DNA from: Acidobacteriota bacterium
GTDB taxonomy: Bacteria; Acidobacteriota; Terriglobia; Bryobacterales; UBA6623
Direction of reading: 5' to 3'
NCBI GenBank assembly: GCA_016125275.1
Contig: WGMB01000002.1
Location: 150,490-214,489, forward strand
DNA: 64,000 bases
Shown here: positions 1-64,000 of the stretch, piece after piece
Layout of the letters: every line of letters starts with the position of its first letter
Numbering within the stretch: the stretch's first letter is position 1
Notes under the pieces: model-generated
Seen by the model: the letters and a program-made list of their open reading frames with translations, nothing else
What the model was told of the DNA's origin: nothing
Database searches by the model: none
Position numbers and translations under genes: made by a program

Positions 1-620
1 GCGTGCGGTATGGCCGTGAACACGCCCACCTGAAAGATGAACTCGTTGTAGCTCATGCCCGCCGCGGCGATCGCCTGCTCCACCGTGTCCACGTTCAGCG
101 ACTCGCGCATGCCCACCATGATCGGCGTGCCCACCGCGCCGAAGCTCACCGGCGTGGACTGGATGATTAGGCACACCATCACGGCCGCCAGGGCCGGAAA
201 GCCCAGCGCCAGCAGCAGCGGACCGGCCACCGCCGCCGGCGTCCCAAAGCCCGAGGCTCCCTCGATGAACGAGCCGAACAGCCACGCCACGATCACCGTC
301 TGCACTCTGCGGTCGCGCGAAACATCCATGAACCCGCGCCGAATCGTCGCCGCCGCGCCGCTCTCCTTCAGCGTGAACAGCAGCACGATCGCCCCGAAGA
401 TGATGTACAGCAACGTCAGCGCGATCACCACGCCGCGCAAGCTCGCCGCCAGCGCGTGCACCGCCGGCACCTTCCAGAAGAACAGCGCGAAGCTCAGCGT
501 CATGGCGTAAGCCACCGGCATCGCGCGCGTGGCAGGCCACCGCAGCACGACCAGGAAGAACATCACGGCCAGAATCGGCAGCACAGCGATCAATGCGCTG
601 AGAGAGGAAGCGGCGTCCAT
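1..620 (-). CDS. L-lactate/glycolate permease (LctP family), N-terminal ~206 codons; 3' end lies beyond the window start
   Basis: Manual minus-strand translation from ATG 620-618 (AAGGAGA ~11 nt upstream): [52 protein letters not shown]...[22 protein letters not shown]. This matches conserved LctP blocks (cf. E. coli LldP FGAFLEGAAGFGAP). Absent from the ORF track because it runs off the edge. Confidence 0.75.
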
Positions 621-737
621 CGAGGGGATTGTCTCCTTGGGCTGGCGGGAACCGAGAGAGTACCGCATGCCGGGGAAGGCAAGTCAAGGTTTGCATCGCC
701 CGGGGGCCTCCGGCGCCCTATACTGTGCGGTGGGACG

Positions 738-3038
738 ATGGGGCGCGGACACTTTGTTTTCCTGAGTTTGGCTCTGCTGGCGAGCCTCGGCGCAAGCTCG
801 GCGCAGGCCGCGCCCGCCGCCACCGCCGAGCAGGTCCAAGGCTTCCTCGGCCGCCACTGCACGGCCTGCCACAGCGACGCCGCCAAGATGGCCGGCCTCA
901 GCCTGGAGCTCGCCGACCTCCACAAGGCCCCGGCTCACGTCTGGGATGGCGCCGCCTCCCGCCTGCAGAAAGGTTTGATGCCGCCGCCGGGGACGCCCAA
1001 GCCCGACGAGGCCGAGCGCGACGCCGTCATCGCCTGGATGCGCGAGCAAGTCGACCGCGCCGCCGGCCAGGACGTGGACCCCGGCCGCGTCACCGTCCGG
1101 CGCCTCAACCGCGCCGAGTACAACAACACCGTCCGCGACCTGCTCGGCGTCCACTTCCAGCCCGCGGACGATTTTCCGCCCGACGACACCGGCTACGGCT
1201 TCGACACCATCGGCGACGTGCTCTCCGTCTCGCCGCTGCTCACCGAGCGCTACCTCCGCGCCGCCGAGCAGATCGCCAACCGCGTCATCGACCTCCGGCC
1301 CGCCCCCGAGCCCACCGTCGAGCAGTACGTGGCCGACGGCGAGGAGCAATATCGCCGCACCGACCCTGACGATCCGCTTGGCTACCCCTTCAACCCGGGT
1401 GACTTCCAGGCCCGCCACTTCTTCCCGGTCGACGCCGAGTACGACCTCTTCCTGCGCCTCAAGGACTCCCGCAGCGGCGAGGCCAAGAAGGTCAGCCCCA
1501 GCCTCACTCTCTTCCTCGACGGCAAGCGCCTGGACTCCTGGATCATCGAAGACGGCGAGTACGGCGACGGCTACCTCGGCGTGCGCCTGCCCGTACAGGC
1601 CGGCTGGCACACCATCTACGCCGAGTTCGACCCCTCCTACGTCAACAAGGAGACGCGCGACTACTACAAGGAGAACGAGAAGGTCCTCACCCGCCGCCTG
1701 TTCGTCGAGCGCATCGATGTCGGCGGCCCGTTCGACTACGATCCCCGTGCCCAGTCCGCCTGGAACAAGCTCTTCGTCTGCGACCAGCCCACTCGGGACT
1801 GCGCCGCCGAGATCCTCTCTACGCTGGCGCGCCGCGCCTACCGCCGGCCGCCGACCGAGCAGGAGGTCTCCGAGCTCGTCGCGCTCGTTGACGCCGCCCA
1901 AGCGCGCGGCGACTCCTTCGAGGCCGGCGTGCAACTGGCCCTCAAGGCCGTGCTGATCTCGCCGAACTTCCTGTTCCGCGTGGAGCGCGACCCCGAGCCC
2001 GGGCAGGTCCGCCGGCTCAACGATTTCGAGCTCGCCAGCCGCCTCTCCTACTTCGTGTGGAGCAGCATGCCCGACGACGAGCTGTTGGCCGCCGCCGAGC
2101 AGGGCAAGCTGGCCGACGCCGCGGGCGTCGAAGCCCAGGTCCGCCGCATGCTGGCCGACGAGCGCGCCTCCGCGCTGGTGCACAACTTCGGCGGCCAGTG
2201 GCTGCAGTTGCGCAAGCTCGACGAGGCCCAGCCCGCCGCCGAGCAGTTCCCCACTTTCCACGACTACCTGCGCCAAGCCATGCGCCAGGAGACCGAGCTG
2301 TTCTTTGAGACGATCCTGCGCGAAGACCGCAGCATCGTCGAATTCATCGACGCCGACTGGACCTTCGTCAACAACCAGTTGGCCGCGCTCTACGGCATCC
2401 AAGGCGTCAAGGGCCACCGCATGCGCAAGGTTCAGCTCGACGGCCACATCCGCGGCGGCGTGCTCACCCAGGCCAGCGTGCTGACGGTGTCGTCCTATCC
2501 CACCCGCACCTCCCCGGTGCTGCGCGGGCTGTGGGTGCTCGAAAACCTGCTCGGCGCGCCCCCTCCTCCGCCGCCCGCCGACGTTCCGCCCATTGACGAG
2601 TCCAAGATCGGCCCGGAGATGTCGGTGCGCCGGCAGTTCGAGATCCATCGCGCCAACCCTTCCTGCTCGGTCTGCCACGTCGCCATGGACCCCATTGGCT
2701 TCAGCCTCGAAAACTTCGACGCCATCGGCCGCTGGCGCGCCGAAGACGGCGGCCGGCCCGTGGACGCCAGCGGCGAGCTGCCCGACGGCCGCAAGTTCGA
2801 CGGCCCCATCGCCCTCAAGGGCATCCTGCTGCAGGACAAGGCCGAGCTGGCCCGCACCCTGAGTGAGAAGATGTTGACATACGCGCTGGGCCGCGGCCTG
2901 CGGCGCGACGACGCCCTGGCCGTCAAACAGGTGGGCGACGCCGTCGTGGCCGACGACTACCGTTTCTCGCGACTGATCGTGGAAATTGCCAAGAGCCCGC
3001 TTTTCACCATGCGGCGCGCTGAAGGAGCCGGATCATGA
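738..3038 (+). CDS. Secreted DUF1592/DUF1588/DUF1585-type (PSCyt/PSD-like) protein with CxxCH motifs
   Basis: ORF 456..3038. Start moved to ATG 738, which gives the signal peptide MGRGHFVFLSLALLASLGASSAQA. Motifs HCTACHSD, FVWSSMPDDELL, GGQWLQLRKL and CSVCHVAMDPIGFSLENFDAIGRWR are typical of this architecture. Confidence 0.85.
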   Translation: MGRGHFVFLSLALLASLGASSAQAAPAATAEQVQGFLGRHCTACHSDAAKMAGLSLELADLHKAPAHVWDGAASRLQKGLMPPPGTPKPDEAERDAVIAWMREQVDRAAGQDVDPGRVTVRRLNRAEYNNTVRDLLGVHFQPADDFPPDDTGYGFDTIGDVLSVSPLLTERYLRAAEQIANRVIDLRPAPEPTVEQYVADGEEQYRRTDPDDPLGYPFNPGDFQARHFFPVDAEYDLFLRLKDSRSGEAKKVSPSLTLFLDGKRLDSWIIEDGEYGDGYLGVRLPVQAGWHTIYAEFDPSYVNKETRDYYKENEKVLTRRLFVERIDVGGPFDYDPRAQSAWNKLFVCDQPTRDCAAEILSTLARRAYRRPPTEQEVSELVALVDAAQARGDSFEAGVQLALKAVLISPNFLFRVERDPEPGQVRRLNDFELASRLSYFVWSSMPDDELLAAAEQGKLADAAGVEAQVRRMLADERASALVHNFGGQWLQLRKLDEAQPAAEQFPTFHDYLRQAMRQETELFFETILREDRSIVEFIDADWTFVNNQLAALYGIQGVKGHRMRKVQLDGHIRGGVLTQASVLTVSSYPTRTSPVLRGLWVLENLLGAPPPPPPADVPPIDESKIGPEMSVRRQFEIHRANPSCSVCHVAMDPIGFSLENFDAIGRWRAEDGGRPVDASGELPDGRKFDGPIALKGILLQDKAELARTLSEKMLTYALGRGLRRDDALAVKQVGDAVVADDYRFSRLIVEIAKSPLFTMRRAEGAGS

Positions 3039-4387
3039 TTCTCGGAAAGACCCTCTCCCGTCGAACCGTTCTACGCGGCGCCGGCGCGAGCTTGGCCCTG
3101 CCTCTGCTGCAGGCCATGCTGCCCACCCGCGGAGAGGCCAAGCGCCTCAGCGCCCTCACCAAGACGCGCATGGTCGCCATCTACATCCCCAACGGCACCA
3201 TCCCCGAGAAGTGGAAGCCGACCGAGGAAGGCGCCGACTACGCCCTCTCCTACGCGCTGGAGCCCTTGGAGCCCTTCCGCAAGGACTTTTCCTGCCTGAG
3301 CGGCCTGGCGCAAGACGCCGCCCGAGCCCACGGCGACGGCGCCGGCGACCACGCCCGCGCCGCGGCTTCATACCTCACCGGCGTCCACCCGAAGAAGACC
3401 GCCGGCTCCGACATCCGCAACGGCGTCTCGTTCGACCAGATCGCCGCCCGCGCCATCGGCCGCGACTCCCGCCTGCCCAGCCTCGAGCTCGGCCTCGACG
3501 AAGGCGCCAAGGCCGGCAACTGCGACTCCGGCTACACCTGCGCCTATACCAACAACATCTCCTGGAAGTCCGAAACCCAGCCGCTTCCGCCCATCGTCAA
3601 CCCGCGCATCGCCTTCGAGCGCCTCTTCGGCGACATCGAAGGTCCCATGGACGAGCAAGCCCTGGCCCGCCGACGCGCCGACAAGACCAGCCTGCTCGAC
3701 CTGGTGCAGGAGCAGACCCGGCGCCTGCAGGGCGACCTCGGCCAGACCGACCGCCGCAAGCTCGACGAATACCTCGAGTCCATCCGCGAGATCGAGCAGC
3801 GCATCGCCGTGGCCGAGCAGGCCGGCGACGCCGTCATCCCCACCATGGACAAGCCGGCCGGCGTCCCCGTCACCTTCGCCGACCACTCCCGGCTGCTGTT
3901 CGACCTCATCAAGGTCGCCTTCGAGACCGACATGACCCGCGTGGTCACGCTCATGTTCGGCAAGGAGGGCTCCAACCGCACCTACGGCGAAATCGGCATC
4001 TCCGGCGCGCACCACGGCATGTCGCACCACAAGCAGGACCCGGAAAAGATCCGCCAGCTCGTGGAGATCAACCGCTACCACGTCGAGCAGCTCGCCTACT
4101 TCCTCGGTCGCCTCAAGACGACCCCGGACGCCGAGGGTTCCCTGCTCGACAACGCCATGGTGCTCTACGGCGGCGGCATCCGCGACGGCAACCGGCACGA
4201 CAACGGCGACCTGCCGGCCCTGCTGGCCGGCCGCGCCGGCGGACGCCTCTCGCCCGGCCGCCACATCCGCTACCGCGACGAGACGCCCATGGCCAACCTC
4301 TTCGTCACCATGCTGGCTCAGATGGGCGTGGAGACCGAAGCCGTCGGCAACAGCTCCGGCCGCCTGGAAGGCCTCACGGATCTGTAA
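3035..4387 (+). CDS. DUF1552 domain protein (Tat-signal, usual partner of DUF1592)
   Basis: ATGA start/stop overlap with the upstream gene. Twin-arginine-like N-terminus SRRTVLRGAGASLALPLL. Contains the GAHHGMSHH block. Confidence 0.85.
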   Translation: MILGKTLSRRTVLRGAGASLALPLLQAMLPTRGEAKRLSALTKTRMVAIYIPNGTIPEKWKPTEEGADYALSYALEPLEPFRKDFSCLSGLAQDAARAHGDGAGDHARAAASYLTGVHPKKTAGSDIRNGVSFDQIAARAIGRDSRLPSLELGLDEGAKAGNCDSGYTCAYTNNISWKSETQPLPPIVNPRIAFERLFGDIEGPMDEQALARRRADKTSLLDLVQEQTRRLQGDLGQTDRRKLDEYLESIREIEQRIAVAEQAGDAVIPTMDKPAGVPVTFADHSRLLFDLIKVAFETDMTRVVTLMFGKEGSNRTYGEIGISGAHHGMSHHKQDPEKIRQLVEINRYHVEQLAYFLGRLKTTPDAEGSLLDNAMVLYGGGIRDGNRHDNGDLPALLAGRAGGRLSPGRHIRYRDETPMANLFVTMLAQMGVETEAVGNSSGRLEGLTDL

Positions 4388-4421
4388 GGCCTCAACGACG
4401 ATCAGGGGGCTCGATGGGAAT

Positions 4422-4452
4422 TGGTCATTTGAGATGACCAGTTCGCTATACT
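4422..4452 (+). promoter_or_regulatory. Putative operator palindrome plus -10 box of the phd/vapC operon (probably leaderless)
   Basis: Inverted repeat TGGTCAT-ttgag-ATGACCA (4422..4440). TATACT at 4447..4452 ends 6 nt before ATG 4459. No Shine-Dalgarno sequence. No convincing -35. Confidence 0.4.
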
Positions 4453-4458
4453 AGCCTC

Positions 4459-4686
4459 ATGGCGGAGATCCAGGCCTCCAAGTTCAAGGAGCAGTGCCTC
4501 TCGATCCTGGACAACTTAGGTCCGGAGGGGGTCATCATTACCAAGCGGGGCCGCCCGGTCGCGAAGCTCGTCCCTTTGGAAGGACCCTGCGCCCACCTGC
4601 TGGGCAGCATGGCCGGGGAAATCAAGGTCACAGACCCTGACGACGACCTGTTCTCGACCGGAATCCAGTGGGATGCTCAATCTTGA
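4459..4686 (+). CDS. Phd/YefM-type antitoxin
   Basis: 75 aa, MAEIQASKFKEQCLSILDNLGPEGVIITKRGRPVAKLVPLEG, a typical Phd/YefM N-terminus. 14-nt overlap with the downstream PIN gene. Confidence 0.8.
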   Translation: MAEIQASKFKEQCLSILDNLGPEGVIITKRGRPVAKLVPLEGPCAHLLGSMAGEIKVTDPDDDLFSTGIQWDAQS

Positions 4687-5044
4687 CACCCATATCCTCG
4701 TCGGGGCGCTCAGCGGAACTCTGAAGCCGGGGGAGAGAGATCTCCTCGCCGAGGAGTCCTGGGGCGTCTCTGCCATTGTGCTCTGGGAATTGACGATGCT
4801 TTCCCAGCGAGGCAGAATCGAGGTCGATCTTCACTCCACCGCCCTCGACCGTGCGCTATCGGGGATTCAAGTCTGGCCGATCGACTTGCGGGTCTGTCGC
4901 CACCTAGGGCTGCTCGATTTCTCGAGCGACCCGGCCGACGAGGTGATCGCCGCGACCAGCATGGCGTATGCCGCACCCCTGGTCACTCGAGATCGGAAGC
5001 TGAGGGCCTCACAGGTCGTCCCCCTCGCAGTCAAGGGGCATTGA
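4673..5044 (+). CDS. vapC: PIN-domain ribonuclease toxin (VapC family)
   Basis: 123 aa, MLNLDTHILV...ISAIVLWELTML...LVTRDRKL, the PIN acidic-residue pattern. Paired with the upstream antitoxin. Confidence 0.85.
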   Translation: MLNLDTHILVGALSGTLKPGERDLLAEESWGVSAIVLWELTMLSQRGRIEVDLHSTALDRALSGIQVWPIDLRVCRHLGLLDFSSDPADEVIAATSMAYAAPLVTRDRKLRASQVVPLAVKGH

Positions 5045-5113
5045 CCCGCCCCCATCGGCCCCATCACCTTTTCCAATTTGGCGGGCCGCCCGAAACCGCC
5101 CCACAATAGGCGG

Positions 5114-6544
5114 ATGCGCCCCCTTCTCGACCGCCGGTCGTTCCTGCGGCTGGCCGCCTTCGCCGCCGCCGCGCCCGCTGCGGCGGCCGACCCGGTCTCC
5201 ACGCAGATCGTGCGGACCGGCCCGCCCAAGCGCATCGTCATCGTCGGCGCCGGCCTGGCAGGCCTCTCAGCCGCCTACGAGCTCCACCGCGCCGGGCACG
5301 ACGTCACCGTGCTCGAAGGACGCCTGGAACCCGGCGGCCGGGTGCGCACCCTCCGTTCCAGTCTCAGCGACGGCCTGCACGGCGAGCTCGGCGCGGCCCG
5401 CATCCCGCCCGACCACGCCTGGACCCACGCCTACATCCGCCACTTCGGGCTCCCCTTGGCGCCGTTCTATCCCGAAAAGGGCCTGCGCGTGACGATCCTC
5501 CGCGGCAGCCGCCTGCTCCACGCCGCCGACCAGGAACCCGAGCTGCCCGCCGCCCTGCGCCTGACGCCCTCAGAGCGAGCCCTCGGCGCCGGCGGCCTGT
5601 TCGCCAAGGCCCTGGCGGACGTCGTCGCCGTCGCCGGTCAGCGCGACGCCTGGCCGCCCGAAGCCCTGCGCCCCTACGACGACATGACGCTGAGCGAGTT
5701 CCTCGCCGCCCGCGGCTTCTCCGAAGACGTCGTCGACGCCTTCGGCCTCGGCCCGGCCGGCTACTACCCCGCCGTCGACCTCTTCGCCGTCATCGCCAGC
5801 GGCCACGGCCACGGCTCCAAGCAGAAGATCGTCGGCGGCAACGACCTCCTGCCCCGCGCCTTCGCCAAAGCCTTGGCCGACAAGATCCGCTACGGCGCAA
5901 AAGTCGTCGCGCTCGAGCAGGACGACGCCGGCGTCACAGCCGTCTACGAGCAGGGCGGCGAGCGCCGCAAGCTCTCCGGCGACAGCCTCATCTGCGCCAT
6001 CCCCTTCAGCCTGCTGCGCGGCGTCGACGCCGCCTGGAGCTCCGCCAAGCGGCGCGCCGTGCAGGAGATGCCCTACGAAGCTCTCTCCCGCATCACCCTC
6101 CAGGTCAGCGAGCGCTACTGGCAGTCCAAGGGCGTCTCCGGCTTCGGTCAGCTCGACGCGCCCGCCGAGGTCTGGCACCCCACCTGGGACCGCCCCGGCC
6201 GCCGCGGCCTGCTGCAGCTCTACCCCTTCGGCGCGCCGTCGGACCGCCTGCTCGCCATGGACGCCGCCGCCCGCCAAACGGAAACCATCCGCCTCGTCGA
6301 CTCCGCCCTGCCCGGCCTTGCCGAACGCCTCGAAGGCGTCGTCGTGCACCTGTGGGCCGAAGATCCCTGGACCCGCGGCGCCGTGCGCTTGTTCGCCCCG
6401 GGGCAATCGTACTGGATGTTCGAAGCGGCGATCCGCCCCGAAGGCCGCATCCACTTCGCCGGCGAGCACCTCTCGCCCTGGGCCGGCTGGATGAACGGCG
6501 CTCTGGAGACGGGGTTGCAAGCCGCCCGCGCCGTGAACGAATAG
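5114..6544 (+). CDS. Tat-exported flavin-containing amine oxidase family oxidoreductase
   Basis: ORF 5078..6544 starts at TTG. ATG 5114 gives MRPLLDRRSFLRLAAFAAAAPAAA (Tat-like). IVIVGAGLAGLSAAYEL is a dinucleotide fold; C-terminal FAGEH motif. Confidence 0.8.
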   Translation: MRPLLDRRSFLRLAAFAAAAPAAAADPVSTQIVRTGPPKRIVIVGAGLAGLSAAYELHRAGHDVTVLEGRLEPGGRVRTLRSSLSDGLHGELGAARIPPDHAWTHAYIRHFGLPLAPFYPEKGLRVTILRGSRLLHAADQEPELPAALRLTPSERALGAGGLFAKALADVVAVAGQRDAWPPEALRPYDDMTLSEFLAARGFSEDVVDAFGLGPAGYYPAVDLFAVIASGHGHGSKQKIVGGNDLLPRAFAKALADKIRYGAKVVALEQDDAGVTAVYEQGGERRKLSGDSLICAIPFSLLRGVDAAWSSAKRRAVQEMPYEALSRITLQVSERYWQSKGVSGFGQLDAPAEVWHPTWDRPGRRGLLQLYPFGAPSDRLLAMDAAARQTETIRLVDSALPGLAERLEGVVVHLWAEDPWTRGAVRLFAPGQSYWMFEAAIRPEGRIHFAGEHLSPWAGWMNGALETGLQAARAVNE

Positions 6545-6620
6545 GGCAGACCGACGGGCCAGAACGTCCGTCTCCACCAAGAAGGCAGCCTGCGCCCCGC
6601 CTCGTGCTAGCATCTGACGA

Positions 6621-7535
6621 ATGTCAGCCAGCCGTGTCGCGAGCCTCAGTTGGAAGCCGCAGTACAACAGGGTTGGAGCATTCGCACGGACGGCGGCGCT
6701 GTGGCTGGGTCAGTCGGGCGCGCTGGTTTTCAACGATTCGCGCAGCGAACCCTACAGCTTCCAGGAAACCAAGACGCGCTGGGGCTCGACGGAACGGGGC
6801 GTGGAGTTGGTCGACCGCACCGACGAGACCGATCGCGGCCACTACACCATGTCCTACCGCAGCGTGCGCGTGCGCAGCTACGGATTCGGCCCCGAGATCG
6901 CATTGGAAGCCCTCTTCGGGGAAGATTCGGCGACGCTGTCGGTAGTCGTCGGCGACGAGGCCGCCGCTGCCGGGGTCCTGGCAGCCTTCGAGGCGACCAC
7001 GGAGGGGCGAAGCCCGCAGCCTCCCCCCGCGAAGCGGGCGGCTCCCCTGGACTCGAGCCGGCTCAACACGCGGGCCGCGAATTTTCTGCGAGCTGAGCAC
7101 TACGACGAGGCAGCCCAGATCGCAGCCGTCATTCTCGAGCAGGCGCCGGGCGACCGGGACGCAGCGATGACGCACGCAGTGGCTCTGGCCGGCAAGGGCG
7201 ACGCGCGGGCCGAAGCGGAGCTGCTCCGGATTCTCGCCGCGGACCCGTCCTGCGCCGACGCGTTCTACCACCTGGGCAAGCTCATGCTCTCTCTCAGCAA
7301 CGCCGCAGCCGCCGCGAAATACTTACAGGGGGCGGTGACGGCGGCTCCGGGGTATCACGCCGCGCAGGCTCGTCTGGGGGCTGCGCTGGAGAGCCTAGGG
7401 CGGCGGGCGGAGGCGCTGGCTGCCTACGAAGCCGCCGTGGCGGCGCGACCGAGCCGCAAGGCGCCTTACGGCGAGGAGGGCGCCGATCTGACGCAGTCAG
7501 CCCACGAGGGGATTCTGCGTCTCTCGGCGCCGTGA
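6621..7535 (+). CDS. TPR-repeat protein (N-terminal half of unknown function)
   Basis: 304 aa. The C-terminal half has TPR-like repeats (AFYHLGKLMLSLSNAAAAAKYLQGAV..., AQARLGAALESLGRRAEALAAYEAAV). Confidence 0.6.
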   Translation: MSASRVASLSWKPQYNRVGAFARTAALWLGQSGALVFNDSRSEPYSFQETKTRWGSTERGVELVDRTDETDRGHYTMSYRSVRVRSYGFGPEIALEALFGEDSATLSVVVGDEAAAAGVLAAFEATTEGRSPQPPPAKRAAPLDSSRLNTRAANFLRAEHYDEAAQIAAVILEQAPGDRDAAMTHAVALAGKGDARAEAELLRILAADPSCADAFYHLGKLMLSLSNAAAAAKYLQGAVTAAPGYHAAQARLGAALESLGRRAEALAAYEAAVAARPSRKAPYGEEGADLTQSAHEGILRLSAP

Positions 7536-7560
7536 GCCTTGCCAAGGGCAGGTTCCGGGC

Positions 7561-9750
7561 TCATCGCAACCAGCGCCCGAAAAACCCTTCCAGCGTGCGG
7601 TACAAATGCAGCCGCGCCTCGTCCCCGGCGATGCCGTGCGTCTTGCCGGGGTAGAGCTGCAAGTCGTACAGCTTGCCCGCCTCGATCAGCGCGTCCGTCA
7701 TCTTCAGGGTGTTCTCCACGTGCACGTTGTCGTCCGCGGTCCCATGCACCAGCAGCAGCCGGCCGTGCAGGTCGCCCGCCGCCTCCACGCACGAGGTGCG
7801 CTGGTAAGCTTCGGCTTCGTCCTCCGGGCGGCCCATGTAGCGCTCCGTGTAGATCGAGTCGTACAGCCGCCAATCCGTCACCGGCGCCACCGCCGCCCCG
7901 GCCCGAAACGTCTTCGAGTGGGTCAAGGCGAAGCAGGTCGAAAAGCCTCCGCCGCTCCAGCCCCATAGCCCCACCCGTTCCGGGTCCACGAACGGCAACT
8001 TCTTCAGATGCTCGGCGGCAGCCACTTGGTCGCGCAGAGCCGTCGGACCGTAATCCCGCTCCAGCGCCGCCTCATACCGATGACCGCGCAACGCCGAAGC
8101 CCTGTCATCCACCTGCGCCACCACATAGCCGTTCTGCGCCAGATACTGGTGGAACAAGCCCCGCGAGCGCCCGGCCTCGAAGGCGTCGCGAATCGTCGGC
8201 GCGTGCGGCCCGCCGTAGACGTACAGCAGCAACGGCAGCTTCCGCCCGGCTTCGATCTTCTTCGGCTTCAGCAGCAGTATCCGGATCGTCCCGCCGTCCG
8301 CGCCCTCGATCGTCGACAGCTCCGGCTCGATCAGCCCCTCGATGTCCCGCGCCCGGTGCACTTCGAAGCGCTTGCCCCCTTCGATCTGCACCACGTCCAG
8401 ACCGCCCGGGTCCGTCAGCGTCGAAAACTCGTCGCTGAAGGCCGTGAAGTCCGCGTTCAGCAGCACCGTGTGCGTCCCCTCGCCGCTGGTCAACAGCTCC
8501 TTGTCCTCGCCGTTGAAGCGGATGCGGTACAGGTCCGCGCCGATCGGGTTGGCTTCGTTGGAGACGTAGTAGATCCAGCCGCCTTCCTTGTCCACGCCCG
8601 CGATCTGCTGTACCTCCCACTCGCCGGACGTCACCTCGCCCAGCAGCCGCCCCTCGTCGTCGCGGCGCTCGATGCGGCGCAGCCCCGAGCGCTCACTGGT
8701 CCACAGCAGCCCCCGGTCGGCGCCCAGAAAGCGCCAGTCGTCGGTGATGTTGATCCAGTGCGGGTCCGTCTCCTCGAACAGCAACCGCGCATGCCCATAG
8801 GCCGCATTGGCGGCCACCACTTGCAGCCTCCGTTGCGCCCGGTCGAGCGTCTGCACCGCCACCGTCTCGTCGTTCGCCCAAGCGATCCGCGGCACGTACT
8901 CCGGCGCGTCCAGTTGCAGCCAAACCACTTCGCCGCCGCGGCTCGGCCGCGCTTCGACCACGCCGATGCGCACCTTCGGCCCCGGGTCGCCCGCGAACGG
9001 ATACCGCTGCATGTCGACCGTCGAACGCCAGCCGTCCAGCGTCCGGATCGGCTGCCGCGGAACCTGCCGCTGGTCGATCTCATAGAAGGCCACGTGCCGC
9101 GAATCCGGCGACCAGGCGTAGCCCGAACGCAGCGTCAGCTCTTCGGGATAGATCCAGTCCAGGTCGCCGTGCAGAACGTCCTCTGTCCCGCCCCGCGTCA
9201 ACTGCCGGACGTCGCCTCCGGCGGTCGGCGCCAGCCAGATGTCGTGCTTGTAGACGAACGAGATCCAGCGGCCGTCGGGCGAAAACTGCGGGTCGCGCAC
9301 GCCGTTGTGCTCAGGCGCCACAGCCCGCGGGCGCTCGGCCGCGATGTCATACAGGTAGAGCTGCCCGGAGCTCACCAGCAGCAGAAACTGGCTGTCCTTC
9401 GACCACAGGTACGACGCTACCGAGTAGCGCTTCAGCCGCTCCCGCTCGCGCTCGTCCGTGGTGGCGTCGTCCACCGCCGGAGCCAGGCGCGTGAGCTGGT
9501 CGTGGCTCAGCAGAATGCGCTTCTCGCCCGTCTCGGCGTCCAGAACCCACAGGTTGCGGCGCTCCGTGTCCTCCGCCTCTTGCAGAATGTAAGCCAGCGT
9601 GCCGCCGTCCGGGCTCCAGCGGAGCTGCGTGGGGGCGGGCCCGGTCGGGCCGGGTTCGCGAACGATCTCTTCGAGCTTCAACTGCATCTGGGGAAACGCC
9701 GGCGGAGCGCTCGCCGCAAGAGCGAGCAGGGCGAGAGCGAAGTTCCGCAT
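7561..9750 (-). CDS. S9 family peptidase (dipeptidyl-peptidase IV-like)
   Basis: ORF 7561..9810. ATG 9750 gives the signal peptide MRNFALALLALAASAPPAFPQ. Beta-propeller-like N-terminal region. Catalytic triad motifs GLWGWSGGGF, GTADDNVH, GKTHGI. Confidence 0.9.
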   Translation of the reverse strand: MRNFALALLALAASAPPAFPQMQLKLEEIVREPGPTGPAPTQLRWSPDGGTLAYILQEAEDTERRNLWVLDAETGEKRILLSHDQLTRLAPAVDDATTDERERERLKRYSVASYLWSKDSQFLLLVSSGQLYLYDIAAERPRAVAPEHNGVRDPQFSPDGRWISFVYKHDIWLAPTAGGDVRQLTRGGTEDVLHGDLDWIYPEELTLRSGYAWSPDSRHVAFYEIDQRQVPRQPIRTLDGWRSTVDMQRYPFAGDPGPKVRIGVVEARPSRGGEVVWLQLDAPEYVPRIAWANDETVAVQTLDRAQRRLQVVAANAAYGHARLLFEETDPHWINITDDWRFLGADRGLLWTSERSGLRRIERRDDEGRLLGEVTSGEWEVQQIAGVDKEGGWIYYVSNEANPIGADLYRIRFNGEDKELLTSGEGTHTVLLNADFTAFSDEFSTLTDPGGLDVVQIEGGKRFEVHRARDIEGLIEPELSTIEGADGGTIRILLLKPKKIEAGRKLPLLLYVYGGPHAPTIRDAFEAGRSRGLFHQYLAQNGYVVAQVDDRASALRGHRYEAALERDYGPTALRDQVAAAEHLKKLPFVDPERVGLWGWSGGGFSTCFALTHSKTFRAGAAVAPVTDWRLYDSIYTERYMGRPEDEAEAYQRTSCVEAAGDLHGRLLLVHGTADDNVHVENTLKMTDALIEAGKLYDLQLYPGKTHGIAGDEARLHLYRTLEGFFGRWLR

Positions 9751-9758
9751 GGGTCTCC

Positions 9759-12700
9759 CTAATCTTCCGACGATTCCGCCGCCGATCCCAAGCGCTCGCC
9801 CTGTATCCAACGCAGAATCGTGCGGTACTCGGCGCTGTCGCGGCCCGTCGGCCAGCGCAGGCCGCCGCCATGGGTCAGCTTCTGCGAGTCCCCCACGCCG
9901 CGGTCGTCCAGCCGCCGCGTCGGCTTGTTCAGCAGCAGCGAATTCTCCGGGTCGGCCAGATTCACCACGCCGGTGGCGGCGGAGTAGTTCGCCCGTGAGT
10001 CCGCATGCGTCAGCACGCCGAACTCATCCGGCTCGCGCAAGTGGAAGATCGTGTGGTTGGCGTGGCAGTTCACGCAAGCCAGCCCGTCGGCGCCCTTCGT
10101 GGTCAGGATCGGCTCCACGTTGTAGCGGAAGTACTCGTAGTCCAGCAGGAGCTGCGTGTCGTAGCCCTTGCGCCCGGCGCGGGCGGCCAGCGAGGCGTCG
10201 AGCGACGCCGCCGAGTTGCGGACCGCCGGGCTCGAATCCTCCAGCAGCCTCGCCAGCCGCTCGCGGACAGGCTTGGCGTCCTGCAGCGGCCCAATCGTCC
10301 GCACCGCCGTCAACGCCGCCTCGCGCACCGCCGGCTCGTCGCGGTCCATGGCCGTGGTCAGCAGCCGCTCGATCGGCCCCAGCGCGTCGGCATGGGCCTT
10401 CTTCTCGTAGCTGTACGACTGCACCCGCTCCAACGCCCCGGTCAGCGCTTCCGGGGAAGCCTGCGCCAGAAACGCCGCATAGGCCTTGGCGAGCTTGCCC
10501 ATCTCGAACAGCTTCCCGTCGGAGAGCAGAAAGTCCAGCGCCGCCTGCCGGGAAGCCGGGGCCGCCGCCCGCAGCCCTTCCACGGCCTTCAGCGCCGGCG
10601 CCGCGTCCCGCCGCAGCGCCGGCGACGCCGCCAAGGCGTGCACCAGGTGCGGAAACGCCGGATCTTCCGGCCCCGCCGCCGACAGCCGCACCGCCAAGGC
10701 CCTTTCGATGGCCGCGTCCCCGGACAGAGCCTTCTGCCGCGGCTCCGCCAAGATCGCCGCCGCCGTCTCCACGCTCACCGCGTCCCCGTCCGCCAGCATC
10801 GCCCGCAGCCGCTCGGCCGTCTCCGGCCCGGCGATGTCCGCGCCCGGCAGATGCTTGCGCGCCGACGCCGCAATCTCTTTCCGCAACGCCGTCTCCGGCG
10901 ACCCCGCCAGCGACAGCAGCTCCACCGCCAAGCGCTGGTCCGCCGGGAACGGCGCCAGAAAGTCCAGCGTCTTCAACGTCTCGTCGATGAGCTGCGGCGT
11001 CTCGGTCTCCAGCGCGATCGTCAGCGCCTCGTTCATCGGCGGCGCGGACTCGGAGTAGAACTTCGGCGGGTCCGAATCATTTCCCGTCCCCGCCCGCGCG
11101 CCGGTCCCGCCAGTCAGCGGGTCGTATAGCGCAAAGTGCTTGTATCCGTTCAGATACGGCCCCTGCACCGTCGGTGGCGCGGCGGCGTGCGCCAGCCCCG
11201 AAACGTCGCCCTGCCCCTCGCGCAGCACGTGCGTATGCAGCGCCCGCAGCAGCCCGTCGCGCGTGCGAGGGCTGCCGTCGCGCATCGCGGCCAGGAAGCG
11301 GCGCGCCTGGCCCAGCACGCTCGCCTCATGCCCCAGCCGCACGATCTCGCGGTCCTCGGGTAGCTTCACGCGCTCCATCCACGAGCCGTAGAGGTAGCGC
11401 AAATTGTCGTCGAGCGTGTTGTAGTAGCCCTCGATGAAGTTGCGGCGCACCCAGGGGTGCTCCACCCGCCCCAGCCCGGCGATCAGCGACTCCTCGATGG
11501 CCGCCTTATGCTCGGTGGAGCGGTCCCAGAACCACCACTGCCCCAGCCCCTGCAAGGCCTGCATCTTCACCACCGGCACGGTCTCGGACTCCGCCAGCCG
11601 AATCAGCTCCGACCCCAGCCGCCAGTCCTCGGACAGATACTTGAAGTGCTGGCTGAACAGCCGCGTAGCCCCCCAGCGGACCCGTGTCTTCTCCGAGCCC
11701 AGCGCCGCCCGGATCGCCTCTACAGCCTCTTCCCGCACCGCCGGACGCCGCATCGCCACCTGCCGCAGGCTCCACGCCGCGGCCCTCTGCACCAGCTTGC
11801 TGGGGTCGCCCAGCCGCTTCGCCAAAATCTCGATCGAGCCCGGGTCCGCCGAACGGCCCAGCGCGATCGCCGCATAGCGCCGCACCAGCACGTGCGGCGA
11901 ATTCAGCTCCCGCCGAATCAGCTCGGCCTGCTCCGGAGCCGCCGGGTCCCACACCTTGTCGAGCGCTGCGATCTTCTCCAGCGGGCTCAGCTCCGCGGCG
12001 ATCGCCGGCGGCGCCGCCTCCTTGCCGGGCCCATGGAAATATTCCGACAGCGCCATGATGGCGTACTGCGTGTCCCGGAACGGCGTGTCGAAATTCTTGT
12101 ACTCCGGCTCGCCCTGCCAGGCGCCCGACGCCGTCTGCCGCGACAGGCAATACGCGATCGCCTTGGCCACGTGCGGCTCGTCCTTCGGCACGCCCGCCTT
12201 CGCCAGAGCGTACAGCGTGTGGTAGGTCTGGAACTCCGAGCTGCGCGGCCCTTCCTGCCCGGCCCTGTGCGGAATCTCCTTGCGCTTCACCTCGTGGTTG
12301 CGCCAGTCGTACTCGATGATCTCCATGCCGAACGGCATCGCCCAACTGCCGTCGGGTTTCTGGAGCTCCAAGATGCGTTGCACGTTGGCGGCGATCTTCT
12401 CGCGGTGCTTCTCCGCGTCCAGGTCCGCCAGCGCCACCGTCTGCCAAGAGAGATCCAGCAAGTCCACCGGCTCGCCTGAAGCCGCCACCGCCTCGGCCTG
12501 CGCCGCGATCTCCGCCGCCCGCTCCTCGCCATGGCGCTTGTGGAGGTCGCGGAACAGCAGCGCGCTGTGGTGGGCGACCTCATAGCCGGAGATGCGCGGC
12601 AAATTCCCGTTGGACTCCGGCTGCGGCTCCTGCATGCCCGGCCAATAGAGCTTCAGGAACTCGCCGATGCCGCGGTAGAGCTCTTCGCGGCGCTCGCCCT

Positions 12701-13904
12701 GCGTCAAGTCCTGCTCGTACTTGTTGGCAATGTAAGCCAGCCGCGACAGCACGTTGCCCGGCGCGTGGATCATCCGCGCCCACGACGCCTCGGTGTGCCC
12801 GTAGATCGGCCGCGGGTTGTTCATCAGCCGCTCCACCAAAAACCGCAGGCTCTCCCGCGCATGCACCGGGTAGCCGTTCTCCACTGCGATCATCTCGGCG
12901 CGCGTGGAGAAATGCGTGGGGTGGCAGGCGATGCACAGCTTGGTCTCCTGCACCACGTTCGACGTGCGCAGCGCCGACATCCCCCGCCGCGGCACGTTGG
13001 CGTGCCAGGAGTCGCCCTTGCGCACGATGTAGTCCATCGCCACGCGCACGGCCTCTTGCGGGTCCCGGTAGGGCGGCGGATCGTAGGTCGCCAGCTCCAG
13101 CTCGTAGCCGGGGTGATCGGCCATCACCCGCACGTAGTATTCGCCGGGCTCGATCACCCGCGCGGCGAACTTGTACAGCCCGTGCAGAACGGTCGACTTT
13201 TCGGGCTCGAAGCGTTCCCGCCCCCGCGTATACTCCACCGGCTCGCCGTCCTTCACGGTGAACAGAGCCACGTCCACCGGCACGTCGCGGTCCAGGATTT
13301 CGAGATTCAGGTGCAGCAGTCGCTCGCCGGGGCCTTCGTAGCGAAACTTGTACCAGTCCACGCCTTCGAGCATCTGGTCGTACACGCCCTGCGGCCCGTT
13401 GCTGCGCGGAATGTAGGGCCGGTCGTCGGCCGCGGCGTAGATCGTCGAGTCCAGCCGAATCGCCTGCGCCTCCTGCCAGCTCGGGCGGCCGTCATCGCCC
13501 AGCCGCGCCGATTCCGTGGCGGCTCGGCCCAGGGTGGAGAGCTGGTAGTCGAGCGTCACCTCGCCGTCCAACTCCACGGACTTGGCGCGCAAAGTCACCG
13601 TCACCGGCTGCTCGGGAATGAGGGTGAAGTACCAGTCGGGGTCGCCCGCATGCAGCTCCTTGCGCATCCGCCCCAGCGAGGCCTCCACCCGCCCGCGCTC
13701 ATTGAGCTGCGCCGGATCGAGGACGCTCACCAGCACGCCGTAGGCCTCCCCGGCCTGCAGGTTGAAGCTCACCTGCCCATTGCCGCCCGGAGGCAACTCC
13801 ATCGACTGGATGTACTGCGCGGAGCTGTCGCGCGTAGCGAGCCAACCCAGCAAACCGACCGCGGCGACGCAGGCAAAGAAGCGGGAAGCAGGGCAACAGC
13901 GCAT
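9759..13904 (-). CDS. Very large secreted protein: PPC-like domain, prenyltransferase/terpenoid-cyclase-like repeats, HEAT repeats, two CxxCH motifs
   Basis: ORF 9759..13997. ATG 13904 gives MRCCPASRFFACVAAVGLLGWLATRDSSAQ. CIACH (12921..12935) and CVNCH (10062..10076). Repeats QKPDGSWAMPFG and RQTASGAWQGEPE. HEAT-like VRRYAAIALGRSADPGSIEILAKRLGDPSKLVQRAAAWSL. Stop lies 8 nt before the S9 peptidase start. Confidence 0.8.
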   Translation of the reverse strand: MRCCPASRFFACVAAVGLLGWLATRDSSAQYIQSMELPPGGNGQVSFNLQAGEAYGVLVSVLDPAQLNERGRVEASLGRMRKELHAGDPDWYFTLIPEQPVTVTLRAKSVELDGEVTLDYQLSTLGRAATESARLGDDGRPSWQEAQAIRLDSTIYAAADDRPYIPRSNGPQGVYDQMLEGVDWYKFRYEGPGERLLHLNLEILDRDVPVDVALFTVKDGEPVEYTRGRERFEPEKSTVLHGLYKFAARVIEPGEYYVRVMADHPGYELELATYDPPPYRDPQEAVRVAMDYIVRKGDSWHANVPRRGMSALRTSNVVQETKLCIACHPTHFSTRAEMIAVENGYPVHARESLRFLVERLMNNPRPIYGHTEASWARMIHAPGNVLSRLAYIANKYEQDLTQGERREELYRGIGEFLKLYWPGMQEPQPESNGNLPRISGYEVAHHSALLFRDLHKRHGEERAAEIAAQAEAVAASGEPVDLLDLSWQTVALADLDAEKHREKIAANVQRILELQKPDGSWAMPFGMEIIEYDWRNHEVKRKEIPHRAGQEGPRSSEFQTYHTLYALAKAGVPKDEPHVAKAIAYCLSRQTASGAWQGEPEYKNFDTPFRDTQYAIMALSEYFHGPGKEAAPPAIAAELSPLEKIAALDKVWDPAAPEQAELIRRELNSPHVLVRRYAAIALGRSADPGSIEILAKRLGDPSKLVQRAAAWSLRQVAMRRPAVREEAVEAIRAALGSEKTRVRWGATRLFSQHFKYLSEDWRLGSELIRLAESETVPVVKMQALQGLGQWWFWDRSTEHKAAIEESLIAGLGRVEHPWVRRNFIEGYYNTLDDNLRYLYGSWMERVKLPEDREIVRLGHEASVLGQARRFLAAMRDGSPRTRDGLLRALHTHVLREGQGDVSGLAHAAAPPTVQGPYLNGYKHFALYDPLTGGTGARAGTGNDSDPPKFYSESAPPMNEALTIALETETPQLIDETLKTLDFLAPFPADQRLAVELLSLAGSPETALRKEIAASARKHLPGADIAGPETAERLRAMLADGDAVSVETAAAILAEPRQKALSGDAAIERALAVRLSAAGPEDPAFPHLVHALAASPALRRDAAPALKAVEGLRAAAPASRQAALDFLLSDGKLFEMGKLAKAYAAFLAQASPEALTGALERVQSYSYEKKAHADALGPIERLLTTAMDRDEPAVREAALTAVRTIGPLQDAKPVRERLARLLEDSSPAVRNSAASLDASLAARAGRKGYDTQLLLDYEYFRYNVEPILTTKGADGLACVNCHANHTIFHLREPDEFGVLTHADSRANYSAATGVVNLADPENSLLLNKPTRRLDDRGVGDSQKLTHGGGLRWPTGRDSAEYRTILRWIQGERLGSAAESSED

Positions 13905-14002
13905 GGCGTTGCGATTATAGCGGGCCCAGGCGTGTCGGCCCGGCAAAACGCCGGTACTGGGCAACCAAGTGCGCGCCTGGTGCGTAGGACAAGCCAAGCC
14001 CT

Positions 14003-15514
14003 ATGCGAAAGCTCGCCTGCGCGGTCGTTCTGCTCGGAGGCTTCCTGCCGCCTCCGGCTCCCGGGTGTAGCTGCATGCCACGAGGGCCGGTCTGCGCCTC
14101 CGTGGGCGCCGATTCGGTGATCTTCGTCGGTACGGTAATCGGAACCCAACCGAAAGAAGGCCTCGCCGAGCTCTCCCAGCGAGCCGCCGAAGGCGAAGAA
14201 GTCTGGAAAAGGTACAAGCGGCGCGCCAAACGGGGAATCGCCACCGAGCAAGACCGCCTTACCGCCCTCGCGGCCGTGCGGTCCTTGTATCTAGCCCTGT
14301 TCGGGCACGAGCTCGACGATGCCGCCGAGCTCGTGATCATGCAGGCGCCCTCCCTGAAGAAGATCGAGGCAGTGATCGAGGACCTTCCGATGCAGCGTTT
14401 GGTGCGGCTCCAGGTGGATGAAGCCCTTCAGAACGTGACCGGAAGCCAACTCGAGGTGTCGACCGGATTCGGCGGCGGCGACTGCGGCTTCCCCTTCGAG
14501 TTTGGCGAGCAGTACCTCGTTCATGCCTGGACCGACAGCGACACCGGCCGGTTGAGCACGGGAATCTGCATGGGAACGGGCCTGGCCGAGGGGGCGGAGG
14601 AGACGCTGGCCTACCTCCGGGCGTTGCCCAACGCACCCGAGTCCGGCCGCATATTCGGAGATGTGGCGGTCAGCCTGTTCGACCCCGCCCGGGACCTCTA
14701 CGACCGCCAGCCTGGCAAGGGGTTCTCTGTTCGACTCATCGGAGAGCAGGGGACCCTTGAGACGACGACCGACGACAGCGGCGCCTATGCGTTCGAGAAC
14801 ATCGCCCCGGGCTCCTATCGCCTGCAGGCCGCCCCGGAGGATTCTGAGGTTCATCTAGGGGCGTCCCTCGATGTGAAACTCGCCGCCAAGAGCTGTGTGG
14901 AGCAGATGTTGACCGCCACAATCCCGCGAGCAGCGGTTCAAGGTCGCATTCTCGACCACGAAGGAGCTCCTGTCGACGGCATAGCCGTGGAGCTGACGCA
15001 TCAGAGCGCCTCTGAGCGCCTGCAGGCTAAACAGACCACCGAAGACGACGGAACCTTCGTCATCTCAGGCCTGGAACCGGGCCTCTACTGGGCGTCCGTC
15101 AACGCCCGCCGGGAGCCTTCCGTAGGGCAATACGGAGGCGGCCCCTACCCGACCAGCTACTATCCCGGCGCGCCCGATCGCACCGGAGCCGTCCTGATCG
15201 AAGCGCGAGGCGGCGAGCCGGCGGCTTTCGTGGAATGGCGTCTGCCGCCCCGCCTCGAGGAGAAGAAGGTCCGAGGCCGCGTCATCCATCCCGACGGGAC
15301 GCCGGCCCGCAAAGTCCATGTCAGCGTGATTCCCGGAGAAGCCTACAACCTCGATTCCTACGACCACACCGACGAAAGCGGTTCGTTCGAGCTGCGTCGC
15401 CTGCAAGGCGTGAGCTATCGCATCCGGGCCGTTTTGAGAGGCCGCGAAGTCGAGCAGCCGCTACCCGACGACGCCGAGTCCGTCACCCTCATCCTCCCCG
15501 CGAAAGACAAGTAG
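14003..15514 (+). CDS. Secreted protein: TIMP/NTR-like N-terminal module plus carboxypeptidase-regulatory-like repeats
   Basis: 503 aa. Signal peptide MRKLACAVVLLGGFLPPPAPG followed by CSCMPRGPVC. C-terminal repeats contain GSYRLQA, GLYWASV and VSYRIRA (CarboxypepD_reg-like). Confidence 0.75.
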   Translation: MRKLACAVVLLGGFLPPPAPGCSCMPRGPVCASVGADSVIFVGTVIGTQPKEGLAELSQRAAEGEEVWKRYKRRAKRGIATEQDRLTALAAVRSLYLALFGHELDDAAELVIMQAPSLKKIEAVIEDLPMQRLVRLQVDEALQNVTGSQLEVSTGFGGGDCGFPFEFGEQYLVHAWTDSDTGRLSTGICMGTGLAEGAEETLAYLRALPNAPESGRIFGDVAVSLFDPARDLYDRQPGKGFSVRLIGEQGTLETTTDDSGAYAFENIAPGSYRLQAAPEDSEVHLGASLDVKLAAKSCVEQMLTATIPRAAVQGRILDHEGAPVDGIAVELTHQSASERLQAKQTTEDDGTFVISGLEPGLYWASVNARREPSVGQYGGGPYPTSYYPGAPDRTGAVLIEARGGEPAAFVEWRLPPRLEEKKVRGRVIHPDGTPARKVHVSVIPGEAYNLDSYDHTDESGSFELRRLQGVSYRIRAVLRGREVEQPLPDDAESVTLILPAKDK

Positions 15515-15527
15515 CCGCCCGCCGCCT

Positions 15528-16418
15528 TCAAAGCTGCTTCTGCCGCGCCCCACGGGCGTACGCTTCCCCCGCCGCCAGCACGATCATCGCCGCAAAAAAG
15601 CCCCACAGCACCAACGTCACTGAAATGAAGAACGGCCCATACTCGCTGCGCAGATCCAGCCAGGGCCAAGCCCACGAGTACGCCAACTGCCCCAGCTCCA
15701 CCAAAATCGCCACGATGATCGCCGTGATCGCCGCCCGCTTGAACGGCACCGGCCCGTTCGGCAAGACCCAATACACCATCAAGAAGATCACCGCCACGAA
15801 CGGAACTTCCGCCAGCTTCAGCGCCACCAGCACGGCGGCGTCCTGCACCGCCAGCATCCCTCCCAGCAACCTTTCGAAGTGCTCGGTCTGGGACGACGCC
15901 CACAGCGCCGCCGAAAGCGTCAGCACCCCCGACATGAACGTCAGCGACAAGCTGATCAACTGATTCTTCCAGTACGGCCGATTCGCCTCAAAGCCCCACA
16001 GCCGGTTCAGCGCCACCTCCATCGGCATAAAGATGCCGTTGGAGGCAAACAGCAGCAGAATCACCGACACGAACGCCGCCTCGTGCCCCCTCGACTCCAC
16101 CGCCGCCCGCAGGTTCCTCTCCACAAAGTCCACCAGCCCGGGGTCTTTGGGCAGAAAGCTCCGCAGTCCCACGTAGATGGCCCGCTCCGCGCCGCTCCAT
16201 CCCAGAAAGTTCTGCGACAGCCACAGCATCAGCACCATGAACGGAAAGAACCCGAACAGCACGTTCGAGGCGATCGCCATCGCATACACGTGGCAATCCA
16301 GCCCGAACCAATACTCGATCGTGGGGCGCACCGGCCGCGCCATGCGGCTCAGAAACCCTTCCCGACCCGAACCCGTGTGGAGCAATGCGAACATCAGGGC
16401 GTTCCGGCGGCGAGCCAT
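15528..16418 (-). CDS. YihY/BrkB family inner-membrane protein
   Basis: 296 aa, multi-TM, with block LLFASNGIFMPMEVALNRLWGFEANRPYWKNQLISLSL typical of YihY. An alternative ATG at 16394 would give a TGATG overlap with the upstream stop. Confidence 0.8.
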   Translation of the reverse strand: MARRRNALMFALLHTGSGREGFLSRMARPVRPTIEYWFGLDCHVYAMAIASNVLFGFFPFMVLMLWLSQNFLGWSGAERAIYVGLRSFLPKDPGLVDFVERNLRAAVESRGHEAAFVSVILLLFASNGIFMPMEVALNRLWGFEANRPYWKNQLISLSLTFMSGVLTLSAALWASSQTEHFERLLGGMLAVQDAAVLVALKLAEVPFVAVIFLMVYWVLPNGPVPFKRAAITAIIVAILVELGQLAYSWAWPWLDLRSEYGPFFISVTLVLWGFFAAMIVLAAGEAYARGARQKQL

Positions 16419-17359
16419 CCCCTGCCCTTGTGCCCAAAGTCAAAGGCGTTCGGATGCAGGATCTCCGCCAGGATCTCTCCCGATTCTACGAGGCGCGGGC
16501 CGGGTCGGTTGAAGTATTGCTGGCCGTCCGCAAGAAATACTCGCCCCTCCCGCACCGCGCGCAGCCCGCGCCACGGTTCCGAAGCCAGCAAAGCCGGCAG
16601 TTCCGCGCGCGTGCGCTCCAGCGCGAACCCGCACGGCGCCAGCAGCAGCACGTCCGGATCCGCCTCGGCCACCGCCGCCGCGTCCAGCCGCTTCGACTTG
16701 CCGCCCTCGTCGCCCAGCAGGCACAGCCCGCCGGCCGTCTGGATCAGCTCCGGCGTCCAGTGGCCGGCTGACATCGGCGGGTCCAGCCACTCCAGTTGCA
16801 GCACGCTCACGGCTTCCAGCTTTCCCGCCGCCGCGCCCAGCTCCGCCAGCCGCTCATTGCAGCGCGCCGCCAAGCGTTCCCCGGCGGCGATGTCGCCCAG
16901 CGCCTCCGCCACTTCCAAAAAATCCGCCATCACGCCCGGCAAGTCCGTCCCCGCCAGCGGCACGACGCGGGCCTCCACCCCCGTCCGCTGCCGCACCGCC
17001 CGCTCCACGTCCCGCAGGCTCACCGCGCACACCTCGCACAGAGTCTGCGTCACGATGTGCGTCGGCCGCGCCCGTTGCAACTCCTCCGCCAGCACTTCGT
17101 AGACGCCCAGAGCCTCCTCGGCGGCGTTGCGGCGGGCCTGTTCGCGGACCTGCCGGTCGATCTCCGCGCTCGAGCCCGCCGGCTGCGTGCGGGACCGCGT
17201 CAGGACCGGCAGCCGCTCCACTGACTCGGGAAAGTCACACTCGTGCGAGCGCCCCACCAGGCGCGCCTCGAAGCCTAGCGCCGCCACGATCTCGGTCGCG
17301 CTCGGCAGCAGCGATGCGATCCGTATCTCGTCCTCAACTGCGAGGATGCCCTTCGTCAT
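16394..17359 (-). CDS. BtuF-like (Peripla_BP_2 fold) cobalamin/metal-chelate-binding protein without an obvious signal peptide
   Basis: 321 aa, RIASLLPSATEIVAALGFEARLVGRSHECDFPESVERLPVLT, the type-III periplasmic-binding-protein signature. Start overlaps the xerD stop by 26 nt. Confidence 0.75.
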   Translation of the reverse strand: MTKGILAVEDEIRIASLLPSATEIVAALGFEARLVGRSHECDFPESVERLPVLTRSRTQPAGSSAEIDRQVREQARRNAAEEALGVYEVLAEELQRARPTHIVTQTLCEVCAVSLRDVERAVRQRTGVEARVVPLAGTDLPGVMADFLEVAEALGDIAAGERLAARCNERLAELGAAAGKLEAVSVLQLEWLDPPMSAGHWTPELIQTAGGLCLLGDEGGKSKRLDAAAVAEADPDVLLLAPCGFALERTRAELPALLASEPWRGLRAVREGRVFLADGQQYFNRPGPRLVESGEILAEILHPNAFDFGHKGRGWLAAGTP

Positions 17360-18233
17360 AAACCTTGCGGAGACGCTCGCGCAGCACGTGCGTGTAGATC
17401 TGTGTGGAAGAGATATCGGAGTGCCCCAGCATCATCTGAACGCTGCGCAGGTCCGCTCCTCTCTCCAACAGATGCGTGGCAAAGCTATGGCGTAACACGT
17501 GGGGCGTGATGTTTTTCTCCACGCAGGCCAGCAGCCGGTATTTCTTCAGCAGCTTCCAGAACCCCTGCCGCGTCATCCCCGACCCGCGCGTGGTCACGAA
17601 CAGCTCCACGGCCACCCGCCGCCCCAACAGCGCCGGCCGGTCGTGCTCCACGTAGGCCTCCACCGCCCCCAGAGCCTCCCGGCCCACCGGCGTCAGCCTC
17701 TCCTTGTCGCCCTTGCCGCGAACCCGCAGCACCCCCAGCTCCTTGTGCAGCGCCCGGGTCGGCAGCGTCACCAGCTCGGTCACGCGCAAGCCCGTGGCGT
17801 ACAGCAATTGCAGCATGGCCCGGTCGCGGCCCCCTTGCGGAGTCGCCGGGTCCGGCGCCTCCAGCAGCCGGTCGACCTCCTCGAACGTCAGGAACTTCGG
17901 CAACTGCTTCCACTGCCCCGGCGAGCTCAAATCAGCCGTCGGGTCCGCGGCGATCCTTTCCTGGCGCAGCAAGTAGCGGAAGAACACCCGCAGCGTCGTC
18001 AGCGCCCGCGCGATCGAGCGGCTGCTCAGCCCCGAAGCCGACAGCTCGTCCACGTAGCCCCGCAAATCCGCCGCATCCGCCGTCTCCGGAGCCGCTCCGC
18101 CTTCAGCGCAGTAGCTGAAAAAGCGCGACAAATCGTGCTGGTAAGCCGTCAACGAATTCGCGGCCAGACCCTTCTCCACCCGGCAGTAGTCCAAGTACTC
18201 CCGCAACAGCGATTCCTGGGGCCCGGCGCTCAT
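17334..18233 (-). CDS. xerD: Site-specific tyrosine recombinase XerD (XerC/XerD family)
   Basis: ATG 18233 gives MSAGPQESLLREYLDYCRVEKGLAANSLTAYQHDL. C-terminal HVLRHSFATHLLERGADLRSVQMMLGHSDISSTQIYTHV carries the R-H-R-Y catalytic motifs. Confidence 0.85.
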   Translation of the reverse strand: MSAGPQESLLREYLDYCRVEKGLAANSLTAYQHDLSRFFSYCAEGGAAPETADAADLRGYVDELSASGLSSRSIARALTTLRVFFRYLLRQERIAADPTADLSSPGQWKQLPKFLTFEEVDRLLEAPDPATPQGGRDRAMLQLLYATGLRVTELVTLPTRALHKELGVLRVRGKGDKERLTPVGREALGAVEAYVEHDRPALLGRRVAVELFVTTRGSGMTRQGFWKLLKKYRLLACVEKNITPHVLRHSFATHLLERGADLRSVQMMLGHSDISSTQIYTHVLRERLRKVYDEGHPRS

Positions 18234-18307
18234 CGGAACAATTCGTTGACCCATTGTCGCAAGCAATCGTATTCTGACGGACGAGGAAGCCGGTCCGCCG
18301 TGCCTCG

Positions 18308-18850
18308 ATGTCGAGCTCTACGACCAAGAAAGTCTACCTGCGGCGTTTCGATCGCTCCTACATTGAAGGATACGTCTCGCCCGCAACTTTTCAACGCCCC
18401 GACGGCGTGGAAATCCTGAAGCGGTCCGCCCAGGTCATCGTCGTGCCCTACCACGAGGTGCGCGCTTTGTACTTCGTGCGCGACTTCGAGGGGCTGCCCG
18501 ACGGCGACGAAGAGAAGCGCGTCTTCGGCTCCCGCCCCAAGGTCGACGGCCTGTGGGTGCGGCTGACGTTTCGCGACGACGAGGCCTACGAAGGCGTCAT
18601 CGCCAACGACCTGCTGGCGCTGCACGACCCCGGCGTCCTGTTCAGCCCGCCGGACGCCAACTCCAACACCCAGCGCATCTACGTGCCCCACGCCGCCCTC
18701 AAGGAGTTCAAGGTGCTCGGCGTCATCGGCACCCCGGCCCATCGCCGCCGCACCCGCCGCAAGGTCGAGCCCGGCAAGGAGCAGGGCGACCTGTTCGCCG
18801 CGAGCTCGAACGAGCGCCCGGCGCAGCCCCCGACCGAGCCGCCCTTCTAG
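18308..18850 (+). CDS. Hypothetical protein with an internal ~55-aa duplication and a Pro/Arg-rich tail
   Basis: 180 aa. Codon usage is consistent with coding. Two similar modules (see finding). Divergent from xerD. Confidence 0.6.
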   Translation: MSSSTTKKVYLRRFDRSYIEGYVSPATFQRPDGVEILKRSAQVIVVPYHEVRALYFVRDFEGLPDGDEEKRVFGSRPKVDGLWVRLTFRDDEAYEGVIANDLLALHDPGVLFSPPDANSNTQRIYVPHAALKEFKVLGVIGTPAHRRRTRRKVEPGKEQGDLFAASSNERPAQPPTEPPF

Positions 18851-18905
18851 CCGCCCGTCCTGCATCGCACCGGCCATCGGGCCTCTTCTCGCACAATCGG
18901 CCAGA

Positions 18906-21900
18906 ATGACCATAGGCTCCCCAACCACCATGCTGAGGTTTCTCGTAGCGGCGATCCTCGCCGTCGCCGCCATCCCGAACCCCGTCCGCGCCGCTTCGCC
19001 GGACTCCGGCTCGCCGTCCGGAACCTACCGCGGCCGCATCCTCACCGAGCGCTTCCAGCACCGCCAGGCCCTCGCCCACGCCCCGGCCGCGCTGACCGCC
19101 GAGCGCCCCGCGCCGCGGCAGGACCAGGGAAACATCGCCATCATCGACACCAGCGGCGGCGTGCTCGCCCCGCAGAATTTCGAGGACATCGACGGCCGCA
19201 CCCTGCGCTTCACCCGCCGCCAGAACGGCGGCTTCAGCGGCGTCTCCGAACCCTTGGCCGCCGTCGAAGAGGCCCGCACGCTCGGCGTCGTGCTGCCGCT
19301 CGACGACGACGACGCCGAACGCCTCGACCTGCCCTTCGCCTTCCCCTTCTTCGGCCAAAGCTACGCCGCCATGTACGTCGGCTCCGACGGCCACATCACC
19401 TTCGGCGAGGCGGACTCACGCACCTCCGCGCGCTCGCTGGCGCGCGCCATCAGCGGCCCCCCGCGCATCGCACCCGTCTTCGTCGATCTCGACCCCAGCC
19501 GCCCCTCGGCGCGCGTGCGGGCCTACGTGGTCGAGGATCGCGCCATCATCACCTGGGACGGCGTGCCGCTCTACAGCAGCTCCGGCACGGGCGCCCGCCA
19601 GATCGTGCAAGCCGAGCTGCACGCCAACGGCGACCTCGCCTTCCACTACATCGCCCTCAACCTCAGCAGCGCCGTCGTCGGCGCCTTCCCCGGCGGCCTG
19701 GCCGGCGAACCCGCCGCCGTCGACCTCTCCCAAGGCTTCTCCTCCAGCGGCCCCGGAGGCTTCGCCGAAACCTTCCAGCTCAGCCAAGAGCTCGACACCT
19801 TCGCCGCCGGCCAGTCCTTCTTCCGCAACCACGACGACGCCTACGACTTCCTGGTGCTGTTCAACGACATCGGCCTATCCACCGGCCCCGGCACATTCGC
19901 CTACGAGATCAACGTCCGCAACGACGTCCACGGCATCGGCGACCTGCTCGTCGACGACCCCATCTTCGACTTCGGCGCCGACTTCGGCTCCCACCGGCGC
20001 CTGGCCAGCTTCGTCAACATGGGTCCGCTCACCAACTACCCCTCGGACCCGCAGACCGTGATGCCCTTGATCGGCGAGAACAACACGCTCTCGCTGCTCG
20101 GCCAGGAGACCGGCCACCGCTGGGGCGTTTATGTCGACTTCATCGACCCCGCCACCGGCCTGCGCTCCTCCAACCTGCTCGGCCGCCAAGAGGCTCACTG
20201 GAACTTCTTCTTCAACTCCAACGCCTCGGTCATGGAAGGCAACCGCATCGTCGACCACGGCGCCGCCGCCAACCCGCGCTTCGAGACCGTCGAGACCGTC
20301 TCGCGCTTCGGCGAGTACGACCAATACATCATGGGCCTGCGCTCGGCGCAGGACACGCCGCCCAGCTTCCTGGTCGAGCAGGTCACCGGCGCCGGCTTCC
20401 CCAACCGCAGCCGCGCGCCGCAAACCGGCGTGCCGTTCAACGGCGTGCGCAAGGACGTCCCGGTCGACCTCATCATCGCCGCCGAAGGCCCCCGCCTGCC
20501 CGACCACACCGTCGCGCAGCGCGAGTTCCGCTACGCCTTCGTTCTGCTGGTGGACGAGGGAAGCGGCGAGGTCTCCGCCGCCAAGATCGCCAAGCTCGAG
20601 CGCATCCGCCAGGAGTGGGAGACCTTCTTCGATCAGGCCGTGGAGAACCGCGCCGAAGCCCACACCGAGTTGGTCTCCTCGCTCGATCTCTCCGTCTGGC
20701 CCGCCGCCGGCGTGCCGCTCGGAACCGCCGGCCAAGCCTCGGTCTCGATCGCGCGCCCCCGCGCCGACGACCTCCAGGTGAGCCTGGCCGCCTCCAACGC
20801 CAAGATCGGCATCCCCGGCTCGGTCACCATTCCCGCCGGCGAGACCCTCGCCAACTTCGCCGTGCAAGGCCTGGCCTCCGGCGTGGACGTGTTGAAGGCG
20901 ACCGCCGCGGCGGCAGGCTACGAGCAGGCCGCGGCGCGCCTCCAGGTCCTCGCCCCCGCCGCCCTCACGCTCTCGGTCGTCTCCGGCGACGCCCAGTCCG
21001 GCTCGCCGCGCGAGGCTCTGCCCGAGCCCGTCGCGCTCCGAGTGACCGACGGCAACCTGCTGCCCTACGCCGGAATCGCCGTCACGATCGAAGCCTCCGG
21101 CGGCGCCCAGGTCTCCCCGGCGCAGGCCGTCACCGATCGCGACGGCCGCATCGAGCTGCTGTGGACGCTCGGCGCCGACCTCGGCGCCTACACGCTCACG
21201 GCCCGGCTGGCCGACGCGCCCGCCGTCAACGCCGTCGCCACCGCCGACGCCGCCGGCGTCCGCCCCAGCTTCTCCCGCGCCTCCGTCGTCAGCGCCGCCA
21301 GCTTCCACACCGACCCCGAGGCCGACGACGAGGCCCTCGGCCCCGGCGGGCTGGCCTCGATCTTCGGCTCCGGCTTGAGCGTCGCCGAGTCGGCTCAGGC
21401 CGTCAGCCTGCCGCTGCCGCGCGAGCTGGCCGGCGTCCAAGTCCGCGTCAACGGCGTCGCCGCGCCGCTGCTGTTCGTCTCGCCGGGCCAAATCAATTTC
21501 CAGATCCCCTTCGAGCTCTCCGGCTCCATCGCCCACCTGGTCGTGCACACGCCCGCCGGCGACAGCGAAACCGTCAACATCCCGGTGGCGACCGTGCAGC
21601 CGGGCCTCTTCTTCGACGGCGGCACCGGCCTCGGCGCCATCGTCTACTCCGCCGACGGCCTCTCTCCCTGGAACCGCCCCGCCCGAGCCGGCGAGTACCT
21701 GGCCCTCTACGCCAGCGGGCTCGGCCCGGTGCAGCCGCGCACGGAAACCGGCGAGGCCGCCCCGTCCCTCATCCTGTCGCAGAACGAGCTGCCCGTCGCC
21801 GTGCTCATCGACGGCCTACGCCTCGACCCGGTCTACGCCGGCCTGGCGCCCTCGTTCGCGGGCCTCTGGCAGGTAAACGTGCAACTGCCGGCGGACTTGC

Positions 21901-21980
21901 CGCCCGGCGAGCACCACATCGCGTTGGAAGTCGACGGCCGCCGCAGCAACGCCGTCCTGCTACTCACCGCAGCGCCCTGA
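18906..21980 (+). CDS. Large secreted protein: NIDO-like domain, degenerate metalloprotease-like region, Ig-like repeats, C-terminal TIGR03437 domain
   Basis: 1024 aa. Signal peptide MLRFLVAAILAVAAIPNPVRA (alternative start 18930). FPFFGQSYAAMYVGSDGHITFG...RIAPVFVDLD is NIDO-like. The C-terminus (ASVVSAASF...GGLASIFGSGL...PLLFVSPGQINFQIP...AGLAPSFAGLWQVNVQLP) matches the TIGR03437 pattern. Confidence 0.85.
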   Translation: MTIGSPTTMLRFLVAAILAVAAIPNPVRAASPDSGSPSGTYRGRILTERFQHRQALAHAPAALTAERPAPRQDQGNIAIIDTSGGVLAPQNFEDIDGRTLRFTRRQNGGFSGVSEPLAAVEEARTLGVVLPLDDDDAERLDLPFAFPFFGQSYAAMYVGSDGHITFGEADSRTSARSLARAISGPPRIAPVFVDLDPSRPSARVRAYVVEDRAIITWDGVPLYSSSGTGARQIVQAELHANGDLAFHYIALNLSSAVVGAFPGGLAGEPAAVDLSQGFSSSGPGGFAETFQLSQELDTFAAGQSFFRNHDDAYDFLVLFNDIGLSTGPGTFAYEINVRNDVHGIGDLLVDDPIFDFGADFGSHRRLASFVNMGPLTNYPSDPQTVMPLIGENNTLSLLGQETGHRWGVYVDFIDPATGLRSSNLLGRQEAHWNFFFNSNASVMEGNRIVDHGAAANPRFETVETVSRFGEYDQYIMGLRSAQDTPPSFLVEQVTGAGFPNRSRAPQTGVPFNGVRKDVPVDLIIAAEGPRLPDHTVAQREFRYAFVLLVDEGSGEVSAAKIAKLERIRQEWETFFDQAVENRAEAHTELVSSLDLSVWPAAGVPLGTAGQASVSIARPRADDLQVSLAASNAKIGIPGSVTIPAGETLANFAVQGLASGVDVLKATAAAAGYEQAAARLQVLAPAALTLSVVSGDAQSGSPREALPEPVALRVTDGNLLPYAGIAVTIEASGGAQVSPAQAVTDRDGRIELLWTLGADLGAYTLTARLADAPAVNAVATADAAGVRPSFSRASVVSAASFHTDPEADDEALGPGGLASIFGSGLSVAESAQAVSLPLPRELAGVQVRVNGVAAPLLFVSPGQINFQIPFELSGSIAHLVVHTPAGDSETVNIPVATVQPGLFFDGGTGLGAIVYSADGLSPWNRPARAGEYLALYASGLGPVQPRTETGEAAPSLILSQNELPVAVLIDGLRLDPVYAGLAPSFAGLWQVNVQLPADLPPGEHHIALEVDGRRSNAVLLLTAAP

Positions 21981-21994
21981 AGTAAACGCGACGG

Positions 21995-22498
21995 CTACAG
22001 CAACGTACGCCGAGCCACGGAGATCGGCAGGAACATCGTCCGTGCTTGGCTGGCGAGGACTAAGAATCCGTGATGGCGGTAGAATGCCACCGCCGACTCG
22101 TCCTTCGCATCCACCAAAAGCGCAAATGTCGCGGGCGCCGAATCAAGCACTCGGCGGAGCGCATCGGCCAACAGAGCGCCGCCCAGCCCGCGACCCCGAA
22201 AACCAAGATCCACGGCCAATCGGCCAATCCTCACGGCTGGAATGCTTGGATACCGAGGCAGCTTCTTCGTGACATCAGATGGCAACTCGGTAACGGGGAT
22301 CCCGGCCGAAGACAGCGTATAGTAGCCGGCGATGCGGCCGGTCGCCGCCTCTACTGCCACAAAACATGCGGCCATCCGTCGCTTGGCGTCCTGACTCGCC
22401 TGCATTCGCAGGTATCGGTCCAACGCCTCCTGCCCACAGGAAAAGACGGCACGGTCGTGTCCCGGGTTCAAAGGTTCGAGCGCAAATGGCGGGCTCAC
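21995..22498 (-). CDS. GNAT-family acetyltransferase toxin (TacT/AtaT/KacT-like)
   Basis: 167 aa. GTG start with GTGA overlap onto the DUF1778 stop. FSCGQEALDRYL and RIGRLAVDLGFRGRGLGGALL (acetyl-CoA-binding R/Q-x-x-G-x-G/A motif). Confidence 0.85.
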   Translation of the reverse strand: MSPPFALEPLNPGHDRAVFSCGQEALDRYLRMQASQDAKRRMAACFVAVEAATGRIAGYYTLSSAGIPVTELPSDVTKKLPRYPSIPAVRIGRLAVDLGFRGRGLGGALLADALRRVLDSAPATFALLVDAKDESAVAFYRHHGFLVLASQARTMFLPISVARRTLL

Positions 22499-22788
22499 GA
22501 GTCGCCCAGCAACTCGCGACGGCGCTCAAAGGCGCGACGCAAAGCCGGAGCGGGCTCGGGCGGATCGAGGAGCGCGTCGGCAACGCGGCGCTGATCCTCC
22601 AAGGAGAGACGCACGATCTCCACCTCTTCAATCGTTCGCAGAGCCGCATCGCGGGCTGCGCTCACCACGAAGTCAGTCAGGGTTCGACCTTGCATGTCCG
22701 CTGCACGCTTGAGAAGCGTATGAACGTCCGCGGGCAAACGAGCTTCGAGCCTTGCTATCTCCTTGTTCACATCTAGATGATACGGCAA
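22495..22788 (-). CDS. DUF1778 (RHH) antitoxin, TacA-like
   Basis: RLEARLPADVHTLLKRAADMQGRTLTDFVVSAARDAALRTIEE is the DUF1778 signature. The ORF-track start is TTG 22788. GTG 22770 is more likely given the promoter at 22777..22805. Confidence 0.85.
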   Translation of the reverse strand: MPYHLDVNKEIARLEARLPADVHTLLKRAADMQGRTLTDFVVSAARDAALRTIEEVEIVRLSLEDQRRVADALLDPPEPAPALRRAFERRRELLGDS

Positions 22789-22805
22789 TATGCCGTACCT
22801 GTCGA
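22777..22805 (-). promoter_or_regulatory. Sigma70-like promoter with embedded palindromic operator for the DUF1778/GNAT operon
   Basis: Minus strand reads TCGACA-(17 nt)-TATCAT-ctagat-GTG. The spacer contains the palindrome TACGGCA-tat-TGCCGTA (22781..22797). Confidence 0.4.
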
Positions 22806-22824
22806 GAGTGGTGAAACAGCCCGT

Positions 22825-25350
22825 TCAGTCCGCCCAATAAAACAGCCCATTGAACACCATCTTGAACGTGGCGTTCGACTGCCCCCGGTACTGCGGCCGA
22901 ATCCCGAACAGCACCACCCGCCCACGCCCCACCGGCACATCCATCACCGCCGAGCGCGCCGCAATCAGCTCCTCGCCCAGCAGCCAGCCGGACGCCAGCA
23001 CGTTCTGCCCCGGATACCGCAGCACGCTCTTCGGCGCCGGCCCTTCCCGGTCGAACGACGGCCGGAACGCCGGTCCCGACTCGAACCACACCGCCTGCCG
23101 CGGCTGCATCCCAAAGCACAGCGGATGCGCCAAATCCACTTCCGTCTCGAGCAGCGCCCCGGGGCTGTAGAAGCGCGACGAAGACACCTCGCCCAGCGTG
23201 TTCTCCACCTGCAACCCCAGCCGCTCGATGGCGTAGTTCGACGCCTCGTTGAACGCCAGAATCACCCCGCCGCGCATCGCGAACTCCCGCAACGCCGCCG
23301 CGCCCGCGTCGCCCAGCCCGCCGCTGAACTCCGGCGGAATCTTCGCCCCGCGGTACGAAGCGCCCTCGATGTAGCCCGCGTGCAGCGTCCGCGGCGAAGC
23401 GTCCGGCAGGATGATCGCGTCGAACTCCGACCGCAGGTCGCCCCGCTGCGCCCGCTCGTTGTCCAGCCGCTTGTGCTCGAAGCCGTAGTCGTCGAGCACC
23501 CAGCGCGTCCAACCCTCGTCCATGATCGGCACGAAGCCGCTGTACACGCCCACCCGCGGCGTCCGCAGTTGCCGCAGCCCGCTCGGCGGCGCCGTCACGC
23601 TCTCGAAGCGCAAGCCCAGGTCCGTCGCCAGCCGGTCCAGCTCCTCGCGCCAAGCCGTCCCCGCCGGCACGTAGAAGTCCCCCGTCGTCTCGTTCCGCCG
23701 AATCGTGGCGCCGTCGGCCAGCAGCCGATTTACGGCCTTCCAGGAATAGCTCCACGCCGGCGACAGCCGCAGCAGCTCGCCCTGCCCCACCCGCCCCGTC
23801 GGCGGCCGGATCGAGTCCACCCGCTGCAGGTCCGCCTGGAACGGCCGGTTGATCTCGTCCACGCTCACGCCCAGCAGCAGCGGCAGCGAATGCGCCGTCA
23901 CGTCATACGGCTTCTGCGGCGGACCGCCGGCGTACTCGCGCAGGTCCGGGTACTTCTGCTTCTCCAGCAGCGTCTTGGCAAACCGGCCGTAGGGCTGCTC
24001 CAGCGAGATCACGTAGTCGCCCTCGCTGTAGGCCCGGCCGCCGGCCCGAAAGTCCCGCGCCGCCCGCTGAATCTCCACCATCCCAAAGTCCAGCGTCTCC
24101 AGCAGCCGCGTCAGCGCGTTCGGGTCGTGCTGCTGCCCCGGCAGGATGAACGCCTTGGGACCCTCCGCCTCCAGCCCGCGCCGGCCGATGCGGTAGAAGT
24201 TTCGCAGCAGGTCCGGCCGCTTCAGAGCAGCGTTGTACAGGCACGACTCGAAGGCGATCAACTGATCGTCCACGATGTCCCGCAGCCGCCACCGCCCGCC
24301 CGGCCAAGGCTCCAGAAAGTTCCAGCTCCGCTGCTGCGCGTTGTAGCCCCGCGCGTCCTGCTGCAAGGCGCTGAAGGGAATCGTAATCGGCGTCGCATAG
24401 CGCACGCTGGCCGACTCGGTCAGCAGCCGCAGCCCGCCGTGGTAGCTCTGGTAGTGGCGCGCCGGCGTGAAGTAGTCGTAGATGCCGTTCATCACCACGC
24501 CCTTGCGCCCGGCCGCCGTCAGGTCCACCGCCATCGCCGTGCCGAACTCGTTCACCTGCTGCACGATCAGCGAATCGATGTTCGGATCGACCGGATCGTC
24601 CCACGGCGGCAGAAAGATCCGCGCCCCGGTCGAACCCATCTGGTGTACGTCGTACACGATCTGCGGCCGCCACACGTTGTGGATCTTCTCCACCGCCAGC
24701 CGCGTCTCCTGCTGCGTGAACATGTACCAGTCGCGGTTGTTATCGTGCCCCACGTACTTGTGGTACAGGTCCACCATCGGCGCGCCCTCGTAGGGAGAGC
24801 CCACGTAGCGCCGATACCACTCCGCCACCTTGTCCACCCCGTCCGGGTTCAGCGAAGGCGTCAGTAGCAGAATCGTCTCGTCCAGAATCTTGCGGTGTCG
24901 CGGCGTGTCCTCGCTGAGCAGGCGATAGACGAACTCCATCGCCGTCATCGTCGAGGCCGGCTCGCTCGAATGGATCGAGCAGGTCAGCAGCACCACCGTC
25001 TTGCCCTGCTCGATGAGGGTTTCGGCCTGCGCCGGAGTCGTCGCGCGCGGATCGGCTAGGCGCGCCTGCAGGCTCTGGTAGGTGGAAAGCTTCGCCAGGG
25101 TCTCCGGCCGCGCGATCGTCGCCAGCAAAAACGGCCGCCCCTCGGTCGTCTTGCCCAGCTCCTCCACCCGCACCGAATCGCTCGCCGCGTCCAGCTTGCG
25201 GTAGTAGCCCACCACGCCGTCCCAATCCACCAGCTTGCGGTCCGTCCCCATCCGAAAGCCGAAGTGAGACTCCGGCGTCGGTAGGGCCGCCGACAAGGGT
25301 CCGGCGCACAGCAATACCACCAGCAGAACGGCAGACGACGAACGCGTCAT
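22825..25350 (-). CDS. M14 family zinc carboxypeptidase (long form)
   Basis: ORF 22825..25389. ATG 25350 gives the signal peptide MTRSSSAVLLVVLLCAGPLSA. PESHFGFRMGTDRKLVDWDGVVGYYRKL; IHSSEPAS (HxxE zinc motif). Confidence 0.85.
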   Translation of the reverse strand: MTRSSSAVLLVVLLCAGPLSAALPTPESHFGFRMGTDRKLVDWDGVVGYYRKLDAASDSVRVEELGKTTEGRPFLLATIARPETLAKLSTYQSLQARLADPRATTPAQAETLIEQGKTVVLLTCSIHSSEPASTMTAMEFVYRLLSEDTPRHRKILDETILLLTPSLNPDGVDKVAEWYRRYVGSPYEGAPMVDLYHKYVGHDNNRDWYMFTQQETRLAVEKIHNVWRPQIVYDVHQMGSTGARIFLPPWDDPVDPNIDSLIVQQVNEFGTAMAVDLTAAGRKGVVMNGIYDYFTPARHYQSYHGGLRLLTESASVRYATPITIPFSALQQDARGYNAQQRSWNFLEPWPGGRWRLRDIVDDQLIAFESCLYNAALKRPDLLRNFYRIGRRGLEAEGPKAFILPGQQHDPNALTRLLETLDFGMVEIQRAARDFRAGGRAYSEGDYVISLEQPYGRFAKTLLEKQKYPDLREYAGGPPQKPYDVTAHSLPLLLGVSVDEINRPFQADLQRVDSIRPPTGRVGQGELLRLSPAWSYSWKAVNRLLADGATIRRNETTGDFYVPAGTAWREELDRLATDLGLRFESVTAPPSGLRQLRTPRVGVYSGFVPIMDEGWTRWVLDDYGFEHKRLDNERAQRGDLRSEFDAIILPDASPRTLHAGYIEGASYRGAKIPPEFSGGLGDAGAAALREFAMRGGVILAFNEASNYAIERLGLQVENTLGEVSSSRFYSPGALLETEVDLAHPLCFGMQPRQAVWFESGPAFRPSFDREGPAPKSVLRYPGQNVLASGWLLGEELIAARSAVMDVPVGRGRVVLFGIRPQYRGQSNATFKMVFNGLFYWAD

Positions 25351-25405
25351 GAAAATACTATAGCGACGCTGAACAGCCGACTCCTTCACCGTTCGTACTG
25401 GGAAA

Positions 25406-25939
25406 TTACGCCGTCTTGGGAGCGTACTTTTCCAGAACCGGCATCAGCCCGTCTCCTTCAAAGATGCCCCGGGACAGCAGATTGTAACCGTAATCCTCAC
25501 GAATCCAGCCCTTCGTGTCGACCACGAACACGTGCGGCACCTCGATCGTGGGCTTCTGCGGCGTCACCTTCAGGTACGAAATCGCCATCTGGCTGCAATC
25601 CCACAAGATCGTCGTCGACAGCCCGTGGTCGGCCCGGTACTTCTTCACCGAAGCCTGATTGTCCGGCGGATTCACCACCTGCAGCACCTTCACCCGGCCC
25701 CCAAAGGCCTTCTCGGCCTGTTGGAGCTTCTGGGAGAACGTGGCGCAGTGCGGACAGGCCGTCCGCATGATGTCGATCACCACGACCTTGCCCATGTAGT
25801 CGGCCAGGTCGTGGGTCTTCAAGTCCTGATCCTGGAGCGCAAAGCCCGGCGCCCGCCGATTGGAGAGCTCGCCGGCGGCAAAGGCGGCGGTGGGAGCCAG
25901 AGGCAGAGTCAGAGCGGAGAGGAAGGTACGCCTACGCAT
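25406..25939 (-). CDS. TlpA/ResA-like thiol:disulfide oxidoreductase (thioredoxin fold)
   Basis: ORF 25406..26203. ATG 25939 gives MRRRTFLSALTLPLAPTAAFA. APGFALQDQDLKTHDLADYMGKVVVIDIMRTACPHCATF contains a CxxC motif. Confidence 0.8.
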   Translation of the reverse strand: MRRRTFLSALTLPLAPTAAFAAGELSNRRAPGFALQDQDLKTHDLADYMGKVVVIDIMRTACPHCATFSQKLQQAEKAFGGRVKVLQVVNPPDNQASVKKYRADHGLSTTILWDCSQMAISYLKVTPQKPTIEVPHVFVVDTKGWIREDYGYNLLSRGIFEGDGLMPVLEKYAPKTA

Positions 25940-25959
25940 CCCTACCAAGCTAACACGCC

Positions 25960-27285
25960 TTATTCCACAGGCACATCGCGGCGAATCTCGTGGTAGAACC
26001 GCCCGCGCATCGACCCCAGCCAGGGCCACTCGTAGCGCTTCGCCAAGTCGATCGTCGCCACGGCCACCTTGCCTTCCGGCGCCTGGGCCATCCGCTCGCC
26101 CATCGGGTCCATCACGTAGGTGGGATGGTCGTACCCCGAAGTCACCAGAAACACGTGGTTCTCGATCGCCCGCGCCGCCGCCAGCGTCTCGCTGCCGCCC
26201 CAAATCGGCAGCAGCACCACCTCCGCGCCGTCCAGCGCCAGGGCCCGCGCCGGGTCGGCGTACTGCACATCCCAGCAGATCATCATGCCCACCCGCCCAA
26301 AGTCGGTCTGGAAGGTCGGGTACGAGTCCCCCGGCGTCAACCCGCCGTCCATTTCCTCGCGCGGCAGATACACCTTGCGATACTTGCCCGCCACGCGCCC
26401 TTCGCGGTCGAGCAACACGGCCGTGTTGTAGATGACCGTCCCCTCGCGCTCATACAGCCCCACCGCCAGCCAAGCGTTCTTGGCTTTCGCCACTTGGCCC
26501 AGCCGCTCGGTCGTCGGGCCCGGAACCGTTTCCGCAATGTCGGGATATTTCAGCCCGGTGCCGACGATCGTCGCCCCTTCCGGCAGCAGAATCAGGTCCG
26601 TGTCCGCCGGAACGTCCTTCTCCACCAGCTCGGCGAAGCGCTCGATGCTGCCCTCACGCCCGCCCGTGTTCAGCGGACGCAGATTCACCGTCGCCACCTT
26701 CACCGGCCGCGCCGCCGGAGTTTCCACCGGCTCAAAGGAAACGTCGTCCCACCACAGCGTGGCCGTCGGCGCATACGCCAAACGCAGCTCCAGCCGAGCC
26801 GCCGCGGCGTCCGGCGGCGCCGGAGCCTCCACGCTCAGCTTGGTCCACTCGCCCTCGCGCTCAGTCTTCCAGGCGTACTCCTGGCGCCCCGCGCCCTTGC
26901 CGTTGGCCTGCAACCAAGCGATCCGCGCCGCCACATGCTGCCGCTCGCTGGGCCGGGGCATGTCCTTGGTGCGGTAGTAAGCGGTCAGCCGATACCACCG
27001 CCCCGGCTCCACCGCCGACGCAGCCCGCCGCCACTCGCCAAAAACCCCAGGCTTGCTGGCCCCGGAAAGCGCCAGCGAGCCAGGCGCCTCCCGCCCCACC
27101 AACGGATCGGACCAGCCCCGCGGCTGAATTTCTTCCCGCGGCGACCAGAGAGTCCAGCCCTCGGCGTCGTCAATCCGGGGAGCCGCAGCGCCAAGCGCGG
27201 CAAACAAAAGAGCAAGCCCAAGAATCCGCACGCGATCAGTATACGCCCGAGCCCCGCAAACGCCGAGCCCCAAAACAGGCGCCAT
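25960..27285 (-). CDS. Carbon-nitrogen hydrolase (nitrilase superfamily) with a ~200-aa N-terminal extension
   Basis: VKVATVNL...LILLPEG...GKYRKVYLP...GMMICWD carries the E-K-C triad motifs. A signal-like segment RILGLALLFAALGAAAP suggests an alternative GTG start at 27231. Confidence 0.8.
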   Translation of the reverse strand: MAPVLGLGVCGARAYTDRVRILGLALLFAALGAAAPRIDDAEGWTLWSPREEIQPRGWSDPLVGREAPGSLALSGASKPGVFGEWRRAASAVEPGRWYRLTAYYRTKDMPRPSERQHVAARIAWLQANGKGAGRQEYAWKTEREGEWTKLSVEAPAPPDAAAARLELRLAYAPTATLWWDDVSFEPVETPAARPVKVATVNLRPLNTGGREGSIERFAELVEKDVPADTDLILLPEGATIVGTGLKYPDIAETVPGPTTERLGQVAKAKNAWLAVGLYEREGTVIYNTAVLLDREGRVAGKYRKVYLPREEMDGGLTPGDSYPTFQTDFGRVGMMICWDVQYADPARALALDGAEVVLLPIWGGSETLAAARAIENHVFLVTSGYDHPTYVMDPMGERMAQAPEGKVAVATIDLAKRYEWPWLGSMRGRFYHEIRRDVPVE

Positions 27286-27326
27286 AGCCCGGCCCGCCAG
27301 GGCCGGGTCGACCCGCGCGCGGCCAA

Positions 27327-27596
27327 CTATTCCCTCGCTTCGGCTCTCCGGACATCCGCCAGGTCGACGCGCACCCGCGAAGCTGGAAGCTCCTCGGCGT
27401 GACCATCGGAAAATTCAACCAGCACCAAGCAGACCCCGATGTCCACACCAAATTGGGCCGCCGTCCGATCGTCAGAGACCAAACGGAAACCGACAACGCT
27501 CCCGTGTCGAACCATGGCTGCGAGATTAGCGCCGTGCGCCTGCGGGAGCGCTTGCACTGTGTCTCCCCACTCGAACGGCCACCCTTCTTCGGTCAT
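27327..27596 (-). CDS. Small hypothetical protein (89 aa)
   Basis: ORF 27327..27755 trimmed to ATG 27596, so it no longer overlaps bcp. MTEEGWPFEWGDTVQALPQAHGANLAAMVRHGSVVGFRLV... No family recognised. Confidence 0.4.
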   Translation of the reverse strand: MTEEGWPFEWGDTVQALPQAHGANLAAMVRHGSVVGFRLVSDDRTAAQFGVDIGVCLVLVEFSDGHAEELPASRVRVDLADVRRAEARE

Positions 27597-27610
27597 CTCG
27601 AATCCAGTGT

Positions 27611-28063
27611 CTACAACCGCTCCAACAGATCCGCCACGTGCCCCTTCACCTTGACCTTCCCATGCACCTGGGCGATCTTCCCCTCCCCATCGATCACAAA
27701 CGTGGACCGCTGAATCCCCATATACTTCTTGCCGTACATCGACTTCTCCTGCCAAGCCCCATAGGCCTCGGCGATGGCATGGTCCTGATCGCTGATCAGC
27801 CGGAACGGCAGCCCGAACTTGTTCTTGAACCCGTCGTGCGACTTCACGCTGTCCGGGCTCACGCCCAGCACCACCGCGCCCTTGGTTTCCAGCACCGGCG
27901 CCGCGTCGCGAAAGTCGCAGGCCTCGGTCGTACAGCCGGGCGTGTTGTCCTTCGGATAGAAGTACAGGATGACCTTCTTGCCGCGAAGGTCCTTCAGGCT
28001 GATCGTGCCGCCGCCGTCGGTCGGGGCGGTAAAGTCCGGAGCTTTGTCACCAACGTTGAGCAT
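27611..28063 (-). CDS. bcp: Thiol peroxidase Bcp (peroxiredoxin)
   Basis: ATG 28063 gives MLNVGDKAPDFTAPTDGGGTISLKDLRGKKVILYFYPKDNTPGCTTEACDFRD, the canonical Bcp/PrxQ motif. Confidence 0.9.
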   Translation of the reverse strand: MLNVGDKAPDFTAPTDGGGTISLKDLRGKKVILYFYPKDNTPGCTTEACDFRDAAPVLETKGAVVLGVSPDSVKSHDGFKNKFGLPFRLISDQDHAIAEAYGAWQEKSMYGKKYMGIQRSTFVIDGEGKIAQVHGKVKVKGHVADLLERL

Positions 28064-28178
28064 AAGCAACACGGTACAAAGCGTCCCCGCCCTCCGCAAG
28101 TCGGGCCCCTTGACCCGCCGCGCTATCCTGAAATCGTCCGAGCCCCAGCCCAGGGGAGCGGCTCATCGCGAGGCCCGG

Positions 28179-28240
28179 TTTGGCTCACCGCGAAGCTCTG
28201 TTTGGCTCACTTTGGCTCAGTCTGGCTCACTTTGGCTCAC
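28179..28240. repeat. 10-bp tandem repeat TTTGGCTCAC (4 contiguous units plus 1 unit 12 bp upstream)
   Basis: Units at 28179-28188, 28201-28210, 28211-28220 (..CAG), 28221-28230 (TCT..) and 28231-28240. The kinase stop codon (28237-28239) lies inside the last unit. Confidence 0.9.
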
Positions 28241-29568
28241 TTTTTGGCGAATTTTTCAGCCAAACGCCCCCGCCGCGCCTCTTCGAAGAACCCCGGGCCG
28301 CCCCTCTGGCCGCCCTTGAACACGATCTCCAGCCCGTCGGCCGGACCCTCCGCCCAGGCCCTGCACAAGGGCGATCCGGGCGCCAGCGGGGCAATCGCCG
28401 TCAGCGCGTAGATCCCCAGCGACTGGCCCACGCTCGACGACGTGTCGCCGCCGCAAACCACCGCCCGGCGCACGCCGGAAACGTCCAAAACCTGGCGCAA
28501 AACCGCCCCTAATCCGGCGCCCAATCGCTCGCGCAGCGCCGCGTCCCCGCGCACGATGCCCGGGTCGTCCGGCCCCAACGCCGTATACAGCACCGCGTTC
28601 CGCCCCGCCTCGAGCGCGGCGGCCGCCTCCCGCACGGCCGGCCCGGTCTCGCCCGCCGCCGTGGCCCGCGGGTCCAGCCGAACCCCTGCGTAGCCGCCCT
28701 CCAGCGCCGTCCGGATCGACGCCGCCGTCTCCGGCGAGCCGCTGCCCGAGACTACCACGATCCTTTCCGCCTCCGCGCCCGTCCGCTGGTCGCGCGTATC
28801 CAGTCCCAGCCAGCCCCTCGAACGCCAGTAGGCCGTCAGCGCGTACTGCAAGCCCGAAGAGGCCACCGCGAACGTCCGCTCCGCCGGCCGCTTCTCCCAA
28901 ATCAGCCGGCCCACCTCCAGCAGGCTCGCCTCGTCGAGCGCGTCGAACAAGACCGCCCGGGCCCCGGCCGCGACCTCCGCCGCCAGCCGGGCCTCGCCCC
29001 GCCCTGCCTTGAGCGCCAGAATGTCCACCAAGCCCACCGGCCGGTCGGTCTGCCGCGCCAGGTGCCGCCGCAGGTCGGCTTCATCCATCGGCGTCACCGG
29101 ATGCCGGCTCATCGTCGGATGCCGGTCCAGCCGGTGCGCCTCCTCGCCCACGGTCGCGAACAGGTTGCCGAACACCTGGTAGCGGTTCAGCTTCGGCGCC
29201 CCCACCACGATCGGAACCCAAGGCGTCCCCAGCAGATCCTGCCCGATCTCCAGCGCCCGCCCGATCGACCCCGCTTGCGGCGAGCTGTCGAACGTGGAGC
29301 AAACCTTGTAGTGGCACAGCGGCGCGCCCAGCTCCGCCAGCCGCCCCAGCAGGCCCGGCAAGTGCGCGTCCATCCACTCCGGGCCGCGCCCGCGGCTCTC
29401 GCCCGCCAACCCCACCGCCCGCGCGCCGGGGAAGCGCGCCAGCCTCGCCGCGTCCGGCGGCTCCACGAACAGCACCGTCTCCAGGCCGGCCCACGTCAGG
29501 ACCTCCATCACGTCCGTCGAGCCCGTGAAGTCGTCCCCGTAGAAGGTCAGCGCCAGCGGCGGAATCAC
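28237..29568 (-). CDS. DUF1537 four-carbon acid-sugar kinase family protein (OtnK/OiaK-like)
   Basis: ORF 28237..30600 is a frame artefact upstream of GTG 29568 (GTGA overlap with the RLP stop). VIPPLALTFYGDDFTGSTDVMEVL...HYKVCSTFDSSP...PTMSRHPVTPMDEADLRRHL is the DUF1537 N-domain signature. Confidence 0.85.
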   Translation of the reverse strand: MIPPLALTFYGDDFTGSTDVMEVLTWAGLETVLFVEPPDAARLARFPGARAVGLAGESRGRGPEWMDAHLPGLLGRLAELGAPLCHYKVCSTFDSSPQAGSIGRALEIGQDLLGTPWVPIVVGAPKLNRYQVFGNLFATVGEEAHRLDRHPTMSRHPVTPMDEADLRRHLARQTDRPVGLVDILALKAGRGEARLAAEVAAGARAVLFDALDEASLLEVGRLIWEKRPAERTFAVASSGLQYALTAYWRSRGWLGLDTRDQRTGAEAERIVVVSGSGSPETAASIRTALEGGYAGVRLDPRATAAGETGPAVREAAAALEAGRNAVLYTALGPDDPGIVRGDAALRERLGAGLGAVLRQVLDVSGVRRAVVCGGDTSSSVGQSLGIYALTAIAPLAPGSPLCRAWAEGPADGLEIVFKGGQRGGPGFFEEARRGRLAEKFAKK

Positions 29569-30827
29569 GGCCCGAACGTCTCCAGGGCCTGCCGAAACTC
29601 CGCGTGCTCGGCCGCCACGTCCTCGGCCGTACGGCCCGCCAGCGCGCCTTCCCAGGCTTGGCGGATGCTGGCCACGCCCGCCTCCGGCCCGCCCGGGTGC
29701 GCCACGATGCCGCCGCCGGCCGCGTGGATCAAGTCCGCCGAACCCAGCCGCGCATGGGTGTCGAACGCCTGCCCCGCCCACTGCCCCGACGAGAACACCG
29801 GCATCGCCTCGCAGCCGCGCCCCGCGCCCGCGAACAGCGGCGTCAGGCACTCCCGCGCCGAAGCCAGCACCGACTCGTCGGCCTCGCAGAACTTGTTGCG
29901 CAGCCCGTTCACGTGCAGGTGGTCCGCGCCGGCCAGCCGCCACAGCTTCTGCCAGGCCACATAGCTCACGCCGATCGCCGGCGACCGTGAATACAGGCCC
30001 CAGCCGTTGCGGTGCGCGTGGATGGGGAGTTGGCTGTGCCGCCGCAAGGCCGTCAGCCCGGGCAGCCCCACCGAATGCAGGCTCGCCATTACGCAGCTCC
30101 CGCCGGCTTGCAGCACGCGGTCGTGCCGCCGCAGCATCTCGTCCATCTCGCCCGTCAGGTTGAAGGCGAACATCACCTTCTTGCCGCTGCGCTCGGCATG
30201 GGCGTTGATCACCCGCATCACGGCGTCCACGCGCTCGTCGAACGGGCAGTGCGGCCCGTCGGCCTGTAGCTCGTCGTCCTTGATGAAGTCGACGCCCGCC
30301 GCCGCCAGCCGGTCGACCGCCGCCGCCGTCTGCTCCGGCGAAAGCCCCACGCTCGGCTTGATGATGGTGCCCACCAGCGGCAACCGCGCAACGCCAGCCA
30401 GCCGCCGCGTGCCCTCCACGCCGAACCGCGGCCCCGGATAGGCGTCGCGAAAGGCCTCCGGCAACCGCAGGTCCAGCAGCCGCAGCCCGGAAAACTGCTT
30501 CAGCTCGAACAGGTTGCCCGCCACCGTCGCCAGCAGGTTGGGCAGCGACGGCCCCATGTTGTCCAGCGGCCACGAGATCTCCGCCTCCGCCCGACGCCAC
30601 TCCGCAGCGGCCTTCGGCGCGCCCGCCCCCGGCAGCGAAGGCTCTCCCACGGCGTCGAGCTCCGTCAGCCGCTCGATCCGCGCCCCCGAACGCTCCTTCA
30701 GCTCCGGCGTCTCCCCCGGAACCTTCACAAAGGTCCCCGAGGACTGCTCCCCCGCCAGCGCCTCCACGGCCTGCAGCAGGGGGTAGGCCGTCTCGACCCA
30801 GTACGTGGCGTAGACTCGTTCGCCCAT
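29565..30827 (-). CDS. RuBisCO large-subunit-like protein (form IV, RLP)
   Basis: ORF 29565..31247 trimmed to ATG 30827 (MGERVYATYWVE). Motifs EQSSGTF, VAGNLFELK, GTIIKPSVGL, FIKDDELQ, IHAHRNG, AAGGGIVAHPGG. Confidence 0.9.
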   Translation of the reverse strand: MGERVYATYWVETAYPLLQAVEALAGEQSSGTFVKVPGETPELKERSGARIERLTELDAVGEPSLPGAGAPKAAAEWRRAEAEISWPLDNMGPSLPNLLATVAGNLFELKQFSGLRLLDLRLPEAFRDAYPGPRFGVEGTRRLAGVARLPLVGTIIKPSVGLSPEQTAAAVDRLAAAGVDFIKDDELQADGPHCPFDERVDAVMRVINAHAERSGKKVMFAFNLTGEMDEMLRRHDRVLQAGGSCVMASLHSVGLPGLTALRRHSQLPIHAHRNGWGLYSRSPAIGVSYVAWQKLWRLAGADHLHVNGLRNKFCEADESVLASARECLTPLFAGAGRGCEAMPVFSSGQWAGQAFDTHARLGSADLIHAAGGGIVAHPGGPEAGVASIRQAWEGALAGRTAEDVAAEHAEFRQALETFGP

Positions 30828-30832
30828 CGCCC

Positions 30833-31672
30833 CTACTTCTTGACTTCGGTGATGTCTCGAATGCTGCTGTCGATCGCTTCCTTCTCGAAGACCTTCTTCC
30901 AGTCCGGCTGGAACAGCACCGCCTGGGCCTTCTCGATCGCCTTCAGCGCCCCGTCGGAAAAGCGCGCTCCTTCGAACATCTGGAAGTAGATGCCGATCTC
31001 CACCTTCAGGTGCCCCAACACGAAGTCCTCGGCGGCCTTGCGCGGCACGCCCCGCCGCACGGCTTCTTCGGTGGCCTCGCGGATCATCCCCACGCACGAG
31101 GCGGCGATCGTCTCCGAAAGCACCGGCTCCAGAATCGCCATCTGGTCCACCGTCACCCGGTGGGCGTCCATCACCGGCGCGAAGATCGCCCGCGCGATCG
31201 CCTCGCCGTCGGCGTAAGCCGACTCCGGCCCCTGCATCAGGGCGCACACGATGTGCTGCTTGGCGTGCACGCCGCCGAAGAAGTCGAACTGCGCCTCCGG
31301 CGTCGTCTCATCGCCCACCACCGGCGGATGGCAGGGGTGCGTCACGAAGTACGACAGGTCGTCGCGCTCGGGCAGCTCTCCGGCGTACGGAGCCGCGGCG
31401 TCCAGACACACCACCAGGGTCCCGGCGGCCAAATCGCCCTGAATCTGCCGCGCCACCTGCCCGATGCGATTGTCCGGCACCGCCAGGATCACGGCCTCGG
31501 CGCCCGGCAGAGCGTCCTCGAGCGATACGGCCTCGAAGCCCTCGGCCGCCAGCGCCTCGCGCCCGCGTTCGCTGATCTCCACGTGCCGGACAACGTAGTC
31601 GGTCGGACGGAGGTTCCGGGCCAACCGCAGGCCCATCTTGCCTCCGGCGCCCAGCAAAACAATCGTCTTCAT
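30833..31672 (-). CDS. NAD(P)-binding Rossmann dehydrogenase (prephenate/6-phosphogluconate-dehydrogenase-like; possible D-apionate-oxidoisomerase-type enzyme)
   Basis: 279 aa, MKTIVLLGAGGKMGLRLARNL (GxGxxG). Stop lies 5 nt before the RLP start. The specific assignment is inference from context only. Confidence 0.7.
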   Translation of the reverse strand: MKTIVLLGAGGKMGLRLARNLRPTDYVVRHVEISERGREALAAEGFEAVSLEDALPGAEAVILAVPDNRIGQVARQIQGDLAAGTLVVCLDAAAPYAGELPERDDLSYFVTHPCHPPVVGDETTPEAQFDFFGGVHAKQHIVCALMQGPESAYADGEAIARAIFAPVMDAHRVTVDQMAILEPVLSETIAASCVGMIREATEEAVRRGVPRKAAEDFVLGHLKVEIGIYFQMFEGARFSDGALKAIEKAQAVLFQPDWKKVFEKEAIDSSIRDITEVKK

Positions 31673-31722
31673 GGCGTCTATCTACCCCAACAGCAACAGA
31701 GCCCCGGGCGTGAGCCCGGCCC

Positions 31723-33036
31723 CTACCAGCCCTCTTCCTCGCCCAGCTTCACCAAGGCCTTCTCCAGCCCGGCCAGCGTCTCCTCCGCCTCGGTCGCCGT
31801 ATGGACCACCGAGGTGTACATGCGCCCGTCAGCCAGCAGATACTGCCCCTCGTCGAGCGCCAACTGCAGAAACCGCCGCAGCCGCCGCGGATCGTCGTGC
31901 AACGTGTCGCGGTACTCGGTCAGCGCGCCTTCTTGGCTGGTGAAGTGCAGCGCGAAGGCGCAGCCGAAGCCCGTCGCCCGCAGCGGCGCGCCCAGCCGTT
32001 GCGCCATCGCGTTCACGCCGTCGCGAATGCCCAGCGCCAGCTTGTTCGCGTCCGCCAGCGGCTTGCCGCCCTCCGCCGCCAGCACCGCCAAGGTCGCCTT
32101 GGCCGCCATCATCGACATCGGGTTGCCGTTGAAGGTCCCGCCGAACGCCGCCTTGCCTTCCTCCAGCAGCCGGAAGATCTCCGCCTTGCCCGTCAGCGCG
32201 CTCAGCGTCGGACCGCCGGCGATCGCCTTGCCGAAGCTCGCCATGTCCGGCGTCACCCCGTACTGCGTCTGCGCCCCGCCGATGTGCATCCGGAAGCCCG
32301 TGATGATCTCGTCGAAGATCAGCAGCGCCCCGCGCCGCGTGCACAGCTCGCGCAGCGCCGCCAAGTAGCCCTCGCCCGGCGCCAGACAGCCGCTGTTGCA
32401 CAGGTACGGCTCCAGGATCACCGCCGCGATCTGGCCCTCGTGGGCGTCGAAGGTCGCCTCCACGGCCTCGATCGAGTTCCACCGCGCCACCACCAGGTTG
32501 TCCGCCGCGTTCGGCGTCTGGCCGCCCGAGCCCGGCGAGGGCTTGCCCGTCAGCACCTGCTCGGCCGTCGGCTTGTAGCTCCACAGCACCGAATCCATCC
32601 AGCCGTGGTAGTGGCCCTCGAACTTCAAAATCAGCGGACGCCCCGTCGCCGCCCGCGCCAGCCGCAGCGCCAACTGCACCGCCTCGCTGCCGCTGCAGGT
32701 GTAGGCCACCCGCTCGGCGCAGGGAACCAGCGACTGAATCGTCTCGGCGACCTCGTACTCCAGGTCGTGCTGCGCGCCGTAGTTGTGCGGACGCACCGCC
32801 GCCTCGCTCATCGCCTCCACCAGCGCCGGATGCCGATGGCCCAGAATCAGCGGCCCCCAGGCCAGCGCATAGTCGATGTAGCGGTTGCCGTCCACGTCCA
32901 GCAGACGCGGCCCTTCGGCGTCCTGAAAGTAGAGCGGCACGGGCGCCTTCGCCCGAAACGGGCTGCTCACGCCGCCCGGAAGAGAGTGACGAGCCCGCTC
33001 CAGTCGCTCGCGGGACCCTTGGTATCGATCCGACAT
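31723..33036 (-). CDS. Class-III (HemL-like) PLP aminotransferase/aminomutase family protein
   Basis: 437 aa, ARHSLPGGVSSPFRA...DVDGNRYIDYALAWGPLILGHRHPALVEAM...DMASFGKAIAGG (PLP lysine). Close to, but divergent from, glutamate-1-semialdehyde aminomutase motifs. Confidence 0.85.
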   Translation of the reverse strand: MSDRYQGSRERLERARHSLPGGVSSPFRAKAPVPLYFQDAEGPRLLDVDGNRYIDYALAWGPLILGHRHPALVEAMSEAAVRPHNYGAQHDLEYEVAETIQSLVPCAERVAYTCSGSEAVQLALRLARAATGRPLILKFEGHYHGWMDSVLWSYKPTAEQVLTGKPSPGSGGQTPNAADNLVVARWNSIEAVEATFDAHEGQIAAVILEPYLCNSGCLAPGEGYLAALRELCTRRGALLIFDEIITGFRMHIGGAQTQYGVTPDMASFGKAIAGGPTLSALTGKAEIFRLLEEGKAAFGGTFNGNPMSMMAAKATLAVLAAEGGKPLADANKLALGIRDGVNAMAQRLGAPLRATGFGCAFALHFTSQEGALTEYRDTLHDDPRRLRRFLQLALDEGQYLLADGRMYTSVVHTATEAEETLAGLEKALVKLGEEEGW

Positions 33037-33133
33037 TTCTTCGTTCTAACTCCAGCCCGAGACTCCCGTCCCGGGCTCTGTTTCGCTCACGCCAACGCTG
33101 ACGGCGCCCCAAGCGTCAGCCCGGGGCCCGCCG

Positions 33134-33952
33134 TCAAAACCACAACCGCCGCGCCGTCGCTCCCAACACCTGCTCGCGCGCCGCGGCGCTCAACGGCAGG
33201 TCCTTCTGAAAGATCCGCAGATGCTCCGCGTAGCTGACCTTCGGTGTCCACAGCTCGCACGGAAAGTCGCTGCCCCACACGCACCGCTCCGGCCCGTAGG
33301 CGTCGATCACCTTCAGAATCGGCTCGTGCATGTCCGCGCAGGGATAACCCGTGGCGCTGCCGGTCGGCACGCAGGTCACCTTGGCGTGCAGGTTGGGTCG
33401 GTTCGACAGGAACAGCACAGCATCGAGGATGGGCTGCAGCTCCGGTCCGACCTTCAGGTTCAAGCAATGGTCCAGCACCACCGGCAATGCGCGGAAGTCC
33501 CGCAGCAGCCGGTCGATCTCCCCGGTCTTCTCGCGCGTCGTGAGCACGTTGATCACCAGGCCCATGTCGAGCGCCGTCCGCCACAGCGCACGGACGCCGG
33601 GGTGATCCAAACGCCCGTCAGCCGCCGGAATCGAGCGCATGCCCTTGATGCCGTAGTCGCGCGCCAACCCGGCCAGCAGCAAAGGGCTGTCGGGATTGTC
33701 CGGGCTCAGCGTCACCACGCCGGCCGTCCAGTCCGGGTTGGCCTTGGCGCTGTCGGCGATGTAGCGGTTGTCGAAGCGGTAGAACGTGCTCACCTGGATC
33801 AGGCAGCAGGCCGCCACGCCGGCCGCCTGGGCGTCCTTGCGCAGGTCTTCCAGCGAGCCCTTGCCGCCCGGCGGCCGCAGCGGCTTGTCGATCACCGGAT
33901 AGCGCCGCTCGTCGGGAGAGTAGATGTGCGCGTGCGTATCGACGATGTCCAT
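33134..33952 (-). CDS. Amidohydrolase_2 family metal-dependent hydrolase (lactonase/decarboxylase type)
   Basis: ATG 33952 gives MDIVDTHAHIY (HxH metal motif). Also VVLDHCLNL and CVWGSDFP, typical of PF04909-type enzymes. Confidence 0.8.
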   Translation of the reverse strand: MDIVDTHAHIYSPDERRYPVIDKPLRPPGGKGSLEDLRKDAQAAGVAACCLIQVSTFYRFDNRYIADSAKANPDWTAGVVTLSPDNPDSPLLLAGLARDYGIKGMRSIPAADGRLDHPGVRALWRTALDMGLVINVLTTREKTGEIDRLLRDFRALPVVLDHCLNLKVGPELQPILDAVLFLSNRPNLHAKVTCVPTGSATGYPCADMHEPILKVIDAYGPERCVWGSDFPCELWTPKVSYAEHLRIFQKDLPLSAAAREQVLGATARRLWF

Positions 33953-34043
33953 GGCTGCGCCCTTTGCGGGAGGACAGCACGCCATCATCCCACAGCCGGC
34001 CCGCGCGCGTCAGATCCGCCGCGCCAACGGCAGCCCCGGCGGG

Positions 34044-34063
34044 GCCGGACCTGCCTGTCCGGC
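34044..34063 (-). terminator. Hairpin just downstream of the DUF1501 stop; possible weak terminator or operon boundary
   Basis: GCCGGAC-(6 nt)-GTCCGGC, 3 nt after the stop at 34067. No U-tract. Confidence 0.25.
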
Positions 34064-34066
34064 TCT

Positions 34067-35530
34067 TCAAGCCAGGATGGCGTTCACCAGCTCCCCATGC
34101 ACGTCGGTGAGCCGGAAGTTGCGGCCCTGGAACTTGTAGGTCAACTGCCGATGGTCGATGCCCAGGCAGTGCAGCAGCGTCGCGTGCAGGTCGTGTACGT
34201 TCAGCGGGTCCTTCACCACGTTGTAGGAGTACTCGTCGGTCTCTCCGTACACCAGCCCCGGCTTGAGCCCGCCGCCGGCCGCCCACATCGTAAAGCAGCG
34301 CGGGTGATGGTCGCGCCCGTAGGTCTCGGCCGTCAGCGTGCCCTGGCAGTACACCGTGCGGCCGAACTCCCCGCCCCACACCACCAGCGTGTCGTCCAGC
34401 AGCCCGCGCCGCTCCAGGTCCAGCACCAGCGCCGCCGACGCCTGGTCGGTGTCCTGGCACTGCTCCGGCAAGCGCTTCGGCACGCCCGCGTGGGTGTCCC
34501 AGCCGCGATGGAACAGTTGGATGAAGCGCACGCCGCGCTCGCTCAGCCGCCGCGCCAGCAGGCAGTTGGCGGCATAGGTGCCCGGCTTGCGGGAGTCCTC
34601 GCCGTAGAGCTGGAAGGTCTCCTCCGGCTCGCTCGAAAAGTCCGTCAGCTCCGGCACCGACGACTGCATCCGGTAGGCCATCTCGTACTGCGCGATGCGA
34701 GTCTCGATCTCCGGGTCGGCCATCTCCTCGTAACGCATCCGGTTGAGCTCGGAGAGGTCGTCCAGAAAGCCCCGCCGGTCGTCCTGGTCAAAGCCCTCCG
34801 GGTTGTTCAGGTACAGCACCGGGTCCTTGCCCGAGCGGAACTTCACCCCGGCGTAGCGCGTCGGCAGAAAGCCCGAGCCCCACAGCCGGCTGTAGAGCGG
34901 CTGGCCCTTGGTCTTGCCGTACGAGGTCATCACCACGAAGGCCGGCAGGTTGTGGTTCTCGCTGCCCAGCCCGTAGGCCAGCCACGACCCCATGCTGGGC
35001 CGCCCGGCCAACTGGTGGCCGGTCTGCAGGAAGGTGATGGCCGGGTCATGGTTGATCGGCTCGGTGTGCATCGAGCGCAGCACGGCGATCTTGTCGACGA
35101 TCTTGGCCGTATGCGGCAACAGCTCGCTCACCCAAGCCCCGGACTGCCCGTGCTGCTGAAACTTAAAGTGCGAAGCGGCCACCGGAAAGCGCGTCTGCGC
35201 CGCCGTCATGCCGGTGAGCCGCTGCCCGCCGCGGATCGAGTCCGGCAAGTCCTGGTTCTGATACTTCTCGAGCAGCGGCTTGTAGTCGAACAGATCCATC
35301 TGCGCCGGCCCGCCGGACTGGAACAGGTAGATCACCCGCTTGGCCTTGGGCGCGTGATGCGGCAACCCGGGCAAGCCGCCGTTCTCGGTCGAATCCAGCG
35401 TCGGCGCGGCGGACAAGTCCCGCCCCAACAGCGAAGCCAGCGCCGCGGTCCCCAAACCAAACGCCGAGCGGCCAAAGAACCGCCGCCGCGTCAACTTCAA
35501 GGCCTGCTCAGGGGAGCTCAGTAAATCCAT
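34067..35530 (-). CDS. DUF1501 domain protein (sulfatase-fold, Tat signal)
   Basis: ATG 35530 gives [36 protein letters not shown]. Also [27 protein letters not shown] and [17 protein letters not shown]. Confidence 0.9.
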
Positions 35531-35570
35531 CGCCAATTTGCCTCGGAAGAGCGTAAACCGTGATCCGTCC

Positions 35571-35650
35571 CACTGCTCACTGCTCACTGCTCACTGCTCA
35601 CTGCTCACTGCTCACTGCTCACTGCTCACTGCTCACTGCTCACTGCTCAC
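35571..35650. repeat. Heptanucleotide tandem repeat (CACTGCT) x 11.4
   Basis: Perfect 7-bp periodicity from 35571 to 35650. On the transcribed (minus) strand it reads (GTGAGCA)n and starts within the TGA stop of the DUF1553 gene. It ends 40 nt before the DUF1501 start. Confidence 0.95.
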
Positions 35651-38600
35651 TCTTTCGTAATCGCCTCGTCCAAATTCAAAATCAAACTCGCCACCGCCGC
35701 ATACGCCGCCTGCTCGGCCGGCTCGATCGCCTCGCTGCGCGGCGAGTCGCCCTGGCTCAGCAGCTTCTCCGCGTCGGCCGGGTGCACCGCGTAGCGTTGC
35801 TGGTAGCGCTGCAAGCCGCGCTTGAGCACCGCCAACTCGGCCTGCCCCGGCTCGCGGGCCGTCGCCAGCCGAAAGCCGTAGTCCAGCCGCGCCTCGGCGT
35901 CCGAGCCGCCTTCGGTCAGCATCCGCTCGCCGAGTTTGCGGGCCGCCTCCACGTAGGTCACGTCGTTCATCAGCCCCAGCGCCTGCAGCGGCGTGTTCGT
36001 GCGCGTCTCCCGCACCACGCACGTCTCGCGCGGCGCGGCGTCGAAGGCCACCATCGACGGCGGCGCGATCGTCCGCTTCCAGAAGGTGTACAGGCTGCGG
36101 CGGTACAGGTCGCCGCCCTTGTCGTGCTCGTACTCCTCCCAGTTCGACAGCTCCGTCCACAGCCCGGCCGGCTGGTAGGGCTTCACCGACGGTCCGCCGA
36201 CCCTCTCGCTGAGCAGCCCGGCCACCGCCAGCGCCTGGTCGCGCACGGCCTCGGCCGGCAGCCGCACCCGCGGCCCCCGCGACAGCAGCTTGTTCTGCGG
36301 GTCCTTCTCGAGCTTGTCCGGCGTGAGCTGGGAACCCTGCCGGTAGGTCGCGCTCAGCACGATCCGTTTGAGCAGCGCCTTGGTATCCCAGCCCGATTCC
36401 ATGAACTCCGCCGCCAGCCAGTCCAGCAGCTCCGGGTGCGTCGGCCAGGAACCCTGCGAGCCGAAGTCCTCCACCGTCTCCACGATCCCTTGGCCAAACA
36501 GCATCTGCCAGAAGCGGTTCACCGTCACCCGCGCAGTCAGCGGGTTGTCCCGGCTCACCAGCCACTCCGCCAGCCCCAGCCGGTTGTTCGGACCGCCGGC
36601 CGGCAGCGGCGGCAGCACCGCCGGCACGCCCGGCTCCACCGCCTCGCCCGGCGCGTCATACGCCCCGCGCTTGAGCAGGTGCGTCTGGCGGCCCGCCGCG
36701 TCGGACATCACCATCACCGTGGGGAAGCCGTCGGTCATCTCCTGCCGCGCGAGCCGCAGCCGCCGCAGCTCGCGCCAAGCCTCGCCCGCCGGCCCGGACG
36801 CCTCGTCGCTCAAATAGGCCCAGCGCAGCTTGCGCCCCGCGGCCTCGGACCGCTCGGCCGCCGCCAGGGCCGCCAGAGCCGGCGTCCCCTCCTCCACGGC
36901 CAGCACCGCCGCCTCGTCCGCGGACAGGTCGCGGTCATACAGCCTTAGGTCTTCCAGCTCGCCCCGGAACAGGTCCGTCATCTCCGGGCCCACGCCCGCC
37001 CGCAGCGGCGTCTTCGGCAGCGTGATCTCGTTGTTGGAGTGGTCCTCCACCACCTCCAGCTCCACCGGCCGGCCGTCGACGTAGATCTTCATGCCGCGCG
37101 TCAGCCGCGAGCCGTCGTAGGTGAACGTCAGGTGGCTCCAGGCGCCCACCGGCAAGGGCTTCACCGCGCGCACGTCGGTCGAGTCGTCCAAGCCGTTGCC
37201 CATCCGGAAGCGCGGGCGCCCCTCGTCGAGGTAGAAGCCCCAGCCCTTGCCGCCGAACAGGTCGCCCTTGGCCGACGATTTCGCCACCAGCCCGGCCGTC
37301 TGGATCTCGTCGGGCCGCACGCGCACGCCGATCGAAAGCCGGTCATAGAAGCTGTAGCCGCCCTCCTCGCCCAGGTCGGCAAAGTCCTTGCCCTCGAACT
37401 TCCGGGGCCCTTCGCCGAACGTCGCAAACAGCAGGCTCTCGTCAAAGCTCCACGGCTGAACCGGCTGCCAAGCCTGCAGCCCACGAGCGACGTCGCCCTC
37501 CAAACCCTGCAGCGTCGCCTCGGTCTTCTCGATGCGCGCGTCCAGCGCCGCCAGCTTTTCGGCCTGCTCGGCCGTCGGCGCCTGCACGAACGGCGGCGTA
37601 TTGCCGTACTTGAAGTAGCGGCCCCGGTCCGGCACCTGGTTGAAGTACGCGAAGAGCTGGTAGAACTCCTTCTGCGTCAGCGGATCGTACTTGTGGTCGT
37701 GGCAGCGGGCGCAGCCCATCGTCAGCCCCATCCACACCATCGAGGTCGCCTCCACGCGGTCCACCACGTACTCCACGTGGTACTCCTCGGGCACGATCCC
37801 GGCCTCGCCGTTGCCGCGGTGGTTGCGGTTGAAGCCGCTGGCGATGCGCTGCTCGAGCGTGGCATTGGGCAGCAGGTCGCCGGCGATCTGCCAAACCGTG
37901 AACTCGTCGAACGGCAGGTTCTTGTTGTAGGCCTCGATCACCCAGTCGCGCCAGCGCCACATGTCGCGCTCCTGGTCGTTCTGGTAGCCGTTGGTGTCGG
38001 CGTAGCGCGCCGCCTCCAGCCAGCGGAAGGCCATCCGCTCGCCGTAACGCGGGGAGGCCAGCAGCCGGTCCACCACCTTTTCATAGGCGTCGGCGGACTC
38101 GTCGGCCACAAAGGCGTCCACCTCGGCCGGCGTCGGCGGCAGCCCGGTAAGGTCCAGCGTCGCGCGCCGCGCCCAGGTCGCCCGGTCGGCTTCCTTGGTC
38201 GGGCGCATGTCCTCGCGGTCCAGCCGCCGCGCCACAAAGCGGTCGATCGGGTCACGCGCCCAGCCCTCTCCGTTGGGCGGAACCGTCGGCCGCTCCACGC
38301 GCTGGAAGGCCCAGTGGCCCTCCCACTCCGCGCCCTGCTCGATCCAGCGCGTCAGCGTCGCGATCTCACGCTCGCTGAGCTTGGCGTGCCCCTTGTAGGA
38401 GGGCGGCATCCGCCGCACGGGGTCCTCCGAGCTCACCCGCTCGATCAGCTTGCTCTGGGCCGGATCGCCCGGCACGATCGCCTTGCCGCCCGACAGCAAG
38501 TCCACGAACGCACCCTCGCGCGAGTCGAACCGCAGCGGCGTGGAGCGGTTGCCGGCGTCCGGGCCATGGCAGGCGAAGCACTTGTCCGACAGGATCGGCC

Positions 38601-38682
38601 GGACGTCCCGGTTGAAGCGGACCTCCTGCGCGGACGCGGCCAACGCCGCCAGCAGACCCAAGGCGCACAGACTACGCAACAT
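35647..38682 (-). CDS. PSCyt1/PSCyt2(DUF1549)/LamG/PSD1(DUF1553) protein
   Basis: ATG 38682 gives the signal peptide MLRSLCALGLLAALAASAQ. RDVRPILSDKCFACHGPD, PIDRFVARRL...LDLTGLPPTPAEVDAFV, NRFWQMLFGQGIVETVEDFGSQG. Confidence 0.9.
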   Translation of the reverse strand: MLRSLCALGLLAALAASAQEVRFNRDVRPILSDKCFACHGPDAGNRSTPLRFDSREGAFVDLLSGGKAIVPGDPAQSKLIERVSSEDPVRRMPPSYKGHAKLSEREIATLTRWIEQGAEWEGHWAFQRVERPTVPPNGEGWARDPIDRFVARRLDREDMRPTKEADRATWARRATLDLTGLPPTPAEVDAFVADESADAYEKVVDRLLASPRYGERMAFRWLEAARYADTNGYQNDQERDMWRWRDWVIEAYNKNLPFDEFTVWQIAGDLLPNATLEQRIASGFNRNHRGNGEAGIVPEEYHVEYVVDRVEATSMVWMGLTMGCARCHDHKYDPLTQKEFYQLFAYFNQVPDRGRYFKYGNTPPFVQAPTAEQAEKLAALDARIEKTEATLQGLEGDVARGLQAWQPVQPWSFDESLLFATFGEGPRKFEGKDFADLGEEGGYSFYDRLSIGVRVRPDEIQTAGLVAKSSAKGDLFGGKGWGFYLDEGRPRFRMGNGLDDSTDVRAVKPLPVGAWSHLTFTYDGSRLTRGMKIYVDGRPVELEVVEDHSNNEITLPKTPLRAGVGPEMTDLFRGELEDLRLYDRDLSADEAAVLAVEEGTPALAALAAAERSEAAGRKLRWAYLSDEASGPAGEAWRELRRLRLARQEMTDGFPTVMVMSDAAGRQTHLLKRGAYDAPGEAVEPGVPAVLPPLPAGGPNNRLGLAEWLVSRDNPLTARVTVNRFWQMLFGQGIVETVEDFGSQGSWPTHPELLDWLAAEFMESGWDTKALLKRIVLSATYRQGSQLTPDKLEKDPQNKLLSRGPRVRLPAEAVRDQALAVAGLLSERVGGPSVKPYQPAGLWTELSNWEEYEHDKGGDLYRRSLYTFWKRTIAPPSMVAFDAAPRETCVVRETRTNTPLQALGLMNDVTYVEAARKLGERMLTEGGSDAEARLDYGFRLATAREPGQAELAVLKRGLQRYQQRYAVHPADAEKLLSQGDSPRSEAIEPAEQAAYAAVASLILNLDEAITKE

Positions 38683-38778
38683 TGCTCGCCCGTGATCATA
38701 ACGGATTCGCAACCCCTCGGCCGTGCGACTGGACGGTAACGTGCAGCATTGCGGACGCGCCCTTACTTTTTTCGCCCC

Positions 38779-40020
38779 ATGCGTCTGTTCCCCGTATCCC
38801 TTCTGCTGCTGAGCGCCCTGACGGCTTTTCCTGCCGGCTTGGCCGCCCAGGAGCTGCACTGGTTCGATAGCTACGACGCGGCGCTCGAAGAGGCTCGGCG
38901 GACCGGCAAGCCGATCTTCCTCGAGTACCGCTGCTCGCCTTGACGGCTCGGCCGTGAATTCGACGCACAGGTTGTGCTGTCGCCGCTAGACTCCAAGCGC
39001 GGAAAGCTCATGAGCGAGTACGTCACCGCCAGGATCATTCGCCTGGATGAGGTGGACTTCGGCCTGTTTGACTGGGACCGCCACAACACCGTCTACTTCT
39101 TCGTCCTCAACGCCGACGAGCAGATCTACCTGCGCTACGGCGGCCGCGACGCTCGCTCGTTCGACTCCTACCTCGGCCTGGAGAGCCTCGAGCTGGCTCT
39201 CGAGAAGGGCCTGGAGCTGCACGAGAAGTACAAGGCCGGCGAGCTGCCCAAGAAGCCCCGCGGCGCGCCCGACTTCGCCAAGGACTACCCGCTGCTGGTG
39301 GAGCGCACCATCGGCAACGGCGCGTGCGTCGAGTGCCACCTCGTCAACGACTACAAGGCCCAGCACAAGGAGCTCGACGGCACGCTCGACAAGGTGCGCG
39401 ACATGTACCGCTCGCCCGACATCCGCACCATCGGCATCCACCTCGACGCCCCCAAGGGCCTGCTGGTGGCGAGCGCGGAAGGCATGGCGCAAGCCGCCGG
39501 CATGCAGCCGGGCGACACCATCACGGCGCTCGAAGGCGTGCCGGTCTATACCTTCGGCGACCTGCAGTACAACTACGACAAGGTCGACCGGGCCGCCCGC
39601 TCGGCGACCTTCACGGTCGATCGCGCCGGCGAGTCGGTGGACCTCGCCGTCGAGCTGCCGCTGCGTTGGTGGCTCACCAACCTCGACTTCCGCCACTGGA
39701 CCATCGAGCCCCGGGTGTACTTCGAGTCCGATCCGCTGACGGCCGAGGAGAAGCGCTCGCTCGACCTGCCCGAGGACGGTTTCGCCAGCCGCGTGCGCCT
39801 GGTCGAAGGCGTCGCCGGGCTGCTCGGCCTGCATGAGCTCAAGGTCGGCGACATCGTCTACGGCGTGGCCGGCGTCCAGACCGACCCCGACGCCAACTCC
39901 GCCGAGCTCTATCTGAAGCTGCGCACCAAGTCCGGCTCCGAGACCACCCTCCAGGTTCTGAGGGATGGAGAGCGGATCGAGATGCCGCTCAAGTCCGCCC
40001 GCATGGGCTTTCGGAAATAA
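38779..40020 (+). CDS. Secreted thioredoxin-like (C-S-P-U) / CxxCH / 2xPDZ protein; requires read-through of in-frame TGA 38941-38943 (candidate selenocysteine)
   Basis: ORFs 38749..38943 and 38974..40020 share a frame and are separated by a single TGA. The joined sequence GKPIFLEYRCSP-U-RLGREFDAQVV fits the Trx-fold active-site region. The signal peptide occurs only on the upstream part. A SECIS-like hairpin follows the TGA. Confidence 0.6.
38961..38982 (+). other. SECIS-like stem-loop downstream of the in-frame UGA
   Basis: CGAC-GCACA-[GGT]-TGTGC-T(bulge)-GTCG. The stem starts 18 nt after the TGA and the apical-loop G lies 27 nt after it. Confidence 0.5.
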
Positions 40021-40568
40021 TGAAAGGCATGAGCCGACTGTTGCTATTGATTCCCGCCCTGGCCGCCGGTCTGCACGCAGGCGAGTGGTCTCAGCCGGTG
40101 GAAGTGACGCTCGAAACCGAGCTCGCCGCCTCCTACCGAGCCAAGGTCGACGGCGACTACCTGGTGGTCGAGGCCAAGCCCGGCGCCGGTTGGCACGTCT
40201 ATTCCATGGACAACGAGCTCCGCGCCGAGGAGGCCCTCAAGGGCAAGATGTCGCTCGGCGTCGACGGACCCACCCAGATCACCGTCAGCGGCGCCCTCGA
40301 ACCCCTCGGCGGCTGGCTGCAGAGCGAGCCGCACGACTACTCCAAGCCGGCCATGCAGTGGTACACCTGGGGCTACGAAGGCGCCGCCCTGTTCGCGACC
40401 AAAGTGGCCTCCAAGGGTTCCGGCCCGGCCACCATCGCCATCCGCGGGCAGGCCTGTGACGCGGGCCGCTGCAAGAACGTGGATGTGAGCTTCGAGCTGG
40501 CCCAAACCGCCGTCGGCGGCAAGCCTTCGCTAGACTTGAAACCCCTCATCCCGGTCAAGACCAAGTAG
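40020..40568 (+). CDS. DsbD-alpha-like (thiol:disulfide interchange N-terminal domain) secreted protein
   Basis: 182 aa. TAATG overlap with the upstream stop. Signal peptide MKGMSRLLLLIPALAAGLHA. GAGWHVYSM...IRGQACDAGRCKNVDV. Confidence 0.7.
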   Translation: MKGMSRLLLLIPALAAGLHAGEWSQPVEVTLETELAASYRAKVDGDYLVVEAKPGAGWHVYSMDNELRAEEALKGKMSLGVDGPTQITVSGALEPLGGWLQSEPHDYSKPAMQWYTWGYEGAALFATKVASKGSGPATIAIRGQACDAGRCKNVDVSFELAQTAVGGKPSLDLKPLIPVKTK

Positions 40569-40672
40569 CCGTCCGCCCCATGCTCAACCCGGTCGGCGCG
40601 CCGCCGCGGCCCGCCGAGCCGCAGCCTCGTTCCGGGTCCTATCCCCTATCCCGGGTATATTGAGAGGCGCCC

Positions 40673-43405
40673 ATGGAACCTCGTCAGCTCCGCAATCTCG
40701 TCCTGATCGCGCTCGCGGTGATCCTCGTCGCCGGCTCGCGCACGATCGCCGACTTCATCATCGAGTACTCCTGGTGGCGCGAGGTCGGGCAAGTCTCCAC
40801 CTGGGTCAACATGCTGCTCTACCAGATCGCGCCGGCCGTAATGGCCGCGCTGATCGGCTGGACCGCCGCCCTGTGGGCGCACGCCCGCGGCATGTACTTC
40901 TCCGGCGTCTCGCGGCGGGCCTACCCGCTCTACACCCGCATCGTCTCGGCCGGCCTGCTGCTGGTCTCGGTCATCTTCGTGGGCACCTCCATCAACTCCT
41001 GGAAGGTGATGGCCTACGTCGGCTCGCAAGAGGCCGGCCCGGTGCAGGCCGCCTGGCTCGACCCCGTGTTCGGCCGCGATCTGTCGTTCTATCTGTTCGA
41101 CCTGCCGTTCTATACGGCTCTGCTCGGCTTCGTCTTCACCGTCGCGTTCATCTCGGTGATCGTGTTCTGGGCCACCGCCCGCGGCTGGCAGATCTACGAG
41201 CGCTTCCAGCGCTTCCGGGCCTCGGGCCGCCCGTCGGAAGAGTTCGACCCGGGTCCGAACCCCTTGCTGCTCGAAGGCGCCACGCAGACCAGCTTCGCCC
41301 GCATCCTGGCCTCGATCGTGCTGGTCGGCGCGGCCGGCTGGTTCTTCCTGGGCCGCTACAGCCTGCTGCTCAACACCCACCCGTTCATGACCGGCATGGA
41401 CTTCGTCGACGAGAAGGTCACCCTGCCGCTGCGCTGGGCGGTCATTCTGGCCCTGCTGGCCGCCGTGCCGCTGGTCTGGATGCGCCGTCTGCGCGTGGCC
41501 GCCGGCGTGGTCGCCGCCGCCATCGTCGCCAACTCCCTGGTCCCCACGCTCGTCCGCGCCGCCTACGTGCGCCCCAACGAGCTGCAGCTCGAGAAGGACT
41601 ACATCGCCCGCCACATCGAAGCCACCCGCGTCGCCTACGACCTCTCCGGCGGCTCCGAGGTCACCTTCGCCGCCTCTCTCCAGGAAGGGCTCGACGTGGA
41701 AGCCCACGCCACCCTGGTCGACAACATACGCCTCTGGGACACCGCCGCCTTCACCGACACCATCACCCAGATCCAGGCCCTGCGGCCCTACTACCGCTTC
41801 GCCGACATCGACATCGACCGCTACACCATCGACGGCAAGCTCAAGCAGGTCCTGCTGTCGCCGCGCGAGATCGACATCAACCAGCTCCCCGCCGAAGCCC
41901 GCGCCAGTTGGATCAACACCCACTTCTTCTATACCCACGGCTTCGGCGTGGTCATGTCCGAGGTCAACCGCACCACGCCCGACGGCCTGCCCGTGCTGCT
42001 CATCCAAGACGCGCCGCCGGAGATCCGCAGCAAGGACCTCGACATCAAGCAGGCCGCCATCTATTACGGAGAAGTCACCCACGACCCGGTCTTCGTCGAC
42101 ACCGACCAGGCCGAGTTCGACTACCCCTCCGGCGACCGCAACATCACCTCCAGCTACCAGGGCAAGGGCGGCTTCCCCATCGACTCCCTGCCGCTGCGCG
42201 TGGCCGCCGCGCTGCGCGAGGGCGAGATCAACATCATCCTCACCGGGCTCACCAACGCCAACAGCCGCATGATGATCTACCGCAACGTCAGCGAGCGGCT
42301 GGAGCATCTGGCGGACTTCATCGAGTGGGACTACGACCCCTACCTGGCCATTGCCGAGGACGGCCGCTTGGTCTGGATCGTCGACGGCTACACCGTCTCG
42401 GACGCGCACCCCTACTCGGCCCCCATCAACGTCCCCGGCTTCGAGACGCGCCGCACCAACTACATCCGCAACTCGGTGAAGGCGACCATCGACGCCTACG
42501 ACGGCTCGACCACGCTCTACCTGTGGGACGAGTCCGACCCGATCATTCAGGCCTACGCCGCGCTGTTCCCGCAACTGTTCACGCCCAAGTCCGAGATGCC
42601 GCCCTCGGTGCGCGCCCACACCCGCTACCCGCTCATGCTGTTCGACGTGCAGGCCGAGCTCTACCGCACCTTCCACATGAAGGACCCCGAGGTCTTCTAC
42701 AACAAGGAAGACGTGTGGGAGGTGGCCCAGAGCCTGTCGGGCGACACCGGCCGCGCCGACCGCATGAAGCCCACCTACATCGTCGCTCGCCTGCCCGGCG
42801 TGGCCGAGCCGGAGTTCATCCTGATGCTGCCGTTCACCCCGCGCGGCAAGGACAACCTGATCGGTTGGATGGCCGCCCGCTGCGACGGCGACAAGCTCGG
42901 CGAGCTGCTGTTCTTCCAGCTCTCCAAGCAGCAGCTCGTCTTCGGCCCCAATCAGATCGAGTCGCGCATCAACCAGGACCAGGAGATCGCCAAGGACCTC
43001 ACCTTGTGGAACCAGCAAGGCTCGCGCGTGCTGCGCGGCGAGCTGCTGGCCCTGCCCGTCGACGACGCCTTCCTCTACGTCGAATCCATCTACATCCAGG
43101 CTGAATCGGCGCGCATGCCGCAACTGCGCAAAGTGGTGCTGGCGATGGGCAACCGTCTGATCTACGAAGACACCTTCGGCGAGGCCCTCGACAAGCTCAG
43201 CATCGAGGGCGCCCGGTTCCCCGGTCCGGCCGAGACCGAGACCAGCCAAACCGGCGGCCCGCCCGAGGGAGGCGGAGGCCCCGAGCCGCCCGGCGACGCC
43301 GAACGGCAGCGCTCCAAAGCCCTGGCCCAGCGGCTCCGCGATCTGCGCCGCCAGGCCGAGCAGCTCGCCTCCGAGCTCGAGAAGATGGAGCGCGAGCTGC
43401 AGTAG
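40673..43405 (+). CDS. UPF0182 family membrane protein
   Basis: 910 aa, multi-TM N-terminus (IIEYSWWREVGQVSTWVNMLL), large C-terminal domain (YIRNSVKATIDAYDGSTTLYLWD; FILMLPFTPRGKDNLIGWMAARCDG). Confidence 0.9.
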   Translation: MEPRQLRNLVLIALAVILVAGSRTIADFIIEYSWWREVGQVSTWVNMLLYQIAPAVMAALIGWTAALWAHARGMYFSGVSRRAYPLYTRIVSAGLLLVSVIFVGTSINSWKVMAYVGSQEAGPVQAAWLDPVFGRDLSFYLFDLPFYTALLGFVFTVAFISVIVFWATARGWQIYERFQRFRASGRPSEEFDPGPNPLLLEGATQTSFARILASIVLVGAAGWFFLGRYSLLLNTHPFMTGMDFVDEKVTLPLRWAVILALLAAVPLVWMRRLRVAAGVVAAAIVANSLVPTLVRAAYVRPNELQLEKDYIARHIEATRVAYDLSGGSEVTFAASLQEGLDVEAHATLVDNIRLWDTAAFTDTITQIQALRPYYRFADIDIDRYTIDGKLKQVLLSPREIDINQLPAEARASWINTHFFYTHGFGVVMSEVNRTTPDGLPVLLIQDAPPEIRSKDLDIKQAAIYYGEVTHDPVFVDTDQAEFDYPSGDRNITSSYQGKGGFPIDSLPLRVAAALREGEINIILTGLTNANSRMMIYRNVSERLEHLADFIEWDYDPYLAIAEDGRLVWIVDGYTVSDAHPYSAPINVPGFETRRTNYIRNSVKATIDAYDGSTTLYLWDESDPIIQAYAALFPQLFTPKSEMPPSVRAHTRYPLMLFDVQAELYRTFHMKDPEVFYNKEDVWEVAQSLSGDTGRADRMKPTYIVARLPGVAEPEFILMLPFTPRGKDNLIGWMAARCDGDKLGELLFFQLSKQQLVFGPNQIESRINQDQEIAKDLTLWNQQGSRVLRGELLALPVDDAFLYVESIYIQAESARMPQLRKVVLAMGNRLIYEDTFGEALDKLSIEGARFPGPAETETSQTGGPPEGGGGPEPPGDAERQRSKALAQRLRDLRRQAEQLASELEKMERELQ

Positions 43406-43413
43406 CCGACGAT

Positions 43414-44238
43414 ATGACATCCATGGCCGGCGTTCCTTCAGCGCGCGCCGTCCTGCTCGATTGGCGCGGGCGCCCCGCCGTCGAGCAGGCCGAGCTCGAG
43501 TACCGCTTCTTCACCTCCCTGCGGATGCCCAACGGTGCCTACAAGACCACCGCGGGCGGGCGCCTGCGCGAGCTCGACGACCGCATCGTCGAGCTGCTCG
43601 GCGCCCGCTCGGAGCTGCGCCTGCTCGACGTGGGCGTCTCCTCCGGGGTCACCACGCTCGATCTGCTCGAGCGCCTCGAAGCCGCCGGCATGCGGCCCCA
43701 AGCCGTCGCCGCGGACCTCAGCGTCCACGCCCGGCTGTTCCGAGCCCCCTTCGGCATGGACCTTCTCACCGACGCCGCCGGCCGCCCGTTGCAACTCAGC
43801 GGCTCCTGGGGCGCCCGCGGGCGTCCCGCTCGGGAGGGCGCCGCCGGGCTGGCGTTCGAAAGCCTCGGCCGCCTGCTGCGGCTCGCCGCCGCCTCTCCGC
43901 GCGAGGTCAAGCTGGCCACCCCGCGGCTGGAGGGCCGCCCGGGGGTTGAGATCGTCGAGCAGGACGTCTTCGCCGAACGCGCCGACTGGAAAGGCGCTTT
44001 CGACCTGGTGCGCGCGGCGAACCTGTTGAATCTGGCCTACTTCGAACCCGAACGCATCCGCGGCGCGCTGGCTGTGCTGGCGTCCTACCTGGCGCCCGGC
44101 GGCCTGCTGGCGGTCTGCCGCACCTCCATCGAGACCGGGCTCAACCACGGCACGCTGTTTCGCTCCGAAGGCGGCAAGCTCGTTCCGGCGGCGCGTTTGG
44201 GAGACGGCTCCGAGGTCGAAAGCCTCGCGCCGCTGTGA
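43414..44238 (+). CDS. Putative class-I SAM-dependent methyltransferase-like protein
   Basis: 274 aa. LRLLDVGVSSGVTTLDLLERL resembles motif I; DLVRAANLLNLAYF...LAPGGLLAV resembles motifs II/III. Weak assignment. Confidence 0.5.
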   Translation: MTSMAGVPSARAVLLDWRGRPAVEQAELEYRFFTSLRMPNGAYKTTAGGRLRELDDRIVELLGARSELRLLDVGVSSGVTTLDLLERLEAAGMRPQAVAADLSVHARLFRAPFGMDLLTDAAGRPLQLSGSWGARGRPAREGAAGLAFESLGRLLRLAAASPREVKLATPRLEGRPGVEIVEQDVFAERADWKGAFDLVRAANLLNLAYFEPERIRGALAVLASYLAPGGLLAVCRTSIETGLNHGTLFRSEGGKLVPAARLGDGSEVESLAPL

Positions 44239-44349
44239 CCGGCGGGCCTGCGGCGCGGAGAGGAATCGCACTCTTTTTTGCAACTGAGTTGCTTCGGCTC
44301 GGATCGGCCTTGTACAGTAATGGGAGTCGGAGCCGCCCGAATCCCCGTC

Positions 44350-44766
44350 ATGAGCCTGAACGTTGAAAGCTACGTCCCCGCCCTGCCGCTGGAAGAGATC
44401 CCGGACCGAACAGCCAAAACAGTCACCTTCGGCCGCAAGAAGATCTGCATCGTACGAGTCGATGAGCGCTTCCACGCCGTCGACGCCCTGTGCACCCACA
44501 TGGGCGTGCCGCTCGACCAGGGAGAGTTCAACGGCGCCGAGCTGGTCTGCCCCTGGCACGCCGCCCGGTTCTGCGTCAAAACCGGCGCCAAGACCCACGG
44601 CCCCGGCTTCTGCGACCTCAAGACCTACGCCGTACGCGTGGTCAATGGCTGGGTCGAGGTGAACCTCGACGGCCCCGCTCTGAACGAACGGCCCGCCCCG
44701 AGCCGGCCGATGGCGCCGCCGCCGGCCCCGTCCGTCATGACGCCAACCTCCCGTTTCCGGATCTGA
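44350..44766 (+). CDS. Rieske [2Fe-2S] domain protein
   Basis: ATG 44350 (MSLNVESYVPALPLEEIP). CTHMG...CPWHAARF is the CxH...CxxH Rieske motif. Pro/Ala-rich tail. Confidence 0.8.
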   Translation: MSLNVESYVPALPLEEIPDRTAKTVTFGRKKICIVRVDERFHAVDALCTHMGVPLDQGEFNGAELVCPWHAARFCVKTGAKTHGPGFCDLKTYAVRVVNGWVEVNLDGPALNERPAPSRPMAPPPAPSVMTPTSRFRI

Positions 44767-44829
44767 CCGCCCTCGCCGTGCTAACCTGTTGAGTTGGGAC
44801 GCATCCCGAAAGGGAGGTGAAACCGGCTC

Positions 44830-45030
44830 ATGGCAGAGATCTACGTCAACGAAGGCGAATCGCTCGACTCCGCACTGCGACGCTTCAAGCGCAAAGTGCA
44901 GCAGCAAGACATCATCAAAGAGGTCAAGCGGCATTCGTACTACATGAAGCCCGGCGAGAAGAAGCGCCTGAAGCAGGCGCTCGCCCGCAAACGCAGCCGC
45001 AAAAAGATGCGGCGGTCCCACGGCGACTAG
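44830..45030 (+). CDS. rpsU: 30S ribosomal protein S21
   Basis: MAEIYVNEGESLDSALRRFKRKVQQQDIIKEVKRHSYYMKPGEKKRLKQALARKR. GGGAGG Shine-Dalgarno sequence upstream. Confidence 0.95.
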   Translation: MAEIYVNEGESLDSALRRFKRKVQQQDIIKEVKRHSYYMKPGEKKRLKQALARKRSRKKMRRSHGD

Positions 45031-45051
45031 CGCGCGCCGAGAAAAGTAACG

Positions 45052-45079
45052 AGGGCGGGGCCATCAAAAGCCCCGCCCT
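45052..45079 (+). terminator. Intrinsic-terminator-like hairpin after rpsU
   Basis: AGGGCGGGGC-(8 nt)-GCCCCGCCCT followed by TCGTCGTTTC. Confidence 0.5.
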
Positions 45080-45103
45080 TCGTCGTTTCAGAGGACAACA
45101 AAG

Positions 45104-46441
45104 ATGTCGGAACGCCGCACATTCTACGTCCAAAATTTTGGCTGTCGCGCGACGCAGGCGGACGGAGCGGCCATCACCGCCGACTTGTCCGCCCGAGGGC
45201 TCCAACGCGACGCGGACTGGAGCGCCGCCGACGTGGTGGTGGTCAACACCTGCACGGTCACCGCCGAAGCCGACAGCGACGCCCGCCAGACGATCCGCCG
45301 CATCCATCGCGAAAACCCCTCGGCCGAAATCCTCGTCACCGGCTGCTACGCCCAGCGCCGTCCCGAAGAGCTCAGCCGCCTGCCCGGCGTCCGCTGGGTG
45401 GTCGGCAATTCGCACAAGCCCCAGATCGGCGAGGTCGTCGCGCCCCAGCGCCTGGTCTCGCTACACCCTTCCCACGAAGCCTTTCATGGCGGCGTGGCCG
45501 CCGGCGGGCTGCTGGTGGGCGACATCTCGCAGCAGCGCCAACTGCTCACCGCCCCCTTCCTCGAGAGCGGCCAGGACCGTTCGCGCCCGAATCTGAAGGT
45601 GCAGGACGGCTGCAACAACCGCTGCACGTTTTGCATCATCCCGTCGGTCCGCGGACTGAGCCGCAGCGCCCCGCCGGAGCTGGCGGTGGCGGAGATGCGC
45701 AAGCTGGCCCGAACCTTTCCCGAGGTGGTGCTCACCGGCATCAACTTGGGCCGCTGGGGCCGGGATCTGCCCGGCCGGCCGCGCTTCCACACGCTGCTGG
45801 AGCGGCTGTTGGCCGAAACGCCCATCCGCAAAATCCGCGTCAGCTCGGTCGAGCCGATGGACTGGACCCAGGACCTGCTCGAGCTGCTGGCCGCCGAGCC
45901 GCGCCTCGCCAAGCACGTCCATATCCCGTTGCAATCGGGCTGCGACACGGTGTTGCAGCGGATGCGCCGGCGCTACCGCATCCGGCACTACGCCGACCGC
46001 ATCGAGCGCGCCCGTGCGCTGATGCCAGAAGCCTCCATCGGGGCCGACGTGATGGTGGGATTTCCGGGCGAGACCGACGCGGAGTTCGAGCAGAGCCGAG
46101 CCTTCATCGAGCAGGCGCCGTTCACCTACCTGCACGTGTTCACCTACTCGGCGCGCGAGGGAACTCCGGCCGCCGCGGCCCCCGGCCAGGTCTCGAAGCC
46201 TGTCAAGAAGGAGCGCAACCGCGCCTTGCGCGAGCTCATCGACCGCAAGCGCCGCGCCTTTCGGCGTTCACTGGCGGGGCGCGAGGTCGACGCCGTCACC
46301 CTCGCCCGCCCCGTCGAGGGCGGCGGCGCTGCGCTCACGGACAACTATCTGGAAGTGACCATTCCGGGCGAGCCGCTGCGCCCGGCGCAACTGGTCCGGG
46401 TGCGCCTGGAACCCGACGCCGCCACCGCCCGCCTGGTCTGA
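45104..46441 (+). CDS. mtaB: Radical-SAM methylthiotransferase, MtaB-like (MiaB/RimO family)
   Basis: FYVQNFGCRATQADGAAI...VVVVNTCTVTAEAD (UPF0004 domain), VQDGCNNRCTFCIIP (CxxxCxxC), TRAM-like C-terminus. Confidence 0.8.
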   Translation: MSERRTFYVQNFGCRATQADGAAITADLSARGLQRDADWSAADVVVVNTCTVTAEADSDARQTIRRIHRENPSAEILVTGCYAQRRPEELSRLPGVRWVVGNSHKPQIGEVVAPQRLVSLHPSHEAFHGGVAAGGLLVGDISQQRQLLTAPFLESGQDRSRPNLKVQDGCNNRCTFCIIPSVRGLSRSAPPELAVAEMRKLARTFPEVVLTGINLGRWGRDLPGRPRFHTLLERLLAETPIRKIRVSSVEPMDWTQDLLELLAAEPRLAKHVHIPLQSGCDTVLQRMRRRYRIRHYADRIERARALMPEASIGADVMVGFPGETDAEFEQSRAFIEQAPFTYLHVFTYSAREGTPAAAAPGQVSKPVKKERNRALRELIDRKRRAFRRSLAGREVDAVTLARPVEGGGAALTDNYLEVTIPGEPLRPAQLVRVRLEPDAATARLV

Positions 46442-46448
46442 GCTCAGC

Positions 46449-47444
46449 TCAAGCCGCCTGCGCCGCCGCGCGCCGCCCGCGCTTGGGGATCTCCCCCGTG
46501 CGGATCAGCTCGCCCTCGTCATTGATCGTCTGGAACAGCAGCCGGTCCTCGGACAGGCTCAGATCCATGAAGTGGTACTCGTCGGCCCCGAACTCCACCG
46601 CCGGGTGATGCGAGTCGCTGCCTTTGCGCATCTTGCCGGCGCCGCCGGCCACGAAGTGATGCACGCCGTGGACGGGCTTGAGCTCCTGATAGAAGTGGTC
46701 GTGTCCGGCGAAAACCACGTCGATCGTGTCGCGAAGCTCGTTCTCGAGCACCTGTTGCAGCGGCTCGCTGGAGCCGTGCCCCTTCTCCACGCCGAAGAAG
46801 AACTTCTTCACATACGAGTGGAATGGGTGGTGCAGATACAGGAAGTTCCAGCCGTAGCGGTCGGACTCCCGCAGCCGCTCGCGCAGGCGGCCGAGCAGAC
46901 GGTCGACCTCGGCTTTCGAGCCGCCCTCGATGGCGTCGATCCAGCGGTTCGAGTTCAGGCAGAGGAAGCGCGCCAACTGCTTGCCCTCGGCGTTCTCCGG
47001 GCCGGCCGTCAGCTCGTACTCGTCGGCCCCGTCGATGAAACCGAAGGGCTCGGCAGCCAGCATCTCGCGGCCGTCTCGATTCCGGACGTCGTGGTTGCCG
47101 AGCGTGGCGTGGAACGGCACGCCCTGATCGAGCATGGGCCGGTAGACATCCACGAAGCGGGAGTCGAAATACTCGGTCTCGCCGTTCTCGTAGACATTGT
47201 CGCCCAACATCAGCACGTGCTTCCAGTCCACGCGGTCGTGCCAAGCCTTCATCTGCTCGGCGATGCGCAGTTGCGGCGCCGCGCCGGAGCCGCTGTCGCC
47301 CATCACGCAAAACCGCAGCTCGCCGGGCAGATCGGCCTGGGGGGCGCGGGCGCTCTTGGCCGCCGCAATGCCTTGTTGCAACAACAGGGGCGCGGCGGCC
47401 CCGGCCAAAGGCAGCTTGAGGATCGTGCGTCGAGAGACGTTCAT
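46449..47444 (-). CDS. Tat-signal metallophosphoesterase (purple-acid-phosphatase-like)
   Basis: ATG 47444 with GAGG 5 nt upstream (the ORF track starts at GTG 47450). MNVSRRTILKLPLAGAAAPLLL. Motifs GDSG, GDNVY, GNHD, GHDH. Confidence 0.8.
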   Translation of the reverse strand: MNVSRRTILKLPLAGAAAPLLLQQGIAAAKSARAPQADLPGELRFCVMGDSGSGAAPQLRIAEQMKAWHDRVDWKHVLMLGDNVYENGETEYFDSRFVDVYRPMLDQGVPFHATLGNHDVRNRDGREMLAAEPFGFIDGADEYELTAGPENAEGKQLARFLCLNSNRWIDAIEGGSKAEVDRLLGRLRERLRESDRYGWNFLYLHHPFHSYVKKFFFGVEKGHGSSEPLQQVLENELRDTIDVVFAGHDHFYQELKPVHGVHHFVAGGAGKMRKGSDSHHPAVEFGADEYHFMDLSLSEDRLLFQTINDEGELIRTGEIPKRGRRAAAQAA

Positions 47445-47681
47445 GTTCACCTCATTGGATGCCGCGCCCGGCTCGGCGGTTGCGGCCGACCGGCCTTCCG
47501 GGGGAGTCCGACCGACCCGATTTCCTCGATGAAGATCCGGTAAAGAATGCCCCTCTATCGCGGGAATCTCGCTCCCGAAACTGTAGGCCGAGAGCCTCCT
47601 TCACCGAGCTGTCACCGCTTAGTAACAGAGCCGATGCTAGCCCTAAGAGTATGCGCGGTTGCGCGCAAATCCGATAAACCT

Positions 47682-50600
47682 ATGTCTCGAAAACTTCTTT
47701 GGCTACCGCTGCTCGCGGTAAGTCTCGCAACGGGTCTGCATGCCCAGTTCGACAATGCAGCCGTCCTAGGAACCATCCGCGACGCCTCCGAGGCCGTCAT
47801 CCCCGGCGCTTCGATTCAGTTGACCAACGTCAACACCGGAATCGCCCAGCGCGCGACGACCGACGAAGCCGGCAACTTCCAATTCCTGAACGTTCCGATC
47901 GGATCTTATCAGGTGGAAGCCGAAAACGCAGGATTCAAGAAGGCTGTCTCCGATATCTTTACCGTCGTGGTCGGCGCCCGTCAGCGCGTCGACCTGAATC
48001 TGCAGGTGGGCGACACGACCGAGACGGTCGAAGTCACCGGCGCGGCTCCGATCATTGAGACCGACTCGAGCGACCGCTCCACGGTCATCGGCTCGAAGCA
48101 GGCCGTGGACCTGCCGCTCAACGGCCGCGCCTACGCCGACCTTACGCTGCTGGCGCCGGGCACCTCGCGCGCCCAGGTCAGCACCTCCGGCGGTCGTGAC
48201 GCCTCCTACCACGTCAACGGTCAGCGCAGCTCCTTCAACAACTTCTCGCTCGACGGCGTGGATAACAACTCCTACGGCACCTCCAACCAGGGGTTCTCCA
48301 ACCAGGTGGTGCAGCTCTCGCCCGACGCGGTCGGCGAGTTCAAGGTCGTCACCGACAGCTTCTCGGCCGAGTACGGCCGGGCCGGCGGCGCCGTCATCAA
48401 CGCCTCCTACAAGAGCGGCACCAACCAGTACCACTTCACCCTGTGGGAGTTCCTGCGCAACACCGACCTCAACGCCACGGGCTTCTTCAAGCCTTCCAAC
48501 GGCAAGCCCAACCTGGTGCAGAACCAGTTCGGCGCGGCCGGCGGCGGCGCGATCGTCAGGAACCGCGCGTTCTTCTTCGGCGACTACGAAGGCGTGCGCC
48601 GGCGGCAGAGCCAGCTCACCTTCGCCACCATCCCGAACGCGGCGATGCGCAGCGGCCAGATGAACGCCCCGATCGTCGATCCTTACACCGGCGCCTCCTA
48701 CGGCGGTGACGGCTCCAGCATCCCGCTGAGCCAGCAGACCAGCCTGGCGCGTCAGGTGCTGGCCGATCTGCCCGCCCCCAACCGCTCCGGCTCCGGCGCC
48801 TACGGCATCGGCAGCAACTACGAGTCGCTGCCCTCGGAGAAGTACGACGACAACAAGGGCAACATCAAGGTCGACTACTACGCCAACAGCAAGCTGACGT
48901 TCTTCGGCCGCTACAGCCAGCGTGAGCTCAACTGGTTCGCGCCGCCCAACATCCCCGGCCCCTCCGGCGGCAGCTCCAACGGCACGCTCTACGCCACCAA
49001 CCAGGCCTTCGTCGGCGGCACCACCTGGACCATGACGCCGACCTCCCTGCTCGAGGTGCGCGTCGGCTACACCCACTCCAGCGCCGGCAAGACCCCGGTC
49101 AACTTCGACCTGCCGCACGTGACCGACACCTACGGCATCCCGGGCGTCACCCGCGACGACCGCATCGGCGGCGGCTTGAACGCGCAGTCGGTCTCCGGCT
49201 TCTCGAGCTGGGGTCGCCAGACCTCCAACCCGCAGTTCCAGAACCCCGATGTGGTCAACCCGCGCGTGAACTACTCGCGGATCCTGTCGCGGCACACCCT
49301 CAAGCTCGGCTACGAGTACCAGTCGATCAACACCGACATCAACGACCTGGCGCCCACCTACGGCTCCAGCACCTACTCCGGCCGCTTCAGCGCCGGCGGC
49401 TCGGCGGGCGACGCCAACATCTTCAACCTGGCCGACTTCTTCGTGGGCGCCCAGTCGCAGTACCAGATGTCCACGTTCAACGTCCTCAAGTACCGCCAGC
49501 GGATGCACTTCGGCTACGTGCAGGACGACTGGAAGGCGAGCTCCAAGCTCACCCTCAACCTCGGCGTGCGTTACGAGTTCGCCACCCCGCAGTGGGAACG
49601 CGACAACCGCCTGGGCAACTTCGACCCGACGACCAACTCGCTGCTGTTCGCCAAGAACGGCAGCCTGTATGACCGCGCCCTGGTCCACCCGGACAAGAAC
49701 AACTGGGCGCCGCGCATCGGCTTCGCCTACCAGGCCATGAAGAAGACCGTGATTCGCGCCGGCTACGGCGTGAGCTACATCCACTTCAACCGCATGGGCG
49801 GCGAGAACATCCTGGGCTTCACCGGGCCGTTCACCTACGCCATCACGCGCACCCAGACCGCGCCGGGCGTCTCCAACGGCTCCCCGCTGTGCGGCTCCGG
49901 CCAGGACTTCACCACCTGCTTCACGCGGACCTTGGACGGCTACCCGGCCAACTTCCTCGACCCGTCGCAGTACTCCACCTCGCGCGCCCGCATCAACTAC
50001 TCGCCGGCGGACAACCGCACCGGCTACGTGGAGAGCTGGCACTTCACCATCCAGCGCCAGCTCGGCAAGAACCTGGCTCTGGACCTGGCCTACGTGGGCA
50101 ACCGCGGCCGCCACCAGATGATTCTCAGCGACTACAACCAGCCGTTGCCGAACCAGCCGAACGAGAACGTCAACCTCAACGCCCGCCGCCCGATCTCGGG
50201 CTTCCAGGAGATCCAGATCTCCTACGACGAGGGCCGCACCAACTACAACGCGTTCCAGTTGAAGCTCGAGAAGAAGTTCTCCGCCGGTCTCTACTTCATC
50301 AACTCCTTCACCTGGTCCAAGGCGATCGACAACGCCCCGGGCCACCTGGAGACCTACAACGGCGACAGCTCGCGCATCAACTTCTACAACGTGGCCAGCG
50401 AGGGCGGCCTGTCGAGCTACAACTCGGCGGCCAACAACGTCACCGGCCTGATCTGGGACGTTCCCTTCGGCAAGGGCCGGCAGTGGGGCAATGACGCCAA
50501 CCCGGTCGTCAACGCCGTGCTGGGCGGCTGGCGCACCACGCTGATCAACACTGCGCGTACCGGCTACCCGGTCCACATCTACTACAGCCCGTCGTCGCAG

Positions 50601-50975
50601 TTCCAGGCCTGCGGTAGCTGCCGTCAGCGCCCGAACTACCTCGGCGGCGACCTCTACGGCGATCGCCTGGACCCGAACAACTACTTCAACAAGGCGGCTC
50701 TGGCGATCCCGACCGATCCGTCGCATCCGTTCGGCAATCTGGGCCGCAACGTGGTCAATTCGAGCGGCCTGTGGCAGTCCGACATCGGCATCTACAAGGA
50801 GTTCCCGCTGCCTCGCGAAGGCGCCCGCGTGGAGTTCCGCACCGAGCTGTTCAACGCTCTCAACCGCACCAACTTCACGGCGCCGAACTCGGACGCGGCC
50901 TCGTCGAGCTTCGGTCGCATCACCAGCACGTTCCCGGCCCGCCAGATCCAGTTTGCTCTCAAGCTGTACTGGTAG
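47682..50975 (+). CDS. TonB-dependent receptor with N-terminal carboxypeptidase-regulatory-like domain (Oar-like), copy 1
   Basis: ATG 47682 gives the signal peptide MSRKLLWLPLLAVSLATGLHAQ. GNFQFLNVPIGSYQVEAENAGFK; plug region ETDSSDRSTVIGSKQAVDLPLNGR; C-terminal ...RQIQFALKLYW. Confidence 0.9.
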   Translation: MSRKLLWLPLLAVSLATGLHAQFDNAAVLGTIRDASEAVIPGASIQLTNVNTGIAQRATTDEAGNFQFLNVPIGSYQVEAENAGFKKAVSDIFTVVVGARQRVDLNLQVGDTTETVEVTGAAPIIETDSSDRSTVIGSKQAVDLPLNGRAYADLTLLAPGTSRAQVSTSGGRDASYHVNGQRSSFNNFSLDGVDNNSYGTSNQGFSNQVVQLSPDAVGEFKVVTDSFSAEYGRAGGAVINASYKSGTNQYHFTLWEFLRNTDLNATGFFKPSNGKPNLVQNQFGAAGGGAIVRNRAFFFGDYEGVRRRQSQLTFATIPNAAMRSGQMNAPIVDPYTGASYGGDGSSIPLSQQTSLARQVLADLPAPNRSGSGAYGIGSNYESLPSEKYDDNKGNIKVDYYANSKLTFFGRYSQRELNWFAPPNIPGPSGGSSNGTLYATNQAFVGGTTWTMTPTSLLEVRVGYTHSSAGKTPVNFDLPHVTDTYGIPGVTRDDRIGGGLNAQSVSGFSSWGRQTSNPQFQNPDVVNPRVNYSRILSRHTLKLGYEYQSINTDINDLAPTYGSSTYSGRFSAGGSAGDANIFNLADFFVGAQSQYQMSTFNVLKYRQRMHFGYVQDDWKASSKLTLNLGVRYEFATPQWERDNRLGNFDPTTNSLLFAKNGSLYDRALVHPDKNNWAPRIGFAYQAMKKTVIRAGYGVSYIHFNRMGGENILGFTGPFTYAITRTQTAPGVSNGSPLCGSGQDFTTCFTRTLDGYPANFLDPSQYSTSRARINYSPADNRTGYVESWHFTIQRQLGKNLALDLAYVGNRGRHQMILSDYNQPLPNQPNENVNLNARRPISGFQEIQISYDEGRTNYNAFQLKLEKKFSAGLYFINSFTWSKAIDNAPGHLETYNGDSSRINFYNVASEGGLSSYNSAANNVTGLIWDVPFGKGRQWGNDANPVVNAVLGGWRTTLINTARTGYPVHIYYSPSSQFQACGSCRQRPNYLGGDLYGDRLDPNNYFNKAALAIPTDPSHPFGNLGRNVVNSSGLWQSDIGIYKEFPLPREGARVEFRTELFNALNRTNFTAPNSDAASSSFGRITSTFPARQIQFALKLYW

Positions 50976-50998
50976 GGGCGGTTTCGGGTAACCCAACT

Positions 50999-51027
50999 GT
51001 TGCGGGGCCGGCCTTCGGCCCCGCAAC
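50999..51027 (+). terminator. GC-rich hairpin after TonB-dependent receptor copy 1
   Basis: GTTGCGGGGCCG-(5 nt)-CGGCCCCGCAAC, 24 nt after the stop. No clear U-tract. Confidence 0.45.
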
Positions 51028-51279
51028 ACACCCGAAAATCCGGGGTCCTCGGCAGAAATTTGCGCCTTTTGGAGCCGCTCCCGGCGGCCCTTTGCTGAGC
51101 CCCTATCCGGTTTACTTTTCCGTCACTTCCGCATCCCCTCCCAACCCTTCGATACCGTCTCGCAACGTTTGTGACCCAACCGTAGCCCGGGTGACCTCAG
51201 GGCTTCACGGTTTCGAGACGGAATCGTAGCACCCCCTTGTTAGTGGTGGTTGAGGCGCAAAGGGGCGCCTGAATCACCC

Positions 51280-54200
51280 ATGCAACGACACCTCCTGTGG
51301 ATCTCGCTGTGTCTGGCGGGTCTCCCGATACAGCTTGCCGCCCAGTTCGACAACGCAGCCGTCCTGGGCACTGTTCGTGACGCGAGCAAGGCCGTCATCC
51401 CCGCCGCTTCCGTCACGCTGACCAACGTCAACACGGGCATCGAGCGCAAGGCGCAGTCCAACGACGTCGGCAACTACCAGTTCCTCAACGTGCCCAACGG
51501 CCAGTATCAAGTGGCCGCCGAGGCGCCCGGCTTCAAGACCTCGGTCTCCGACGCCTTCACGGTGGAAGTCGGCGCTCGCCAGCGCGCCGATCTCGAGTTG
51601 GAGGTCGGCGCGACCTCCGAGACGGTGGAAGTCACCGGCGCCGCGCCGCTGATCGAGACCGACTCCTCCGACCGCGGCACCGTCATCGGCCAGAAGCAGG
51701 CCGTGGACCTGCCGCTCAACGGCCGCGCCTACGCCGACCTCACGCTGCTGACGCCCGGCACCACCCAGGCGATCAAGGGAACCGTTTCCGGCGGCGGCCG
51801 CGACGGCGCCTACCACGTTAACGGCCTGCGCAGCTCCTACAACAACTTCACCCTCGACGGCGTGGACAACAACCACTTCGGCACCTCCAACCAGGGCTTC
51901 TCGAGCCAGGTGGTGCAGTTGTCGCCCGACGCCGTCGGCGAGTTCAAGGTGGTCACCAACAACTATTCGGCCGAATACGGCAAGGCCGGCGGCGCCATCA
52001 TCAACGCCGCCTACCGCTCGGGCACGAACCAGTACCACCTGACGCTGTGGGAGTTCATGCGCAATACCAAGCTCAACGCCACCGGCTTCTTCAAGCCGCA
52101 GGACGGCAAGCCGAACTTCAACCAGAATCAGTTCGGCGCCTCCGGCGGCGGCCCGATCATCAAGAACAAGGCGTTCTTCTTCGCCGACTACGAAGGCCGC
52201 CGGCTGCGTTCGAGCCAGCTCACCTACGCCTCGATTCCGACGCTCGACATGCGCCAAGGCATCATCGGCGCGCCCGTCGTGGACCCCTTCACCGGGGCCG
52301 CCTACGGCGGCGACGGCGGCACGGTGCCGCAGAGCCTGCAGTTGCCCTACGCCACCAAGATGATGGCGGATCTGCCCGCCCCCAACGCGGTGGGCGTCGG
52401 CGCCGGCGGCTTCAGCAACAACTTCGAGTCGTTGCCTTCGACCAAGCAGGACGACAACAAGGGCAACATCAAGGGCGACTTCTACTTCAACGACAAGTTC
52501 TCGGTGTTCGGCCGCTACAGCCACCGCGAGCTCAACTGGTTCGCTCCACCCAGCATCCCCGGCCCCTCCGGCGGCGACTCCAACGGCAACACCTACGCCA
52601 AGAACATCGCCTTCGTCACCGGCGCGACCTGGACGGTGAGCCCCACCTCGCTGCTCGAGGTGCGCGTCGGCCTGACGCACTCCCGCGGCGGCAAGACGGC
52701 CGTCAACGCCGGCCTGCCGCACCCGTCGGAGACCTACGGCATCCCGAACCTGCCGGTGAACGACATCATCGGCGGCGGCTCGCCGTCGTTCCCCATCTCC
52801 GGCTTCACCCAGCTCGGCCGGCAGCGCTCCAACCCGCAGTTCCAGAACCCCGACGTGGTCAACCCCCGCGTCAACTACTCGAAGATCTTCTCGAACCACT
52901 CGATCAAGGTCGGCTTCGAGGGACAGTGGGTCAACACCGACATCAACGACCTCGGCCCCAACCTGGGCGGCTTCCGCTTCACCGGCCGCTTCAGCGAGGC
53001 CGGCCAGGCGCTGAACCCGTCGGGCTTCAACCGCAACATCTTCAACATCGCGGACTTCTTCGTCGGCGCCCAGTCGCAGCTCGAGCTGGCCGTGTTCGAC
53101 ATCCTCAAGTACCGCCAGCGGATGCGCTTCGGCTACGTGCAGGACGACTGGAAGGTCAACTCCAAGCTGACCCTCAACCTGGGCGTGCGCTATGAGTTCG
53201 CCACGCCGCAGTTCGAGAAGAACAACAAGATCGGCAACTTCGACCCGGCGACCAACTCGCTCGTCTTCGCCCATGACGGCTCGCTGTTCGACCGCGCCCT
53301 GGTGCGGCCGGACAAGAACAACTGGGCGCCTCGCATCGGCGCGGCCTACCAGTTGCGCAACAAGACCGTGCTGCGCGGCGCCTACGGCATCAGCTACGTG
53401 CACTTCAACCGCATGGGCGGCGAGAACATTCTGGGCTTCACCGGACCGTTCATCTTCCGCGTGAACAAGGACCAGGTTCCCGACCGCTTCGTGGGCAGCG
53501 GCGGCTACCCGACCTGCTCGGACATCACCAACTTCGTCAACTGCTTCGTGCGCACCCAGCAGGGCATTCCCAACAACTTCCTGGCGTCGGACCAGTACAA
53601 CCCGCAGATCACCCGCGTGAACATGCAGCCGTACGACAACCGGACGGCCTACGTGCAAGCCTGGCACTTCACCATCCAGCAGCAGTTGGCCAAGGACCTG
53701 GTCTTCGACCTCGGCTACGTGGGCAACTACTCCAACAAGCAGCTCATCCTGGGCGACTACAACCAGGCCGCGCCGATCACCGACGTCAACGACCGCCGCA
53801 ACATCAACGACCGGCGGCCGATCGACGGCTTCAGCCAGATCCAGATCGCCTTCTCGCAGGGCAAGACCTGGTACAACGGCCTGCAGGCCAAGCTCGAGAA
53901 GCGCTTCTCGAAGGGGCTCTACCTGCTCAACGCCTTCACCTGGTCGAAGACGCTCGACAACGCCCCCGGCCACCTGGAAGCGTTCAACGGCGACACCTCG
54001 CGCGTGAACTACTACAACCTGCCGATGGAGAAGGGCTTGTCGAGCTACAACATCCCGGTCAACAACGTCACGTCGGTGATCTGGGACATCCCGTTCGGCC
54101 ATCACCGCTCCTACGGTTCCAACGTCAACCCGGTCGTCAACGCCGTCCTGGGCGGCTGGCGCACCACGCTCATCCATACGGCTCGCTCAGGCTACCCGGT

Positions 54201-54609
54201 GAACGTGCGCTACAGCCCGACCGCGCAAGAGCAGACCTGCTCGGGCTGCAACCCCCGCCCGATGTACGTGGGCGGCCCGCTGGTCAACGACGGCAAGCCG
54301 ATCGACAACTTCTTCAACCAGGACGCGATTCGCCGACCGGAGATCAACGACCCGAACTTCCCGTTCGGCAACCTCGCGCGCAACGTGGCCCGGGGCCGCA
54401 ACTTCTGGCAGGCAAACTTCGGCCTGTTCAAGGAGTTCCCGCTGCCTCGCGAGGGCGCCCGCGTGGAGTTCCGTTCGGAGTTCTTCAACCTGTTCAACCG
54501 GACGAACTTCCAAGCTCCGGAAGGCAACCTCAACTCGGGCAACTTCGGCTACATCCGCAGCACGGAGCCGGCCCGTCAGATCCAGTTCGCGCTCAAGCTG
54601 TACTGGTAG
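51280..54609 (+). CDS. TonB-dependent receptor with N-terminal carboxypeptidase-regulatory-like domain (Oar-like), copy 2
   Basis: ATG 51280 gives MQRHLLWISLCLAGLPIQLAAQ. Collinear with copy 1 over its whole length, with many identical blocks. Confidence 0.9.
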   Translation: MQRHLLWISLCLAGLPIQLAAQFDNAAVLGTVRDASKAVIPAASVTLTNVNTGIERKAQSNDVGNYQFLNVPNGQYQVAAEAPGFKTSVSDAFTVEVGARQRADLELEVGATSETVEVTGAAPLIETDSSDRGTVIGQKQAVDLPLNGRAYADLTLLTPGTTQAIKGTVSGGGRDGAYHVNGLRSSYNNFTLDGVDNNHFGTSNQGFSSQVVQLSPDAVGEFKVVTNNYSAEYGKAGGAIINAAYRSGTNQYHLTLWEFMRNTKLNATGFFKPQDGKPNFNQNQFGASGGGPIIKNKAFFFADYEGRRLRSSQLTYASIPTLDMRQGIIGAPVVDPFTGAAYGGDGGTVPQSLQLPYATKMMADLPAPNAVGVGAGGFSNNFESLPSTKQDDNKGNIKGDFYFNDKFSVFGRYSHRELNWFAPPSIPGPSGGDSNGNTYAKNIAFVTGATWTVSPTSLLEVRVGLTHSRGGKTAVNAGLPHPSETYGIPNLPVNDIIGGGSPSFPISGFTQLGRQRSNPQFQNPDVVNPRVNYSKIFSNHSIKVGFEGQWVNTDINDLGPNLGGFRFTGRFSEAGQALNPSGFNRNIFNIADFFVGAQSQLELAVFDILKYRQRMRFGYVQDDWKVNSKLTLNLGVRYEFATPQFEKNNKIGNFDPATNSLVFAHDGSLFDRALVRPDKNNWAPRIGAAYQLRNKTVLRGAYGISYVHFNRMGGENILGFTGPFIFRVNKDQVPDRFVGSGGYPTCSDITNFVNCFVRTQQGIPNNFLASDQYNPQITRVNMQPYDNRTAYVQAWHFTIQQQLAKDLVFDLGYVGNYSNKQLILGDYNQAAPITDVNDRRNINDRRPIDGFSQIQIAFSQGKTWYNGLQAKLEKRFSKGLYLLNAFTWSKTLDNAPGHLEAFNGDTSRVNYYNLPMEKGLSSYNIPVNNVTSVIWDIPFGHHRSYGSNVNPVVNAVLGGWRTTLIHTARSGYPVNVRYSPTAQEQTCSGCNPRPMYVGGPLVNDGKPIDNFFNQDAIRRPEINDPNFPFGNLARNVARGRNFWQANFGLFKEFPLPREGARVEFRSEFFNLFNRTNFQAPEGNLNSGNFGYIRSTEPARQIQFALKLYW

Positions 54610-54636
54610 GTAGGGAGCAAGCGCTCCGGCAAACCG

Positions 54637-54662
54637 CGCCGCGGGGCTTCGGCTCCGCGGCG
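54637..54662 (+). terminator. Intrinsic-terminator-like hairpin with UUCG loop after TonB-dependent receptor copy 2
   Basis: CGCCGCGGGGC-TTCG-GCTCCGCGGCG (one G.U pair) followed by TTTGCGTTT. Confidence 0.5.
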
Positions 54663-54671
54663 TTTGCGTTT

Positions 54672-54736
54672 GAGCAGTGAGCAGTGAGCAGTGAGCAGTG
54701 AGCAGTGAGCAGTGAGCAGTGAGCAGTGAGCAGTGA
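54672..54736. repeat. Heptanucleotide tandem repeat (GAGCAGT) x 9.3; reverse complement of the 35571..35650 array
   Basis: Perfect 7-bp periodicity 54672..54734 plus GA. Begins 9 nt after the terminator hairpin. Confidence 0.95.
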
Positions 54737-54746
54737 CGGGCATACC

Positions 54747-54806
54747 ACGGTTCGCGGTCAACGGTTCACGGTCAACGGGTTCACGGTCAACGGGTTCGCG
54801 GCTCAC
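54747..54806. repeat. Imperfect 14-16-bp tandem repeat ACGG(G)TTCRCGG(T/C)TCA(C) x 4
   Basis: Units begin at 54747, 54761, 54775 and 54790. Ends 8 nt before the pepA -10-like box. Confidence 0.85.
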
Positions 54807-54814
54807 TTCCTTCG

Positions 54815-54820
54815 TACAAT
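54815..54820 (+). promoter_or_regulatory. -10-like box TACAAT, 6 nt upstream of the pepA ATG (leaderless arrangement)
   Basis: TACAAT-gggccg-ATG. No Shine-Dalgarno sequence. Confidence 0.35.
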
Positions 54821-54826
54821 GGGCCG

Positions 54827-56314
54827 ATGCACGCCAAAACGTCCTCCGCCGCGCCCGAGGCGATCCAAGCCGACGCCCTGATCGTTCCGATTTCCCAGCT
54901 CGAGGAGGGTCAGACCGCAGACCCGCAGGTCGACGGCTGGAGCGGCGGCGTCTACCAGACCGCGCTCGACAGCGGCGAGGTCACAGGCAAGGCGCTGGAG
55001 CTGCTGGTGCTGCACCGGCCCGCCGGCGTGGCCGCCCCGCGGCTGGTGCTGATGGGGCTGGGCAAGCCCGCCGAGCAGTCCGCCGCGGTGCTCCGGCGGG
55101 CCGCCGCTGCCGCCACGCGCAAGCTGCAAGGCAAGGGCATCGAGTCGATCGCCTTCCTGCTGCCGGGCCGCTTCGGCTCCGAGCACGAAGCCCAGGCGAT
55201 CGCCGAGGGCGTCTGGACGGCGCGCTTCGAGCCGGACGTCTACAAGACCGAAGGCCGCAAGGAGTCCAGCCTCCGGGAGCTGCTGCTGCTGGCCACCGGC
55301 GACGCCGTGGAGCTCGGACTGGCTCGCGGAACCGCCATCGGCGACGGCCAGAACACGGCGCGCAAGCTGGCCGTGGAGCCGGGCAACCTGCTGACGCCGG
55401 CTGTGCTGGTCGAAAAGGCCCGCGAGCTGGCCGCCGACGCCGGGCTGGGGATCGAAGTGCTCGACGAGGAGCGCCTGATCGACGAGGGCTTCGGCGCGCT
55501 GCTGGGCGTGGCCCAGGGCAGCGTGGAGCCGCCGGCGCTGATCGTGCTGCGCTACCGTCCCAAGTCGCCGGCGCGCCCGGACGTGCACCTGGGTCTGGTG
55601 GGTAAGGCGGTGACGTTTGACACCGGCGGAATCTCCATCAAGCCGGCCGCCGAGATGGACCGCATGAAGTACGACATGGCCGGCGGCGCTGCCGTGCTGG
55701 GGGCCATGCAGGCCATCGCGGCGCTCGAGCCGCCGACCACGGTGACGGCCTTCATCCCGACGGTGGAGAACATGCCCGGCGCCGCCGCCCAGCGCCCCGG
55801 CGACGTGGTCACCACGCTGTCCGGCAAGACCGTGGAGGTCCTCAACACCGACGCCGAGGGGAGGCTGATCCTGTGTGACACGCTGACCTTCGCGCTGCGC
55901 TCCGGCGTCAACCGCTTGGTCGACGCCGCCACCCTCACCGGCTCGGTCGTGGTGGCGCTGGGACACGAGCGTTCCGGCCTGTTCTGTAACGACGACGCTT
56001 GGAGCGCCCTGCTGCTGGCCTGTTCGGAGAAGGCCGGCGAGAAGTTCTGGCCCATGCCGCTCGACGCCGAATACCGCGAGCAGCTCGACAGTCCGATCGC
56101 CGACCTGGCCAACATCGGCACGCGCTGGGGCGGATCGATCACCGCGGCGAAGTTCCTGGAAGCCTTTGTCGAGGAGGCCCCGTGGGCGCACCTGGACATC
56201 GCCGGCACGGCCTGGATCGACGCGCCCAAGCCGGACATGCCCAAAGGGCCCACCGGCGTCTGCGTGCGCACCTTCGTGGAGCTCGCCCTGACGCTGTCGA
56301 CGCCGGCGGAGTAG
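54827..56314 (+). CDS. pepA: Leucyl aminopeptidase (M17)
   Basis: GKAVTFDTGGISIKP...MKYDMAGGAAV...NTDAEGRLILCD are the M17 signature motifs. Confidence 0.9.
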   Translation: MHAKTSSAAPEAIQADALIVPISQLEEGQTADPQVDGWSGGVYQTALDSGEVTGKALELLVLHRPAGVAAPRLVLMGLGKPAEQSAAVLRRAAAAATRKLQGKGIESIAFLLPGRFGSEHEAQAIAEGVWTARFEPDVYKTEGRKESSLRELLLLATGDAVELGLARGTAIGDGQNTARKLAVEPGNLLTPAVLVEKARELAADAGLGIEVLDEERLIDEGFGALLGVAQGSVEPPALIVLRYRPKSPARPDVHLGLVGKAVTFDTGGISIKPAAEMDRMKYDMAGGAAVLGAMQAIAALEPPTTVTAFIPTVENMPGAAAQRPGDVVTTLSGKTVEVLNTDAEGRLILCDTLTFALRSGVNRLVDAATLTGSVVVALGHERSGLFCNDDAWSALLLACSEKAGEKFWPMPLDAEYREQLDSPIADLANIGTRWGGSITAAKFLEAFVEEAPWAHLDIAGTAWIDAPKPDMPKGPTGVCVRTFVELALTLSTPAE

Positions 56315-56436
56315 CGTTTCGCGGCGCCGGCCGAGGCGGTTTCGCAGGCTGCAACGCCCGAAGGAAAGCCGCAAATCAGAGCCGTTTCATCTAATCTCCA
56401 GGCCTTTCGCTGTCGAATATTCTTCTCAGGCGGACG

Positions 56437-58347
56437 GTGAAGCTGGCTCTGTTCGATTTTCTGGGGAATGTGCTGGATACGTCCGGTTTTGCGGCTCGTT
56501 GGCAGTGCGGACTGTGGAGCAGCGGCCACGGCTGGCTGCACATCGGGTCGGACCTGCTGATCTGGGCCGCCTACTTCACGATCCCCGTGGTGCTGATTCA
56601 TTCCTGGCGCAAACACGCCGACCTGCCGGTCCCGCGGGTGGTCGCACTGTTCGGCGCGTTCATCTTCGCCTGCGGAACCGGGCACCTGCTCGAGGCCGCG
56701 ATCTTCTGGTGGCCCGTCTATCGGCTGGCGGGAGTAGTGAAGCTGGTGACGGCGATCGTATCGTGGGCGACCGTATTCGCTCTGGTTCGGATGGCACCGC
56801 CTGCGCTCGAGCTGCCGCGGGCCGCCGCGCGGGCCGGCGAGCTCGAGCAGGTCAGCGCTGACGCCGTGCTGCGGGCCCGCCGCGCCGAGGAAGCGCTTTC
56901 GAGGACGATCGAGCGGCTCGAGCTGCCCATCAAGAAGGCCTTCGTCGGCACCTGGGTGCTGGCGAACCCCGAGCAGCCCATGGTGGTGAACGAGCCGCTG
57001 CGCGAGATGTTGGATTTCTCCGACGGCTTCAATCCCAAGCTGGCGGACTTCCTGCAAAAAGTCCACCTCGACGACCGCCGGCCTCTGGAACAAGCCATCG
57101 AGAAGTGCCGCCAGACCGGAGAATCCTACTTCCGTGAGTTTCGGCTGGCCGTTTCGCACGAAGACATCGAGCACATCGCCATGCATGGCGGAGGCTGGAA
57201 GGCCGAGGGCGACCCGGACGGTCCCTATCTGGTCACCGGCGTCTGCACGATTCTGGAGGAGGCTGAGCTGGCCCTGCGGGTGAGCGAGCACCGCCTGCGG
57301 CTGGCGCTGGAAGCCGCGCACGCGGGCTTCTGGACATGGAACATGGCCGACAACACCCTACTGTGGGACGACCGCATGAAGGCGATGTTCGGCCTTCTGG
57401 CGGCGGACGGAAAGACGTACGAGGAAGCCGTCCGATACGTCCACCCCGACGACCTGCCCGCGGTGCAGGCGGCGCTCGAAGAAGCCTTGCAGGGCGGCCG
57501 CCAGTACGACCTGGTCCATCGTGTCCGGATCGACGGCTCGGGCGACTGGAAGTACGTCGAATCGAAGGGCGTGGTCGAAAGGAATGCGGCCGGCGAGCCG
57601 GTCAGCATGACGGGCGTATGCATCGACGTGACCGAGCGCGTGCGGGCCGAAGAGGGCCTGCGCAACGCCAACCGCGAGCTCGACGAGTTCGCCTACGTCG
57701 CCTCCCATGACCTGCGGGCCCCGTTGCGCGCCATCGACAACCTGGCCCAATGGATTGTGGAGGACGCCTCGGACAGTCTGCCCGAAACGTCCCGCCGGCA
57801 CCTCGAGAAGTTGCAGCAGCGCGCCCGACGGATGGAGCGGCTGCTCGACGACATCCAGCAGTTCTCGCGGGCCGGCCGGTTCTCCTACCCGAGCGAGTCG
57901 GTCGACCTGCACGCCCTGGTCTCGGACATCATCCAGACCGTGGCCGCGCCAAAAGGCTTCGACGTGCACATCGAAGGGACCTTGCCCACGATCGAGTCGC
58001 CCCGCACGCCGATCGAGCAGGTCTTCCTGAACCTGATCGGCAACGCCGTCAAGCATCACGACCGCGCCGAGGGCCAGGTGATCATCTCCGCCCGAGAACG
58101 GCCCCAACTGCTGGAGCTCGTCGTGCAGGACGACGGACCGGGCATTCCGGTCGAGCTGCAGGAGAAAGCCTTCGGAATGTTCGAGACGCTGCGGCCCCGG
58201 GACCAGGTCGAGGGCAGCGGCATCGGCCTGGCCGTCGTCAAGAAACTCGTGCAGAGCGTCGGCGGGCGCATCTGGTTGGAGTCCGGAGCCGCTCGCGGCT
58301 CGACGTTCCACTTCACTTGGCCCAAGGGAGGAGCCGACCCGGCATGA
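56437..58347 (+). CDS. Membrane-anchored PAS/PAC sensor histidine kinase
   Basis: GTG start. N-terminal TM sensor block (ARWQCGLWSSGHGWLHIGSDLLIWAAYFTIPVVL), two PAS segments, HisKA FAYVASHDLRAPLRAI, HATPase (GSGIGLAVVKKLV). Confidence 0.85.
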   Translation: MKLALFDFLGNVLDTSGFAARWQCGLWSSGHGWLHIGSDLLIWAAYFTIPVVLIHSWRKHADLPVPRVVALFGAFIFACGTGHLLEAAIFWWPVYRLAGVVKLVTAIVSWATVFALVRMAPPALELPRAAARAGELEQVSADAVLRARRAEEALSRTIERLELPIKKAFVGTWVLANPEQPMVVNEPLREMLDFSDGFNPKLADFLQKVHLDDRRPLEQAIEKCRQTGESYFREFRLAVSHEDIEHIAMHGGGWKAEGDPDGPYLVTGVCTILEEAELALRVSEHRLRLALEAAHAGFWTWNMADNTLLWDDRMKAMFGLLAADGKTYEEAVRYVHPDDLPAVQAALEEALQGGRQYDLVHRVRIDGSGDWKYVESKGVVERNAAGEPVSMTGVCIDVTERVRAEEGLRNANRELDEFAYVASHDLRAPLRAIDNLAQWIVEDASDSLPETSRRHLEKLQQRARRMERLLDDIQQFSRAGRFSYPSESVDLHALVSDIIQTVAAPKGFDVHIEGTLPTIESPRTPIEQVFLNLIGNAVKHHDRAEGQVIISARERPQLLELVVQDDGPGIPVELQEKAFGMFETLRPRDQVEGSGIGLAVVKKLVQSVGGRIWLESGAARGSTFHFTWPKGGADPA

Positions 58348-59198
58348 CCAGCAAACCGGTTCAGTTGTTGTTGGTGGAAGACGACGACGTCGACGCCGAA
58401 GGCGTGGAGCGCGCGCTGCGCAAGCGCCGCATCGCGAACCGGATCATCCGGGCCGTGGGGGGCATGGAAGCCCTGGAGATCCTGCGGGGCGGCGAGGGGA
58501 TTCCGCCGCTGCGGCGGCCCTTCATGGTCCTGCTCGACCTGAACATGCCGCGCATGGACGGGCTGACGTTTCTGAAGGAGCTGCGGGCCGACCCGGACCT
58601 GCGCGACAGCATCGTGTTCGTGCTGACGACCTCCGACGCCGACCGCGACAAGGTGGCCGCCTATGACGCCAACGTCGCCGGCTACATGCTCAAATCGCGC
58701 GTCGGCGAGATGTTCGTCAACCTGATCGAGCTGCTCGAACCCTACTGGAGGTATATCGAGTTCCCTCCCGGGCACAGGCCGTCGTGGGCTTCCAGCGCCG
58801 AGACGCCGGTGGTGGAATCTTTTGATCTGCTGGTGGTCGACGACAACGATGTGGACATCGAGCTGGTGCGTCGCTGCGCGCCGAAGACCTACCGCATCAC
58901 CGAAGCGCATTCGGGAGCCGAGTGCCGAGCCCTGCTCGACGCGCTGCAACCCGATTGCGTGCTGCTGGACTACCGCCTGCCCGACGAGCAGGGGCTGGAG
59001 TTGCTGTCGTTTCTGGCCAAGCAGGGCGCGCCGGTCATCCTGACCACCGGTTTGAAGGACGAGCGAGTGATCGCCGAGGCGGTCCGACTGGGAGCCTATG
59101 GCTGCCTCTCCAAGGACGCTCTTTCCCGCCAGACGCTGCAAGAGATCGTGGACGGCGCCTTGCAGTCGGTCGGGCACAGCGCTCGGCGCTCGGCCTGA
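58344..59198 (+). CDS. Response regulator with two receiver domains and no output domain
   Basis: ATGA overlap with the kinase stop. REC1 is LLLVEDDDVDAEGV...VLLDLNMPRMDG...VLTTS. REC2 is LLVVDDNDVDIELV...VLLDYRLPDEQG...ILTTG. ORF 57750..59198 is trimmed to ATG 58344. Confidence 0.85.
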   Translation: MTSKPVQLLLVEDDDVDAEGVERALRKRRIANRIIRAVGGMEALEILRGGEGIPPLRRPFMVLLDLNMPRMDGLTFLKELRADPDLRDSIVFVLTTSDADRDKVAAYDANVAGYMLKSRVGEMFVNLIELLEPYWRYIEFPPGHRPSWASSAETPVVESFDLLVVDDNDVDIELVRRCAPKTYRITEAHSGAECRALLDALQPDCVLLDYRLPDEQGLELLSFLAKQGAPVILTTGLKDERVIAEAVRLGAYGCLSKDALSRQTLQEIVDGALQSVGHSARRSA

Positions 59199-59303
59199 CG
59201 GACTGCAAGGCGCCGATCGATCGAACGAAATCTTAGTCCGAACGACTCAGAAACCTAGCGAACTCCTCGCGCATCTCAAGGAACGAATCGAAGGTGCGCG
59301 CCG

Positions 59304-59321
59304 TATAATCGGCGTAGGAGG
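59304..59321 (+). promoter_or_regulatory. -10 box TATAAT and strong Shine-Dalgarno AGGAGG upstream of the zinc-peptidase gene
   Basis: TATAAT 59304..59309. AGGAGG 59316..59321, 9 nt before GTG 59331. The short distance between them makes the -10 call tentative. Confidence 0.4.
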
Positions 59322-59330
59322 AAAACGACC

Positions 59331-60050
59331 GTGTTTCCGATGTTCGGAATTGATCCGATCTATTTCTTGTTCATCCTGCCGGGCATGGCCTTGTCGATGT
59401 GGGCCAGCTTCCGGGTGAAGTCGGCCTTCAACAAGTACTCGCAGGTGCGGGTTTCGACGGGGCTGACCGGCGCTCAGGCGGCTCGGTTGATGCTGGACCG
59501 GGCCGGGCTGCACGACGTGCAGATTGGGCGGGCGCACGGCTTCCTGTCCGATCACTACAACCCGGCCAATCGCTCGCTGGCGCTGTCGGAGGCGGTTTAC
59601 GACTCGAACTCGATCGCGGCGGTGGGCGTGGCGACGCATGAGGCCGGTCACGCCATCCAGCACGCCAAGAACTACTCGCCGCTGTGGCTGCGTTCGGTGC
59701 TGGTGCCGACGGCGAACATCGGCTCTTCGCTGGGCTACTTCGTGATGATGATCGGGCTGTTTCTGGCGCAGTCGAGCGGCAACTTCTTCCTGTTCAACAT
59801 CGGCTTGGCGCTGTTCTCGTGCGTGCTGCTGTTCCAGGTGGTGACGCTGCCGGTAGAGTTCGACGCCACGGCGCGGGCGAAGCGGCTGGTGCTGGCCGAC
59901 GGCATCGTGTCGCCGCAAGAGCGCGTGGGCATGGACCGGGTGCTGAACGCGGCGGCGCTGACCTATGTGGCGGCCGCGGTGAGCACGCTGCTGACGCTAC
60001 TGTACTTTCTGATGCGGGCCGGCCTGCTGGGCGGCCGCAGCCGGGACTGA
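59331..60050 (+). CDS. Membrane zinc metallopeptidase (Zn_peptidase_2 / YugP-like)
   Basis: FRVKSAFNKYSQV...FLSDHYNPANRSLALSE...GVATHEAGHAIQH (HExxH). Confidence 0.85.
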   Translation: MFPMFGIDPIYFLFILPGMALSMWASFRVKSAFNKYSQVRVSTGLTGAQAARLMLDRAGLHDVQIGRAHGFLSDHYNPANRSLALSEAVYDSNSIAAVGVATHEAGHAIQHAKNYSPLWLRSVLVPTANIGSSLGYFVMMIGLFLAQSSGNFFLFNIGLALFSCVLLFQVVTLPVEFDATARAKRLVLADGIVSPQERVGMDRVLNAAALTYVAAAVSTLLTLLYFLMRAGLLGGRSRD

Positions 60051-60104
60051 CGTCTCCGGCGGGGCGGAGTCCGGCGCGCTCGATTTGCTAGACTCCGCCC
60101 TGGA

Positions 60105-61751
60105 GTGCCTGACAAGACGTTTGACGCGATCGTCATCGGGACCGGGGCCTGCGGCGGCTGGGCGGCCAAGGAGCTGACCGCCGCCGGCATGGAGACGCTG
60201 GTGCTGGACGCCGGCCCGCAGCCGGAGCCTTCCCGAGACTTTACCCACCACGCCTGGCCCTACGATCTGAAGTACCGCGGGCGACCGCCGGAGGGGCGCA
60301 CCGAGCCCCACGATCACGGCTTGCCGCTGGTGTGGCGCAAGCATCCGGACCACCCCTACTCCACGCCCCCGGACAAGCCGTTCGACTGGGTTCGCTCGCG
60401 CATCGTCGGCGGACGCACCCTGCACTGGTCGCGAGCCACGCATCGCTGGAGCGACTACGACTTCAAAGCGGCCTCGCGCGACGGCTTCGGCGACGACTGG
60501 CCGATCGGCTACAGCGACATCGCGCCGTATTACTCCCAGGTCGAGCGACACATCGGCGTGAGCGGCTACAAAGAAGGCCTGCCGCAACTGCCCGACGGCG
60601 AGTTTCTGCCCGGCATGCCCTACAACTGCGCCGAAACGATGCTGCGGGCGGCGGCGCTGCGGCTGGGGCTGCCGGCGACGCACCGGCGGATCGCGCAGCT
60701 CAGCCGCCCGCTCAACGGCCGGCCCAAGTGCCACTTCTGCGGCCATTGCGGCGACGGCTGCGACGTGGGCGCGATGTTCAACTCGGTGGTCTCCACCCTG
60801 CCCGATGCCGCGGCCACCGGCAAGATGACCCTGCGGCCGAACTCGATCGTGCGCGCGGTGCTGACCGGCAAGGACGGCAAGGCCCAAGGCGTGAGCTACG
60901 TGGACCGCGTCACCAAGCAAGACTACGAGGCGCGCGGCCGGATCATCATCGTGGCGGCCTCGTCGCTGGAATCCACCCGCATCCTGCTCAACTCCGCACC
61001 GGACGGGTTGGGCAACTCGAGCGGCGTCCTGGGCCATTACCTCATGGATCAGGTGGCGGGCTCGGGCGTCACCGGCTACCTGCCGCAGCTCTACGACGGG
61101 CCGCCGCGCAACGACGACGGCAAGGCCAGCGGGATGTTCATCCCGTACTTCACGAACCTCGACAAGCCCAAGGGCGGCAAGTTCCTGCGCGGGTACTGCC
61201 TCAGTGGGACCGGAGGCCAGAGCGAGGTCTTCGGCGGCGCGCAAGCCGTACCGGGCTACGGCGCGGGCTTCAAGAAGGAGGTCCGCCGACGCTATCCGGC
61301 GCAGGCGCGCCTGTGGCTCTCGGCCGGCGAGATGTTGCCGCGCTACGAGAACTTCGTGGCGCTCGATCCGGACTTGCAGGACTCCTGGGGCATCCCGGCG
61401 TTGCGCATCACGTGCGAACACTCCGACAACGAGCGGGCGCTGTATGCCCACGCCGTGGAGACGATGAAGGAGGTGTTCGAGGCGGCCGGCGGAGAGATCG
61501 TGTCGGCCGGCGGACGAATCTCCACGCCCGGTGGGCTGATCCACGAGGTCGGGACGTGCCGGATGGGCTCGGACCCCAAGACGAGCGTGCTCGACCCCTG
61601 GTGCGGCATGCACGAGACGCCGAACGTATACGTGTTCAGCGGGGCGCCGTTCGTGACCAGCGGGGTGCATCACCCGACGTTGACGATGATGGCGCTGACG
61701 GTGCGGGGCTGCGAGCGGATCGTGGAGAAGTCCAAGCGCCGCGAGCTTTGA
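60105..61751 (+). CDS. GMC family FAD-dependent oxidoreductase
   Basis: GTG start. FDAIVIGTGACGGWAAKELTAAGMETLVLDAG (GxGxxG). C-terminal HEVGTCRMG and GAPFVTSGVHHPTLT motifs. Confidence 0.85.
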   Translation: MPDKTFDAIVIGTGACGGWAAKELTAAGMETLVLDAGPQPEPSRDFTHHAWPYDLKYRGRPPEGRTEPHDHGLPLVWRKHPDHPYSTPPDKPFDWVRSRIVGGRTLHWSRATHRWSDYDFKAASRDGFGDDWPIGYSDIAPYYSQVERHIGVSGYKEGLPQLPDGEFLPGMPYNCAETMLRAAALRLGLPATHRRIAQLSRPLNGRPKCHFCGHCGDGCDVGAMFNSVVSTLPDAAATGKMTLRPNSIVRAVLTGKDGKAQGVSYVDRVTKQDYEARGRIIIVAASSLESTRILLNSAPDGLGNSSGVLGHYLMDQVAGSGVTGYLPQLYDGPPRNDDGKASGMFIPYFTNLDKPKGGKFLRGYCLSGTGGQSEVFGGAQAVPGYGAGFKKEVRRRYPAQARLWLSAGEMLPRYENFVALDPDLQDSWGIPALRITCEHSDNERALYAHAVETMKEVFEAAGGEIVSAGGRISTPGGLIHEVGTCRMGSDPKTSVLDPWCGMHETPNVYVFSGAPFVTSGVHHPTLTMMALTVRGCERIVEKSKRREL

Positions 61752-61785
61752 GAGACCGGACTGTCATGCTAGGCTGAGCCCCGGG

Positions 61786-62040
61786 ATGTCGACTAGGGGC
61801 GATCTTCACTCCATCGTGGACGGGCTGCCCGAATCGGCGCTCGAAGACGCCCGGACTTACCTGGAGGCGCTTCGCTCCGCCCCGCCGGACAGGTTGGCCG
61901 CCTTGCTCCAGCAAGCTCCACTGGACGACGAAGCCTTCACGGAAGCGGACCTCGCGGCCGTCGAAGCGTCCCGGAGCAGAGATACGTCCGAACCGCCCTT
62001 GGATTGGGAGCAGGTCAAGGCGCAGATCTCGGATGGCTGA
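61786..62040 (+). CDS. Putative antitoxin of a RelE/ParE module
   Basis: 84 aa, acidic (LHSIVDGLPESALEDARTYLEAL). 8-nt overlap with the toxin remnant. Confidence 0.55.
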   Translation: MSTRGDLHSIVDGLPESALEDARTYLEALRSAPPDRLAALLQQAPLDDEAFTEADLAAVEASRSRDTSEPPLDWEQVKAQISDG

Positions 62041-62307
62041 GGCTTCAGGGGCTTGGCGAGCGCTCGTTGATCGCGCCGCCACCCGAGAGCTGCGGAAGCT
62101 TTCCGCGGATGCCCGAACCCGAATCGCAGAGGCCATCGCGACGACCTCCTCCATACGTTTCCACAGGGATCAGTCAAGAAGCTTCAGGGGAACTCCGGCC
62201 TGTGGCGGCTCCGCGTCGGAGACTGGCGCATCCTGTTCGAGCCCGAGTTCGAGGCCCGACGCCTCGTCATCCGTAGCATTCGTCCTCGCGACAAGGCCTA
62301 CCGCTAG
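62033..62307 (+). pseudogene. RelE/ParE-family toxin disrupted by a 1-nt frameshift near 62138-62140
   Basis: Frame A (from ATG 62033): MAEASGAWRALVDRAATRELRKLSADARTRIAEAI. Frame B (from ~62140 to TAG 62305-62307): DDLLHTFPQGSVKKLQGNSGLWRLRVGDWRILFEPEFEARRLVIRSIRPRDKAYR. Joined, they give a typical ~91-aa RelE/ParE. Confidence 0.65.
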
Positions 62308-62309
62308 GC

Positions 62310-62684
62310 TTGATTACCCCGCGGTATGCTGTGCTGGTGACCGTCGAGCAGGTGCGCGCCCTCTGCCTGGCTTTCCCTCACGTGACCGAAGACGTGAAGT
62401 GGGAGCACGATCTGGTCTTCTCGATCGGGGGCAAGATGTTCGCCATCAACAACCTCGAGCCCGGCGGCATGTGGCTGTCGTTCAAGTGCTCGCCCGAGGA
62501 CTTCGCCGAGCTGAGCGAACGCCCCGGATGCCGGCCGGCGCCGTACCTGGCGCGCGCCCAGTGGATCTCGCTGGAGACGCCCCAGGCGCTGCCCCGCCCC
62601 ACGATCGAACGGCTGCTGCGCCAAGCCTATGATCTGGTGTTCGCCAAGCTGACCAAGAAGGCCCGCCGCGAGCTGGAAGGCTGA
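62310..62684 (+). CDS. MmcQ/YjbR family DNA-binding protein
   Basis: LCLAFPHVTEDVKWEHDLVFSIGGKMFAINNLEPGGMWLSFKCSPEDFAELSE. ORF-track start is TTG 62310; GTG 62331 or 62337 are alternatives. Confidence 0.8.
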   Translation: MITPRYAVLVTVEQVRALCLAFPHVTEDVKWEHDLVFSIGGKMFAINNLEPGGMWLSFKCSPEDFAELSERPGCRPAPYLARAQWISLETPQALPRPTIERLLRQAYDLVFAKLTKKARRELEG

Positions 62685-62742
62685 AACCAAAGCGCAAAGG
62701 CTTGGCGAACCGGGCGCCCGGCTGCGCTACGATCGAAGGAAA

Positions 62743-63813
62743 ATGCATCACCCCACGAAAGAAGATCTGCTGTCCGATCCCACCCGGCCGTTCCCCGTCG
62801 ACTCGAAGGCCTCGGCGTCCGATGTGCTCGAAAAGCTCTCCGGCGTCGGCTTCCAGGGCCGGCAGTTGGGGCGCGCCTTCCAGGTTTGGAAGAACATGCT
62901 GGCCGACCCGGAGTGCACCATCGTGATGGGCATGTCCGGCGCGATGGTTCCCGGCGGCATGCGCCGCGTCGTGCGCTTCCTCATCGAGAACCGCCTGATC
63001 GACGCGTTGGCGTCTACCGGCGCAAACTTCTTCCACGACATCCATGAGACGCGCGGGCACTACCACTACTTGGGCTCGGCGCACATGAACGACACGGCGC
63101 TGGCCGCCAACATGATCGACCGCATGTATGACGTGTTGGCCGACGAGCAAATGTTCCGCGAGCACGACCGCTGGATCGGCCGGTTCGCCAACTCGCTCGA
63201 TCAGTCGCGGCCTTACACGACGCGGGAGTTTCTGTACCTGCTGGGCAAGGAACTGGGCCGGGAGTTGGCCGAGCGGGGCGAGGGCGAGCACGGCATCGTG
63301 TCGGCCGCGGCGGCGAATGGGGTTCCGCTGTTCTGCCCGGCGATCGGCGACAGCTCGATCGGCATCGGCATTGCCGATAACCGCGCCAACGGCGGCAACA
63401 ACTTGCTATTCGACATGATCGGCGACGTGCTCGAGATCACCTCGATCGTGCAGGGTTCGCCGGCGACCGGCGTGATCTACTTCGGCGGCGGCACGCCCAA
63501 GAACTACGTCAACCAGACGGAGGTGATCGCCAACTTGGTCGACCCGAACAAGGACGGCCACCGCTACGGCATCCAAGTCGTCACCGACGCGCCGCACTGG
63601 GGCGGCCTGTCCGGATGCACGTTCGAGGAGGCGCAGAGCTGGGGCAAGCTGCAGAAGGACGCCCAGATGGTGAACTGCCATTGCGACTCGACGATCGCCA
63701 TGCCGCTGCTGGTGCAGGCGCTGGCCGAACAAACCGAGCTGCTGGCGGCTCGCAAGAAGCGCGCCCCCGGCTACGCCATGGACGGCAAGCTGCAAATCGA
63801 GATCAAGGCCTGA
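62743..63813 (+). CDS. Deoxyhypusine synthase-like (DHS family) protein
   Basis: 356 aa, GFQGRQLGRAFQVWKNML...TIVMGMSGAMVPGGMR...LIDALASTGANFFHD...SWGK. The DHS-family layout is recognised by eye. Confidence 0.8.
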   Translation: MHHPTKEDLLSDPTRPFPVDSKASASDVLEKLSGVGFQGRQLGRAFQVWKNMLADPECTIVMGMSGAMVPGGMRRVVRFLIENRLIDALASTGANFFHDIHETRGHYHYLGSAHMNDTALAANMIDRMYDVLADEQMFREHDRWIGRFANSLDQSRPYTTREFLYLLGKELGRELAERGEGEHGIVSAAAANGVPLFCPAIGDSSIGIGIADNRANGGNNLLFDMIGDVLEITSIVQGSPATGVIYFGGGTPKNYVNQTEVIANLVDPNKDGHRYGIQVVTDAPHWGGLSGCTFEEAQSWGKLQKDAQMVNCHCDSTIAMPLLVQALAEQTELLAARKKRAPGYAMDGKLQIEIKA

Positions 63814-63840
63814 GGGCCAGCGATCTTCGAAGTTTCGCGC

Positions 63841-63866
63841 GAAGCCGGGCCCCTGGGTCCGGCTTC
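63841..63866 (+). terminator. Hairpin between convergent genes; intrinsic terminator for the DHS-like gene
   Basis: GAAGCCGGGCC-CCTG-GGTCCGGCTTC (one G.U pair) followed by TACTTTTTGG. Confidence 0.5.
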
Positions 63867-64000
63867 TACTTTTTGGGCCGCGCCGTCCAAGGGTCGCTCC
63901 AGCGCGGGTCGGTCAGCAGCGTCTGGTCCGTCAACGAGCGCAAAAACTCCAGCAGGTCGCGCTTCTCGTCGGGAGACAGCTCTCGCCGGCGGATGGCGCG
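63866..64000 (-). CDS. C-terminal fragment of a di-haem cytochrome c peroxidase/MauG-family protein (5' part beyond the window end)
   Basis: Manual minus-strand translation: RAIRRRELSPDEKRDLLEFLRSLTDQTLLTDPRWSDPWTARPKK*. The ...L(S/T)xxExxxLxxFLxSLTD tail is typical of the CCP/MauG family. Confidence 0.55.
   Translation of the reverse strand, partial: RAIRRRELSPDEKRDLLEFLRSLTDQTLLTDPRWSDPWTARPKK

Follow-up and report, generated by a model that had tools for sequence, protein, structure and literature searches.

Organization of the locus

We analyzed a DNA stretch of 64,000 nucleotides (the window) from a metagenome-assembled, Bryobacterales-like high-GC genome of the Acidobacteria. Five genes on the minus strand encode an amidohydrolase, a class-III aminotransferase, a homolog of the D-apionate oxidoisomerase ApnO, a RuBisCO-like protein (RLP) and an acid-sugar kinase, and each was found to have a strong Pfam match (Table 1). 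The starts and junctions agree with the original prediction of five co-directional genes. For the amidohydrolase, the start chosen is that of the 272-aa database gene call P0241, although the open reading frame extends further upstream.

Table 1. Features of the five-gene block and its upstream neighbors; positions refer to the window.
Feature	Position	Strand	Domain match or other support
DUF1537 acid-sugar kinase, OiaK-like (3-oxo-isoapionate kinase homolog), 443 aa	28237-29568	-	SBD_N 2.4e-53, NBD_C 5.2e-25
Form-IV RuBisCO-like protein (RLP), 420 aa	29565-30827	-	RuBisCO_large 2.4e-63, RuBisCO_large_N 6.8e-09
D-apionate oxidoisomerase (ApnO) homolog, 279 aa	30833-31672	-	PGDH_C 3.1e-62
Class-III HemL-like aminotransferase, 437 aa	31723-33036	-	Aminotran_3 8.5e-60
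GC-rich structured spacer with two strong hairpins, amidohydrolase/aminotransferase	33037-33133	-	minimum free energy -57.1 kcal/mol
Amidohydro_2 protein, COG3618-type, lactonase-like, 272 aa	33134-33952 (ORF to 33988)	-	PF04909 1.3e-30
DUF1501 protein, syntenic upstream neighbor	34067-35587	-	PF07394 4.4e-160
PSCyt1-PSCyt2-LamG-PSD1 protein, DUF1501 partner, syntenic upstream neighbor	35647-38859	-	Pfam

The junctions on both sides of the RLP gene were read in the sequence. The GTG start codon of the kinase gene overlaps the RLP stop codon (GTGA, a gap of -4 nt), as had been predicted, and the genes for the ApnO homolog and the RLP are 5 nt apart. The remaining gaps are 50 nt between the aminotransferase and ApnO genes and 97 nt between the amidohydrolase and aminotransferase genes. 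The fold of the latter spacer has a z-score of -4.6 relative to shuffled sequences, and no sequence conservation was found when it was compared with three related contigs (L082, L084, and L100). It is a possible candidate for a transcript boundary.

The aminotransferase and the amidohydrolase accompany the RLP in only four metagenomic contigs (L082, L083, L084, and L100), and these have the whole seven-gene block from the PSD1 gene to the kinase gene in common with the window, at 75-90% identity. The PSD1 protein is 75% identical in L082 and L100, and the DUF1501 protein 88-90% identical in all four, whereas identity to the window protein drops to 45-48% for the DUF1501 genes located close to the RLP gene in L099 and L003. 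The link between the DUF1501 gene and the apionate module is probably coincidental. The five-gene block was found intact in all five sequences. The flank downstream of the kinase gene differs between the window, L082 and L084, and a gene of 224-271 aa between DUF1501 and the amidohydrolase is present in some of the five and absent from others. An intact block with changing flanks argues mildly for the block being kept together. The relatives L081, L098, and L099, with RLPs 76-80% identical to that of the window, lack both the aminotransferase and the amidohydrolase; L098 and L099 have Gfo/Idh/MocA genes nearby.

The ApnO homolog, the kinase and the RLP

The gene originally described as a Rossmann dehydrogenase is present, but that description proved too general. 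The protein is a clear ApnO homolog which aligns over residues 3-275 of 279 with PDB 5T57 (310 bits, about 56-57% identity), a structure named apnO in bioRxiv 10.1101/2020.08.24.261826. 5T57 is 100% identical to the product of a Cupriavidus necator N-1 pBB1 gene located directly upstream of an RLP gene (same clade as that of the window) and a kinase gene. The order ApnO-RLP-kinase is the same in the window and on pBB1, and it was also found in L113, L056, L061, L062, and L099. The best NCBIfam match of the kinase was OiaK (NF042436) with 536 bits, which is below the equivalog cutoff of 700 bits; the next-best family, 3-oxo-tetronate kinase, scored 178 bits. The kinase is 42-57% identical to the RLP-adjacent kinases of most related loci.

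The RLP belongs to a large clade, represented in 80 species by proteins with 53-73% identity to it. It is 62-68% identical to the RLPs of the clusters in C. necator N-1 (62%), Paraburkholderia sprentiae, Microvirga, and Ancylobacter (68%), which places it inside their mutual diversity, the Ancylobacter and C. necator proteins being 63% identical to each other. At positions at least 95% conserved in the clade it departs only by I152V, A394G, and L411F, all of them conservative. A bona fide RuBisCO of forms I-III was ruled out by scores of 229 bits (form III, cutoff 497) and 212 bits (cutoff 438). Of the RuBisCO catalytic motifs KPK and KDDE, the second is retained and the first reads KPS.

The only NCBIfam model for an apiose RLP, NF042437, describes a decarboxylase-type clade other than that of the window RLP. 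The window RLP scored 464.7 bits on it, below the equivalog cutoff of 700 bits, and ten other RLPs of its clade scored 409-488 bits. Since the decarboxylase is termed OiaX in NF042437 and OiaC in the original prediction, we name activities instead of symbols. One sentence of a review (PMC6302742) attributes decarboxylation and transcarboxylation/hydrolysis to the RLPs of A. radiobacter K84 and X. autotrophicus (strain Py2), respectively. The NCBIfam decarboxylase family is the Rhizobium/Agrobacterium clade, and both the RLPs carrying its name and those of Rhizobiaceae are 42-44% identical to the window RLP (42-46% when the Ancylobacter and C. necator RLPs are included). Xanthobacteraceae carry the clade of the window RLP, with proteins 68-69% identical to it. 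Because the identity to the decarboxylase clade is only 42-44%, the transcarboxylase/hydrolase type is the likelier one. From taxonomy and the single review sentence, we predict that the RLP is probably a 3-oxo-isoapionate-4-phosphate transcarboxylase/hydrolase.

Genomic context of the RLP and its upstream neighbors

We compared 80 species-level RLP loci. The kinase was present in 73 of these and directly adjoined the RLP gene on its downstream side in 70, and an ApnO homolog was found in 43. No class-III aminotransferase was found in any of the 80 neighborhoods. The amidohydrolase was likewise missing from all 80 loci by a strict test; as there was one weak match of 24%, it is absent from 79. 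Recurrent neighbors were GntR regulators, sugar ABC and MFS transporters, Gfo/Idh/MocA dehydrogenases, and the plant-wall glycosidases GH127, GH78, and GH42. Related loci carry a Pfam-less protein of about 700 aa and/or an SMP-30 lactonase beside the Gfo/Idh/MocA dehydrogenase. Complete apiose-type clusters with an RLP of the window clade are found in Microvirga and P. sprentiae, and the kinase of the latter was named OiaK by the annotation pipeline. About half of the clade occurs in a second context, which lacks ApnO and adjoins GH127, GH78, GH42, and a racemase-like gene. Clade membership alone therefore cannot fix the substrate of an RLP. At four of the six positions that separate the two contexts, the window RLP agrees with the ApnO-type group.

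The window was scanned over every neighboring gene to 15.5 kb and 47.5 kb, and elsewhere over large open reading frames supported by GC3. None of the genes scanned was seen to encode a sugar dehydrogenase, a solute-binding protein, a transporter or a regulator, as originally noted, and the same holds for a Gfo/Idh/MocA protein of the D-apiose dehydrogenase type, a relative of the protein of about 700 aa typical of apiose clusters, and the usual D-apionolactonase candidate. The only partial exceptions are distant, i.e., a fragment of a lactate/glycolate permease at 3-683 and two genes for outer-membrane barrels at 47.5-54.6 kb. The scanned genes thus give no hint as to where the D-apionate comes from. 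The D-apiose dehydrogenase and the D-apionolactonase may be encoded elsewhere on the 783-kb contig.

The HxH and D/H metal-site pattern is retained in the alignment of the amidohydrolase family. In the PDB the family profile matched only 2FFI, 4MUP, 4DLF (listed with 4DNM and 4DO7), and 4I6K, with 25-46 bits, and the score on the NCBIfam fuconolactonase model was 30 bits, with the cutoff at 400. The protein belongs to PF04909 and its closest solved relatives are lactonases. It is possibly a sugar-lactone hydrolase; as a putative substitute, it could conceivably act on D-apionolactone. Its homologs with 69-73% identity have varying neighborhoods, from which both the RLP and the aminotransferase are missing.

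The aminotransferase carries the PLP lysine and an SSPFR motif, while the gating loop of glutamate-1-semialdehyde aminomutase (GSAM, HemL) has diverged and an FE dipeptide is deleted. On two hemL models it scored 344 bits (cutoff 527) and 359 bits (cutoff 398). Homologs with 57-64% identity occur in unrelated contexts. The RLP-linked aminotransferases form a subclade of their own, in which the loop is shortened and the branches are longer (0.225-0.238; otherwise about 0.17). The amidohydrolase and aminotransferase families are both widespread in Bryobacterales elsewhere and stand beside the module in one genus-level lineage only.

Function of the locus and comparison with known systems

D-apionate is a sugar acid of the plant cell wall, and a module for its breakdown is already known in bacteria as part of the oxidative D-apiose/D-apionate pathway (Carter et al., 2018, Nat Chem Biol 14:696, as cited in PMC12994016 and PMC6302742). 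The three core genes of the window share homology and synteny with this module. By analogy with the characterized family, ApnO would oxidize D-apionate with NAD+ and migrate its hydroxymethyl group to give 3-oxo-isoapionate, and the kinase would phosphorylate this to 3-oxo-isoapionate-4-phosphate. The RLP would then turn the phosphate into central metabolites, most likely as a transcarboxylase/hydrolase yielding 3-phosphoglycerate and glycolate, and less likely as a decarboxylase yielding L-erythrulose-1-phosphate. We consider it quite likely that the three genes are a copy of the known D-apionate module, and that the amidohydrolase and the aminotransferase are lineage-specific neighbors, with no new RLP chemistry involved. 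As for the aminotransferase, it most likely acts on an unrelated substrate and is a passenger rather than a part of the module.

The original prediction had offered two readings, one a known pathway joined by a passenger gene and the other a novel RLP reaction with an amino- or keto-acid-sugar phosphate as substrate. It had set out beforehand that nesting of the RLP inside the OiaC/OiaX clade and absence of the aminotransferase from orthologous neighborhoods would speak against novelty, which is essentially what was found. The RLP nests among those of apiose/apionate clusters, and the aminotransferase is missing from the orthologous neighborhoods and from the next-closest relatives. The known pathway is therefore favored, and the evidence goes against the new reaction: the module is an ordinary one, which the aminotransferase and the hydrolase adjoin only in a handful of very close relatives. 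The core set named in the prediction stands with respect to ApnO, RLP and kinase; the Amidohydro_2 protein is not a usual member of it.

It is unlikely that the five genes form an operon which extends the pathway in this lineage, with the Amidohydro_2 protein replacing the D-apionolactone hydrolase and the aminotransferase taken over for a module-linked step, e.g., to aminate a keto intermediate or the glyoxylate formed from glycolate. The co-directional genes with gaps of -4 to 97 nt, the block kept intact between differing flanks, the separate, longer-branched aminotransferase subclade with its shortened loop, and the grouping of the amidohydrolase with lactonase-type superfamily members where the usual lactonase candidate is missing all point that way. 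However, five sequences that are 75-90% identical over seven genes are explained by shared ancestry alone, and the aminotransferase is absent already from relatives at 76-80% RLP identity as well as from the 80 species-level loci. Furthermore, Bryobacterales commonly carry both families in settings unrelated to the module, a strongly structured spacer parts the amidohydrolase from the aminotransferase, and amino transfer is not required anywhere in the known route.

Two further readings concern single components. That the RLP, the kinase and the dehydrogenase act on another branched or linear acid sugar, with an undescribed RLP reaction, is improbable. The kinase and RLP scores below the equivalog cutoffs are consistent with it, as are the lack of an apiose dehydrogenase or apiose-binding transporter in the window and the ApnO-less context of the clade, which suggests substrate diversity. 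Against it, the context in the window is of the ApnO type, its ApnO homolog being about 57% identical to 5T57 and the genes standing in the order of the 5T57 locus, the RLP fits the ApnO-type group at most of the separating positions with no non-conservative change at clade-invariant ones, and Gfo/Idh/MocA genes lie near its close relatives L098 and L099. It is more improbable still that the aminotransferase is the organism's own HemL, serving heme synthesis and located here by chance. HemL models are its best matches, JGI labels family members HemL, and one homolog adjoins genes for heme A/O synthesis. Yet the whole family scores 344-396 bits, under both HemL cutoffs, and NCBI names its members only "aspartate aminotransferase family protein". 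Neither the conserved gating-loop sequence of Synechococcus GSAM (2GSA) nor its two-residue FE segment, which contains Glu406, is present in the family.

Among known systems, the COG3618-type lactonases, namely L-fucono-1,5-lactonase (4DLF, 4DNM, and 4DO7) and the LigI-like 2FFI, are the sole solved relatives of the amidohydrolase family, to which they are very distantly similar. The aminotransferase has its fold, its PLP lysine and its N-terminal SSPxR motif in common with HemL/GSAM (PDB 2GSA and 5I92) and differs in scoring below all HemL cutoffs, in its unconserved loop and in the loss of the Glu406 dipeptide. The structure nearest to the RLP is PDB 3NWR (420 bits over the full length), an RLP of the Betaproteobacterium Burkholderia fungorum, for which the entry gives no function. 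The decarboxylase-type RLPs of NF042437 have the superfamily and the presumed substrate 3-oxo-isoapionate-4-phosphate in common with the window RLP, whereas they belong to another clade with aldo/keto reductases, an SDR and a BKACE-family protein as neighbors. The ApnO-OiaK-RLP module (Carter et al., 2018) differs from the window locus in having a Gfo/Idh/MocA D-apiose dehydrogenase, the usual lactonase candidate, ABC/MFS/TRAP transporters and GntR/NanR regulators nearby, and in its host, which is a Proteobacterium and not an Acidobacterium. The Amidohydro_2 and HemL-like aminotransferase genes directly upstream are found in the present lineage only. In both systems, however, the three families are tightly linked in the C. 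necator N-1 order, and the window RLP falls within the RLP diversity of the module and adjoins the kinase in the manner seen across most of the related loci.

The gene cluster and its surroundings

All five minus-strand genes of the cluster were found at the places that the original prediction had given them, each with a strong Pfam match, and the start that it gave for the amidohydrolase gene is that of the database gene call. Direct reading of the sequence confirmed the GTGA overlap between the stop of the gene for the RuBisCO-like protein (RLP, form IV) and the start of the kinase gene, and gave a gap of 5 nt between the dehydrogenase and RLP genes. The remaining intergenic gaps within the five-gene set measure 50 nt and 97 nt. 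Upstream on the same strand, Pfam identified genes of the DUF1501 and PSCyt1/PSCyt2/LamG/PSD1 types, and a peroxiredoxin gene is located downstream of the kinase gene. The G+C content of the window is 64-72%.

Features of the window, with Pfam E-values for the five cluster genes
Feature	Position	Strand	Domains and remarks
Edge fragment	3-683	-	L-lactate permease family (PF02652); 28 kb away from the cluster
Planctomycete-type pair 1	456-4387	+	PSD2-5/PSCyt3 with DUF1552
Kinase-peroxiredoxin spacer	28160-28243		Tandem repeats: 10-nt unit TTTGGCTCAC, 4.3 copies; 22-nt unit, 2.3 copies
DUF1537 kinase	28237-29568	-	SBD_N 2.4e-53; NBD_C 5.2e-25
RLP	29565-30827	-	RuBisCO_large 2.4e-63
279-aa dehydrogenase (ApnO homologue)	30833-31672	-	PGDH_C 3.1e-62
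Class-III aminotransferase	31723-33036	-	8.5e-60
Amidohydro_2	33134-33988	-	1.3e-30; database gene call starts at 33952
Planctomycete-type pair 2	34067-38859	-	PSCyt1/2-LamG-PSD1 with DUF1501
Two tandem ~1100-aa genes	47547-54609	+	CarboxypepD_reg, Plug, OMP_b-brl_4

No Gfo/Idh/MocA dehydrogenase, solute-binding protein or sugar regulator was found among the genes out to 15.5 kb and 47.5 kb, nor among large ORFs with GC3 support elsewhere in the window. The scan of window genes thereby bears out the statement in the original prediction that these three classes are missing. The tandem ~1100-aa genes resemble TonB-dependent receptors, and genes like them are located on the flanks of RLP loci L098 and L099. 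The L-lactate permease family, of which a fragment lies at the window edge, takes in glycolate permeases too.

A promoter scan found no sigma-70-like promoter, and the number of terminator-like sites was below that of shuffled sequence (2 vs. 5.5). Folding of the hairpin between the aminotransferase and dehydrogenase genes was no better than that of shuffles (z = -0.3). The 97-nt spacer between the amidohydrolase and aminotransferase genes folded far better than shuffles (z = -4.6); a conserved RNA element was rejected here because the relatives do not conserve the spacer.

The probable D-apionate module

The window dehydrogenase matched PDB entry 5T57 over its whole length with 310 bits. This entry is apnO, D-apionate oxidoisomerase (ApnO) (classification paper, bioRxiv 10.1101/2020.08.24.261826). 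The 5T57 sequence, taken from its alignment with the window dehydrogenase, was searched against all fetched loci and was found to be 100% identical to a gene on plasmid pBB1 of Cupriavidus necator N-1. There it is located directly upstream of an RLP gene, whose product shares 62% identity with the window RLP, and a DUF1537 kinase gene comes next. The best NCBIfam match of the window kinase was OiaK, the 3-oxo-isoapionate kinase, with 536 bits against a cutoff of 700; the next family scored 178.

The only apiose-related NCBIfam match of the window RLP was NF042437, the model for the decarboxylase-type apiose RLP, on which it scored 465 bits (cutoff 700). NCBI proteins named by this model are RLPs of Rhizobium, Sinorhizobium and Agrobacterium and have just 42-44% identity to the window RLP. 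A scan with one genome per species gave 80 loci with an RLP 53-73% identical to that of the window, in Bryobacteraceae, Xanthobacteraceae (Ancylobacter, Starkeya), Microvirga, Paraburkholderia, Sphingomonas, Acidobacteriaceae and some archaea. RLPs from ten of these loci and plasmid-borne members of the clade scored 409-488 bits on NF042437, so the window RLP clade as a whole is equally far from that model. Pairwise identity was 68% between the window and Ancylobacter RLPs, 62% between those of the window and C. necator and 63% between those of Ancylobacter and C. necator, while all three were 42-46% identical to the NF042437 clade. The window RLP therefore falls within the diversity of the apionate-cluster RLPs. 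We conclude that the genes from the kinase to the ApnO homologue (28237-31672) probably belong to the known D-apionate module, here in an Acidobacterium.

NCBIfam has no model for the window RLP clade, and for this reason PGAP gave the members examined, those in complete apiose clusters included, just the name 'ribulose-bisphosphate carboxylase large subunit family protein'. When nine clade RLPs were looked up in sequence clusters by exact match, the names were generic only, with no functional label and no entry from X. autotrophicus. The gene symbols are used inconsistently: the product name of NF042437 is a decarboxylase with symbol OiaX, and the original prediction had the decarboxylase as OiaC.

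Neighbours of the RLP clade and the predicted reaction

The window proteins were compared by tblastn with the 80 RLP loci, including flanks of up to 10 kb on each side. A kinase homologue was found in 73 loci, in 70 of them directly after the RLP gene, and an ApnO homologue in 43. No class-III aminotransferase was found in any of the 80 loci by tblastn, even at E <= 1e-3, and the idea that the aminotransferase is a recurrent partner of this RLP clade failed this neighbourhood check. An Amidohydro_2 homologue was likewise found in none of the 80 under a strict test, with a single weak match of 24% identity; the window amidohydrolase is not among the usual partners of the clade.

Neighbour families were obtained from the stop-to-stop ORFs of the loci by a GC3 filter and all-against-all BLAST clustering, and the commonest were labelled with Pfam. 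Recurrent neighbours were GntR/FCD regulators, ABC sugar permeases, MFS and TRAP transporters, Gfo/Idh/MocA dehydrogenases, GH127, GH78 and GH42 glycosidases, an Asp/Glu-racemase-like protein and a ~700-aa protein without Pfam match. In annotated clusters of Microvirga and Paraburkholderia a Pfam-less ~650-aa protein adjoins the Gfo/Idh/MocA gene, and the P. sprentiae cluster also encodes an SMP-30 lactonase, while its kinase is named OiaK by PGAP. Thus, the usual partners of the RLP are those expected for catabolism of plant-wall apiose.

For the presumed substrate 3-oxo-isoapionate-4-phosphate two reactions come into question, a decarboxylation to L-erythrulose-1-phosphate and a transcarboxylation/hydrolysis yielding 3-phosphoglycerate and glycolate. 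These activities are assigned to the RLPs of A. radiobacter K84 and X. autotrophicus, respectively (PMC6302742). The decarboxylase family of NCBIfam is the Rhizobiaceae clade, and Xanthobacteraceae have a window-clade RLP beside kinase and ApnO. No tetrulose-phosphate isomerases were found among the recurrent neighbours of the window clade, in line with a route that leads straight to 3-phosphoglycerate and glycolate. On these grounds we lean towards transcarboxylase/hydrolase as the predicted activity of the window RLP.

A second context of the RLP clade, without ApnO, was observed at L048 8123-14531, L024 7890-14615, L054 7969-16027 and about 20 more of loci L007-L055, in Sphingomonas, Acidobacteriaceae and Steroidobacteraceae. 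A GH127 gene is located directly upstream of RLP and kinase, and an MFS transporter, an opposite-strand Asp/Glu/hydantoin-racemase-like gene and GH78, GH42 and GH32/43-like glycosidases are nearby. Only six alignment positions tell these RLPs apart from the ApnO-type ones. To our knowledge this context is not obviously among the described apiose routes, and it may serve a different sugar of rhamnogalacturonan-II by a route that is as yet uncharacterised. The apparently undescribed combination of GH127, RLP, kinase and racemase-like gene without ApnO in Sphingomonas and Acidobacteriaceae is a more promising lead than the window cluster.

The aminotransferase and amidohydrolase genes

Aminotransferase and amidohydrolase were found beside ApnO, RLP and kinase only in four metagenomic contigs (L082, L083, L084 and L100), which have the whole block from PSD1 to kinase in common with the window at 75-90% amino-acid identity. 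A metagenome scan with the aminotransferase gave 13 loci, which included one further copy of the block (L100) and no independent linkage of aminotransferase and RLP. Neither gene is present in the relatives that come next, at 76-80% RLP identity: L081 has RLP and kinase only, L098 has ApnO on the opposite strand and a Gfo/Idh/MocA gene, and L099 has ApnO-RLP-kinase plus a Gfo/Idh/MocA gene. Seven aminotransferase homologues with long flanks (57-64% identity) had no RLP, ApnO, kinase or amidohydrolase near, and three of the four with gene tables showed the order CBS-domain protein, aminotransferase, MscS channel. This Bryobacterales micro-synteny of the HemL-like aminotransferase lies at L088 2342-4160, L089 7528-9329 and L091 7548-9323, with the MscS-type channel on the opposite strand. 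Amidohydrolase homologues (69-73% identity) were found in varying contexts without RLP or aminotransferase.

DUF1501/PSD1 pairs are also located near the RLP in L081, L099 and L003. Since the DUF1501 proteins of L099 and L003 share only 45-48% identity with that of the window, adjacency to the RLP is probably due to chance. A functional tie between the pair and the module was rejected, as the RLP-near pairs elsewhere are different paralogues and such pairs occur twice in the 64-kb window alone. A 224-271-aa gene without Pfam match lies between DUF1501 and amidohydrolase in L082 (5980-6795), L084 (1654-2328) and L100 (~6300-7100); it is absent from the window, where the spacing is just ~80-115 nt.

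With 344-396 bits on the HemL models, the aminotransferase and its whole family stayed under both cutoffs (398 and 527). Compared to Synechococcus GSAM (PDB 2GSA), it keeps the PLP lysine and the SSPxR motif, while the gating loop has diverged in sequence and 'FE', which includes Glu406, is deleted in every family member examined. HemL itself was rejected on these grounds, and sequence comparison identifies the protein as a HemL-like transaminase. The RLP-linked aminotransferases form a small subclade nested in the family, with somewhat longer branches. For the amidohydrolase family the sole solved relatives are lactonase-type PF04909 members, 2FFI, 4MUP, 4DLF and 4I6K, of which 4DLF is a fuconolactonase listed with 4DNM and 4DO7; judged by this relationship, a lactonase role is plausible.

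The original prediction had offered a known pathway with a passenger gene as one reading, and this is the better supported alternative and, in our view, the probable one: aminotransferase and amidohydrolase are lineage-specific neighbours. Common ancestry alone accounts for the synteny, as the block occurs in close relatives. A functional extension would require that the amidohydrolase and the diverged HemL-like aminotransferase were recruited into a five-gene operon with ApnO, RLP and kinase in one Bryobacterales-like lineage, the former as a putative substitute for the usual apionolactonase and the latter for a putative amino-transfer step on a keto intermediate or on glyoxylate from the glycolate product. 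If true, the apionate route would have a novel variant here. The window, L082 and L084 differ from one another downstream of the kinase, and the five genes are still together; persistence of the block despite the changing flank and the presence or absence of the small gene weakly favours selection for the block in these few and close sequences. Gene order in Bryobacterales is poorly conserved, so adjacency in one genus is weak evidence for a common function, and we consider the extension unlikely.

It is less likely still, and in our view improbable, that the window RLP acts on a different substrate. It departs from clade positions of at least 95% conservation only at I152V, A394G and L411F and keeps the KDDE motif, and nothing in these residues suggests an altered active site.

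With the two extra genes read as lineage-specific neighbours, the practical value of the finding is a caution on inferring function from adjacency. In this reading the known RLP-dependent D-apionate route is extended to soil Acidobacteria with no new chemistry, in keeping with their role in the degradation of pectin (rhamnogalacturonan-II), and its genes have the same order in the window, ApnO-RLP-kinase, as on plasmid pBB1 of C. necator N-1.
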